Source: Phyllosticta citribraziliensis
Taxonomy: Eukaryota
Length of the DNA: 64,000 bases
Assembly (NCBI RefSeq): GCF_038025025.1
Contig: NW_027117348.1
Span: 744,001 to 808,000 of the forward strand
Reading direction: 5' to 3'
Positions 1 to 64,000 of the stretch are shown here, piece by piece; positions within the stretch are counted from its first letter, which is position 1, and each line of letters starts with the position of its first letter. The notes under the pieces were generated by a model. The model was not told the origin of the DNA, ran no database searches, and saw only the letters and a program-made list of their open reading frames with translations. The position numbers and the translations under genes are program-made.

Positions 1-2630
1 CACGATCGAAAGCGTGTCATGGAATCCGTCCGAGCCCACCGCCTCGACTCGCGAAATTCTCATCGGAGCCTCCGACGGGACCGTCTTCGAAGTCTACATA
101 GAGCCCTCGGCTGAATTCTACCGCCGCGAAGAAAGATATATCAAGACGGTGTACAAGGCCGAGGGACCAGTCGTTGGGATATGGACGGACGCGATACCTG
201 GAAGGCCAGACATACGCCGCATCTTGTTAGCAACTCCGACGAGCTTGCAGCACTGGATTGGAAGGATTGGTCGGCCCGGTAGAGAGGGTAGCGGATCCAT
301 CTACAGCAGGCTCTTCGAGGCCGAAAGGCCGTCAGTGTACGACTTGGACCGACCGCCCCACGCTGCACCATCTACGCTTGCAATATCGCCAGAGACGGAA
401 GAGGTTGCCTCGTCTACTGCAACAGAAAGAGAGAGAGCATTCGCATGGCTTTCTGCGCACGGAGTCTTCCACGGAAAGCTTTTGACCAACATCGACTCGC
501 CCAATATTGGGAACGCTGTTCTTCAAGGCTCAAAGTTGTTTCCCCGATCCAAAATCCCTCCGTCTCGTACACGCGGTGGCCGCACAAAGTCGTTTCAGGA
601 GCCAGCACATTCCATGATTCTCAGCCACTGGCACGTCATTCAACTCGTGGATGGTCGCGTAGTTGCCTCGAATAGACTCGACGACACAATAGTCTACGAC
701 CAAGCAGTCATTGACCCAGATCAAAACGTGCTGGGCCTTGTTGCTGACCGGAAGAAGAGCACATTTTGGCTATTTACCAAGCAAGAGGTCTTTGAAATCA
801 GTGTGTTTGACGAGAGTCGGGATATCTGGAAGATTTTCTTGAACCAACAGCAGTTCGAAGAAGCGTCGCAGTACGCCAAAACACCCACTCAAAAGGACGC
901 CGTGGCAACAGCTTCGGGCGATTTCCTTGTGAAAAAGGGCAACTTCATGGAGGCCGCCAGTGTTTACGGGCGGAGTACCAAGCCGTTCGAGCAGGTTGCA
1001 CTCACTTTTGTCGACCACGGAGAACAAGACGCTTTGCGCAAATACCTATTAACCAAGTTGTCTACTCTGAAAAAGTCGGCCACCATGCAGCGCGTTCTCC
1101 TTGCCACTTGGCTTGTCGAAATTTACATCTCCAAGCTCAATACCCTCGACGACACGATCGGCACCAAAGCTGAGCTGTCTGAAAGTAGCACCCGTGACAC
1201 CGAAGACCAGCTTTCCGTCATTCGTCGTGAGTTTCAAGAATTCGTGACGCGATACAGAGCAGATCTGGACAGGAAGACGGTCTACGAAATCATCAGCAGT
1301 CATGGCCGTGAAGAAGAGCTGCTTTTCTTTGCTACGGTCGTAAACGACCACAACTACGTCTTGTCCTACTGGGTGCAAAGAGAGAGATGGGCCGAGGCCT
1401 TGAACGTGCTGAAGAAACAGACGGACCCCGATGTCTTTTACAAGTACAGCTCCGTTCTCATGGCCCACTCTCCGCACGATTTTGTCGATATTCTGATGCG
1501 ACAAGCAAACCTTGACGCGCGCAAACTCATTCCAGCATTGTTGAATTACAACAAAATCCACACCGGTCCTCTTTCTCAAGTGAGTAGGCAATATTGCTGT
1601 TGTGGAGTCTGGACTAACAAGTCGTCTAGAATCAAGCCGTCAGATATCTCCAGTTTGAGATCAATCAACACCACTCGACAGATGCGGCTGTCCATAACAC
1701 CTTGATCTCCATCTATGCATCTCACCCTTCGCGCGACGAATCTGCGCTGCTCTCCTACCTCGAGGCCCAATCGCTTGCCCAAGAGCAAGACTACGATGCC
1801 GACTTTGCACTCCGCCTCTGCATTCAGCATAAACGAGTACAATCCTGCGTCCACATATATAGCTCCATGTCGCAATATGTGCAAGCTGTCGACCTTGCCC
1901 TCAAATACGACGAGGTAGACTTGGCAAGCAGTGTGGCGGATCGCCCAGAATCCAACCCGACGCTTCGCAAAAAGCTCTGGCTTGCAGTTGCCAGAAAGGT
2001 CATCAGCGAAAGCACGGGCATCAAGCCTGCGATAGAATTCCTGCGGCGCAGCGACCTCCTCCGCATCGAAGACCTGATTCCATTTTTCCCCGATTTCGTC
2101 GTCATCGACGACTTCAAAGAGGAGATTTGCGCCGCGCTGGAGGAGTACAGCCGCGCCATCGACGCCCTCAAGAAGGAAATGGACGAGAGCACCCTCACCG
2201 CGCAGCACATCAAGGCCGACATCAAGCAGCTCGAGTCGCGCTACGCGATCGTCGAGCCCGGCGAAAAGTGCTACGTCTGCCGCCTGCCGTTGCTGGCGCG
2301 CCAGTTCTTCGTTTTCCCCTGCCAGCACGCCTTCCACTCGGAGTGTCTCGGCCGCAAGGTCGTCGAGCAGGCGGGCGTTGCCAAAGGCCGCCGCATCAGA
2401 GAGCTGCAGATGGAGGTCACCAAGGGCACCAGCGTTGGGACGAGGAGGGAGAGGGCGGCGAGGGAGTTGGATGAGTTGGTGGCTGAGGCTTGGTAAGTAC
2501 CTTCTCTCTGCTGAGTTTTTGAAAACGTGGCTAAAATGCTGTGCGCAGTGTTTTGTGCAGTGAGTTGGCCGTCAAGCAGATTGACGAGCCGTTTGTCGCG
2601 ACGAATGAGACTAATGATTGGGCTTTGTAA
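1..2630 (+). CDS. PEP3: Vacuolar protein sorting-associated protein 18 (Pep3/Vps18, HOPS/CORVET subunit), 5'-truncated by the window
   Basis: ORFs 14..1705 and 1702..2496 are joined by intron 1580..1629 (GTGAGT...CTAAC...TAG). Intron 2493..2548 gives the final exon CVLCSELAVKQIDEPF...WAL*. The protein has a clathrin-repeat-like region and a C-terminal RING-H2 (CYVC...FPCQHAFHSEC...CVLC). Confidence 0.95.
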
Positions 2631-3411
2631 TGATTAATGGCGACGATGCCATGGAGTGGCGGCAGGTGGTTGCTAGGATAGATACCCTTGGCTTGATTGA
2701 GAAACCTGAGCCGTTTTGAGGTTGTAGATGTTTGTTGTGCCTCTTGATGTTGATCTTTGGGCGCATCCATGTTGAAATTCACCGTGTATAGCATAGCACA
2801 TTTACCTTCACACGCTTCAGTTCAGTCCAACTCCCTTGTTCGATGCCATTTGCAAGACTCCTCCATCCACAGAGATAAATACCGACGACCTCAATGCCTC
2901 CCCATCATCAGAATCCAATCGATCCGCACAGTGATACGTGCAATCCTCTGACCTGTCGATGGACTCTAGCAACCCCCCCGGCTGTTGTTCAGCGTCGCAA
3001 CGCCGTTTGCAGACCTCCAGCCGCTGCCACTAGATCTGCCAACTTTAGGGAGCGTCTGTTCCATGAGCTGGACCAGCCCTCAGAGACCAGTGAAGCGCAA
3101 GTGTGTATCAAGCTGCGTCTTCGATGCCGGTTTCGATGCAGGAAGTCAAGTTTCGTGGAGGGCTCTTTGGAATGCTCCCCTTCGGTGTGCCCTCGACACG
3201 TGAGAAGAATCCTTCTTAACTGCGCGGGCTCATTCAGACCATAAGTACAGGGTCATTGCGTCCGCTTCCCGCCCTCCCAGACCCAGACCCAGCACAAAAG
3301 GAGACCCGTGATACAAAGGAGACACGTTTATACATAAACAACCGTTCGTTTCGCGTTCGTTTGCTGCCGTTGCTGTTGTTGTTTTTTTCGTCCGTCCGCT
3401 CCTACTACTTC

Positions 3412-4973
3412 CTACTCGAGCAGGTTCCCCGCCGAATGCACCCGGTGATTGCTCACATTGACCTCCATGACGACGTTGATGCGCTCCGACCCGTCGGCGT
3501 CGCCTTTTGAGTTTCTCCCCCGACCCGCCGCCGCCTCGCTCTCGTCATGACTGTCTCGACGGCCAAAATCGCCGTCGTCATCTCCGCTGTCGCGCTCCCG
3601 CGCATACGCCCTGGCGACCGTCTTGCTGCGCGTGACAGCCGTCGCTCCCGCACTGCTGCTGCCACTGCCGCCTCCCCCTCCGATCGCGACGCCGATACCG
3701 GCAGTGCCGTTCTCCATCTGGTCCAGCTGGTGCTGCTCGCCCAGGCCGACGCTCGGCATGCGCTCGAAGCCGCGGGTCGACGCGTTGCTCTTGACGCAGT
3801 TCTGGCCGAACCACTGGCCGACGACGCCGCCGGCGGACGAGGAGCCCAGGGCGCTGCGGCGGCCGCTGCTGGGCGCGGGCGCAGGCGCTTCGTTGGGCGT
3901 GGCGCCGCTGCTTGTTCCGCCGACGCGCTTCTGGCTCGACGAGAGGTAGCTGATGGATGACGAGAAGCGGCTCATGAAGGCGGAGAGGAGCGGTCGGATG
4001 GCCGGGATGCAGGCGTTGGTGATGGCGACGGCGGGCTCGACTGTCGACCAGAAGAGGGAGTCGACGATGCTGTAGGAGATGTTCCACAAGTCGATGCGGG
4101 CGAGCGCAATGGCGCGGAGGATTGTGATGATGGTCACGCTGGAAATGTTGGTCATCTCTCATTGGCAAGTCTGTAGAAGAAGCACTTACGCGATGCCCAG
4201 CGCAAACATGACGTACAGCCCTACTTTGGTGCTGGTGTCCATCTGCAATCTGCGGATGAAAGGGACAGGGAGAAACATGATGACAAGATCGGTGAACAGG
4301 TTGATGATGCAAAGGGCGACATAGGCCATGACGACGTTTCCGCAAACGCGGCTTCCTCGAGGGTCCCAGCTTGCTGAGACAGGTCGGCAGATGAGGAATA
4401 CTTGCATGATGGCGCTCGCCCACCAAAGCCAGATGACGATGGAGCATGCCATCACCCAACGGCGAAACTGCTGTTGCGGAAAAATGCGCGAATAGAAGCA
4501 GAGGTACGATTGTTTGGTAAAGGCAATGCAGCAGTAGTAGATGACTTGGTCCATAACGAGGTGCTGTATCGTGTTGGCATGAGAAAACTTCAGGGGTTGG
4601 GTAGCGTACTTTGCCTAGGAACAGCTGGTTCTCCAAGGGAAGCTTTTCATATCGAATACCATATCTGGCGTAGCTAATCTGCATTGCCTGCATCACTGCA
4701 TTCGAGTGAGCAAGATTTCCCGATCTCCAGGAAGGGTTACATACGGTATGCAAAAACCTACGAGCGTCAGCAAGATCAAACCATTTCTCTCAGAAGACTA
4801 ACCAGAGCCGCAATTATCCAGCCATCGTCCCACCAGACCTTTTGTCTGCGGAAGCATCTTGCTACAAAACGGAGGACGACAAATACAGTCGCAACAGCCA
4901 TCAACACCGCGCATGCTATGATTTGATGCTTGATAAGTGGATTGCCAAATATTGGATACGTTTGCAGAACCAT
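3412..4973 (-). CDS. PTH11-like (CFEM-less) integral membrane protein, fungal rhodopsin-domain family
   Basis: Five exons, with introns 4758..4802, 4696..4744, 4564..4609 and 4139..4189. Typical motifs: VVLRFVAR...WWDDGWII, FTKQSYLCFYSRIF, LICRP...WD, FTDLVIMFLPVP, WSTVEPAVAITNACIPAIRPL. Long Ser/Gly-rich C-terminal tail. Confidence 0.85.
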
Positions 4974-6697
4974 GTTCTTGACGATTCGAAGAGGTCATCA
5001 AGGACAATTTTGTTCGTTGGACATTGGAAACAAACGAATGTAAGGATTTGGCGTAAATCAGTAAAAGAGTGAAATTGATCTGGTCGTCCACGGCCGTCAG
5101 GGACTGCAGCAAAAGGTCGTTGAAAAAGTCAAAGGAACATTTCCAGAGAGGCCAACGGAAGAGCTGGGAACAGGGAAGACCGTCCAGGTTCTGGCTCTGG
5201 CCCAAGTTCTGAAAAAGGTGATATGTGCCAGTGTTGCTCGCCTTGCCAAGGGAAGCGTCGCACCATGGCCGGCGCCTTGACGTTTCAAAGCACCTTTATG
5301 AGATAGCCGACAAACCGTACCGGTAGCCGTGAAGATGGGATTTGGACAAATCAAGATGCTGCTCCCGACCAAAAATTTGACTTTGGGTGGCCGTTCCTCG
5401 GCAGGCATCTTCGCGTCCACGGTTAAGCTCGCGTTATCGGTCCCACAGACGTTCAAAGCTGTCGATCCGAGAGAACCGTTCGCTTATAAAGGCGCTTCAT
5501 CGAGTCCGTAAGGCCATCATCTTGTGGGGTCTCTGATGACACGCGTCTGGGTAAGCAAATCCGGAGAACCTCGACCCGAGTCAAGTCGCGTGGCATTCGC
5601 GTGGGACTTGGAGGATGGGACAGCAACACTGCTTCGAATCGTTCATCTCCAAGTCCTTGCAACCCTGTATTAGTGGGCTTCGAGAAGCAAACGACGTTGG
5701 AGAGCTCTGTCGAAGCTCCTGGTTTTCTCGTCCATGGCACATGGCGAGACCCGGAAAGGTGATCCTTGGTCTTTCCAAAATTGGATCACAGCCAAGGCAG
5801 ACGTGCGCAAGCTTTCGAACCGAGACCATGTCATCGGTGCATTTCGAACGTCAAACGTTCAAAACCAAAGAAAAGAATGGTTGCTGGAAACAAGCGGAGG
5901 ATAAAGTCGAAAGTGAAGACGTCCAAGTCGATGAGCCGATCTTCGCAGCCAAGAAGGGTGTCGACTGACTGAGTGTGAGATCGCTCGGACCGACGCCGCG
6001 ATTTTTGACTGGCGCCACCCAACGGGCCCAGCATCAGCGCACGGTTCTGGTGGGGATAGCACGAGGGTGGCTGTCTGAAGAAGAAAAAGAGAACCTGGGC
6101 CCGACGAAACCGCCAGTCTGGCATCTCGGTGTCTTCCGATCGCTTGTGCATGAGGATTCCTGCGGTTCTCGAAGCTGCATCCCACGAGGCAAACCCCGGC
6201 AGTTGAGTCGACTTCTGCTTTGCCGCAACACCACGGACCTCTCTCCACACGAAAACGTTGCAGCTGCCAGCGGACCGCTCCCCACTCAACAGATCGTCTC
6301 CCCACTTGAGAGGTCCCCTATCTCTTCTTGGAAGTTCCCCTGTATAGCCGCCTGGAATGTCAGCTACATCTCCAATTGAAGGCTCTACTTTGCCGCAACA
6401 CAGGGACAACTGTCCCTGCACTCCACCCGAAAGGTCCACCTGAAGCGAATGAACTTACTCAATCTACTGCAGGCGACACCCAAAACAGAAGAAATACTGT
6501 CAGAACCGAATGATCATGGTCAACGAGTCGCCATGAAGAAATTGCCATCTTCAACTCGTTCTGCAGGAGAGCATCCACCGTCTCCACTGAACAGTTCTTT
6601 GCCGTCTCTGCTGTGCCGCTGCAGTTGTTGAAGTTGTCGACTATAAAGTGTTTAGCGCTTCCTCGTACATATCAATCCATCGAAATTTGTTGCAGCA

Positions 6698-8662
6698 ATG
6701 GGTTCCATACCTGAACAGACCAGTGTGACATCTGTCTCTTCTCTTCGTTTCACCGACCCGGACTTCGTCATCATCGGCGGCGGTCTTTCTGGGCTGGTCG
6801 TCGCGAATCGACTCACTGAAAATGCAAACACAAAGGTGCTGGTTGTCGAGGCCGGTGCAAACCGAATGGGAGATCCCAGGATCGACACGGAGGGGTTGAT
6901 GACTACTTTGTATGGAGACCCAGACTATGACTGGGACTACATGACCGAGCCCCAGGTAAGTACATTACAGGCTTTTGTAGATGTGCGACTCACAGTCCCA
7001 GGTCCACGCAAATGGAAGGCAGATACCGCATCCTCGAGGAAAGGTACTGGGCGGCTCCACTGCCATCAACTTTGGTGTTGTCGTCTACCCGTCCTCGAAG
7101 AACTTCGAGGCATGGGAAGCCCTTGGCAATGACGGATGGTCCGCCAAAGACCTCAAGCCGTATTTCAAAAAGTGGCAGACTTTTACGCCAGCGTCCGAGG
7201 ATGTCAAGAAAACTTTGGAAATCAACTGTTACCATGAAAAGAACCACGGCAATGACGGACCAGTGCCTGTCACCAACGGCAACAACTACGGTCCATTCAA
7301 TGAGGCTTGGGTCAAGACCTTTGACAAGCTTGGCTGGTGCAATGACGACGATCCGATTCTTGGAGAGAAGTTGGGAGCCTTTACAAACTCCCTTTCGATT
7401 GATGCCGTAACCAGGAAACGAGGATACGCGGCCGAGGCTTATTACAGCAAGGAGGTTGCAAAGCGACCAAACCTCCAAGTCCTGACAGAGGCCCTCGTAC
7501 ACAAGATTCTGACCCAAAAGAAAGAGGACGGCAGCGTAGTTGCAACTGGAATCAAGTTCGAGACCAAAGATGGCGGGATCCACGAAATCTTGGCCAGGAA
7601 GGAGGTCATCCTGGCAGCTGGAGCAATGAACTCTCCTCATATTTTGGAACTTTCTGGTATTGGCCAGAGGGAACTTTTGGAAAAGCACGACATTCCGGTC
7701 GTCATCGAAAGTTCTGGGGTGGGAGAGAATCTCCAAGACCATGCCATTTCTCCTCTGAGCTACGAAATCGCAGACGGCCAATTCTCCGCAGGTAAGACGC
7801 TGACGTTGTGTTTCCGAGCTGAAGCTAATGTTGAACAGACATGTTCCGCGATCCGACGCTCATTGGCGTTGCTTTGCAGGAGTACCAGGAGAAGAAGAGT
7901 GGGCCCTTGGCCAACATCCCCTTCAGCGTTGCCTACCTTCCATTCAGCGACGGCAACGGTCGACTCAGCCAGGAAGAGATTCAGGAGATTTTGAACCAGA
8001 ACCCAGACGATTCCAGTATATCCGTCTCCCAGAGACGTCAATACGAATTGCTGCGCAGCCAGATGCTTCATCCCAAGGATTGCCCGGCTTACCACATGTA
8101 TGCGCCGATGCAATTCAACACGAAATCTACCGGGCGGGATCCATTGGGAGAAATCGTTGCTCCGACCAAGCCGGGCAACTACATTACCATTCTGGCGACC
8201 CTCAACCATCCCTTCTCTCGCGGTATCGTCCACATCAAGTCGAGCGACCCCAAGGAAAAGGCGATTGTTGATCCTCGGTACCTTTCGCATCCTCTGGATC
8301 TCGAAATCTTGGCCAGGCACACGCAGAATATCGAGTCGTTTGTCAAGACCGAGCCTTTTGCCTCGTTGCTCAAGCCTGGAAGCCGCCTGCCAGAAGATGG
8401 CGATACGTCAACCCTTGAGTCGGCAAAGAAGGTAGTCAAGGACCGTCTCATGAATACGTTTCATCCAACCGGTACTTGCGCGATGATGCCTCGGGAGATG
8501 AACGGTGTGGTGGATAGCAGGCTGAAGCTATACGGAGCCGAGAAATTGAGAGTGGTTGATGCCAGCATCTTTCCCATGGAGCCATTGGGCAACATCCAAA
8601 CAACAGTGTACGCAGTTTCAGAGAGGGCGGCGGATATCATCAAGGAGGATTGGAAGGCGTAG
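6698..8662 (+). CDS. GMC oxidoreductase (AA3, aryl-alcohol/glucose dehydrogenase-like), no obvious signal peptide
   Basis: FAD-binding IIGGGLSG, RGKVLGGSTAIN, GVGENLQDH, catalytic FHPTGT, LRVVDASIFP and GNIQTTVY. Introns 6956..7001 and 7792..7838. Confidence 0.93.
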
Positions 8663-8989
8663 AGGGTGTAGAAGGCGGGTTTGGTGTTTCACTGCCCAGG
8701 AATCCGATATTCCGAGGGCTCCATAGATGGCAAGTTGAAGAATGGACGTGTTCGAAATGGATGCATATTTCCAATGAATAAGTAAGATGAGGGAAGATGG
8801 TCGTCCTGAGGTGATGTCGGTACGTTGCAAGGGTGCATGTGTGGGTTCCAGTTCGGTCGGCACTCAACCGTCAGTCGAGTCATTCGGCATCAACATCCGC
8901 TTCCTTCTGACTCTTGCATCCAGATCTTTTACTATCCCGCCTGTGACTCGCATCCCATTCTCCCTCCGCCCACCTTGCTCCCTGGTGTT

Positions 8990-10291
8990 ATGCTGCGCTT
9001 CCTCGCGCGCATCATGTCCGGCTCAACTCTATCCCGTGTTCCCATCCCGAAGAATGGCGTCGATTACCGCAACAAGGTCGTCCTCGCTCCCATGGTCCGC
9101 AGTGGCGAACTTCCGTCGCGCCTCCTCGCACTCCACTACGGCGCCGACCTTGTATGGGGTCCTGAAACCATCGATCGGGCCCTGATTGGCACCACTCGTC
9201 GCGAGAACCCCATCACGAAAACCATCGACTTCACACGCTTCTCGAACAATGGACAAAAGAACGCGACGCCCAAGGAGGATCAAAAGGAGAGCATCATATA
9301 CAGGCTGGATCCCGAGAGGGAAAAGGGCAAGCTCATCTTCCAGATTGGAACGGCTAAGCCAGAGACGGCTGTCCAAGCGGCCAAGCTCGTGGCAGGAGAT
9401 GTGGCCGGCATCGACGTCAATTCGGGCTGCCCAAAACCCTTCAGCACAACCGGTGGTATGGGAGCGGCACTCCTCAAGGACCCCGATAGGCTATGCGCAA
9501 TCTTGGAAGCTCTGGTGAAGGAGGTTGGAGAGCCGTTTGAAATTGGCATTAGCGTCAAGATTCGGATTTTGGCAGACCCGGAGGATACCAAGGCACTTGT
9601 GAGCAGGCTGGTCAAGACGGGCATCATTGGCTTGACAGTACACTGCCGGACCACACCCATGAGGCCTCGTGAGCGGGCGATTCGCGACCAAATGAAGATG
9701 GTTCGGGAGATTTGCCACGAGGCCGGTGTGGGTTGCTTGATCAACGGCGACGTCGAAGACTACGAGCATGGATTGAAACTCATGGAAGAGTTTGGCGTCG
9801 ATGGCGCTATGATTGCGACTGCAGCCGAGGCCAACCCAAGCGTATTCCGTCGCGAAGCCAATGGTGGCCGAGCACCTTGGGAGGAAATTGTGAAAAAGTA
9901 CATCACATACGCCGTCGAGGTCGACAACCGATGGGGCAACACCAAGTTCGAGCTGGCCCAGATCCTTCCGGGGAAAAATCCGCTTTCCAAAAAGTTGCCG
10001 CAATGCCGCGGCTACTCCGACTTGGTTGATGTCTTTGGATGCCCTGAGCTCAAGGAGAGAGCCGAGGCGCTTGACGAAAGAATTGGTCTTGCTCAAAAGC
10101 TGAAGCTCACAAAGGCTGAAAAGCGTGCGGCCGTTAATGAAAATGCAAAGGCGGAGGAATCAAGCAAAAAGGCCAAAAGGGACCATGATGGTACCCAGGA
10201 ACAAAGATCAACAGTCACTGATCAACAGACCGAAGTGGCTTTGGCTCAGCACACTGCAATGCCTGAGACGGCCTCAGCGGTTGCAGTGTGA
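8990..10291 (+). CDS. DUS2: tRNA-dihydrouridine synthase 2 (Dus2/Smm1)
   Basis: Motifs VVLAPMVRSGELPSRLLAL, IFQIGT, IDVNSGCPKPFS...GMGAALL, SVKIR, LTVHCRT and INGD. In-frame ATGs at 8990 and 9014. Intronless. Confidence 0.9.
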   Translation: MLRFLARIMSGSTLSRVPIPKNGVDYRNKVVLAPMVRSGELPSRLLALHYGADLVWGPETIDRALIGTTRRENPITKTIDFTRFSNNGQKNATPKEDQKESIIYRLDPEREKGKLIFQIGTAKPETAVQAAKLVAGDVAGIDVNSGCPKPFSTTGGMGAALLKDPDRLCAILEALVKEVGEPFEIGISVKIRILADPEDTKALVSRLVKTGIIGLTVHCRTTPMRPRERAIRDQMKMVREICHEAGVGCLINGDVEDYEHGLKLMEEFGVDGAMIATAAEANPSVFRREANGGRAPWEEIVKKYITYAVEVDNRWGNTKFELAQILPGKNPLSKKLPQCRGYSDLVDVFGCPELKERAEALDERIGLAQKLKLTKAEKRAAVNENAKAEESSKKAKRDHDGTQEQRSTVTDQQTEVALAQHTAMPETASAVAV

Positions 10292-10971
10292 AGCTTCGTT
10301 GCACGATGACTTGAAAGGAACAAGAGATACCCTGTCGCAAGACTTACCACACGACCAAAGAACACATTGACAGTCAGGAGAGGGATGGGCTGGTTATCAA
10401 GTCAAAGCTACTGCGAGGATTATTCCGCAGGTTAGCAAACAGTATCGGCTTACCAAGATGGCAGGCATTATCCAGAGCCTTCGCCGTGTCGATGCTGGCA
10501 GAAGACAGATTCAACCGGTTGGATTGATGGGTTTTGAATCTTCAGGTTTTGGGCGTGAAAGCGGGCTCCTGTCGACTTCGACTTCACTCTCGTGGTAGGA
10601 ATTCATTAGACCCGACTTTGCAAATATTCCGATTGCATCTTTTCATTCAAAGAGCTGTACCTTGAGGAACCTGAAGAGTTGGAGCAAGATACCGAGTGTG
10701 TCGTTCATTGACCAATCCGATGGACTGAGCCAACCAATCAGAAGCGCGCAATCATCTCCTGGACCGCACAGTGCTTCGACCTCGCGCACTCTCCCGATCG
10801 TTCTCTGCTTGTATACTATTGCCTTTGCAAGCTCAGGAGGCGGGAACCGATTTATCACATTGGTTGATAAAGACCCCCCTCACGCGATAAGGACCAAACC
10901 CCACTGCATTCAACAACCTTTTTCTTCCGCTCGTATCTTTCGTTCTACAACACCACTCCAGCACCTTCACC

Positions 10972-11994
10972 ATGACGACCAAGTACTTCAGCAAAGAATC
11001 CACCATCGACGTCGATGCGCCGCCTCCATCGACCACCAATGCCCTCACGCTCGCCTATCGCACGTTTGGCGACCCAAAGAACCCCGCAGTCTTCATCCCC
11101 ACGTGCTACTGTGGGCGTCTTCCCAACACCATGACGTTTCTCTACGAGCCCGACAAGGACGGCAAGGCGCCCGTGTTGGCCGACTATTTCGTCATCACTT
11201 GCGGGCTGCTCGGCGGCAGCGAGTCCAGCTCGCCGTCCAACACACCCGCAGCCATCCGCGGGCCCAAGTTCCCCAGCGTCTCGTACGAGGACAACATCCG
11301 CATGCAGGTCGCGCTGTGCAAGGCGCTCGGCGTCGAGCGGCTGCACGCGTACATTGGCTTCAGCATGGGCGGCCAGCAGGCGTACCACATGGGGGTGCTG
11401 TACCCGGAGTTTGTCGAGCGCATCGTCGTGGTGGCGGGCTCGGCGCGCACGTCGTGGCACAACTGGTCGTTCCTCGAGGGGCCCAAGGCGGCGCTGACGA
11501 CGGCCGTCGACTGGCACGACGGGCACTACACGGCGCCCGTGACGCGCGGGACGGCGGCGTTTGGCCGCGTCTACGCGACGTGGGCGCTGAGCCAGGCGTG
11601 GTTCCGCGGCAAGCAGTGGGAGGCGGCGGGCTGCGCGTCGCTCGACGAGTACCTCGTCGCGCACTGGGAGCAGCCGATGCAGACGTGGGACGCGCACGAC
11701 CTGCTCGCCATCATGGATACCTGGCAGCGCGGCGACGTGTCGGCCTGCTTCCCCGAGGACAAGGGCGACTTGGCCACGACGCTGGGCCGCGTCCAGGCAA
11801 AGGCGCTCATCATGCCCGTCCGCACCGACCTGTATTTCCCGCCCGAGGACAGCGAGGAGGAGGTCAAGCACCTGAAGCACGGCAAGCTGTGCGTCATTGA
11901 GAGCATCGGCGGCCACATGACGGGCGGTGGTGGGATATACGAAAAGGATAATGCCTTCATGTCTGAGCAGATCAAGAATTGGTTGGAGAACTAG
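10972..11994 (+). CDS. Homoserine O-acetyltransferase (MetX)-like alpha/beta hydrolase
   Basis: Intronless 340-aa ORF. Motifs LAYRTFG, SSSPSN, FPSVSYEDNIRMQ, nucleophile elbow IGFSMGGQQA, DLYFPP (catalytic Asp) and GGH (catalytic His). Confidence 0.85.
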   Translation: MTTKYFSKESTIDVDAPPPSTTNALTLAYRTFGDPKNPAVFIPTCYCGRLPNTMTFLYEPDKDGKAPVLADYFVITCGLLGGSESSSPSNTPAAIRGPKFPSVSYEDNIRMQVALCKALGVERLHAYIGFSMGGQQAYHMGVLYPEFVERIVVVAGSARTSWHNWSFLEGPKAALTTAVDWHDGHYTAPVTRGTAAFGRVYATWALSQAWFRGKQWEAAGCASLDEYLVAHWEQPMQTWDAHDLLAIMDTWQRGDVSACFPEDKGDLATTLGRVQAKALIMPVRTDLYFPPEDSEEEVKHLKHGKLCVIESIGGHMTGGGGIYEKDNAFMSEQIKNWLEN

Positions 11995-12397
11995 GGACGG
12001 GCTTGGCTTTGTGCTGCGGATATCCAACGGTCGATGAATTTATGTTTCGTTAATGACACAGGCGTGGTCGTCGGGACGTTTGGTCGGTCTTTGGAGGTCC
12101 ATCTCAGATAGCAAGTCTTTTAGATACGAAGTCACGAATCTTCTACGAGGCTTTGGCTTGGCAAACATCTCTTTGATAAACGGCAGCCTTCTTGCAGTGG
12201 AGGCGAGAGCATTTTTCCATCCCAATTCAACCCAATACACACACCAGCTGGACTCTCCGCTCGAAGGTAAGAAAATAAGGCCACAAGAAGCATCCAAACC
12301 GCTTCATCAGGCTCCGAGCGCAAACAAATCAATCATCACATCTCCACCACCCAATCCCTCCATCTTGTTCTCCCTACCGCACCTGCTCCCCTCTCCC

Positions 12398-12925
12398 TCA
12401 TCGCCCACCGCCACCACCATCGCCCACCGAGCCCCCATATCTGCTGTTCCACTTCTTCCTCTCCTCCGCATCAAGTCGAACAAGGTACCAGACCCAGACG
12501 CCCGCAACGCCCAGGGAAAGGGCGAAACCCGACCCTATCGCCAGTGAGGGCCACCGGGAGGACAGGAAGCGCCTCGTGGCGCGGAGACCTCTGGAGAACA
12601 TGGAAGGGGGTTGGGACGGGCGGCTGTTGGGTTGTGTTGGCCCTGGATTGCTGGCTTGTGTCGGCGTTGAGTTGTTCGCTTGTGTTGGCGTCGGATCGTC
12701 GGCAGTTACGGAGTTGGCAGCATTCGTGAGCGCTGCAACTTGCAGCGTGCGGTTGGGACTGGTGCTGGGGCGCTGCGACTCTTCTGAGAGGAGTCCACCG
12801 TCTTCCGTTGTGCTGAGAGCATATGGGTCGTCGGTGGGTTGCTGCTGCGGTCCACGTGCTGGCACGTGGGAAGGTGGAGGCGGCCGTGGCAGGGGTTTGA
12901 GGGAGAAGTTTGAGTAGGTGGTCAT
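12398..12925 (-). CDS. Hypothetical Pro/Ser/Thr-rich protein with one C-terminal TM helix
   Basis: The ATG at 12925 has good context (GCAAAGATG) inside ORF 12398..13417. TM segment LAIGSGFALSLGVAGVWVWYLV, and short PTQAN/PTQAS/PTQPN repeats. Confidence 0.55.
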   Translation of the reverse strand: MTTYSNFSLKPLPRPPPPSHVPARGPQQQPTDDPYALSTTEDGGLLSEESQRPSTSPNRTLQVAALTNAANSVTADDPTPTQANNSTPTQASNPGPTQPNSRPSQPPSMFSRGLRATRRFLSSRWPSLAIGSGFALSLGVAGVWVWYLVRLDAEERKKWNSRYGGSVGDGGGGGR

Positions 12926-14703
12926 CTTTGCGGGTGGTGCGTTTTGAGGTTGTTTGTGGATGAGTTGATGAGAAGCAGCACTAAGACAAAATAGTTGAGT
13001 TCTTGCCGTGAATGGAATGTAGGAAAGGAAAGGGTTGATGGAATAAATTGGAAGAAGCGGCTGGATTGAGCTGCGGATAGTGCGAGAGAATACTACATCA
13101 AGGAAAGAAGTGGGAACAAAGGACGAATGCAACAACGCCGTCGAGGACCGCCCTGTCGAAATCACATTGCGTACAGACCACTTACCAAGGTTGAGCGGAC
13201 CATAGGGAGGATAAGTTGTGACTGAGAACAAAACGTTCGATTCTTTGAACACCCCAAGCGAAGAGAAAAGACCTCGTTGATACTTATTGCTGGTGCCAAT
13301 ATGGAGATGATGTTGAAGTGTCTTCAAGGCCGGTAGGCGGTTGGGGACGTTCAATTGAAAGTCCTCAGACGTTGGCTCCAAAGGATGGGCATCCCCTTCA
13401 TTGTACCTTGGTGCCACTGGAACAGAGGCACAGAACGGCGGAAGACAAATCGGTAGGAATCAAGGGGCCATTTCCACATCACTCTCCAACTCCCCATGTA
13501 GCCGGGCATTTTATTTGATAGATGTTGCGAGCAATGTAAGGCCAGAAATTCATACTGCTCTTACGTCGTGAAGTCGGTCTTGTCATGCTGGAATCCGTTT
13601 TGAGCATCAGTCTGGCGTTTGTCATGACAGAGCCAGTCTTGCCAAGGGAGTCGAGAGAGACAGGAAGAAGAATGATTGGTACAGGAAGTTTGATGTCTTG
13701 CCAAGTCTCGCCAACGTGGGTTTGCAAAGCAATCATTCGGGCGCTTATGCGGGGAGCCCTGGTTGTTGTTGACTTGGCGGCGGCAACGTTTAGAACAAGA
13801 CTCTTCATCTTCCTTTTCTTTTTCCCAGGCTGGGTCTGCCAAAACCAAAGAAACCACGTCGTTCTCGTCAGTTCTTTGGCCATTGGTGGTCTGTGCGCCA
13901 AGGTATATGTACCTGGACGGGTCGAGTCGTTTTTGTCCCGTCGGCCAAGTCCTCAAGCTCTTCTGACGTCTGCGCAGCTCTTGATGGGATGACCTTCCTA
14001 GTGAACCAACCGAACCTCTCCAGCGGATCGAACGGCACAGTACGACAGCGCTGCAATCCTGCAGACTATTGAACATGGCACGGTCGGTTCGGATGCCTGT
14101 CGAATCCCAGTTTCCTTGGACCAAAAGTTTCTCCACCTTCAATGGCCGCTCGGTACGACTGTCGCGCTATCGACTGCCGTCGCACCGTCAGCTGGCCGGG
14201 TGGGTTGGCCCGGCGAGTAGTCGATAGCGACCAGACGTCAAAACATGGTGGGACAGGGTTGCAATCGTGGCTGAGGGACAACAGCACAGCACAGCACTTT
14301 TCATCTGCAACAGTGCGGCTTAGCGCCGCTGACGCACAGCCAGGGCCGCAAGTCATAGCACTGCTGCGCCACGCCAATCTCCCTCGTTGAGTGTGTGTTT
14401 GCACGAGAGAGGACGAAGACAAAAAAGACGGACGGGAGCAGAGTGTGGAGACGGAGCGGAATGGAGTGAAACGAATCCTGAGGGTTCGCGCGGCTCACCC
14501 GTCGCCCAAGACAACACGACAAGACGCTAGCAAATGCTTGGCCACGCGCTTCAAAAGCTTGTCGGCGAAGCTACTTGACTCGGGCCACCCCGTCGCCGTC
14601 GCTTGCCTTCATCCGAATCCCCAGCTTCGTCATTCAGCCTGCCTCAGCTCTTTTTCTCCTGCTCCTGGCCGCCAGTTATAACTATTCCTCGCCCGCCCAT
14701 GTC

Positions 14704-16510
14704 ATGTCAGCTTCGACCTCACCCAGCTCTGCCGCCATGACCGCCCAGGACGACACCGTCTCGCAACAAGAACCGCCCTCGCAGCCCGAGGGCGGTTACG
14801 ACCCCACGCCCGTCCCGCATGCCCCGCCAGGCTTCACTCTGAAGTTCACCTTTCACAGCGCCCACAGCCTGCCCATTGCCGACATTGGCACCTTTTCCTC
14901 CGACCCCTACGTCCTCGCCGAGCTGCAAACCTCCCTGCCTACCCGACACAAGGAGGACCCGAGACTGCAGATGCGCACCCCCACCATCAGCCGCTGCACC
15001 GACCCCGTCTGGAACTTTGACTGGACTGTCGAGAACGTCCCAGCCTCGGGCTTCCGCCTCAGGGCCAAGGTCTTTGACGAGGATCCTGCGAACCACGATG
15101 ACAAGCTGGGTGTTGCGACCATCGACGTCGATCGCCTATCAAAGGACTGGGCCGGCATCAAAGAGCAGAAGATCAAGGTCAAGAAGCGCAGAGGGAGCAA
15201 GCGCGCCTACACCATGCACGCCATGACTGTCGCCGCGCGCAAGGCCGAGAGCATGGATCCGTGGGTCGTCATAAGCGTAGAGTTGCTCGGTAGGTCCCCA
15301 GGAAAAGAGGGCGGCCGCTGCTACACCATTGGACCTTGCTGGTGGACCAAGCACTACTCACCTCTGCTCGGAATGCTGGCCGGTCGCAAGGAAGACCAGG
15401 ATGATGGAGAGGGCGATATTCAGGTCGACAAGAATGGGAAAAAGATTTCGCGCTACAAGTATGTTTCACTTGGATTCGTAAATCTTCGTTGCTAACAGGC
15501 GCAGCTTCCAAGCAAACCAGCTCCAACTTCGTGGGCCCACTCCGCCAGAGTTGTACCACCGCTATGTTGAATTCAGACCCTTCGTCAAGTCCATGTACAC
15601 GTCTTCTGGCGTCAAGGGACTTTTGCTGCACAAGGCGCTCCATCACCAGCACGAGCGCGTCTACAATTTCTCCAGGACGACGGAATGGGGCCAATTCAGC
15701 GAACCCTGCAACGAAATGACGTTGAAGTTTTTGGACCTCGTTCATTGGGACAGGGGTGGCCGCATCTTTACCTACGTCATAACGCTGGACGCCCTGTGGC
15801 GCTTTACGGAAACGGGCAAGGAATTTGGCATCGACATGTTGAGCAAGCACACCATGCACAGCGACGTATCCGTGTACATTGCCTTTAGCGGCGAATTCTT
15901 CGTTCGCCGCCTCAAGCACCCCTTCAAGAAGACGACCGAAGAGGAGGACGAGGGCAAGAAGGGCTTCTCGCGCTTCTTCCACCGCCACAACTCGGACAAC
16001 GAGACGCATCCTCCGGACGACATCGACGGCGGTCCTCCCGAGGACGACCCTCCCAAGGACCCGCGCTACTACGAGCTCGTCATCGACAACGACTCGGGCA
16101 CGTACCGCCCCAACGCCAAGCTGCTGCCGACGCTCAAGAAGTACCTGCAGACGCAGCTGCCCGGGCTGCACGTCGTGACGCTCGACTGCCAGGCCGACGC
16201 GGACAAGATGGCCGAGATGAAGCAGGAGCAGCGCGACCGCAAGGCCGCCGAGGGCAACACGGTCGTGTACCGCCAGGTCAAGGACGACAGCGACAGCAGC
16301 AGCATCAGCTCGTCGGACGAGGAGGACCTCGAGGACGCCGCCCGCGAGCACGAGGCCCGCACCCGCGACGACCACGTCCTCCACGCCCTCGGCCACCAGG
16401 CCAAGGAGCACAAGACGGCCAAGGTGCACCACTTTAAGGATCTGCTGCACCGGCCCAAGAAGAGCGATGCATCGGCGGAGAGCGCATCGGCTGGCGGCAG
16501 TGCAAAATAA
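14704..16510 (+). CDS. C2 domain-containing protein (conserved fungal family)
   Basis: C2 motifs LKFTFHSAHSLPIAD..SSDPYV, PVWN and VFDEDPANHDDKLG. Intron 15459..15504 joins the C-terminal exon (FTYVITLDALWRFTETG, LVIDNDSGTYRP). Confidence 0.85.
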
Positions 16511-17849
16511 GGCAACTGCTGCCTGATGCACTTGTGATCTTTCCCGTTGGCAGACTCGCAGCCTTTTAGGCTGGTTGGTTGGTTGGCTTTTTTGTTTGTT
16601 CGGACGGTCTGGTTTTTTGGGGCGACGATTTGCGGTTCGCGCTCGATTATCCTTTGATACCCGCGTGTCATGGACGCTTTGAATTGTTGTTTATTTATAC
16701 ATAGACTACCTATACGTTTGTAATGATTGAAACGGCAACTTTGGTTTTGGGCAGCCTTGTGCGCATTGAATCCTCGAGCTCCGACGAGAGCCGTCGACGA
16801 ACCTGCCCCCTTTGTCTAGATTCCACCAGACCGCAAATGGCATCGTCGTCATCTGGAATACCACCGGGCGGCGAAATCTCAAAGGGGGCTCAGCGCTCCC
16901 GCACTTCCGCACTCCCACTCGACGCACGCTTCGGCCTCCTTGGCCGCCAACACACCGCCGGTGAGACCCAGACGCCAGGTATCGCGTTGAACGGCAACCT
17001 AAACACTGACAGCGATGGCGTTTCGCGAGAAGCGCACGAGGACAAGCGTGGCGGGGGAGGCGAGAAAGTGGTGGTGCTACGATACAGGCGGTGGTGGTGA
17101 GGCAAAGAGATGTGCATACCCAGGAAGACAACAAGCATGCATAGGTAAAGTACTAGGTAGGTATCTTGGGCACTGGCGCTGGTGCCGAACGCGTCCACAT
17201 CTCTTCGGAAGCTTCCCATTCAGACAACCCACGGGACAGTCCACCTGCCACGCCTCAGGCGCCTTGGTCCAATTGTGTTGGCAATGGAAATTCACGACTT
17301 GGTCGTCTCATCTCGTCTTGCTGGTTTTTGGTCGCGAGCAGCACACTCGGCTTGGCGGTGCTGTTCTCTCGTGCCTTGACAGACACGGCACGGCACGGCG
17401 AGGCAGTGGAAGAGTGGTCGGGACACGGCTATGTGTAGACGATCCCACGCATTGGCTGCTCACAAGCTACATACCTAGCTAGCTGTACTAGACAGTCAGC
17501 TAGCTGCGTGCCTTCACTGTCTGGATAAATGCGAGTATAGTATACATGGGTTGTGGCAGATTAAGCGTCGAAGGAACTTCCTCATCAACAAGCTCTGGCA
17601 TAAACTGGCTGCCACTGCGGTATTGACCCATTCCCTTGCCTCAGGACAGAGCGCGCGTGTGTATAAAGGTGGTGAGAGTGTGTCCATCAAATTCATCTAT
17701 TCGTTTTCTCATTCATCAACTCATTTGCTGGCCTATTGTGCTTCCCAAAACGGAGGAAGACGACAGCGCAACATAGACCACGTAAATGTACCGTGACGCC
17801 GCCCATCCATCCAAGTAGCCAGTCTAGATGTACCCAGAAATACCCGCCT

Positions 17850-17875
17850 CCCCCCCCCCCCCCCCCCCCCCCCCC
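17850..17875. repeat. C26 homopolymer (G26 on the MFS sense strand)
   Basis: Read directly. It lies 10 nt past the MFS stop codon. Confidence 0.9.
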
Positions 17876-17885
17876 ACAGACCAAT

Positions 17886-19793
17886 CTAGTGAATCATACC
17901 GCTCTTCGCCATCTCCTCGACATAATGCACGTACCTGCCGGCACTATCGCGCCTCAGCCCCTTGCCCCACTTGACCATGAGCAAGAACGTCAGACACTGC
18001 GCCAGGCCGACGAAGGCGGCGGTAATGAAGCACTTTTCGAGCCCCATGCCGTCGACCCACGGCGTGATTCCGTAGCCGATGGCGAAGCTCATGGTGTTGC
18101 GCACGAGGATGACGGTGACGATGCTCTCGCCGCCCAGCGCGCGGTAGCTGTCGATGGCGTACGCGACGCTCAGCGTGATGCCGACCGTGTTGGTGCACGC
18201 GATGGCGCCCGCCGCGAAGACGAGCCCGAACCAGTGCACCGAGTGCGCCGCGCCGACCCCCCACAGGATGAGCCCCGCCGGCAGGATGATGAGCGACGGC
18301 GCGAAGAGCCACAGCCGGAACTCGGGCTCGAGGATGCCCCCGTTTTTGCGCGCCCGCCACAGCACGAAGCGGTCGCCGACCGGCCCGGTGTAGAAGGCGG
18401 CGATGAAGACGCCGATGAGCGGCGAGAGGTACGACAGCCCGACCATGGACGCTTTGAAGCCGTAGTTGGTGCCGAGGATCAGCGACGTGGTCGCGTTGAG
18501 CACGTTGAACCACACGAGGTTGGACCCGTACGTGAAGCCGGAGAAGAAGATGACGGGGAAGGTTGCAAAGATGAGCGGCCGCCGCACCATGCCGAGCAGC
18601 TCGTTGGGCTTTTCTAGGTCGGCGTGCTGCCAGAGCTTTATCTTGTCGAGGTAGTTCTTGCGTTTCCGAGGCATGCTGAACTCGTTGGGGGTCTCGCGGG
18701 AGTGGACGGTAGGCATGGTGACCTTTTCTGGGTCTTCTTCTCTCTCAGGAGCTGGAGTGGTGATGCCAGGAGTCTCGGGCGGCGTGCCCGTGGTTGACCG
18801 CCGGTAGTTTGTCTCCTCCATGAAGAACAGGAGGACGAAAAATCCAATCAGGCAAAAGATGGCGCTCCAGTACAGAGTCCACTGCCATCCCTGACCATCG
18901 TTGATGAAGCCGCCAAAGACTGGCGCCAGATAGTTGCTGCCCGCCAGTAGGAGAGCGTAGAGGCCAAAATATCTCCCCCGCTCATGCTGGAAACTGTCAT
19001 GCCGTTAGTCCAAAACTCGAGGGACGAGTGTTCCATGACTCGACGCAGTTAAGATTTCTTCGATTACTTGATTAGGAAGGAGAGATGGCAAGGATCCACT
19101 GCATCATTCCACAGGGATGAATCGTGCTTTTTTCATCCGAAAGACAAGGATGGTTCTCTGAAAGAAATGGTCACACATACTAAATGTCTGTTATCGACGT
19201 CTCGCAAAGACTCTCGATAGGGGCCAAAAGGAAGCCCTGTAGAATCTTGTTGGCAATCCACTGGCCATTGCTCCTGGTGTACGGTGCCCAAAACTGCACG
19301 GCAGCGCCAGAAAGCATGCTAAACAGGTACACGGGCCTCTTGCCGTACTGCAGAGCAATGGGCTGCCAGAACAGACAGCCCCAGCCCGCAAACAGAAACA
19401 TGTATCCGGTGCCCGCATTCAGGTCACTCAGAGTCAGGCCCGTGTCATTGCTGATGGGCTCGAGCACCGAGTAGATGATGGCGCTGTTGATGCCCGTCAT
19501 GAGGGTGTAGACGCTCATGCAAAAGGTGCTGAGGGCCTTGCGCCTCGGGGTCCAGTTGAGCGGGTCGTCTGGATCATCCGAAGGAGCGGGAACCAGGACA
19601 ATGTCGTGATTTTTGGCGTCTCCGGCATGTTTGGCCCTCATGGTGCCCTTTGAAGTGTGAGTGCTAACTTCAAAAGAGGTCAAGAGCAACAAACCTGCAG
19701 GTCGACCAGATGCACGGTGCCTGGGACTGGAAGGACGCCCGGTTCCGCTTCCGCTTCTGCTTCCGCTCCGTGCATGCTTGCGACGGGAGCCAT
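17886..19793 (-). CDS. MFS transporter, HOL1-like
   Basis: Motifs VPGTVHLVD, LVPAPSDDPDDPLNW, LQYGKRPVYL, DIYFQHERG, EETNY and LEPEFRL. Introns 19648..19694 and 18994..19180. Confidence 0.9.
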
Positions 19794-21435
19794 TCTCGTC
19801 GGCTGCTGCTGATGGCGCGCGGCAGGGGCAGATCAGGGCCGAAATGCGGTTTTCGTTGCAGGCTCGACTTTGGAGTTTTCAGCTCGGCTGTGCTGGCTGG
19901 CTTTGGGATGGCTCTAGGGAGCACACAGCGTTTGGCTGACCTAGTGCTTGAAATAGCAAAAGCAGGCCAACCCCACTTACCGTAGACAGGCATTGCGTAT
20001 CAATTCCGACGGTCGATAACGCTGCCCGCCCGCGTTTGCTTTTGTCGAGTAGCGCGGGAGCAGAGAGCCTGCATCGTCATCACCTCGGCACCCGCAGACC
20101 CAGCGGACGCTGCATTGCATCGACGGCGCAGACGTGCAAGCCAAGCCATGTCGACGCCCAAAGTTGATGGAAAGTGGCGACCGCGCAGCGTGAGACAGGC
20201 GCAAACAAGTCGTAGATGCGCGTGTGGCGATAAGACAGAGATAGGCTGATAGGACGGTTTGCTTTGGAGTAGCAGCAGCACAAGGTTTGGTCTGACGTGA
20301 AGCTTGGTTTCTTGTGCCGTGCGGTGTCGTCTCTCGGGAAGTGTTCTTGCACGCCGAACAATGCACCTTGACGTCGTTGATGGGCGGAGATGTATGTACA
20401 GCGGCGGCGAGTTCGACTGGAGTGCAGGACGCTCGCTGAAAGATGCCGCGTCGTCGCGCGTCTTGGATCCGTCCTGGCGGGAAATGGACGAGAAAAATCT
20501 CATCTGGAATGTACATGGCATACACCCACGAACCCGATTCCTCTGCTCGAATCCCAACGATGGCTTCCCGCGTCTACGGAGCCGGACGACGCAAGAATGT
20601 AACCAGGCCGTGGATTCCTCGGCATCTCGACAGCCGCATCGACGCCGTCGTCGTCGTCGTCGTCGTCCAAGGTCGGTCGCGCCGCCCAATGAGGCTCCCG
20701 TCGACATGACAGCCGCCATTGGTCTCTGGCGTCGACGAGTCGCTGCAGCTAGAATGGTCGAGTCGGATGGCGATCGTCATCGCGCAGCGTGGCTTCGAAG
20801 CTTGGCCTGCTTGGTCGTATATGCGCGAGGAACACGACGACGGGCATTCAAAGACGATGGAGGTGATGCTGAGTCGAGAAAAAAGTCATCACATAGCGTT
20901 ATCAGCAATTGTGATGAGGTGCGTGTGTTCCTTCTCGTCTACCAACGCCCTCGGACGTCCAGCAACGCTCGGACGCGCTGATACACGTGGGCAGCCGACA
21001 AGATTCCAGCCGCCGAGCACACGCCAGAATCAACGCCGATCGCTCTGCGTCTCTGCTCAATTCGTCTTGTCAATACTGCTAACCCACATGGGCTCTCCCA
21101 TCTACACATCCATCTGGTCCCGCCGCTGCGTATGCGCCAATCTTTCCACATGGCCGACTCGTGCAATCAGCTACATTTCCTCCAAACGCCGCGCAAGACA
21201 TGCATCCCGATACCGCTCGGTAGATTTCCTCGGACTTCGCTGCCAATATCATACAATATCGCGGTCAATCACCCATTGCCGCCAGCCTGGACGGTACGTG
21301 GCCTCCGTGTAGCAAAGATATGGTCCACATTGCGCAAAAGACCCTTTGTCCTTCCATTCCTTTCTGGGGAGGTCGTTCAGGCACCGCCAGCCAATTCGGG
21401 AGAGGATCCGCTCCTCGCCAAGTGGGCCAGATCGA

Positions 21436-22892
21436 CTACTCGATGATAAAGTTCCAGGCGAGCTGCGCAATGACCTGTGCGGGCAAGTCGACAACACGGT
21501 AGAAAATCTCGGCCCCTGGAATCACCGTGACCAGGGACACCAAGAGACAGAGAATGTTGCTTGCCCCCGTCGGCCAATTCTTCTCATGGCGCAGGTGCAG
21601 GAACAGCTTGATGCCAGCCGTGTATATGATGATCGACTGCACGAGAAAGTAGCCTTGACGACTCGTTAGCACGCTAGAATACGAAGGGCTCGGCGCCGAA
21701 GGCCAAAAGGGGTCAACTCACTAAACGAACGTCGACCAAGGTACATGAAGACGGGCTGCTTGAAGATGTTTTGCACGACTTCGTACGTCTCGAGCATGAG
21801 CATAAAGGCGACGATGATGAGGTAGTTGTCGTCGCGGGCCTGCGGCTGCGTGAGGTCGGCTCCGTCGTTGAGACCTCCAGTCGTGTACAGGCCCGTGTGG
21901 GCGCGAATCTCGGCGTTGGCGAACGAGGGTCTCCAAGCAACCCACAGGTACTCCATGATGAAGCCAGCCAGGGCGATAACGGCGGCAATGGGCCAGGTGG
22001 GGCAACGCCAGCTGCCCACATACGGAACCGTCACCTTGACGCCGCGCCTCGATTTGGCCTTGAAGTCCATGTTGATGACGACGTCTGCCAGGAGGAGACC
22101 GGTGGCCGAGTACCAGGCCCACGATTGCACCCACCATGCGGTGAGGATGTAGAGCACAAAGGCCTTGACGCGCCACGAGTTGCGCGTATACGGAATGCAG
22201 ATCATGGACATGTAGACGGTGTAGCTCTGCAAGAAGACGAGGCTGACGATCCACAGCGTCTGGGAGGGGTATGCCAGGCTGGCCTTTTGCTTGGCAAAGT
22301 CGTGGACGACCCAGAAGATTTCAAAGAGCGAGTTGAAAAAGTTGAGGAAGTTGGGCAAGTCCTCCGGGGTAGCAACGTTGGTGTGGCCCGTGCGGGTCCT
22401 GAAGTCGTCAATGTAGGCGGTCCCGATCTGGTTGAGGATGAGGGCGGCCATGCCGAATGAGACGGTCGTGGGGATCCAGAGGCGGATGCCGCGGCGGAAG
22501 AGCTGGCTGGCGACGACCTGGCGAGTGGGATTCTTCAGAAAGGGCACGCAAATGGTGCGGGCGGAGAGCAAGACGATGGACGAGTAGATGAGCGACTGGT
22601 TCCAGAAGAGGACCGAGAGGACCTTGCGGAGGATGGTCTGGTAGTAGGGGCCATTGGTGACGTCCGTGTCCTTGACGGCGGTGGGCGCGAAGACGGACAG
22701 AAAGACCCAGAGGAAGGACAGGATGACCAGACAGCCGCGGACGCCAACGAGGTAGTCATGCTCGGGAGCGGGCGAGGTCGACGAGCGCAAGGCGGTCAGG
22801 CGGTGGACTGGCGACTTTTCCTCGGGCTTGATGGACGACGAGGCGTCGAGGTCGACGGCTTCGCTGTTGACAGTGGCGACGGGGAGGCCCAT
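21436..22892 (-). CDS. Acyltransferase-3 (AT3/OafA-like) multi-pass membrane protein, about 462 aa, with divergent motifs
   Basis: Motifs HDYLVGVRG, RRGIRLWIP, LWIVSLVFLQS and YLGRRSFSYFLVQ correspond to the AT3 motifs lDGLRG, RxxRL, LWS/T and GriSYSlYLvH. Intron 21654..21721 (GTGAGT...CTAAC...AAG) gives an open frame to a TAG ending at 21436. Confidence 0.8.
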
Positions 22893-23599
22893 GGTGGGAG
22901 GAAGTTGGAGGTCGGGGTGGCTGCTGAAGCCGGCGGGCAGCAGGAAGGAGCTGCAGAAGTGAGTGAGTGTCTGGTGGTGAGGTGCAAGGGAAGGAGTGCT
23001 CACCGCTCATGATGTGGATGTTCTTTAACAGGTGCCACGCCCGGACGGCCCAGCTCCAGGGCGGCGTGCACGGCTCTGGGAGGGTCGCGTTGCGGCGCAG
23101 TCGACACGGCTGCAGTCATCATGTCCGGATTGTCTGTTTTCCAGTTCGCTCGACCCGTTGGACGTACAGGCAGTGTACAGATTAGGGTATGTGTGTATGT
23201 GCATGTACGGACGCGGCACGCATGGCGGCGCCGATGGATTTGGTTTTAGAGGCCAGCAGGACATGATACATAGCGAATACTGTGGGTGGGCAAAAGCAGG
23301 CCCCAGCAGGTGCAGAAGGAAGGCCTGGCTTCGGCCTCTGAGGGTGGGAGGCCATGTCCAGAGTCTGTAAGGGCAGCCGAGGGCAACACAGACGTTGACC
23401 TGCATGACAGGCGGGCAGCCAAGTACATGTGGACTGCCCTCGGGCACTCGACTCTCTGCGAACAGACCCAGCAGCCAGGGCCAGGGCCAGGGCCACCAAG
23501 TGCGGTGCGGTGATGGGCATGGAAGGGCGGGGAGGCCTAGATGAAGCGTCTGTGCGTGTCGCCGTCGTCGTCGTCGTCGTCGTCGATAACCACGGCACC

Positions 23600-26500
23600 T
23601 ACCTTACGGCATGGCATGGCATGGCATGGCTTGCCGTGGCTGTCGTTGCAGTTGCAGTTGCAGTTGCAGTTGCACGGCCAAAAGCACATGGTTTGGGACA
23701 AGCGACCGAGATGACATGCCGAAGCCACCTCACGACGATATGTATGTACATGTAGGTACACATTGCAGTGGCCAAAGGCGGGAACGCGTCGAGCAGCGTT
23801 TCAACCTTCAGCCCATCGGCCACGCCAAGGTACTGCGCTCCATCGATACAAGCTCTCTCGGCATGGCTGAAGACAATCCAACGCCAACGGGAGCATGCTC
23901 CTCGGCTGCTGTGTCGCCCTCGTCTCGTCCATTCTCCTTCCATGTCGTCTCGTGGGCCATGGATCAAGTCTCAAGTCCGGAAACCTGCTGCAAGCCCGCC
24001 GTTGTCCTTTGTTTTTGCTCCATTCCTTACCGCCACTCGGTGTCTCTTTTTTCTTTTTTTCCTTTTTCCCTTTTTTCCTTTTCCTTTTTTCCCTTTTTCG
24101 CCTGCCACCTGCGCCTACCCTGCAATCAGCTGCGTCCAGAAATTGGAACAAAAGCCCATCTGGTGGGTCGCTGGCGTTTCACGGCCCCTTGGATGAGTGT
24201 AACCCTGCTGGAGATCCACGAATGCCGTGTCCAGGCACTTGCTAGGCAGGCACCTTAGCTAATTAATCAAAACACCACCATCATGTCACACGGCCGCCAG
24301 AGAGCGTGGGAGCGTTGGCTTGGCAATTTGACCGCTTGAACAAAACGGCCGCCTGTCTTGGGCTTGCCTATCGACCACGACGACGTGAGAAACCCCCTTT
24401 TCGCTCTCTCGGTCGCACACGGACGGCCTGGCAGGCGACGGCGACAACTACTCGGAGCAGACGTGTCGACGTGAATCGTCACGGAAAACGTCATGACAAG
24501 GTTGGTCGTTCCGACGGGCCAGACAAAGGTCCCTGTGATGCTCAAACCGCGGGGATGATCCCGTCAGCCGCAACTTGCAATCCCGCTCGAGCGTCCTCTT
24601 TTCTATTTTCTCCCTTTGCTCTTTTTTTCTTTTTTTTTTTTCCTTCCCTTCTTCCCTACCTTTCACGAGGCCTCCACTGCGGGGAGCCTAAGGTTCCTTG
24701 CAACTTCAAGACAAAGACAGGCGACATGACCGTCGCGTCCTCACGTCACAACCGTGTGGCAGCAAGGAAACTTGGCCGCCTCGAGGACGACCGACGCTCA
24801 GCTCCACCCGTGCGTGCTTGATGCCACACGAGGTTTTCGTCACAAGGGCGCCCACGTCGACAGATACCGTATGTACACGTTCCGACCGATATAGTGCTAC
24901 CACGGAGACGTCGTGGCAGGAGGGGGCGAGGGAAGTCCATCGGCCGTGTCCGCAGCACCGTTGCCATCGACCTGCCCGCAGTGGTTAAGCAGAGGTGATC
25001 CAGAGGATCCGGAGGAGATCCAAACAAAGTCCAGACGAGATGGCGCGGTTGATCAAGGGCGATGCTCGATGGATTGTGGGTGGTTGATCAACAGAGCAGC
25101 TCATCATCTGCCAATGCCGTGCCAGATGGACAGCAGCATCCACAACACTATTGGCAAATCAGCAAAATGCTGCGAGGGACAGAAAAGACATGTTCGCCTT
25201 TGCCTTTGCCACTATCGCATCGCATCGCATCGCATCGCATATCCCGTGCCGTGCCTGTACTGCTGCTGCTGCTGCACCGTATGTTGCCCAATGCGACCGA
25301 ACGACCAACTCACAACACCACCAGCTCCCACCAGCTCCCACAACATGGCTTGCGGCCAAGTCTCCGCCTCTTCCTTTGTTTTCCATCATCTGCTGCAACC
25401 ACGGCGAACATGCCCTGAGACATGACATCACCATGATCTCCGGCGGTGCTTTAGGTTGGTCCATCCTCCTCCACTCTGCTTGCTCTCGCTTCTCGGTGCG
25501 TCCAAACTCGTCGGTGCCTCCGTGGGCCCGCGCCCCTCTCTTCGCTCCCACAGGCCACAACTGTGCGATCGTCCCGATTCGGCAACGGAGCCACCTGGCT
25601 ACATGCCTAGGAAGGCAGCCGACGTCGTTTTTCGGCCTGTCCGCACACGGGCGGTTCCTCGGTGGGCGTGGACGAGGTGGTGGTGATGGGTTGTGGTTGG
25701 GTCTGCCTGGCTACATTACAGTAGCGGGCGTCGGGCGGTTCCTGGGCCGCGCCGCACACCCGCCAACCCACCTCACCCACCTTACCAGTTGCTCGACGGC
25801 CGGCACAACCCGTTGGACCAACAAGCAAGCAGCATGGAAGCGGGAAAAAACAAGCCAGAAGCCCTCTCGTTGTTGCTCACCGGCAACGCCAGTCTTTGCT
25901 CTCTTTTCTCTCCCTCACACACACACCGCCATCCTTCCTCCACCGTGTGCTCCGTCTCATCTCTCTCGCTCTCTCTCTCGGTCCGCTCATATCGCCAGCG
26001 CGCGCTGTACCTTGGCAGGGACAAAAACTGACAAAAACTGGGCAAAGCGAGATTGCGCCCATCTGGCCGGTGGGCGCAAACACACGCGCCGGGCCGGGGC
26101 GCTTGCTTGCTTGCTTTCTTTCTTGCTTGCCTGCCTGCCTGCTTGCCTCCCGCGGCGACCAGGAACGGCTCGCACGCACGCCATCATCCATTACTGACAT
26201 GGATCGAAGGGCAACGGAAGCCTCGTGGAATACCTAGTTACCTGAGGGGAGATGAAACTGACGACCGGACGACAGGCAACATGGATATCCAAGCGAGCGA
26301 GCGAGCAACAAGGCTGAGATTTGATTTGATCGTCGGCAGCCAGCATCGACTTTTTTGATTGATTCCGTACCTACCGGTACCTCTAGATGACGGACTGGCC
26401 GAACCGACTGACCGACCTGCCGACCGACCGGCTGCCCAACCACAGTGCCACTGAGACGAGACGAGACGAGACGAGACGGGCCAGCCGGGAAAAAGCAAAA

Positions 26501-27718
26501 GTGGAAATTTCTCTCTTCTCTCCCATGCCACGCCATGCGATGCATCTACCCACCACCACCACCACCATAATCCATATACCTCCGCTGCCGCCCGCCTGCC
26601 CGCCTGCCTCGGCCGGGCTAGAAGGAATGTGAGCGGGCGGACGGACGCATAGAAGCCGTCCGTGGCGGAGAGTAAATGCGTGCGTGGGTGCGTGGCCGCC
26701 GCCGAGCGAGCATGCTGCATGTCGGCGGGGGCTAAGGTACCTAGCTACATAGTTCAGCCTACCAGGGCCGAGAGCACGGTACGGTACATCCATCCATCCA
26801 TCCATCCCTCCATCCATCTACATCCATTCATCATCCCACCCATCTCGTCTAAAATCCCATATCGATGTGGCCCGCAGCCGTGCCTGCAGTAGCGGCCGCC
26901 GGCTTGGCCTACCCACACAGCCTAGACCGCGAACCTAGGCCTGTCATCTTCATCACCACCACCATCACCACCATCATCATCAAGCATCAAGCATTGTTGC
27001 CGACGGAGCAGTGGGTGGCAGCGCCGGCGGCGTAAATAGACACATACCCTGGCGCTTGCCATGTGCGCAGCCGCTGCGCATTAGCAGCAGCGTTGCCACC
27101 GGCGCGGGCGCCGCCTTTCTCGGTTGATGGAGGCGAGCGGGCGAGCGGGAAAAGTCTAAACGCAGACGCAGCGTCAGGAACGGTGGCGGCGTTGGCCCCC
27201 AAATGCATACCCTCGTGTCGCGGCGGCGGCGGAGGAGGAGGAGGAGGAGGCGGTACAGTACACGCATGGGTTGTATTTCTGTCCGTCAGTCTCTTCTCTC
27301 CCGTTTAGACCACCACGAACGGGCGAGATGGGTCCCTACCTATCTGTCAACTGACCAACCGACTGACGGGCCCTCCTACAGTCCGGCATGGCCTCACAGC
27401 AGCAATCGCCTCTCGCGCCTTCGACTCTAAATCAAGCCACTCGCTCCATCACCACCGCCCGTTTGCCAACCGCCGCCGCCCATACGAAATTAAGGTAGCA
27501 ACCTTATTTCCAACGGCCTACCACCTCCCTGTCCCCCCCTGCCCTGCCCTACCCTACCCTGTCCTCCTGTCCCCTGTCCCCTCTCTCAATTTTTTTTCTC
27601 CCCTTCTTTCCTTCTTCTGCCCAAGCCTTGCAAATGACCACAACGTGCCAGCCAGCAACAGCGCACGTAATTTGGCGACCGGGCTTGGCAAATTGCGCAC
27701 TGCGGCGGGTGATTGTGG

Positions 27719-27750
<32 letters not shown>

Positions 27751-28970
27751 ACAAGGAAGGAAGGAAGGGAAGGGGACCTAGGACGGCGGGCCGGGCCTAA
27801 GTCTAGGTACTAGGGTAAGTCAAGTTAAGTCGGGGCGGGAAGACGGGCGACGGGCGCCGTCGGTACATAGGTAGGTAGACATTTCCAAGCAAGCGGTTCC
27901 TGGTCGTGGGTTTATTTGCGTCCGTCCCTACCTGCGTTCCTTGCCATGGCGTTCGGGGCTATGTACGGTACGGTACGGTACGGTATAGCAGCACGGGCGA
28001 GCGGGCATGTAGGTGGGCGTGTCTGCAATGTGGCTATCCGCGCTGCATGGTAGGCAGCGGAGGCAGACGGCGGAGGCAGGCAGACGGGCAAGGCGGATGA
28101 CTGCCTTACCAGGTAGGCGAGAGGGAGGGAAAGGAAAGAAATCAGGAATAAACGAGACGTGCGTCTGACGTGCGGGCAATGAAAAGGGTAGGTAGTTTTG
28201 TGGAAAGGAAAAGGAAAGAGGAGGGAAGGGGAGGTGGCATTTCGCATCGAATTGATTGATGATGGAGGCTCACTAAGGTATACGTAGAAGGGACATGCCT
28301 CGGTTTCTGTCCGTCGCTTGCTCGCTTAGTGGTTTAGTAAGGGCTGGCTGGTCGTATGCGACGAGTGGCAAGACAAGCAGCCAGGTAAAGTAGGAATGAA
28401 ATCAAAGCGAGAGGCGCAGTCACGCTACGCTACGATAAGCTGGCCGTCGGTGGGGCGGCCGTTGCTTGCTTGCTTGCTTACTGACATGGCATGTTTCGCT
28501 GAGTTGTTGCGGTGTGATGTGCCAAGTAAGGTATGTATGTGCATGGATAGTTAGGTAGTAAGGACAGAGGTATGTATATGTATGTGCATGTGTATGTGGT
28601 GGATGGATGTGTTGACAACATGTGAGACAGCTGGACAACAGAGAAAGACGGGCAGGGCAGGCAAGAAGATCAAGAAAGCCAGATGGATGCAAGATTAACC
28701 ATCGCATGCATTGCTTGCTAGTATGCAGTGTAGTGCAGTGCGGGCGCAACGCAGCTGTATATGTAGAAAGACAGACCGACAGACCGATAGACACACACAT
28801 CTATGTACTCTTTCATCATTCCCTCGAACAAGCAAGAAAGAAAGAAAGACGCCTCCAGAATCCCTCAGTCAGACAATGCCGCCAGCAAATATTCCCCCCA
28901 TCCGTACGTGGTGGACTCGATTGACTCCCACCCATTTCTATCCCGGTCCTTTATTCCCATAGCATGACAC

Positions 28971-29009
<39 letters not shown>

Positions 29010-29520
29010 AGACAGATGCAACCACAAACTCAAATCTCTCTCTCTGGCGGGTAGTGAAGTGCTTGCTCTTTGGCAAGGGCGGCCGATCCGATCTGATCCA
29101 GCTCCCAGCCCCAGCAAGCAGTGCGTTGCCTGAAAAACCAAGACAGGTAGGGAGGTATGTAGCGCAACGCGGGGACGGCAGCGTGTCGCATCGTGTCGTG
29201 TACCGGCAGCGGCAGGCAGGCAGGCAGACAGATAGACAGACCGACCGTTGTTTGTTGTCCGGTCGAGTTGCACGTCGGTCGATTCCGTGCTGCCATGCGC
29301 AAATTTCCCCAGCCCACCCGGCCCCCAACCATGTCGCTCGCACAGGTAGGTGGGTAGCACCTGAAAACTAGTGCGAGTGTTGTGTGAGAAAAGAAACAAA
29401 ATGCAAAGGAAGAAGGCGATTGACAAGAAGGGTAGGTTTTTCGAAAGCCATTGAGAAAAGAACACATTTACAAGAAAGAGCAACGGCAGCAGCAGCAGCA
29501 GCAGCAGCAAGCTCTGCTTT
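23600..29520. repeat. Dense simple-sequence-repeat region: (GTTGCA)n, (GGCAT)n, (ATCGC)n, (CATC)n, (GAGAC)n, (GGC)n, (CAG)n, and A35 at 28974..29008
   Basis: Read directly. No credible coding frame. Confidence 0.8.
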
Positions 29521-29919
29521 GCTAGCGCATACATGCATTCGGTGCGCGCGGATGCAGGGAAGCGACTGCAATCATAAAGAAGCGGAAAGGATGGTTGGTC
29601 GTGGTGGTGATGCATGCATGCAAGGCGCAGGGGCTCGACGGGTTGATGCACCGTGGTCGTTCTGGTGCAGCACAACGTGCATCCAGGCCGGCAGCCAAGC
29701 TGAAATGTTTTTGGGCCGACGGATGCCCACCTTGCTGACTGCTGCTGCTGAACTGCAAGTGGTGCTGCTGCTGCCATCTGCCATCGCCCGTTGGCACGAC
29801 AGTGGGTTTTTTTTGTGCGCACAAAAAAAGTTCCTAGTCGGCCTGGAAATGTAACTCGGGACTGCAACTGCGCGCGCTCCGGACCAGATTGGGTGCGCAC
29901 ACAGCTCCTTTGCAGCCGC

Positions 29920-31519
29920 TTACGACCGCGCCGTCGGATTCCAGTTGCTGTAATTGACTAGCTGGCGGGCGTTGCCGTAGATGCCCATGGTTGCATTCAG
30001 CACCAGATAGAAGGGGTAGAAGAAGGAAAACATGACAATCATGCGGCGATTGACAAATTCGGACCGAACCGTTGCCGTAATCCACAGAGTGGCAATGAGG
30101 CAGAGCACCCTGTAATTTCGATTGTCAATAGACTGTCCTTGGCCTGCGCAAGGGACGGAAGACTCACGTGATGACGAAGAACCAGACGGAGACGGGGTAC
30201 TGGAACCAGATGAGCTTGGCCAGGCCCATTGGGTTCTTGGGCCACTTTGTAACGATGAAGCCGGCGACCATGCACGTGTACTGGGTGACGAGATAGTACG
30301 AAAGCTCGCGAATGGCCAGCAACTGCATGAGACCAATGCGGACCTTGATGCGGCGGGGCGTTCCGTCAGGAGACTTGTTGTAGGCAAGCTTGACGTGCTT
30401 GACGCTGGCCTGGGTCCAACCTTGGGCCCAGCGCAGACGCTGCTTCCAAAAGGACTTGAAGGTGGTGGGGGCCAGCTCGTACGAGACGACATTCAAGTCG
30501 TGGACGGCTTTGGCGCCGCGCGAAATGGAGCGCAGAGCCGAGTCAATGTCTTCAGTGAGCATGTCGCCGTCCATCTTGAGGTCGCGGAGCAGAGAGCCAC
30601 GCCAGTAGCCGTTGGAGCCGCAAAACAGACCAAAGTCCCACATGAGGGCGCGGCCGGGGTGGGAGACGGCGTAGATCTTGTCAAACTCGACGGCAATCAT
30701 GCTGGCAAGCACGCACTCGTCAGTGTTGAAGACGACGCAGCGGCCTTGGACAATGTCGACCGTGTTGTCCTGGCAGAAGCGTTCGGCGGCCCAGCGGGGA
30801 CCGTAAGGGTGAGGGTAGTGGTCACAGTCGTAAATGGCAATGACGTCGGCACCCGTGTCGAATGACAAAAAGTAGTTGAGGTTGTCGGCCTTGCTGGTCG
30901 AGTTGGGGACTTTGATGACGCGGCATTGGGGGTACTTGTACTGAAGGTCGCGCAGCTGCGTCTCCAAGGGCTCAATGGGCTTGGGGGTGTTGTAGAGAAG
31001 GTTGATGCGGATCCTGTCGACGGGGTAGACAATCTTGGTGAGGGCATGGAGGGCGCGGTCCATGATGATGTCCTTTTCGTTGGGCAGGTAGGCGACGATG
31101 AGGATGTCGATCAGAGGCAGACTGGCGTCCGGGGTGGGGAAGGTCCAATCCTTTTCCTGGACCTTTGTGACGGCCTTGCGAGAGTCCATGACGGGGCCTA
31201 GCGAGAGAAAGGCCTCGATGACGGTGGAGGCGGAGATGTAAAAGTTGGTGGCCAGGTAGAAGAACCAGAAGATGCCAATGGCCTTGTGGGTGGCGACCAT
31301 GTAGATTGAAATGGAAAAGACAAAGTAGGACAAGACGAGGGCAAAGGGCGTCCATTCGGTGACAAAGGCCGAGAGGCGCTGCAGCAGAGGTTGTTTGGCG
31401 GGCGCGGCAGGCGGAGGAGGGGGAGGGGGAGTGGTGGAAGCAGAGGGACTGTACGAGACCTTGGGACGGTCATCGTCAATGTTGACGGAGAAGTCTCTGC
31501 TGTCCGAGGGCGACGACAT
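29920..31519 (-). CDS. Processive membrane GT2 glycosyltransferase (cellulose/glucan-synthase-like), about 513 aa
   Basis: Two N-terminal TM helices. Motifs LIVAYLPNE, KADNLN, YDCDH (DxD), GSNG, LTEDID and KQRLRWAQGW (QxxRW). C-terminal TM helices end in WNPTARS. Intron 30110..30167. Confidence 0.92.
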
Positions 31520-32474
31520 GGTGGGAGGGTGGACGTGGAGGGACAGACGTGAACGACAGAAATGAGCCCAAGAGCTCTGGAGTGGAGGATATAAGACGCG
31601 TAACGAGCGAGAATGGGGAGGGAGGGAATTTTGAGAGAGAGCAGAGTAGAGAAGATATCGCCGGCGGACCAGGGTGGGTCGGCTGGAGTACGGTGGCCGT
31701 GGGCGTGGGCGTGGAGTGGAAGTGGAAGTGGATGGACATGGACATGGACCTGGACATGGACCCGGACCCGGACGCGTTCATCGTGTGGCCTGGCTGCCTG
31801 CCTGCCTCACGCCCCCGGTACATGTACCCATCCCATCAGCAGGGCAGGGCAGGGGCACGACGCAATGCCTAGGTACAGGTAGGTAGCAATAATATCAGAG
31901 AGCCAGCGAGGGAGGCATGATCTGCATTGATCGGGACATGGTGTCGACTCGGCCATGGCTGTCTGCCCAAGTCGAGGGCGATGGACGTCGCCACAGTCTG
32001 AAGTCCAGTCCGGTCCGGTCCAGCCCCGTCCATGCTGACGGCTGCAGCGGTCTTTTTTTGTCTCGGAGGCCTTGAAGTGGAGTGGATGAGGAGGGAGAGG
32101 TGGTGTTTGTTCCTGGGTGACATGTGCCAAGAGTCGGCCCGACACCACCTCGTCCGCGTCCGCTGCTGTGGAACCCGATGCTCGCCCCCTGTCCTGTCGC
32201 TCTCCACCCCACCCACCTCACCTCCACTCCCCCTCCCCCTCCATCCGTACCGTACCTGACAAGCCTGCACTGCACATGCAGGGACCGGGGCATGGCAGGG
32301 CACCCGGGGCCTGACAACACCCCCCCCATGCCATGCCATCCATGCCGCAACGCTCTTTTTCCATTTGCGACTGACTGCTTCCCATCTCGCCAGCTCGCCG
32401 CCCGCTTTTTGTACTCCAAGGCGCCTTCCGTTCTTCCTGTCTTTTCCCAGTCGTGTCGTTCGCTTTCTCCCATC
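31520..32474. promoter_or_regulatory. Putative bidirectional promoter between GT2 and GH16-AT3
   Basis: The two genes are head-to-head, 955 bp apart. Degenerate hexamer repeats (GTGGAA/GGACAT/GGACCC) lie at about 31715..31773. Confidence 0.5.
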
Positions 32475-35400
32475 ATGTTGCTCCCAAAAGAGCTCCCCTC
32501 CCTGGCTGGAGCTGCCCTCGTGCTGCTCCTGTCCCTCTCACACCTCTCTGCCGCCCAGTCCAGCGATTGCTCTTGCGGCTTCTACGACGATTCCACCGGC
32601 AACCTCTTTACCGAGTCCCTGATTCAGTACTTCAACGAGACGTCTGATTTGAGCGAGTTCGTCATCGAGGACTTTGAGCACAAGGTCGAGAAGAGCTGGA
32701 ACAGCAAGTACCGCCAGGGCGCCGCCGCCGACAATGTCGTCGCCAATGGCACCTCTCTCAACCTCTACTGCGACCCCTCCACCAGCCAGCACCTCGTCAA
32801 CGGCGCGAGCATCAGGTCCAAACGCCGCGACATTCTCCATGGCACCTTCCGCTCCTCCATGCGCGGCCCTCAGTCGGGCATGGGCGGAAGTTCCATGACC
32901 ATGCGCGTCCTCTTCAACGAGACCGAGTCTTTCGAAATGAACATGATGAACACCGACTCGTACTCGGACGCCTGGGTAAACACCCTCATGGAGGCTGAAT
33001 GGCCTGACCGCTCCCTCGGCATCAATTACACCGTCCTCGGCAACAGCTCCGTCACCAATGGCACCGTCTGGCCCTACGACTTCGTCGAGTTGCGCATGGA
33101 TTGGACCGAAAAGGAACTTCGCTGGTGGGTTGCTGGCAACAACAGCCGCAATGCCACCAAAAAGGAAGACGGCAAGGTTCCCCTCACTCCTGCTCCCTTG
33201 TACTTTCGCCATTGGTCCACGGGCAACACCTACACCATGGAGGGCCCTCCGTACTTCCGCTCAGCGGCCAACGTCGCCTGGTTCCGTGCCTTTTTCAACA
33301 GCTCGGCCATGACTACCGAGCAGCACGAGGAATTCGACCAGCGCTGCACCATTCAAGACGCCTGCTCCGTCGATGACATGAGCCTCCGCCTCATCTCAAA
33401 CTACTCGTCCAACTCCACCGTCAAGTACAAGCATCACGAATCCAAGGGAGGTCTTTTGACTGCGCCCATCTACATCTCCGTCATTTGCGTCTGCTTCTCG
33501 ACCCTTCTCCTCGTTCATGCCTTCCTGCTCAGGATCCGTAGCAAGCAAACCTCGGGCCATGGCCACGGAGCAAGCCAACCCAAGAGCGACTCTGGCTCCG
33601 AGACTGACCGCACCTCGTCGCCAGTCCCTCCATACCAGTCGACCGAGGGTAGCTTTGTTGCCTCGAGCGGCGTCACTCCTCACCAGACTAGACCGTCGAC
33701 GCCCGAGAGGAGAATGGCAGAGGGATTTCCCCGCAGACCTGAACTTACTTCTTACGGATCTTCTGGCCCCTCGACTCCACTGCCACGCTATCAGAGTACA
33801 GAGTACATGCCGCGCTACACGAGCACAGAAAACTTTGGAAGGTACGACGAGGATGTCATCAGCCCTGTCTCTTCCACGCACACGTTGCATGGCACCCCTT
33901 CGACGCAGACTCTACATGGCGCGCCCGACTCTGGGGCCTCTTCCATCAGGAACCCAGTCGTCTACACAAACTCGGCCCTCGTGTCCGACTATGCGCTCTC
34001 AGGCTCTGCTAGAGACTCGGCCCAGACACTCGTTCCAAAGACCCCTCTGAGCCCATTCTCTTCATTGCCCAAGTCGCCAACCGGGCAGCCGTGGTCGCCC
34101 AAGAGCAGAGAAAAGGTATTCGGCGAGGCCAAGGTCAGGGAAATTCACGAAAAGGAGCAAAAGGAGCACCCACTGCGTACGACGCAAAACGCCATGACGG
34201 ACAGCAAGGTCGACAAGATCCCTACCGCAAAGAAGCAGCGTGTCGACTACCTGGCCGGTTTGGTCGCCCTCTGCTCCCTCTTTGTCACCCTCATCCACTT
34301 TCACTTGACCTACGTCCCTGCAGTCGTCATTCCTGGTGCTCCTCAACACTACAAGAGTGAGCTGTGGGCGCAAAAGCTCATTTCTCCATTCATCATGAAC
34401 CAAATGTGGCTCGGAGTCTTTTTCACCACGTCGACTCGCTTCTTGTCTGCCCGCTACTTCCGCGAGGGCAAATTGGACGTCATTGCGGAACGCGCCGTCA
34501 AACGTACGCCTCGTCTCTTGATTCCCGTCACTGCCATGGTGCTGTTCGAGTACTTTTGGATCGACGTGGGCGCCACCAAGTACCTGGAATACGTTCCCTC
34601 CATCTCGTGGTCGACTTGGGCCTACGTCTCCAAGTTCCCCGACCCCGGCCACTTTATCAGTGAGATTCTGGAGCTGATTTACCTGATCCCCAACGCCGTC
34701 CCCCAGGTCACGTACAACTACTGCACCGGTGTGCTGTGGACCATTGCGGTCCAGCTGCAAGGTTCGTGGGTCGTCTTGCTCGGTGCCATTCTCATTCGCG
34801 AGATCAAGACGCCGTGGAAGCGCTTTGGCTACTACCTCTTTTGCGTCGTCAACAACTGGTACGCGCGCAACTGGGGAACCTTCTTCTGGCTTGGTCTCAT
34901 GCTCACGGATCTGGACATTACGTACAAGTGGAGGAAATTCCTCTACCCCCGTCCGGCTGTTTACTATCCTCTCATCACCTTCTGCGTCATGATGACTTGC
35001 GCCGGTTTCCTCATGAACCTGCTACCGCAGTGGTACACGTGGAACTTTTCGACGCACGAAAACGACATCCATCCCGACCAGGAGACGGGCAAGCCGGTCG
35101 GCGAGACGGAGCGCGGTGGATATCCCAACTACTACGAGCCGCGCTTCAACATGCTGCTCTTTGCCGTAGGCATGCAGGCCATCGTGGAGCTCAGCACCGT
35201 CGTCCAAAAGCTGCTCTCGTTCAAGCTGCTGGTGTGGGTGTTCCCGCACATCTTCACCATCTACCTGATCCACGGCTTCATCTTCTGGAGCTGGGGCAGC
35301 TGGGTGCTGTACGAGCTGGCCAAGCTGTCGCTGCCGTACTGGATCATGATGCTCGTCACGGGCCTGACGTCGTACGCGTGGATCTTCCTCTCGCTCCCCA

Positions 35401-35648
35401 TCATCACGCCCGCCATTGAGATCCTCGGCCGCGACATTACCATCCACGTCTGGGAGGAGGCCGTCGAGAAGCCCCCGCCTCGCCGCGCCACGCTTTTCCC
35501 CTTTGCCAAGGACTACCTCGGCGTCGAGGAGTCGGCCGTTGCAGCCGTCACTGGCAACACGACGGCGGCGACGACGGCGGCGCCGAGCGAGAAGGATCGC
35601 CCGCTGAATGAAAAGGGCGGCTACCTGGATGAGCGCAATGTCATTTGA
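32475..35648 (+). CDS. Fusion protein, 1057 aa: signal peptide, GH16-like domain, TM helix, S/T/P-rich linker, AT3 acyltransferase domain
   Basis: Intronless. Signal peptide MLLPKELPSLAGAALVLLLSLSHLSAA. GH16-type motifs DCSCGF, RRDILHGTFRSSM, ELRMDWT..ELRWWVAG and HWSTGN..MEGPP. TM helix PIYISVICVCFSTLLLVHAFLL. AT3 motifs RVDYLAGL..IHF, KRTPRLLIP, GVLWTIAVQLQGS and IYLIHG. Confidence 0.88.
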   Translation: MLLPKELPSLAGAALVLLLSLSHLSAAQSSDCSCGFYDDSTGNLFTESLIQYFNETSDLSEFVIEDFEHKVEKSWNSKYRQGAAADNVVANGTSLNLYCDPSTSQHLVNGASIRSKRRDILHGTFRSSMRGPQSGMGGSSMTMRVLFNETESFEMNMMNTDSYSDAWVNTLMEAEWPDRSLGINYTVLGNSSVTNGTVWPYDFVELRMDWTEKELRWWVAGNNSRNATKKEDGKVPLTPAPLYFRHWSTGNTYTMEGPPYFRSAANVAWFRAFFNSSAMTTEQHEEFDQRCTIQDACSVDDMSLRLISNYSSNSTVKYKHHESKGGLLTAPIYISVICVCFSTLLLVHAFLLRIRSKQTSGHGHGASQPKSDSGSETDRTSSPVPPYQSTEGSFVASSGVTPHQTRPSTPERRMAEGFPRRPELTSYGSSGPSTPLPRYQSTEYMPRYTSTENFGRYDEDVISPVSSTHTLHGTPSTQTLHGAPDSGASSIRNPVVYTNSALVSDYALSGSARDSAQTLVPKTPLSPFSSLPKSPTGQPWSPKSREKVFGEAKVREIHEKEQKEHPLRTTQNAMTDSKVDKIPTAKKQRVDYLAGLVALCSLFVTLIHFHLTYVPAVVIPGAPQHYKSELWAQKLISPFIMNQMWLGVFFTTSTRFLSARYFREGKLDVIAERAVKRTPRLLIPVTAMVLFEYFWIDVGATKYLEYVPSISWSTWAYVSKFPDPGHFISEILELIYLIPNAVPQVTYNYCTGVLWTIAVQLQGSWVVLLGAILIREIKTPWKRFGYYLFCVVNNWYARNWGTFFWLGLMLTDLDITYKWRKFLYPRPAVYYPLITFCVMMTCAGFLMNLLPQWYTWNFSTHENDIHPDQETGKPVGETERGGYPNYYEPRFNMLLFAVGMQAIVELSTVVQKLLSFKLLVWVFPHIFTIYLIHGFIFWSWGSWVLYELAKLSLPYWIMMLVTGLTSYAWIFLSLPIITPAIEILGRDITIHVWEEAVEKPPPRRATLFPFAKDYLGVEESAVAAVTGNTTAATTAAPSEKDRPLNEKGGYLDERNVI

Positions 35649-37042
35649 GTCTGTCAATCTTTCTGGGGGCGGCAAGGGCACGCATATAGACTGGCTTTGG
35701 CGCGGGTAGGCAGGCGTGTCGTCGGTTTTTTTTTTTTTTTTTTTTTTTTTTTCCTCTGTACCGGTATTTGTCTTCTCTCGTCGTGGGCATCGCATCATGC
35801 ATCAGGATTACCCCCTTTAGCCTTGCTCTTTTTTCCACTCGACCGACTGGGGCTGCTGCTTGTCGGCCTTTCGTGTCGGCTGCCCGTCTCATGTATGTAT
35901 CTAAAGCATCTCGTCTATTTGACGCAAAGGATGTGCCTCTTTTTTTTTTTTATCTCTCTTTCCATCAGTAATGTATCTCTCTGCATCTGAGCTTCACTGC
36001 AGCGTTTCTTACTGGCTGCTTGCTGTCGTCGTTTTATCTTTCCCCGTCGTGTTGTCATGCATCCGCTAGGCCTCCTCTTGTCTATTTGTTGATACAAAGG
36101 CTTTTGCCCGGCGAGACTGTCGCTTGGCGAAAGTGATACGTCCATGAATCTACATCCATTCCAATTGCATGCCGCTCTGCTTCCGTTCGTCAAGTCACTG
36201 CTTTTCTGCCCATACACTTTTCAGCGTCCGCATGGGTGCCGACTACTCCCTCTGATCCAGCGAACTACCATTCGACAAACAGATGGATGAAAGTCGTCGA
36301 CGCATAGTCCCACCTCCGCCACACGTACACTGCCTCGATGCCGTTGTCCTTTGCCAATTGGTTGTGAATAGCGAGAGTCGTCGCTCACTCGCTCGCTCGC
36401 TCCCTGTCATTCCATCTCATAGAGACAGACAGACAAACGCTTCTATTGGCGCCTCACAAGTTTGGTTGCCTCCACTGGTACCCATGAGACTGGCTGGACT
36501 CCTGGCAGACGTATACGAACGACGGGAACGAAGCGTGCACGTCTTTATTTTCAGCATGGCCGTATTTCGCACCGCCACCGATCTGACCTGGCCGATCGAC
36601 CGACGGGAGTCTGCCCTGCGCGCTTGCGTCATTTTCACTAGGTGCAGGCAGTCAACACCACCCAGCAGTCTCTCTCCCTCTCTCCCTTTCTCTCTTCAGA
36701 CAGGCAGCCAAAGAGCAATCGAGCCAGCGGGTAAGCGTGCTCCACCCTTTTCCTGCACGCATGTACGTGTGTACGTATGTACGCATGCGCAACACGACGC
36801 GACGCGAGGCTATGCAAATGTACTATGTATGGCATGGCCGTATGTAGTATGTATGCATGCATGCATGCACATCGCCCACCCACCCGCCTACCTACCCGCT
36901 GCAGGCAGGGAGGTTATTCTTAACTCGACCACGGCCATCCAAGAAAGTCTCCACGTAGCCCACAGCCCACAGTTTTTCTCGTCAAGGGTTTGTGGTTGCT
37001 CGCTCCTTGCACGGCCTGTCGTCGACGATACAAAGTAAGGAA

Positions 37043-37081
37043 GTAGGTAGGTAGGTAGGTAGGTAGGTAGGTAGGTAGGTA
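37043..37081. repeat. (GTAG)n microsatellite
   Basis: Read directly, about 9-10 units. Confidence 0.9.
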
Positions 37082-39893
37082 AGTGGGTAGGCAGGTCGGA
37101 ATAAATCTGGAGTGGCAAGACAGGGCAAGACAGGGAGGGCAGACAAACCGAGACAAAAACAGCCGCCTTATACAGCACAGCAGCGCGCCTGGCAACAACC
37201 GCTCCTAAAGCTGACAGACTGAGACAGACAGACAGACAAATATGACGACACCTCCGTTCGCTCGCTCGCTCGCTGGCTCGGCAGTACTGCGACAATGCCC
37301 CAGCAGGCCCGGCGTGGCGTGCCACCAGCTAGGCCGGCCAAACGCGTTTGGGTGGGCAAGGCAGTTCGAAAATAGATCAGGCCCGGTGGCCGCGCTGCGT
37401 GACTGTCTTGCCTGTCTTGTCTTATCCTGTCTTGTCCGTCTGCTTACTACTGTTGGAAGTAGTGGGCAATAAGAGAGCGTGTCGATTGTCGATGCGCCTC
37501 GCGCGTTGACGACGGAAAAGGCGTGCAGTGCGGTGCGGTGCGAGTAAGGCCGTCAGTGTGGCGACGCGAGGCGAGGAGACGCGAGTCGGGTCGAGTCGCC
37601 GCGCTGCGTGCTTAGTCGGCGGTGGATGGTAGTCGGCGGTGAGGTGAACTGAGGTTGTGGAGGAATGCTGTGTGGGTAGTAGGTTGGGAGATGGTTGATC
37701 GTGTATGAGCGAACGGATGGATGGATAAATAGACGAAGGGCAATAATTGGGCATTGCAGTTTAAGGGGATTGTTCGGCGCTGCTTGCTCGATCGCTCGCT
37801 GCTGTATATCATGGGGCATATGAGAACATCTTTCGGTATACAGACCTGTTTTCGTCGACACTCGTGGCCTCCTTTACCGCCTGCCGGTGTCTTCTATTTA
37901 CGACTTTTGGTCAGTCCTGTTGCGCGCACCAGTGAGAGTGAGAACATTCCGGCTCGTGATGAGAGAGACATAGTTCACAGTATCGCGGAACTTTTTTGAT
38001 CGACTCGTCTAATTCGGGTTCGCGAGCCTTGTTTGTGAAAAATGACCTTTGGAGTTGTGTCTTTCAGGAAGAGGTTGTTGGCAAGAGTAGCGGATTCTTG
38101 GCCGTGAAGACGGATATGCGTGATAGAGTCTAGTGAGCTTCCTGCTAGTGTGCAATGCCACAGGTAAAGATGTCCCTAGGATCTGGCCCGAGGAATTCGA
38201 CAGAACATTTGCACGAAGATGCCACCGACAGCTTGTTTTTTTTTTTTTTTTTAACTTTTGCCCTGTACGGGAAGTAGACACGTACCGAAGATTCCAGCTC
38301 TCCGAAAATTTTTGTGGAAGTTGAACGAGAGAAGACGCATGCGCTCGAAAGACAAAAGGGGCAAGAGACAAAGGACAGTGGACCGGGACAGTCCTCACTA
38401 CTACATCTGCCGCGGAAGTCCAGTCCGGACACAGGCCTTGATTGGCGGGGAGCGGACAGCATGTAGAGCAAAAGAGGCAATCACTGTCAAGATGTTGGCC
38501 ATTGAATGCGTCATTAAAGCAGATGAATGACACGGCTGGAAGACTGTGTAGAGAATGAAAGAGATCTAAACTCGTAAGGTCCATCCACTTAGGGATCCGG
38601 AGAAATGAAAGCTTAGAATAACAAAAATGAGAAAATCGAGCGTCAAGAGTCACGAAACCCGAAGTTTCAGTAGGCTCTTGCATGCTCGCCAGCCAGAAGG
38701 CTACAGCGGCCTCTTCGCGACCTCCTCTAGTGCAGGATTTCTGTCATTCTTTGGGCTGTTCCGTGAATCAGATTGGGTCATCGTTGACGACTGGATACAG
38801 CTGTCGGTGCTCTCTCGAGGCCGGTCTCGTTGGTAGAGCCTGCTACGGGTGCGCGGATTGCGACGCGCAGACGGCCGCATCTATCAGACACATGCTGGAG
38901 GAAGATCCGTGAGCATTTCAAACAACCGCATCCTCTTTAGAGTAAGCACTTGATTCAACATCTTTCCTACTCTTGCGATCTCGACCAGCCCCCTTCTACA
39001 TCTAAAGGTTGGTAGTCAGGTCGAATGCTCCCCGTTCGCAGCTCATTCAACACGGTTTCATTCCATGGCTCTTTGCAGCAAGCCGTAGACATGAAGTCGA
39101 ACTGACGAAAGGAGAAGGAGAGAGAAGAAAAAGACAAGGGAAAAACTCAAGACATGCATGCGTCAGTCCTCGACATCCGCACAAGAGATTTTGGACGTAT
39201 CCTGAATCTGTCGTCACTGTCCATAGAGAGAAAACGCAAGCCTAGACTGCAGGCAAGTCCCAAGATTTGAGCCAATCTGTAGCCACCATCGGTACTCATC
39301 GTAGAGCTCTATAATGCAGACCCTGCATGTCCATTGGATTTTCTCGAGGAGATTGCTCGGAAGATGTTTGGTCCAGAGATGGAGTGCATTCAAGGTTTAC
39401 CGGAGGGCGGAGGAACACACTAGCGTTCCAAGCAACAGTAACAGCTTGATTACCGCTTACCCGGTTCCACTACTGGTTGGGAGGCCGTGGTTGGATGAAA
39501 GCCCAGTGATGGTGACGGCGTTGAACTGGTCGGGTCCCATGTTGAGAGGACGCCATCGCGTTGGAGGGACCAAGGTATGAGGCGGCAATGGAGTAGTGAA
39601 ACTCGCTTGATGACGGAGGCGTTGGGCACAAGCAAAGTGCCGACAAGTCTTGCTCTGCCAGCGTCAGTGATGGTCAGGAGTACTGAAGAATGCGGCTCGG
39701 TCGGGCGGCGAGCAACGGGCGTGGCCGCGATCAGTTGCCGAGTGGTGGCCGAAAGCGTCCCGGGGCATGCGCTGCGCTTGGCTGCCCAGCTTTTGCACTG
39801 CACACCTTCAAACCTGCTATCAATCTCCGCCGCATCAATCACGCCCGCTTCTCCTCCAGCACCTTTTCACCTCCCGCCCTATACCATCTCAAA

Positions 39894-41187
39894 ATGCTGG
39901 CTCGGAGCTCTCACCGGACGGCCCAGGTTAGCCTGCCATTCCGCCGCCGCCGCGCGAATCAAATGCTGACGCGCAGCCTTTCTTCAGACCCTCCTGCGGG
40001 GTGCCACGCCGGCCACGCGCACCTTTGCTACCGTCCAGTCCGACATCTTCAAGCCCACCAAGTTCGGCGGCAAGTACACGGTCACCCTGATTCCCGGTGA
40101 CGGTGTTGGTGCCGAGGTCTCCGAGTCGGTCAAGCAGATCTTCAAGGCCGACAATGTGCCCATTGAGTGGGAGCAGGTCGATGTGAGCGGCATGGACTCT
40201 GGCAACAAGCAGACCGAGGAGCTCTTCAGGGAGTCGATTGCCTCGCTGAAGCGCAACAAGCTGGGTCTCAAGGGTATGCGCCCCCACGGGCGAACGGAAC
40301 AAGCAAACGCTCAGACACTGCTCTAGGTATCCTCCACACTCCCGTCGAGCGCTCCGGCCACCAGTCTTTCAACGTTGCCCTGCGCCAGGAGCTCGACATC
40401 TACGCCTCGATTGTCCTGATCAAGAACATCCCCGGCTACGAGACCCGCCACAAGAATGTCGACCTTTGCATCATCCGTGAGAACACCGAGGGCGAGTATT
40501 CTGGCCTCGAGCACCAGTCTGTCCCCGGCGTCGTCGAGTCCCTCAAGATCATCACCAGGGCCAAGTCTGAGCGCATTGCCAAGTTTGCCTTTGCCTTTGC
40601 GCTGGCCAACAACAGGAAGAAGGTCACCGTCGTCCACAAGGCCAACATCATGAAGCTCGCCGACGGTCTCTTCCGCAACACCTTCAAGAAGGTCGCCGAG
40701 GACTACCCCACCCTCGAGACCAACGACATGATTGTCGACAACGCCTCGATGCAGTGCGTTGCCCGCCCCCAGCAGTTTGACGTCATGGTCATGCCCAACC
40801 TGTACGGCGGTATCCTGTCCAACATTGGCGCCGGTCTCGTCGGAGGCCCCGGTATCGTCCCTGGTTGCAACATGGGCCGCGAGGTTGCCGTCTTCGAGCC
40901 CGGCTGCCGTCACGTCGGTCTCGACATCAAGGGCAAGGACCAGGCCAACCCTACCGCTATGATCCTGTCTGGCTCCATGCTCCTGAGGCACCTTGGTCTT
41001 GACGACCACGCCAACCGCATCTCCAAGGCCGTTTACGATGTCATTGCCGAGGGGTAAGTTTTTTCATTGACATTTACCAAACGCCTGCTAACAGTCCGAC
41101 AGTAAGACGAGGACGCACGACATGGGCGGCAACGCCTCGTCGCAAGAGTACACGCGCGCCATCCTGGCCCAGATGGAGAAGCAATAA
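39894..41187 (+). CDS. IDH1: Mitochondrial NAD-dependent isocitrate dehydrogenase subunit 1
   Basis: Presequence, then KFGGKYTVTLIPGDGVG, IIRENTEGEYSGLEHQS, HKANIMKLADG and FEPGCRHVGLDIKG. Introns 39927..39987, 40274..40326 and 41054..41102. Confidence 0.96.
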
Positions 41188-41394
41188 GCATGTGCAACTG
41201 ACCCGATAGACCAACAAAACTAGAAGTTAAGCATGGCGGGCTTTTGGAAAGGTTGTACTTATAGCCGTAAATAGCTTGCTTTCCTTGCGTATGATATCAA
41301 TCCCATTATTCCCTGACGCCATTCCCAACGCCAATCAATGCACTCGGGTATAGCTCGTGCGCCACGAGTAAGCAGTCCTCCAGAGCATCCGGAT

Positions 41395-42274
41395 CTAAAA
41401 AGCAGTCTTTCTCCTCCTGCCCGTGTATTTGGAGCTGGCCTTGACAACCTTTCCTTTCCGCTCCATCTGGTCCTTTTTCTTCATGATCCAAGCCTTGCTG
41501 CCCTTCTTCGACTCTGCCTTCTTTTGTTGCCGCTTTCTCATCTCAACAACATCTACGTTGCTCATTCCCTTGACGACACCAGTAATGTCGCCCTCCAGCT
41601 CACCACCACCGACGGTCAGGACAAGGTACACTTTGACGCTCTTGGTGCCGGGGTCGTCCTCGAGCAGACCAGCGCCAAACCCTGCCTTCATGGCGGCCTC
41701 GGCAATCATCTTCTTTTGCTGGTCGTTCTTGGGGTAGAATTGGCACACAGCCCGGCCACCTCTGCGCAGACTTGCGTACAGTCCATTGAAGAATCGGGAT
41801 AGCCGACCGAGGGCAGTCTCATCGGCGCTCTCCGCGTTGCACAGCCATTGCACCGCACTGATGCTGATTGCCGCGTCAAAAGTACCCGCCCTGAACGGAA
41901 CGCCCTGGCCTGCGTCTGCGAGGAAGAGGTCGCCCTCGACTTCGCGCTCCAGCGCCACGCCCAGCATGCTGCCCGAAATGTCCATGCCAACCCACGTGTG
42001 TGGGCCGCCTTCGTCGGGCTCCACGGCGGAAAGGATTTGTCCAGAGAGGCCGGAGCCACAGCCAACGTCGAGAATGAGGGATGGGTGCTTGAGGTCTAGC
42101 AGCTCGAGGGCGCGGGTCGTCATTTTGGCCTGGATGTTTTGGATACGTGACGACGTTGTGTACTTCTTGGACTCGAGGTCATTGTAGAAGAGGTCTGGCG
42201 GGCTTGCAGAGGGTCAGAATGGTGTGTCGGAGTGCGCAGCGGAAGTCTTACAGAATGTCTTCGGGGCGCGACAT
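41395..42274 (-). CDS. BUD23: 18S rRNA (guanine-N7) methyltransferase Bud23
   Basis: Motifs MSRPEDILPPDLFYND, ILDVGCGSGLSG, ISISAVQWLCNA and C-terminal SKYTGRRRK. Intron 42203..42251. Confidence 0.95.
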
Positions 42275-42568
42275 GTTTACGGTGGGCGATTCGAGCGTCG
42301 GAGTAGGATTTCCACGGTGCGGCAGAAGAGGCGATTTGAGTGCAACAGCGCGACAGGCCCGAGAGTCTGTGAATAGCACGAGTGCGGAGTGATGGTGGGC
42401 CCCGAAAGTTTTGGGAGTTGGAATGATTCGCAAAGTCTGGATAAAGATAGTGCACTGACTCGGTGCGGTGGCTTCCGCTTCCTTGCGACGTCAGACTCGC
42501 TTCCGACAGTGAAGGCCACCTTTTTCCATCTCTCCCTCCTCCTTCCCAACACGCCCTCAGCATCAACC

Positions 42569-43389
<821 letters not shown>

Positions 43390-43796
43390 GGTATGGATTC
43401 AAAAAGTCTCGAGCTCACGCGCAATGTATACTTTGTAATTTGGCTACCGCCTGTTTCTTGGTCCGGCTGTGGAGCTCGTGGTAGCGTTCTTGACTACTCC
43501 TAGGATTATGGCTAATGATAGGGTCCAATTGGCAAATTCAAAAGGGCTCTGCACTTGACTGCTCCCTGGCTGCATGCGAGTTCCAGACTTGGAGTGGGAC
43601 CGTGGGACCTCTGGGCTTGGCGGCGGGGCGGGACGCTTCCGCTCTCCACGCGCATCCCACTTTCGTCATTTACGCTTTTCAACAGCCTCAGCGAAACTCT
43701 ATGATTTCCGACCCCTCCGTTCCAATTTAACTTGCTTCTCAGAACTCCGTCTGCAACTCGTCCGCAAAGGACGTAGTCTCTCCTTCAACCACCACC

Positions 43797-45099
43797 ATGC
43801 GCGCCAGTTTGCTTGCTGCTGCCGTTTCTCTCTTCGCTGCCGTCGTCCCAGCGGCGCAGGTTGCATTTCCAAACACTTTTCAAGTATCCGAGCACAAGGA
43901 GCAAGATCACCTGTTGCCGCTACCTACCCTTCACGAGCTCCTGATTCTCCACCGAGAGCTCATCAAGATCCCTTCTCTGACCTACTACGAGTATGGGGTC
44001 GGATGGTGGCTTGTTTCTTATCTTCGCGAAGCCGGATGGAACGTCGAGACTCAGAGGGTCAAGTGCCACAACCCGCGCGACGATCGATTCAACATTCTTG
44101 CATGGCCAGGAAAGACTAAGCACACCAGGATCTTGCTAACCACCCACTATGACACTGTAAGTTGGGCTCAGCTTCCCCGCGAGGCGTTCGGTCGTTGAAG
44201 TTCAACAGGTCCCGCCTTTCATCCCATACTCCTTCGATACTTCCAAGGGTCTCATCTACGGTCGCGGCAGTGTCGATGCCAAGGGTGCTCTCGCCGCACA
44301 GATCATTGCAGCCATAGATCTCCTCGGGAAGAAGGACAATCCCATTGACGGGGATGACATCTCGCTTCTGTTCGTCGTTGGCGAAGAGACCGGCGGCGAT
44401 GGCATGCGTTCGTTTTCCGAATCCGACTTGAACCCAGGCAACTACAGCGCCGTCATCTTTGGCGAGCCTACCGAGAACAAGCTTGCCAGCGGACACAAGG
44501 GCAGCTTTGGATTCGAGCTCAAGGTGACCGGCAAGGAGGCACACAGCGGCTACCCGTGGCTGGGAATGTCTGCCAACAACGTGCTCGTGGCTGCCCTGGC
44601 GAAGCTCATGGCCCTGGAAGCGGGCGAAGTCAAGGGCTTGCACCTCCCGTGGAGCGACAAGTACGGCAACACGACGCTCAACATTGGCACCATCCAAGGC
44701 GGCGTCGCCAACAACGTCGTCGCAAAGAACGCGACGGCCTTCATTTCAGGCAGGTTGGCCGCAGGAACCCCCGAGGACGTCCAGTCCACCATCACCGCTG
44801 CTCTGGCACCCTTTGTCAATGCGGTCGAGGACAAGGGCGGTAAGCTCGAAATTGACTTTGGACGCGAAGGCTACGGTCCCGTCGACGCCAACTGCGGCAT
44901 CCAAGGCTTCGAGTGCATCCCGGTCAACTACGGTACCGACATTCAGTTCCTGAAGGGCGACCACAAGAGATATCTGTACGGGCCCGGCAGTATTCACGTG
45001 GCGCATTCGGATAATGAGTCTGTTAGCGTGTGGGACTTGGAGAAGGCAGTGATTGACTACCAGAAGTTGGTGTTGGCGTCTTACTGGCGCGAGAAATGA
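43797..45099 (+). CDS. Secreted peptidase M20 family metallo-carboxypeptidase/deacylase
   Basis: Signal peptide, then THYDTVPP, GRGSVDAKG, GEETGG, FGEPT and GPGSIHVAHS. Intron 44157..44208. Confidence 0.9.
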
Positions 45100-45737
45100 G
45101 CGTAGTCACTGACGGGCCAGATTGGTGGAGGGTCTTTTGCAGGCGTTTGAATATCTTAGATTGAAGTCAGTCGGGACTTGACCTGGCGTCTGCTGCGGCG
45201 ATATCAGGTGGTTTGGTGTTTCGGGGGGGAAATTTCAACATCTTTATCTCTCGTGCCTTTTGATCGAATAAGTCAAGAATGCCACCTAAATCCAGCGCAG
45301 TCCAGTATCTCATCCGGAAGGCGTGGACGCATGACACGAAAACGCGTTGAATTTAGCACCGAGTCAAGCTCTGCCCGTCCGCAAGATCGACTGACTCGCG
45401 CACCCTGCGTTTTTCCTGCGGTGCCTGCACCTCACTACTCAACATCCCAGATTGAAGCTACAAGAAGATCGCACGCCGACAGGATTTTTTCGACCGGATT
45501 TGGCCAGATTCCCTTTTATCGTCACGCTTGTTGCAATAGGCCATTGCGCTCCTCGATCGCCCGCCAGCGAGCCCGCTTGCAAACCAACTCCGAACGACGC
45601 GCTCAACATCGACACCACCAGCAGAGCTAGACCGAAGCACGACGGCATAGAACAAACGAGCCACGCCAGCCGATCTGCTCGTGCTCCTCCCGTTCAATCG
45701 ATCGGCTTCCGAAAAGGAAGAAAGGACAGAAGGAAAA

Positions 45738-46591
45738 ATGCCACCATCAAACAAACGGCAGCGCGTGTCGAAGACGGAAGAAATCACCTTCGACGAGGCC
45801 GCGCGCGCCGAGTGGCTGACGGGCTTCTCGAAGCGCAAGGCGGCGCGGGCCAAGGCGGCGCAGGAAGCCGCGGCTGCGCGCGACAAGATCGAGAAGAGGG
45901 AGGCGAAGGCTGAGGTGCGCTGCCTTTTTTTCTTTTTTCTTTTCTTTCTCCCTTACTCAAGCCGACGGGGTTGTTTTCGTCTCAGTCAAAGCATATGTAT
46001 TTGTTGCACGTGTATAATGTATGCTAACGTCTACCCTTTTCTCCACAGCTGCGCAAACAACGCAAGGAAGACCTCGAGCGGCACATTTCCGAAGTCAAGA
46101 CGGCCATGCGGCAGATGAACCCCGACCTGGCGACATCCTCTTCCGACGAAGACGACGAGGACGCAGACGACCACGAAGGCGAAGACGCCGAGTGGAACGG
46201 CATACAAGATGAGCAGGCCGACGCCGTCGTCGATCGCGAGGACGAGTACGTCGACGAGGACAAGTACACGACGGTGACGGTCGAGACGGTCGACGTGGGG
46301 CGCGAGGGCTTCACGAAGCGCAAGGCGCCAGACGATGAGGAGGACGAGGCATCAGGCGATGGGGAGAGCGGGGGTGAAGAGGCGGGCGAGGAAGAGCAAA
46401 AGGGCGCAGCAGCGGCAAAGACGAAAGACGGCAAGAGGGTGTGGACAAAGGAGAAGCCCAAGACGGACAAGCCCAAGAAGAAGAAGAAGAAGTTTAGGTA
46501 CGAGTCCAAGTCCGACAGAAAAGTAACGCAGGCAAAGGTCAAGGCGAAGAAGAGGGCTCAGGGCGAAAAGTTCAAGGCGCGAAGAGCGTAG
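45738..46591 (+). CDS. RRP17: Ribosomal RNA-processing protein Rrp17/Nop25 family
   Basis: Motifs EEITFDEAARAEWLTGFSKRK, YVDEDKYTTVTVE and KKKKKFRYESK. Intron 45915..46048. Confidence 0.88.
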
Positions 46592-46910
46592 GTATTTTTG
46601 TTGTAATCATAATGGAGCGCATTGAATGGACACCCCCTGATTGGGCGATCAACACCCCCTATGACCTCATTGACAAAAAATCATGTACATCACTGCAGTC
46701 AGTGCCCTGGGACCAATACATCAGGGGGCAGAAAAGGTTGCTATGTCACCGAGGACAACTACCAACAGGAAATGTCAGGGCCAGCACCCCATCCATGGCC
46801 CTGTACCGGTACCGCACGCCTGCAATGTTCTACCGGAAAGAACAGCACTTTGCCAACCACTAAAGCCTGGAAGAAAGGGAGAAGGAAACAGCTTTGGAGA
46901 GCGCGAGGGC

Positions 46911-47648
46911 TTAGATGTTGCCAATCTCGTTGACAAAGTCGTCCAGCTCCTTCTTGGTGTCGGCGTACTTCTTGGCCATCTCCTCGTACTTGGCCTCCCA
47001 CTGGTCCCGCTCGGCCTCGAGGGCCTGCACCTTGCGCTCGTAGTGACCTGCCCGCACGTCGGTCTGGCGGAGCCTGGAGAGGGGACGACTGTCAGCCATG
47101 TTTCAAACGAGAGCCGGTTGGACAGCGGCGGGCCGTTTCCGAAACGACTCGCAATCGACGCACGGGAAATAGAAACGGTTCATGGGGAGAAAAGTGACAT
47201 ACTTCTCGTTGACCTCGCGCAGGTTCTTATCCGCTTCCTCGGCCTCCTCCTCGAGCAGCTGCAGCCTCCGGGTGAGCGACTCGTTGTGGGTGCCGGCCTG
47301 GGTGCTCTCCTCGGCCAGAGACTTGGCGTCCTTGAGGCCCGTTTCGAGCTTCTCCACCTCGGCCTCCAGAAGCTGGTTCTTGTGGGTGAGGGATGTGATT
47401 TCTTGCTCCTTGGCCAGGTTCTCCTGCTCCAGGCGCTTCTTGTCGGCGGCGAGCTCCTCAACCTTGGCGGCGGACTCGTCGGCCTCGATGCGGAGGGCGT
47501 TCATGCGCTGGAAGAGGGGAAAGATGCATTAGCACGGGGCTGCAGGCGCGGGTGGGAGTAGTGGTTGCGGTGGCGTCGAGTAAAGGCGACGTGATGACAG
47601 GGACCCTGGAGGGGTAGTTGAGGGGCTCACCTTCTTGATGGCGTCCAT
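46911..47648 (-). CDS. TPM1: Tropomyosin (Tpm1/Cdc8-like), 161 aa
   Basis: Starts MDAIKKRMNALRIEAD and is coiled coil. Introns 47508..47630 and 47074..47202 give exactly 486 nt. Confidence 0.95.
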
Positions 47649-47908
47649 GGCGGGCTGTGTGGATCGGGGGTAAGATGCGAAGCTGGAGAGATGGAGGCGG
47701 GAGTAGAATTGAGGGTGGCTTGTCGCGTGGAAACAAAAGGTGATGTTGGAGTGAGGGTGTGATGGGAGATGTCGAAAGGCAGCCGTTGGCGGTGACCTGG
47801 AGGTGTTGGTGGGCTGGAGCGCGACAGGGGCTGCAGCTGCTGGCCCGTCCGCCAATCCCTGCTCCCGCCGAGACCTGCCCGTCTCCGTCGCAACCACGCC
47901 CGCCCAAG

Positions 47909-47917
47909 GTAAACAAA
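47909..47917 (+). promoter_or_regulatory. Forkhead-type site GTAAACAAA
   Basis: Exact match to the fungal Fkh consensus, about 50 bp upstream of the ATG at 47966. Confidence 0.45.
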
Positions 47918-47965
47918 ACCATCTCGCTCCACTTCATCCATGACGCCGACGCATCACCATCCACC

Positions 47966-49643
47966 ATGTTCGCTGCCCATCAAGATCAGGAAAACCTCGC
48001 CGCCTCCCACCACAATGCCGCGGCCGCCAAGCCGCTGAACCAGGGAACCAAGGCCTACGCCGGCGCAAAGACGCCCGCCAACAAGCCTCCGAAGACGCCC
48101 TTCAAGGTGCCATTGAATGACGAAAATGGAGCCACGAAACCTGGCAAGAATCTTCTCAGGACCGGAGCCAAAGGCGGCGAGAATCAGCTGGTCCCCACGG
48201 GGAAGAAGCTGGGTGCTCCAGCCGACAACAGCGCCTTTGTCACACCTGCTGGTTCGTCCGACGGCCCGCATGTTGGACTGGATGCTGACCCAGACTCTAG
48301 GTCCTCGGAATCGTGCCCCTCTGGGCATGAAGACGACCAATGCGAAAGCCAAGGCCTTCGTCACTCCCGCCCCCAAGACGGTCGAACCCGGTTCAGCAAA
48401 GACTGGAGCCAAAAACAGCGCCCCACGGCTTCAGCGCTCCAAGGTCAAGGTCCATCAAGCATCTCCACAGGCGCACGCTTCCCAGCATGAAGAGCGGGAT
48501 GTAGAATACATGCCGGCGCCAGAAGTCGGTACGTGGTCGCATTCCTCGTTGCAGAAATGATGCTGGTGCTAACCAAAACCAGCCCTCCGTGACGACCCCG
48601 AGGACTGGCCGTCCGACATGAAGTATCCCATGTTCGAGGGAAAGAACCTGATGCGCGGAGTTTGGGAGACCTACTACGATCCTGTCGATGACGATGGCGT
48701 GCATCTTTCGGACAAGCGCGAAGCGGAGCAAAGGGCCAAACAAGATGCACGAGATGAAATTCTCATGGCCAAGTCGATTGAGAAGACTCTTGGACCCCTG
48801 ACTCCGAAGGAAAGAGAAGCATTTGGACTTCCTCCCATTTCCGAGGCCGATACCAAGCCCAAGTCTTCTTCCCGTCCTGCAACTGCAACTGGCGGCGTCA
48901 AAGCAACGGGAGGCGTCCGCACTGCCCCTAGGACCCGTCCACAGAGCGCCCTCGCCAACCCAAAGCCCGACAATCTCACCTCTCGCAACGCTGCTTCAGC
49001 ACTGTCCTCAACCGGCAACTCGACTGCCTCGATGCGTGCAGCCAACGCCCGTTCCCGATCTGCACTTTCTAACCTTCCCTCCTCCACAACTCAGAAGAGA
49101 CCCACCACCTCGTCTTCATCTTCCACCTCGTCCTCTAATCCCCCTGCGCGCCACCAGGCCGCCACTGCCCTCTCCCGCAACACACTCGGCTATGGTAAAG
49201 GTCGTGCCCTGGCACCCTCAGTCCGCAAGCCCCTGGGCGTTTCTACCTCGACACACAACCGTGCTGGGAGCCAACCCAGTGCCACGGCTTCAGATGTCCG
49301 GAGCCGTAGTAACACAACAAGTACAGCACGTGGACGGTCCACAGCTGCACCCGTTGCTCGCTCGCGTTCTGGATACTCGCGCGTCGATTCCAACGCTACA
49401 CTGGTCGATGAGCCAGATGTCGACCAGGAAAATAGAGGGCAGGAAGACGATGATGACTTGGAAGAGGAGGTCGAGCTTCTAAGTGCCATGCGGCTGCAAG
49501 CAGCGAGGCAGGGAGATCGCGAGCTCGAGGAAAGCAACGACTGGTTCAGCCAGGGCCTCCGGGGAGAGGCATTGGGCGACTTGGATATTGACGACGAGGA
49601 AGAGTTCAAGTTCGAAGTTCCGGCTGAGCTGTTTGAAATTTGA
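47966..49643 (+). CDS. Disordered hypothetical protein (about 524 aa), candidate Cut2-like securin
   Basis: Introns 48252..48300 and 48529..48582. Motifs DQENL, NDENG, D-box RAPLGMKTTN and DVEYMPAP, with an acidic C-terminus. Confidence 0.8.
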
Positions 49644-51798
49644 TCCATCTTCCGGGGAAGGCAGAGGGGATTATTGGCACCATTCGTTTGTGTCCATCGC
49701 TCAGCCTTTCACTTGTTGCAAGCTTCTCCGCTGTCACCATTCCTTCCAACGATTCGACGCCTCTGACGCTTGCTTCTTCATTCATTCTTCCGTTTATCGG
49801 GTGTTTCGGTATTACCAATGGCAAGGAAGGAAGCCAAGGGAGGGAAGGGCAAGACTTGACTGTCGCCAGGCGTTTTATTGGAATTGGATGTTTTACTCCC
49901 TGCTTGGATTGATTAGCATACCCATGGTCCATGGAGGCCGCTGGCTGGCTCGCTGGCAGAGTAGTAAAGAACGAGTCTTCTTTCTTCTTGAGTGAATTTT
50001 GATTGTGTGCATGGAGATTTGCATGACACAGCGTGAATTGGTTGGATGATCTAGATTTGTTGGGTTGATTTTTTGTCTCTCTGTCTGTCTGTCTCCCTCA
50101 CCGCTCCTTCCCATTTCGCCTTTTCCACCTGTCTCTCTCCTTTTTCTCCCTCTCTCTTTTGGGATCTCTTTCTCTTCTTAATAACAGTGATAGCAGCAGC
50201 TGTAGATTAAACCACGCGTCAAAAGCAGAAGCAAAGGCAACTCAGCTACTAAGCAACAGGCACGCAGGCTCCGACGCGCTAGCCTAGACCGGACCGGCCA
50301 ATATACACAAGTACAAGCAAGCAATCACTCCCCATTTGAGATCTGGCCGGAGCCAGGCAGGCAAGAAGGGGGGGAAAGCGAAAGGAACAAGCAGAGCGAG
50401 ACAGCGCGCACGTCCGTAGAGGGGACTCGCAGGTAGCCACGGTGTCAAGCAATGCAAAGCCAAGCGAGGCAAGCAGGCAAGCAAATCAAAGCACAAGCGT
50501 TCACTCGTTTGTGTGTTTGACAAGAGGCAGGCAGGCTGTTTGCATTGAACACACGAACAACGAGCACGGGCGAGCAGTGGCGCGCGCGCAAACTGAAGCA
50601 AGCTCCCTACCGAGTAGCCTTCTCGACTAACTTGATTGACTGACTGACTGACTAGCCGCCGATTAAGCAATTGACGAGACGAGATGTCTATGCAGCTATT
50701 CTCCAAAGATCTCTTCAAAAAAAAAAAAAAAAAAAAAAAAAAGAGACAAGCAAGCAAGTGAGGTCCACAAAGCCCAGACCGAGATTACTCTTGTGGCAAA
50801 GCCCTGCACAAACAACACCCCAGGGCAGCATGCCAGACCAAGACAAGGAGGAATGAGAAGGGAAAAAGAGCAGACCAGCGCCCGTAAGGCCAGAGCAGAG
50901 CGGGGCAGAGAGCAAGGGCCAAGCCGTGCGTGCGCGCATCAGTGCGAGCTGGGTGAAGAGTTTTGGTACTAGTTATAAAAAGAAGAGAAGCGCAAAGGAG
51001 GGTTGGACAGGCTACTACATAGTAGTGACGCAAAGGAGAAAAAGTGCAAGTGAGAAACCTTGTAGATAGATGATGGACGAGACACAATCCAAGCAATGAC
51101 ATGGCAACAAAACACCGTAGATCCAAACCTACCTAGCCGAGAACCCGAAAATAGGAGAGGCAAAGCAAAGCAACTAAACCCCGACCGAGGTCCCGCGTGG
51201 TGGTAGAAACAGTAATGTGGCCCAAGAAGATTGAGTAGTCCGTGTGTTGTGTGCATTCTACCTGCCCTCCTTCATCTGATTCCCCCCAATCCTGCTGACT
51301 CGTCAATCAGACAGTTTGACCATCAGAGGTGGTGGGCTCGATCCAACGCAGTATCCAGTGCCTAGTGCCGTACCAGAAAGGGAAAGAAAGAAAAAGAAAT
51401 GGGCAAACCCCTCCAGCGGCCGACTTTGACTTGCTCGCACGCTTTAAGCCAAACTACGAGGCAAGGAAGCAAAGAGCAACAGCAAACGTTTGTGAGAACA
51501 AATAAAAGGTAGAAAAAAAAAAAGGAAAAACTCCTGACCCGTGCCAATCGCCATGCTTTGAGTATCAAAAGGAAAAGGACCAGGTTCCAGACCGGCAGTC
51601 GTGGTAATAGGGGTTTTGGTCCAAATGCAGTATATTTTGTTGTCCGGTTTTCGTGTAGTCTTCATGCGGCGGCGGCGTCTGTAAGCGTCCACCTTGGTCA
51701 ATGGCTCGTATGTAGCGTGGAACTTTTTGGACGAGAATGAAAGCGGCAGTGCATCAAAAGGGGATGAGCGGGTGAGCTGGAGCAGCTTCGGCGGTCCA

Positions 51799-52777
51799 TC
51801 ACTCGTCAAGCGCGTACAGATTCTGGTTGAGAATCTTGTTCATGGTGAACATGTGCACGCGGTCTTGCTTGAAGACAGCCCGCATCGCGTCGTCGCATCG
51901 AATCTGACGCTTGTCGCTAGGGTCCTGAAGATCCCGTGCCTTGACGTAGGCCCAAATCTTCTTTACGGTCTGCGGGCGAGAAAGCTGGGTTTCACCCAAG
52001 AGTTCTGACAGGGGCGGCGAGAGGGCCATGGGTTTCTGCTCCCACGTCAGTAGAGGACGTCGAGACAGAAAAGGTGACTTACGTGGAAACCACCAGACCG
52101 TTTGACCTCCTTCTTGTCACTTCCGCTGCCAAGCTCGCTGTCGTCATCCGAGTTGACCTTGGTCTTGCTCTTCTTCTTGCGCGTCTCGCCCTTTTTCTTG
52201 ACCGGGGCCTTCTTCCGGGAAGCACCTCCACCACGCGTCGATCTTGCCCGGCCATTCTCTTCCGCCTGCAACCTGGCTGCAAAGGCCGCATCATCCTCGA
52301 CAGACATGCTCTTCTTGTGCTTCTTCTTGGGGGGCGTCGACGCAGGATCCGAAAGCTCAGACTCTTCATCGCCGTCGGGCGTGGGGTCGCTGCGCTTCTT
52401 CCTGGGGCTGGAGGAGCCGGACCCGTTGGTCTCGGTAGTCTCGGTCACGCCGTTGGTGTCTGGCGCGGCGGGAGCAGGCGGGTCGTCGGGCTCGACGCCG
52501 TTGCGCTCCGAATTCGCCTTGTCGAAGCGCTCCATGATGAGGTTGGTAATGGCATCCTGAGTGAGAGAGCGTCAGTCCGGACCGGGATGGTGTAGAGTTG
52601 CGGGTGCGAGGCGCCAAAAGTTACCTTGCGGGGAGTGATGTCGTGGTCAACACGCGCCTGGAGACCCTTGCGAATGCGCTTTGCCGAAACCGTGTTCAGG
52701 TCGCTGGCGGCCAAAATGTCATCGATGATGACCGAGTAGGTCTTGTGGAGTTCTGGCGAGAGCGGTGCTGCGGCCAT
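51799..52777 (-). CDS. DEK-C plus SWIB/MDM2 domain protein (Uaf30/Tri1-like), about 287 aa
   Basis: DEK-C: IDDILAASDLNTVSAKRIRKGL. SWIB: GGFHKPMALSPPLSELLG..LSRPQTVKKIWAYVK..LQDPSDKRQIRCD. Introns 52557..52624 and 52036..52082. Confidence 0.9.
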
Positions 52778-53449
52778 GTTAGGACGCGGCCAGGTCAATT
52801 GATGCGGCATGTCACCTACAAGACATGGCTGCGGGGAAGAAGCAATAAGGACGGACGGGCCTAGATCGGTGCTTCACCGTGCACCGGGGACAGGAAAGGA
52901 GGGTCGCGAAGCTCCAGCAAAGCTTCGTTCGCAGCAAAGCAAGAGTCGCGGGGCGCCGGGCAGAGAGACGCGGGCGGTTGGAGGCGGCGCGGGACGTGTA
53001 GGAGGGTTTGGTGGCCGTCGACCCTAGTTGGCGGACGGAGTGGGAGGTCGAGCAGGCAGAGGCAGGGCGGTTGCGGTTGCGACGGGCAGCTGGCCACGAG
53101 AGAGCGGCAATGTTTGCGGGACGAGACAACAAGGGCACGAGAGGCGACGAGGAGCTTCGGCTGCCGGAGAGAGAAGTGAAGGTCAGGTCGGGACAAGGTC
53201 AGGGCCTCTGGGCAGAGTACGGTACGGTACGGTGCAGTAGACTGACTGACTGCCGTGACTTGTCGATCCGGAAGAGGGAAGCTTCGCATCGTGAGGTGAC
53301 GCCCGCGGGCGGGATGCTGCCGATCCGAATGACTAAGCGCCACCTGAGACAGCCTCCATGTTCCCGCAGAAACACGACTACAAACGGCCTGACGGCGAAT
53401 CCTGAGTGAGCCCAAACCCAAACGCCCGTCGCTATGCCATCTCCAATTG

Positions 53450-56293
53450 TTACATGACCAAACACCCAATCCCGTACATGGCCCTCTCCACGTCCCGCTT
53501 GACCGTGAACCAGTCCGCCCGCCGCTCCGCAAACTCGTACACCTCCTCCGTCCTGAAGATGCCGTGGTACCTGTCCCCGTCTGTAATCACCGTGGCAATC
53601 TCTTTGGCGTCGTCTGCCGATATCAAGTAGATCTGGGACAGCTCCCTCAGCGCTGTAAAGTACTGCGCCAGCGACTTGTTCCTCAAAGTCACGATGTACT
53701 GGTGGTACGCGTTCATGTCACTATCCCTCGAGTCAGCTTTCAAACAGCACACAGAACCATCTCATCTCACCTGATCAGCTTCATCGCGCCCTCGGTGCTG
53801 ATCCGCTGCCGCTTGATATGCTTGCAAAGCGCCGTAAAGAGCCTTATCCCCACCTCCTGATTAAACACTTCGAGCATGTTCTTGTCCGTGCTGCCAACCA
53901 GCATGTTGATGTGCGACGAGACCATGTCGATAATCTGCCTCGCCGTCTGCGTTGGTCCCACATCTGCAATTTGCGATGCCCGGGTCCCAGGAGCGTTCGG
54001 CACTCCCGCCGCATGTCCGTCGGGGTTGAAGTCGGACGGTTGCTGCGTCGTTCCGCATATCCATTCGACCTCGTCCATCAACGCGTTGATGCCCTTGTTC
54101 AGCCCCGCTGCGACGCGCTCATCCAGCATTTGCTCGAACCGCTTCTTCTCCTTGACTGCTGGACTGACAAAGTCGTCGTTGTCAGCGAGCTTGGTCGCAA
54201 TCAGTTCCTGCGAGTAAAAGACGTCGACCATCTGCTGGATCAAGTCTCCCACGTTGACGAGCTCGAGGAAAGTGAGAAGAGGTTGCACGCCCTCCCGCGT
54301 GTGCTCGCCAATTTCGCGGGGGTTGTACTTGGAGAGATGTTCAATGGCCTTGTCAAAGCCGACCTTGATGTGACGCTTGCCGAGAATCTCCAGCAGAGAG
54401 ACAAAAATGGCTTCGCATTGCTCTTTTGCTTCTTCTCCTGAATGGCCACCCATGCGGACTAGTAGAGCCGCTCTTTCAATGCTGGCCTTGGCGACGTGGA
54501 CGAGGTTGAGAGCCACTTCGATGCTAAACAGCGACTTGATACCTTCAAGCCGCGAGTTCATGATTGCCGCCTTTGCAGCCAGCTCCGACGTGGGCGCATC
54601 AGGCCGAGGGCTGTTTGAACGATCAGTCGGATTAGGCGTCGACGACCTGGAAGGCGTATCAACACCGAGGTTGTCTCCAGTCGCTGAAGGTTTGTCCGTC
54701 GGTTTGCTAGCAGCGCCAAACGGAATAACGTTGACAGGCATCATGATGACCTTCTTGAACGACGTCATAAAGTCCTTCTTGGCCGCGGTCCTATTGACGT
54801 TGGACATGAAGAACGAGACCGCAGACGCCTCTTCGTCCTGGAGGCGTCTTTCCCAAGCTTCGACCTGGGCTGTCGCAGTGTTTTTGAAGTAGTCCAGCTC
54901 GTCTTGCAGATAAAGATCAATGTGCTGCTCGAAGCAGTGAACGACTGTCCGATGTACGTCGTCCTTGAAGGTCGATTCGTTGACCTTGGGAGACTTGAGC
55001 GAGGCGGCAAAGCGCAGGCACTGTTCGAAAAGACCAGTCACAGCTTTGAGATAGGACTCTATGTTTCGTTCATGGGCTTCGTCTAGGATCGGGTTTATGT
55101 ATTCAGATATTACGTCTTCTCCGATCCTCTCCAGGAATGGCGTCATGACATTAACTGACGGGGGAAAGACCTTGTCAATAAGGGAAGCTTGCTCATTGAG
55201 CCCCGCGGCCAGTCTCTTGAAAAACTCTTGCGCCGGTTTGAGGGAAATCTTGTCCGACAGACCACCGTCCAGGCACAGCAACGGGTCCCCGAGCTTCTCT
55301 TTGTCCAGCATTAGGGAATGGTTATGGATGAACGTGTCCAGCGCGGCCGCTCCTCCGTTGAGAGTAATCAGCACGTGGGCATATTTCTTCATGCGTCCTT
55401 CAATGTCTTGCGAGTGGTATCCTTGCTCGAATTCGCGAAGTGCCGCGTTCTCGAAAATACCCATCATCGTGTCCAGCTTCTCCTCTCTACCAAAACATCC
55501 TTGCGCATAGTCACTCTTGGCGAAGGTCTTGAGCTGCGCCAGCATTTTGGCCTGTAGCAGAGGGTCTCGGTATACTCGAAATAACGTGGGGTCCATGTGG
55601 CTCCTCGACCTGGCCAAGTCGAAATAGTACGGCGCCAAAGCTCCATATATCCTGCCGTACTCCTGGCGGGCGCGCCCTCGGATAGAGCGAGAGTTCTCGA
55701 AGACGGCGAGCGCAATCTGCGGATCTCTGTAGTTTGGGGCCGTGTGCCCAATCTCGCTGAACCCGCTGTTGACTGTTCCGGATCTTGGCCGAGAGGTCGC
55801 TTCTTGCGATGCTCGAATCTTTGCCTCCTCGTGGCCAGCGTCGAATAGCGTGGCGTTGCCGCCGCCTCCAGCGAGGCCGTTGACGCTGCCATTGACCGCG
55901 GGCCCCGTGCTTTTCCTGTGCTCTGCCTCGCGTGCGCGCTGGGACTCCAGCTTTCTCCGCATGCTCTCTTCGAACCTTTGTCTTGCCTCGGCATCATTCC
56001 AACAGCCCATGCTCTTGAGTCGCAGTATCCACCGCGTCTCATCATAGACCATTTCCCGCATGCGTCTCGAGGCGCGGGCGAAGCGGAGCAGGTCGGGGAC
56101 GGGGAGGTAGTCCAAGATGGTGGCGATGAGTTCTACGTACATTAGAATGTTGCAGACGGCGATTTGTTCTGCGAGTCATTTTCGCACCTGCAGGAAGCAC
56201 CGGCTTCTGGCTGACAATTTGCGTTGAGCGCAATGATGTCAGGACGTCCTGCTGGGACGCGCCCACGGCGGATTGTCGCTTGAACGACGACAT
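53450..56293 (-). CDS. RCY1: Recyclin-1 (F-box plus Sec10-like domain)
   Basis: F-box LPAELIATILDYL..DLLRFARASR, a Sec10-like body, and a C-terminal CAAX (GIGCLVM). Introns 56133..56187 and 53721..53770. Confidence 0.9.
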
Positions 56294-56906
56294 GATGGCG
56301 GGATTGGTGAGGTTGGTGGGCGGATGTGAAGCTGCTCAGGTCATGGCTTGATGGGGCCAGCTTCGGTGGGAAGCCAAGCTTCGTGGGCGTCGAGCGAGCG
56401 GGGATGGGTTGTGGACGTCGCGGAGAAGGAGCTGACATCTGGAGAGAATGGATGGATGCTCCGGGTGATGCGCCGCTCTCAGCCCCGCTGGGCGCTCCAT
56501 GCTCCCCACCAATAGGAAACATAAGGGGTCGGGGCCAATCATTCCAGTCCATGTGAAATGCTACATGGCCTGTCCAGAGTCTGGAGGGCTTTTCCGTCGT
56601 GTGGAAATCATACTCTCCATTTTTGTAGCGCATCCGATCATGTTGTTACATTCAACCTTGGAATGTCTAGAAGCCGCTGCTGCACCTTTGCAGTGAATGA
56701 ACCCATACGACAAGCATTCTCTGGACCCGAACAACAGCCCCTTCCCCCGTCAATCGAGCCTGTTTTCCTTCCCGTCGCAGTGAAAGCGTCTGGCCTCTTC
56801 GTCACATCTTGCGTATGGCTTCAAAGCACGCACGAGACATGCACCCCGTCACTTTGCCCCAGAAACACCCTCCCCAGCGCATCCTCGTGCCTTTCACTCA
56901 ACAGAC

Positions 56907-57387
56907 TTAGTGACTCATGTTCAGTCTCCCCTTGGACTTGCGCCTTGCAATCATCTTGCGGCCCTTCCTGGTGCGTATCCTGCTCAAGAATCCGTGTTTC
57001 CGCTTGCGCTTGAGGTTGGAAGGGTTGTATGTGTCTCTAGGACCACATCGGACCTGGGTCGCGAGCACAGCAGGGTGAGTCGAGAGCTTAGGCATGACGT
57101 CTGGCGTATCTGGTGCCGCAACAGCCGCGGACGCTGGTGTAGGTTGAGGGATGCTGGTGGCGGTTGCGGAGAGAATTTGGGGTCGGCGCAGCGAGATTAT
57201 GGAGATGGAGCGCGCTCTGCCATACCAATTAGCCTCCATCTCTCTTCCGTCAATCAACAGCCTGTTGTCGCACTCACTGCTGGACCGCCGAAAAGCTGGG
57301 TCGTGATGCTGATGCTGCGGAGAGCTGCGCAAGAGCAGGCCGCGCCGGGAAGCGCGCAAGCGCTCCCAAACAACGGAAGCACTTCAT
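56907..57387 (-). CDS. Mitochondrial ribosomal protein bL34m
   Basis: C-terminal L34 signature [39 protein letters not shown]. The presequence [17 protein letters not shown] is joined via intron 57217..57277. Confidence 0.9.
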
Positions 57388-57623
57388 GCTGAGCTGTCAA
57401 AGTTCCGAGCCCGGGGCTTCGAATTGGCTCGTCAGAAGAGGATGTCGATCGATCGGTGGGATAGCGAGCGTGGTTGGCACGCCGCAGCTAGAAAGCCAAC
57501 ACCAAGGCGGTGGCAGAATTTTTTACAGCACTTGTCGCGTCCGTCTGCGAGAACCACCGCATTCAACTCACGACACCACCAACTCTAGCCGCACCAAGGC
57601 CTCAACATACATCACGAGCCAAA

Positions 57624-58157
57624 ATGGTCCGCCACTCATACCCACCCCAGTTCGTCGTCGCAAACAAGCCCATCTCGGCCGAAGAGGCCCAGCAGGCCAT
57701 CGCAACCTACCTCCAAGAATCCGAACTCGAGCCTCGAATGCACCCGGACGCCCTACTGAGCACGTCTGGTGTGCAATTCGCCTCGGCCGGCGGTCCGCAG
57801 GGCGGCATCGTCTTGCACAACCTGCGACGCGTCGATGCGGGTCTGCAGGGCGAGGTTCTCAAGCCCGACGTCCCGGAGGACTTCACCATGATGGATATCG
57901 ACCCTGTCGCGGATACGACTGTGGGAGCGCAGCAGCCGGAGGGCCAGGACAGGGATGAGTGGGAGAGGGAGCAGGACATTGTCGAAGACCAGGGAGTGTC
58001 GACAACATTTGTCGCCGACGGCACCGAGGTCCCAGAGGTTGCCGTCGAGGGCTCTAGCAAGCTTGATAAGGAGGCGCGCAAGAAGGCCAAGAAGGAGCGC
58101 GAACGGCAGCTCAAGCGTGAGAAGGAGCAGAAGAAGAGGCAGGAGGCTGACGCATGA
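57624..58157 (+). CDS. Small protein resembling RNA polymerase I subunit Rpa14/Ker1
   Basis: Helical pair ISAEEAQQAIATYL ... IVLHNLRRVDAGLQG, an acidic middle, and a K/E-rich C-terminal tail. Confidence 0.6.
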   Translation: MVRHSYPPQFVVANKPISAEEAQQAIATYLQESELEPRMHPDALLSTSGVQFASAGGPQGGIVLHNLRRVDAGLQGEVLKPDVPEDFTMMDIDPVADTTVGAQQPEGQDRDEWEREQDIVEDQGVSTTFVADGTEVPEVAVEGSSKLDKEARKKAKKERERQLKREKEQKKRQEADA

Positions 58158-58487
58158 TCCGGCTTTTTCATGGACACAAATTTGGAGTTTGGGCGCTGGA
58201 CTGGGAAACAATTGGTTCATATCCGTGGGGTGACGAATTTGGCGCTACTCGATGGGTCTCGGGTCTACGAGACGAGCCAAGCTTTAGATTTCTATCACGC
58301 TGGGTGAGCTGTAAGTTTTGGACAGTTCCTCATTTGCGGGGGACGAACAACTAATCCATCTGTTTAGCTGCTCGTCACACTGGATCGCGAAAAGAAAAGG
58401 ATTGGATGGAAGATAGATCCCTAGGTCTATGTACTTTTCCTGGGCCAGCTCAAGGCATCCGGCCGATGCTACCCTCGCAACGCGAAT

Positions 58488-59965
58488 CTACAATTCACGA
58501 TCAGCAGCCTTCGCCGCCTTTTCTTCGTCCTGGGCCTTCGAAACCTTGCCCTTCTCTCCCTTGTATCCAATGGCCTTCAACCTCTCCGTCAGGATCGGGT
58601 GCGAGTAGTGGTAGCTGGAGTACATCCAATCGGCGTCCATGGCAGAGAGGTTCTGGACTTGGAGCTTGATCAGGGAAGCGGCGAGCTCTTGAGAGTAGCC
58701 TTGCCTCAGAGCAAAAGCATCTACGTTTGATTAGATTTGTACAGCTAGAGGAATTGGAGTGGACTCACCAGCCTCATACTCAAATTTGCGAGTCAGAATG
58801 TTCATCAGCAACTTGATGATAGAGTCCGTAGGGCCGAGAACCTCGTTGAAAAGCATGAAGCCAATCAAGATGGGGCGCTCGTTGTGGAAGCCAAAGGACT
58901 CGTACAGCGAATTGTTGTTGATGAAGACGGAGAAGAGAGCAAAGACGTAGAACAAGTGGAACTGGCTGATGCCGAGGAGCTTGGTCGTGTGACCCATCTT
59001 CCAGTGTCCGAGTTCGTGTGCCAAGACGGCGACGACCTCCTCGTTGGTGCTCTTCTCCAGAAGGGTGTCGTAGATGACAATCTTCTTTTTCCAGGGCAGA
59101 CCGGTAAAGTAGGCGTTGCTGTGCTTGCTGCGCGTGCTGCCGTCCATGACCTGCAGCTCGGTGAGTGGGAATTTGAGCTTGGCGGCGAGAGCTTCGACAG
59201 CTTCCTTCAGGGGACCAGGTTGCAGGGGAGACAGCTTGTTGAACAGAGGGACAATCAGGATGGGGTAGATGGTGATTGCGGAGATCTGGACAGCGAACAT
59301 GAACACCCAAAGGTAGTAGAAGAAGTTGGTGCCCGTCTTTTGGATGATGGCCAAGAAGGCGCTCAGGATGGGGACGCCAAAAGCGACGCTCAATGCTTGT
59401 CCCTTGAGCATATCCGTGATCCACAACTTCAGAGTGAGCTTGTTGAAGCCGAACTTCTCCTCAAGCACAAAGTGGTGGTAGTATGAGAAAGGTAGATCGA
59501 AGACGGTGTCCAGCAGGCTGAAGGCGTAGAAGAAGAGCAGCGAGTGGCCGATTTCTCCAGACAGGAATGACGGGGCGTAGCGGGCGACGAGAGCGCCAGT
59601 CACAGCCCATACTTGCGGGTACAGGTTGTACTGTAGCGTGAAGAGGTTCTTGATTTCACCAAAGACGGACGAGACGAAGCTGTAGCGCGCTTTGGCGCGG
59701 CCGTAGGCTTGACTGTTGTCGAACGTTGCCTGATCCACTTCATATTCCAGAGCCTTGGGGCGAATGTTCCGCTGGTAGACGCCGTATTGCCGGTAGAGGA
59801 GCCAGTTTTCGAGGACGAAGCGGCCGAGCGAGAAGCCAATGACGAGTTTCTTCCATAGGAAGAATGGGCGGTCCAAGAAATGCGCCAGGCGCTGCATTTG
59901 ATTGTTAGCGGGAGAGCGGACGAGACAGCAGCAACAACGCCTACCTGGATTAACGCCTGGATCAT
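58488..59965 (-). CDS. STE24: CAAX prenyl protease Ste24 (peptidase M48)
   Basis: Motifs DGSTRSKHSNAYFTG, HELGH zinc motif, RKFEYEADAF and YHYSHP..ERL. Introns 59892..59944 and 58721..58768. Confidence 0.96.
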
Positions 59966-62044
59966 TTTGGAGGTTGGGGTGGACCGGGAGGATGGAAGTG
60001 TAAGGTCACGTAGGTGAAGGCGTACGTCGAACGTCACCAGCTTGAAGAGGACACACCTAACGCTTCTCAGCCGCGCGTACCATGGGTGGATCGGATGGCC
60101 GGGCACACGCGAGTCAGAGGTGACGCGCTACCACGGTAAGGCTGATCTAAATTAGTCATTGCCAGACCCCAGAGAACTGGAATTCAAGGGATAGGAACAC
60201 GCTTGACCTGATTACACACATTGTGAACAAAGGGTTCCATATTCAGGAAGAGAAAATACAGATGAAATCCAAGTCTACGTAAAATTCCGCATGCGCAACG
60301 ACCTTTGTAACGTGGAAGTCTCGTTCAACTCCATACAGCGCGGCGACGAGCGGCCACCTCTTCCCAGCACCACGCCTCCATTCGTCCACCGTCCAAAGGC
60401 AAAAACTTGAGTCGAATGCTAGCTATCGCATCCACCCCTGCGCGATGACTTTTAGCTACTTAAACTTTAAAGAGACTTCATCTCAAGGGATGTTGTGATC
60501 ATCATCGAGCAATGAGGTGTTGCCGGACAAGTTTCTAAAACGAATAAGGGTTTAAATGTTGTCTATGGAGCATGCTGGAACTCGTAGAAGATGTGGGTGA
60601 GTCTCTTCATGTACGATGCTTCGATGTAGGTCTTCAAAAGCTATGCTATGATCGTGGTGCGTTGAAGATGGACGAGTGATTAATGAGGACCCTTCTACGC
60701 CAATTGTTACAATCCATTTCCAATAATACTACTAAAGAATGTGATACCGCAAACAACACTTCCTTTTCAGACGGAATTTCTTGCGGTCTCAAGGCATGGT
60801 GGAGGGCGTGGCTTCCGACAGCCTTCCGTGAGCTCAGGGCTAGCGCTGTCAGAAAGCCGGCCTTCTCGAAAGGAACCTTCCCGTGCATGTCAAGACTTGA
60901 ATGTCCTTCTCAATGACCACGCGCAAGTTTTGACGCAGTAGAAACATCTTGACAGAAAATCCCCATGAGCAGCAGGGCGACGGCTCGCAAACAACGATCC
61001 TATGTCTCGAGACTGCGCTCTATGTCATTTCTTGACATTAGGCCATGGCACTCGCGTACAGAAGCCATGCCCAATCACATTTGGAACAGCATGCGACGAG
61101 ATCATCAATGGTGAAACATGGGCCGACATTGTCGTGTCAGCCAGCCAATCTCTGCCCCTATTACAACACGTCCTGAACCCGGGTTTTCATGGTAGCAGGG
61201 AGCGGCTCCAGGGAAAAGCTTGCGACCTTCACACTCACGACAATGGCGCGGCTCTTTTTTGGGAGTTTCCACTTTCATTTTCAGGAAACGAAACAAACAA
61301 GTCGATGCATTTCAATCTCACGGAATCATACTAGGACAGACGTGTCAAGGAAAGGGAAAAAAGAGGACCATTGAGAGAAAAGAAACCCAAAAGGTGCATG
61401 GTTGCCTACATTCGAATGCGCCCAGGGAAGAAAAGAAAAGAATCCTCTGATCAGCTCTAGAACAACAACAAGAGGCTCGTTACTCCGTGTCGATAAGCGA
61501 AAGACATTATACCTTGCCCGTTCCCCCGACCCAGCTAAAACAAATGTCGCCAAACAAAGCAGTCCTAGGAAAACACTTCAAAGGTTGAAATACGAAATGA
61601 GAAAAACAAGACTAGACCAAACGAACAGCACCCGAGGAGAAGAGAAAAGTTTGCAATCTTCAGAGCCGATAGGCGGATCAGGATGGGTATAGTTTGAAAA
61701 AAGGGACCCTGCGATGATCCTTGAGAAAACGAGAAAGAAGCCGCTCCCGGCATCCTCTGCCAAACAGCACGAGGCATTGAAGGAACAAGACTCTATGACG
61801 GCAACTCTGGGGGAACAAGGAGAAGAAAAGACCTTGTCTAAAAGGACTTTGGGAGACGGCCAAGTCTGAACAAAAGTGCAAATGCTTGATGCCTTTGTAG
61901 AAAAACAAGAGAGCAGGCGGCTTTCGACACTCCCTCTATCGCTAAGCTCGCGGTAGCTCCAAAGCTTGTGCATGGACCAGCCTTCGTAAGGAATGCGATG
62001 CGTAGGGGAGAACCCCGCACACTAACGTCACATCTTGAGCAGCC

Positions 62045-63644
62045 TCAAGCAGACACGCCAGCTTGCGCCCCACCAAGCGACCGGCCTCCGTGAGGCTGTT
62101 GCTGTTGCGCAACCACTTCGCGCGCGTAGAATTCGACAAGCATGGTCCCGTACGCTTCCATTTCCTCGAGCGGTACTGCAAGGCGAAAGTCATTGAGAAG
62201 GAGGAATTGCAGTTCGAGGTGGTTGAGCTCGACCAAGGGCAGTCCACCGACCTGGACATGTGTCAGCTAATTTGCAACGCATTGCGCTCACCACGGGAAT
62301 TCTTACCTTTGCGTATCGAGAGTTGGTGTAGAAGATGTCTGAGAAGAATTTGCTTGCGCAAGTGACGCCTGCAATCACCAAACGATGAATGTTGAAGCTG
62401 TCAACGACAAAGAACTGAGACAGGCTGTACGGATCACATTCCAGAGGAGGGTCCATGTGCTGTGGAGGCGAGGGGGGTTGGTCCTCCTTCAAAGCAGTGT
62501 CGCCAGGCTTAGGCGGCTTGCCCAGAGATCCTGATGGAGGTGGTGTTGCGGCTTGGACCTGATCCGGCCGACTAGGCGACGAGGTGCCGAGATTCGCGCC
62601 GGACATGGAAACAGAGCTTTTCCGACTGGCATCACTGGAGCCGCCAGAGCGCTCGAGTGATTGCTGGTTGGTCTGACGCATGCTCTGAATGAGGCCAGAG
62701 TTGACGCGCTCGGTCATGCGGTCAAAGTAGACGAGCAAGCTAAGAAAGACTTCGTAGGTGGTGGGACAATACTTGTGGATGCGGGTGAGGTAGCTGAGGA
62801 TGGAGATTGTGGGAACATTCTTTCCGTGGAAGGCGAGGACGCTAGTCGTCTGCTGGCTGAGGCCCGATGTGCCCTCGGGCGGGGGAATCTGGCGATGCAG
62901 GTGCTCATGCTGCCTGTCGTTGGTGGTGGTGATTTTGGTCAACAAGCCTGCCACCATCTCTATTATGTCGGAGACGGGCATTTCGCTGATCTCGTATTGC
63001 GGGCCGATGTCATTGGGATTCTGACGGGCGCGCCTGGCCGCACGTGTTTGCGAAAACGGACTCGACTCATCATTGGCAAAACTCTGAATGTGGGAGAGGC
63101 TCTTGACTTTTATTCGGTGGGGAGGTGGCAGCGCGGGCCCGGCAATGGACTGGAGGGATTGAGGCGAGGCCTGGACAGAGGAGGAGCTGGAATTGGAGAC
63201 GGCGGACTTTGCGATGGAGGAGGAGCTGCTGGGACCAGGTTGGATGGGAGTCTTTTCAGAGGATTGAGGTTTGAAGCGCGGACTGGGCGGAGGTTGCGGA
63301 GGCGCCTGGGCAGCGCCCGAGCCTTGGGGCGTCAGTCCAGGGCGAGCGGCCGAGGCGCGGTGCTGGTGTTGCAAGAGATGGTCGGATGCAGTAGATGGTG
63401 CAGGAGCGTGTGGAACGACGTCGGCCATGGGCGTGTCGAAGGGCTGAGAGGCGCGGGGCAAGTCGGATGAGGTGTTTTGGTCGGCGTGGAGAGGGTGTTG
63501 TTGCTGGGTTGGTCTGGCAGAGGACGATCTCTGGTGGGCAGCGGATTGAGGAGAGTCGTGTTGCTGGTGCGGGTTTGCACCGAACATGTTATTGAAGGGC
63601 TGAGGGAAGTGGTTGACCACGTCGCTGATCACGATGGATCCCAT
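62045..63644 (-). CDS. Pho85-type cyclin (Pcl6/Pcl7/Pho80-like); 5' end uncertain
   Basis: Motifs FHGKNVPTISILSYLTRI, NIHRLVIAGVTCASKFFSDIFYTNSRYAKVGG and ELNHLELQFL. Intron 62252..62306. Further 5' introns are possible near 63716..63917. Confidence 0.9.
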
Positions 63645-64000
63645 ACCAGCGCGCTCGGGTCGTTGTGGTCTGTGGCTGTGGCGCAAGAAAAGACGAGAGG
63701 GACTCGGCCTTGGGACCTGACGGCGAACAAAGTGTCAACAGCGACAATCGAGAACGCTCGGTGGGGATGATGGAGGGTGGTGTGGGAGGAGAGGAGCGGT
63801 CAGCGGTCTGGACGACGCAGGGGGGGTCGAGTGGATTGCGCGAGCGAGCGAGCGAGCGAGCGAGCGAGGCGAGTGGAGACAACGGAAAGGTCAAAGCGAC
63901 AGACGGGGCACGCTCACCTCTTGCAAAACCAAGAATGGCGACCGGACACCACTACAGGACGACCTGGAGGCGACGGGCGGCGGATGAGGTGGACGAGGCA

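Follow-up and report, generated by a model that had tools for sequence, protein, structure and literature searches.

A linked trio of ascomycete genes that looks like an undescribed machine for synthesis and acylation of a cell-surface polymer

To our knowledge, gene clusters have been assigned to few fungal matrix polymers. The Aspergillus galactosaminogalactan cluster combines a synthase with a modifier and glycan-binding/hydrolase proteins for a matrix polymer, namely an alpha-synthase of family GT4, a deacetylase and catalytically active hydrolases. BcsB, the partner of the GT2 enzyme BcsA, is a membrane-anchored, non-catalytic carbohydrate-binding protein. In staphylococcal icaADBC the processive GT2 IcaA is clustered with the AT3-only protein IcaC, for which the available text of a review gives a proposed role in O-acylation during export (PMC9558356). 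Fungi also have non-chitin membrane GT2 enzymes, Tft1/CelA and Cps1/Cps2, and Tft1 is a proven mixed-linkage glucan synthase according to the accessible part of a preprint (bioRxiv 10.64898/2026.09.17.752320). A two-gene cluster of W. dermatitidis (CHS-like and UNGD; PMC4059230) and a chitin synthase survey (PMC5122149) concern other genes, as far as the available text of both extends.

Here we describe three genes in a 64,000-nucleotide stretch of Phyllosticta citribraziliensis DNA (the window), whose products are an AT3-fold protein of 462 aa, a processive GT2 of 513 aa and a GH16-AT3 fusion of 1057 aa, with the following features:

21436..22892, minus strand: gene for the stand-alone AT3/TmAT-fold membrane protein, 462 aa; exons 22892-21722 and 21653-21436
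21654..21721, minus strand: intron of the AT3-fold gene, GT...AAG with an AAG acceptor, predicted from the sequence
22893..29919, no strand: spacer rich in simple repeats, 7.0 kb
29920..31519, minus strand: gene for the processive GT2 synthase, 513 aa; exons 31519-30168 and 30109-29920
30110..30167, minus strand: GT2 intron, 58 nt, spliced out in RNA contigs
31520..32474, no strand: divergent promoter region of GT2 and fusion, between the two start codons
32475..35648, plus strand: fusion gene, one exon, 1057 aa
32568..33374, plus strand: GH16-fold domain of the fusion, about aa 32-300, no ExDxE
34227..35474, plus strand: AT3 domain of the fusion, about aa 585-1000

An earlier note on this DNA had proposed three consecutive genes with none between them and divergent transcription of GT2 and fusion. 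The gene models agree with both points, the limits 21436 and 35648 being the two outer stop codons of the trio. The spliced C-terminus of the stand-alone AT3-fold protein agrees with the database protein P0241, and the GT2 intron was absent from the contigs of all four RNA runs examined. GT2 (minus strand) and fusion (plus strand) have start codons 955 nt apart; in run X1 the GT2 contig ended at 32082 and the fusion contig started at 32217, a weak hint only, as contigs cannot fix transcript starts. AT3 and GT2 are separated by 7.0 kb here (22893-29919), whereas in 28 related loci the distance is about 1-2 kb. The gap yielded no gene: the four long ORFs scanned had no Pfam match, the GC3 of its ORFs was at most 0.70 vs 0.76-0.84 in the three genes, none being comparable, and there was neither a tblastx match among 111 loci nor an Rfam match.

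In its combination of synthase, modifier and glycan-binding/hydrolase-like protein the trio is similar to the galactosaminogalactan cluster, but it contains no homologue of the GT4 alpha-synthase, the deacetylase or the active hydrolases. It differs from icaADBC in its eukaryotic host and in its pair of AT3 paralogues, which have the motif split between them and of which one is fused to a pseudo-GH16 domain; nor did a deacetylase or IcaD-like gene turn up at the locus.

The GT2 protein carries the motifs YLPNE, D231xD (DCD 231), FCGSNG, T322ED and Q360RLRW, and D,D,D,QxxRW is intact in 120/120 homologues. This was further supported by a match to PF13632 (61.6 bits, cut-off 27), so that the processive GT2 with DxD, TED and QRLRW of the earlier reading is borne out. 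Judged from its sequence, the protein would be a processive polysaccharide synthase with a UDP-sugar as substrate. Best among its relatives of solved structure was BcsA (E 4e-13), the closest non-fungal relatives are bacterial, and fusion partners of its relatives, among 32 proteins scanned, were BcsB (two proteins), TPR repeats (four, one also with a PgaA barrel) and AT3 (two). In contrast to BcsA, the trio GT2 is much shorter and misses the CelA cut-off (TIGR03030, 699 bits; P0001, which is 93% identical to the window GT2, scores 77.2), and its partner, unlike BcsB, combines a GH16 fold with an AT3 domain. In the ESM Atlas only ascomycete clusters and one cyanobacterial GT2 cluster were seen.

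The GT2 plus AT3 pairing recalls IcaA plus IcaC, as presented in the available text of PMC9558356, and PgaC_IcaA was the top NCBIfam model for 6/7 other GT2 relatives scanned, as would be expected if the locus were a fungal icaADBC equivalent making a PNAG-like, O-succinylated beta-1,6-GlcNAc polymer. We regard this as highly improbable, since the PgaC_IcaA score of P0001 (TIGR03937, 68.6 bits) is far under the cut-off of 422 that the Phyllosticta GT2 fails and lower than that for CelA, the FCGSNG segment aligns with FFCGS of BcsA, a deacetylase gene is conserved at none of the loci compared, and the pseudo-GH16 domain resembles beta-glucanases in structure comparison.

The known fungal enzymes carry other locus ids in Botrytis cinerea, where the Tft1 orthologue is Bcin04g06040, Bccps1 is Bcin05g06910 and Bccps2 is Bcin03g03750 (PMC9500679); the cluster GT2 is BCIN_06g03790, which speaks indirectly against orthology to Tft1 or Cps1/Cps2. 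The numbering of Tft1 reaches at least 558 in the accessible part of the preprint (bioRxiv 10.64898/2026.09.17.752320), vs 513 aa for the trio GT2. Among 31 prokaryotic loci none had a fungal-type partner, and at one (L108) a canonical AT3 adjoins the GT2. When the two bacterial fused AT3 domains were searched with profiles of the fungal AT3, neither matched (best E 0.002 with these two sequences as the database), so that transfer of the whole cluster from bacteria is unsupported. The tree is a quick, unfinished, midpoint-rooted version from which we draw no donor or direction of transfer.

From N to C terminus the fusion comprises a signal peptide, a pseudo-GH16 domain, one TM helix, a disordered linker and an AT3 domain. 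The GH16 Pfam score is under the cut-off (19.9 bits vs 22), and the beta-jelly-roll fold was recognized by Foldseek (1gbg, E 2.4e-10, TM 0.70 by target; 269 matches at E ≤0.001). The catalytic motif of GH16 is ExDxE or ExDxxE, and it occurred in 0/121 fusions within residues 140-170; it is also missing in the alternative register, with the consensus AWVGTFVNGEF. Thus, by its sequence, the domain is a pseudo-enzyme and not a hydrolase. Of the fusion proposed earlier, the GH16-like fold and the AT3 domain hold, the latter by PF01757 (33 bits, gathering cut-off 31). We infer that the pseudo-GH16 part is an extracytoplasmic glycan-binding or scaffold domain, in parallel to BcsB. It lies N-terminal to AT3, whereas the common bacterial fusion has a C-terminal SGNH domain (PMC9558356, in its available text).

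For the stand-alone protein the window exons gave no PF01757 match, and only 3/30 members of its family matched at E ≤0.1. HHalign related it to the fusion AT3 domain (probability 98.9, E 3.5e-17). Foldseek with its model found no match at E 0.001; a wider fold search gave HGSNAT (Z 13.3, rmsd 4.1, 239 aligned; and 12.6), GWT1 (Z 10.0) and then 5.6. The earlier assignment as a stand-alone AT3 membrane protein therefore stands by fold and homology but not by Pfam. Like the AT3/TmAT superfamily (OafA/OafB, HGSNAT, GWT1), from which HGSNAT and GWT1 match its fold, it keeps RxxR; unlike them, R/K-X10-H is split between two paralogues modelled as a heterodimer.

R/K-X10-H is the canonical motif of AT3 TM1, as given in the accessible parts of PMC9558356 and PMC12423673. 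In the stand-alone family TM1 has R/K in 121/121 (R52 in the window) and Val, Thr, Ile or Cys at +11, with no His column. In the fusion family TM1 has His in 120/121 (H608 in the window), and the Arg position holds Val (95) or Thr (23), with no R/K seen at -11. The register was confirmed by HHalign comparison of both proteins. The motif is thus incomplete in both, the stand-alone protein keeping the Arg and the fusion the His. RxxR in the first cytoplasmic loop is kept in both (fusion: R677 and R680 in 121/121; stand-alone: R134 in 121/121, R137 in 110/121), several His are invariant in the fusion, which also keeps H933, and a His is common to both (H332 in the stand-alone protein, H866 in the fusion).

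Modelled together, the two AT3 domains gave a heterodimer with a score of 0.77, compared with 0.00 for the best of three controls, which did not include homodimers. The score mark is reached by 51/78 solved complexes and 2/108 mismatched pairs, and paralogous chains are a case outside the tested range of the tool. At least 75% of contacts agreed between runs, with a partner pLDDT of at least 81. Conservation at the interface exceeded that of the other residues in the stand-alone protein (p = 0.00035), but not in the fusion (p = 0.65). The model suggests that the two incomplete AT3 domains probably work as a pair. A canonical AT3 carries both Arg and His on a single helix within the same subunit; it is therefore not evident that the two proteins could simply complement each other in trans. 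As neither protein has the full motif, acyl transfer itself is uncertain. The AT3-fold proteins might instead be non-acylating and help a polymer-making GT2 as membrane scaffold or export aid, as once proposed for IcaC, for which the available text of PMC9558356 leaves transporter vs succinyltransferase open. Complete DxxR-X10-H is present in neither, and in one fungal clade the fusion gene stays next to a catalytically dead GT2, so that persistence of the partners does not require an active GT2 at their side. We find such a role unlikely, as the nearly invariant RxxR, the invariant His of the fusion and the shared H332/H866 look like conserved acyl-CoA chemistry, and GWT1 is also an active TmAT without canonical residues (PMC12423673, in its accessible part).

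The linkage of the three genes is conserved. Both partners were present in 16/17 non-redundant metagenome loci with at least 4 kb of flank on each side; L074 (a fungal GT2 with 36% identity and no partners) was left out of this count as a distant paralogue. All three genes were found in 21 clusters in three orders (15, 5 and 1), while the MFS gene that adjoins the trio in the window was kept in only one cluster. The trio accessions are consecutive in six genomes (Sarea, Aplosporella, Botryosphaeria dothidea, two Diplodia species and Lasiodiplodia theobromae), and as a test of whether orthologues are linked in other genomes this gave a positive answer across several ascomycete classes. A fourth cluster gene was sought and not found, with no other ORF family common to more than three clusters. 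A literature search found no description of the cluster, and neither mutants nor biochemical work on it came to light, which fits the earlier statement that it was not recognised as a characterised fungal pathway.

Co-expression, the other check, also came out in favour of the earlier reading, in one of two datasets. In B. cinerea the genes BCIN_06g03780, BCIN_06g03790 and BCIN_06g03800 have the same order and orientation as in Phyllosticta. In one dataset they fell jointly by 33- to 50-fold (log2FC -5.61, -5.65 and -5.05) with matching replicate patterns, and the next gene, 06g03810, changed in the opposite direction (log2FC +5.31). In a second dataset counts were low and the trio showed no concordant change, which is uninformative or mildly against co-regulation. 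Expression of the trio is conditional and strongly regulated, and it is high after 48 h of shake culture in PDB. Adjacency as inherited gene order alone, with unrelated functions, would fit the dominance of FUS-GT2-AT3 (15/21 clusters) and a locus search whose patterns came from close orthologues and favour related fungi. This is largely refuted by linkage and co-regulation and has almost no likelihood left: the trio is intact through three orders and several ascomycete classes while ordinary neighbours are lost, and its regulation runs opposite to that of the adjacent gene.

Conditional expression would also suit a small product, such as an acylated oligosaccharide, a cyclic glucan or a glycolipid, for which the NodC/NodX pair is a precedent. 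The GT2 is short with three strongly hydrophobic segments (Kyte-Doolittle), and natural-product clusters of fungi contain AT3 genes, according to the available text of PMC12423673. However, no conserved fourth gene (PKS, transporter or tailoring enzyme) is found at the loci, GT2 relatives are fused to polymer-export parts, and QxxRW is retained throughout the homologues, so we hold a small product to be very unlikely.

Taken together, we think it fairly probable that the locus is a conditionally expressed synthase and acylation module for a beta-linked glycan located outside the cell or at its surface. The earlier interpretation is supported overall, with the pseudo-GH16 and the paired AT3 as refinements; polymer and acylation are what we infer. 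The GT2 would polymerise a UDP-sugar, most likely glucose, as its intact motifs and relatives suggest, and pass the chain across the membrane. There the membrane-anchored pseudo-GH16 domain may bind or guide it on the outer or luminal side, like BcsB, and a pseudo-symmetric AT3 heterodimer, so far a model, could move acyl groups from cytosolic acyl-CoA to the chain, one subunit supplying the Arg and the other the His of R/K-X10-H.

The trio occurs widely among plant-pathogenic and endophytic fungi, black yeasts and lichen-forming species and looks like an undescribed machine for synthesis and acylation of a cell-surface polymer, in which paired membrane proteins have half a motif each. As its genes are named in a species open to experiment (BCIN_06g03780-03800), two questions become directly testable: which enzyme is responsible for the linear beta-1,6-glucans that are secreted and for their O-acetyl groups, and whether AT3 acyltransferases can act as heterodimers whose motif is divided. 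Adhesion, retention of water and recognition by the host might all be influenced by acylated glucans at the surface.

As lead candidate for the polymer we tentatively suggest a linear O-acylated beta-1,6-glucan of the pustulan type. It is possible, though doubtful, that the trio is a dedicated Kre6-independent machine for such secreted glucans (lichen pustulan and the glucans of Phyllosticta citricarpa and Lasiodiplodia), built from a bacterial-type GT2, a lectin-like pseudo-GH16 domain and an obligate AT3 heterodimer with acyl-CoA binding and acyl transfer divided between degenerate subunits. In A. fumigatus conidia beta-1,6-glucan is already accounted for by Kre6, as the accessible part of PMC12482176 has it, and the locus occurs far beyond the fungi reported to produce pustulan, which makes the match to pustulan weak. 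Pustulan is partly acetylated (PMC7389562), and the three named sources of beta-1,6-glucan, Lasallia, P. citricarpa and L. theobromae (PMC6268985), all have family members: the fusion in Lasallia and P. citricarpa, and all three genes in L. theobromae.

We consider the trio of stand-alone AT3-fold protein, processive GT2 and GH16-AT3 fusion to be a real, conserved and co-regulated cluster, whose probable product is an O-acylated beta-glycan outside the cell. The earlier note had placed the three genes in a row with none between them, and this agrees with the gene models and with the 7.0-kb gap between the AT3 and GT2 genes (22893-29919), where no gene was detected. The trio and its ordinary neighbours (the neighbours by Pfam) are:

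8810-10288, dihydrouridine synthase
10891-11991, alpha/beta hydrolase
17889-19750 (approximate), minus strand, MFS transporter gene, next after the AT3 gene
22892-21436, minus strand, stand-alone AT3-fold membrane protein, 462 aa, one intron
31519-29920, minus strand, GT2, 513 aa, one intron
32475-35648, plus strand, GH16-AT3 fusion, 1057 aa, single exon
40167-41054, isocitrate/isopropylmalate dehydrogenase
41398-42213, WBS-type methyltransferase

At the protein level the trio shows 92-95% identity to Phyllosticta entries. The GT2 intron was spliced out in contigs from all four runs examined, and the same runs held contigs of the fusion gene; two of these are recorded as RNA, their source being a relative about 90-95% identical, and two were guessed to be RNA. 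The AT3-GT2 gap measures 1-2 kb in 28 related loci as compared to the 7.0 kb in the window, where the spacer is microsatellite-rich, several-fold longer than its relatives', and has a poly-A run near 28974-29008.

Linkage of the orthologues was analyzed in the best 80 of 103 confirmed metagenome stretches, with contigs taken as fungal by identity and search patterns that favour close orthologues. One locus, L074, was left out (a fungal GT2 paralogue at 3456-5018, 36% identity, no partner gene within 3.5 kb upstream and 10 kb downstream), and the other 79 formed 44 clusters. Among this best 80 of 103, flanks of 4 kb or more on each side were available in 17 clusters, and both partners were present in 16 of these (25 of 26 loci). 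In the exception, L030, the AT3 gene is present and the sequence stops 2 kb past it, consistent with a truncated contig. In the same best 80 of 103, all three genes were found in 21 clusters and in three orders, fusion-GT2-AT3 as in the window (15), fusion-AT3-GT2 (5) and AT3-GT2-fusion (1), GT2 being head-to-head with one partner in each, and no further ORF family was common to more than three clusters. The window's MFS neighbour was retained in one cluster, and had an equivalent position in loci L012 and L016 only. Named genomes gave the same picture, with consecutive accessions for the trio in Sarea resinae, Aplosporella prunicola, Botryosphaeria dothidea, Diplodia seriata, D. intermedia and Lasiodiplodia theobromae, and the whole trio on one 15.4-kb contig of Lachnellula suecica. 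Taken together, these results confirm that the orthologues are linked in other genomes.

In Botrytis cinerea, BCIN_06g03780 belongs to the same 90% cluster as a stand-alone AT3 homologue and, in a supplementary table of PMC11409189, adjoins 06g03790 (PF13632) and 06g03800 (PF00722) in the window's order and orientation. The experiment reported there, with 1,176 down-regulated among 3,292 genes, gave log2FC of -5.61, -5.65 and -5.05 for the three, from thousands of counts to 60-260 with a matching replicate pattern; neighbour 06g03810 was up (+5.31) and 06g03770 is absent from the table. Co-expression is supported by this joint fall; in a second dataset (PMC6908482) counts were low (means 22, 41 and 133) and no joint change is seen. 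From the joint fall and the low counts, the cluster looks switchable, with one dataset being informative.

The stand-alone and fusion AT3 domains are paralogues (22% identity; HHalign E 3.5e-17). Fold matches of the stand-alone protein were HGSNAT (Z 13.3 and 12.6) and GWT1 (Z 10.0), the next being 5.6; a Z near 13 can be common among helical bundles, but the top three all belong to the TmAT group. Two motifs characterise this family, RxxR and R/K-X10-H (PMC9558356, PMC12423673). Both domains retain RxxR, and R/K-X10-H of TM1 is divided between them: all 121 stand-alone sequences carry Arg or Lys but lack a His at +11, and 120 of 121 fusions carry the His, with Val or Thr at the Arg position. 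Another His (H332 stand-alone, H866 fusion) is common to both. Co-folding of the two domains, with orthologue P0241 as the stand-alone partner, scored 0.77, and the best of three controls, which were other than homodimers, 0.00. Among solved complexes 51 of 78 scored this high, vs. 2 of 108 mismatched pairs (eukaryotes alone, 39 of 65 vs. 2 of 126), a calibration on pairs other than paralogues; likeness to HGSNAT may contribute to it, since HGSNAT is a solved dimer. At least 75% of contacts recur between runs, with a partner pLDDT of 81 or more, and the modelled interface joins equivalent helices (665-675 with 122-132, 765-782 with 224-241), as would be expected of a heterodimer derived from a homodimer. 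Interface residues were unusually conserved in the stand-alone protein only (p = 0.00035; fusion, p = 0.65).

In the predicted fusion model the GH16 domain is followed by a single TM helix (329-359), and a disordered linker (361-584) leads on to the AT3 domain, an arrangement that would leave the GH16 domain outside the membrane and let AT3 TM1 begin in the cytosol. The GH16 catalytic motif, ExDxE, is missing in 121 of 121 fusion sequences. The GH16 domain that the earlier note had seen is thus upheld as a fold but not as a hydrolase; judged by its sequence it is a pseudo-enzyme, and a binding or scaffold role therefore seems probable. The curators of a table in PMC6908482 left the B. cinerea fusion gene as an unclassified GH.

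All 120 homologues listed keep the GT2 motifs DxD, TED and QRLRW, and the best matches among solved structures are BcsA cellulose synthases (E 4e-13). The trio would work like icaADBC and the Bcs module, but its GT2 scores under both the PgaC/IcaA and the CelA cut-offs and so fails membership of either, and the pseudo-GH16-AT3 fusion and the split-motif AT3 pair are extra to both systems. The B. cinerea gene numbers, an indirect criterion, suggest that the GT2 is not Tft1, Cps1 or Cps2. As first supposed, the trio does not appear to be a characterised fungal pathway: no description of the cluster was found in full-text literature, with subscription journals largely outside that scope, nor in the accessible parts of bioRxiv 10.64898/2026.09.17.752320 (main text), PMC4344333, PMC9500679, PMC4059230 and PMC5122149. 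Only one paper was found to name a member, listing the GT2 of B. cinerea among regulated genes.

A glucan is favoured as the product because the GT2 FCGSNG segment aligns with BcsA FFCGS and the pseudo-GH16 resembles beta-glucanases. Linear beta-1,6-glucan has as sources Umbilicariaceae lichens, Guignardia (Phyllosticta) citricarpa and Lasiodiplodia theobromae (PMC6268985), and pustulan is partly acetylated (PMC7389562, PMC7164778). All three sources have locus members (Lasallia and P. citricarpa, by name, the fusion only), but the wide distribution of the locus makes this a weak match; the beta-1,6-glucan of A. fumigatus conidia is accounted for by Kre6 (PMC12482176). A linear O-acylated beta-1,6-glucan of pustulan type is the leading candidate for the polymer, at a low probability.

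In one fungal GT2 clade, which takes in Neophaeotheca and Teratosphaeria, DxD, TED and QxxRW are lost in all six aligned members. These dead relatives are the database proteins P0385, P0441, P0417, P0377, P0449 and P0450, with merged models P0516 and P0415; since the latter two are gene models merged with the fusion, the dead GT2 still adjoins it in at least two cases. This suggests either a structural role for GT2 in a complex or an active copy elsewhere, and shows that the partners can be retained even where the GT2 next to them no longer makes a product.

In a quick tree, from which no transfer direction can be read, the named fungal GT2s, one chytrid included, fall in a 28-row group (SH-aLRT 96). 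The GT2 of the chytrid Rhizophlyctis rosea (P0373) has intact motifs and groups within the fungal set, and a second GT2 copy occurs in Coniosporium tulheliwenetii and in Lachnellula suecica. The next relatives are bacterial, at 29-43% identity (profile search of 1.84 billion representatives; prokaryotic genome scan), and mostly cyanobacterial in the genome scan. Among 32 proteins scanned with Pfam, GT2 relatives had receiver or GGDEF domains in five cases, BcsB in two, TPR repeats in four (one with a PgaA barrel) and AT3 in two, fusions that tie the GT2 clade to secreted polymers and acylation. Bacterial-type relatives are fused to AT3 in P0413 and P0422 (GT2-AT3; PAS-AT3-GT2) and adjoin an AT3 gene in Phormidesmis (L108:2153-3610); the AT3 domains concerned are of canonical type and only distantly similar to those of the fungi. 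In a further GT2 clade, marked by a YLPNE motif and seemingly uncharacterised (P0423, P0433, P0436, P0444, P0453), the synthase is fused to BcsB or to TPR arrays, in one case together with a PgaA-type barrel, so that its members would be single-chain synthase and export proteins.
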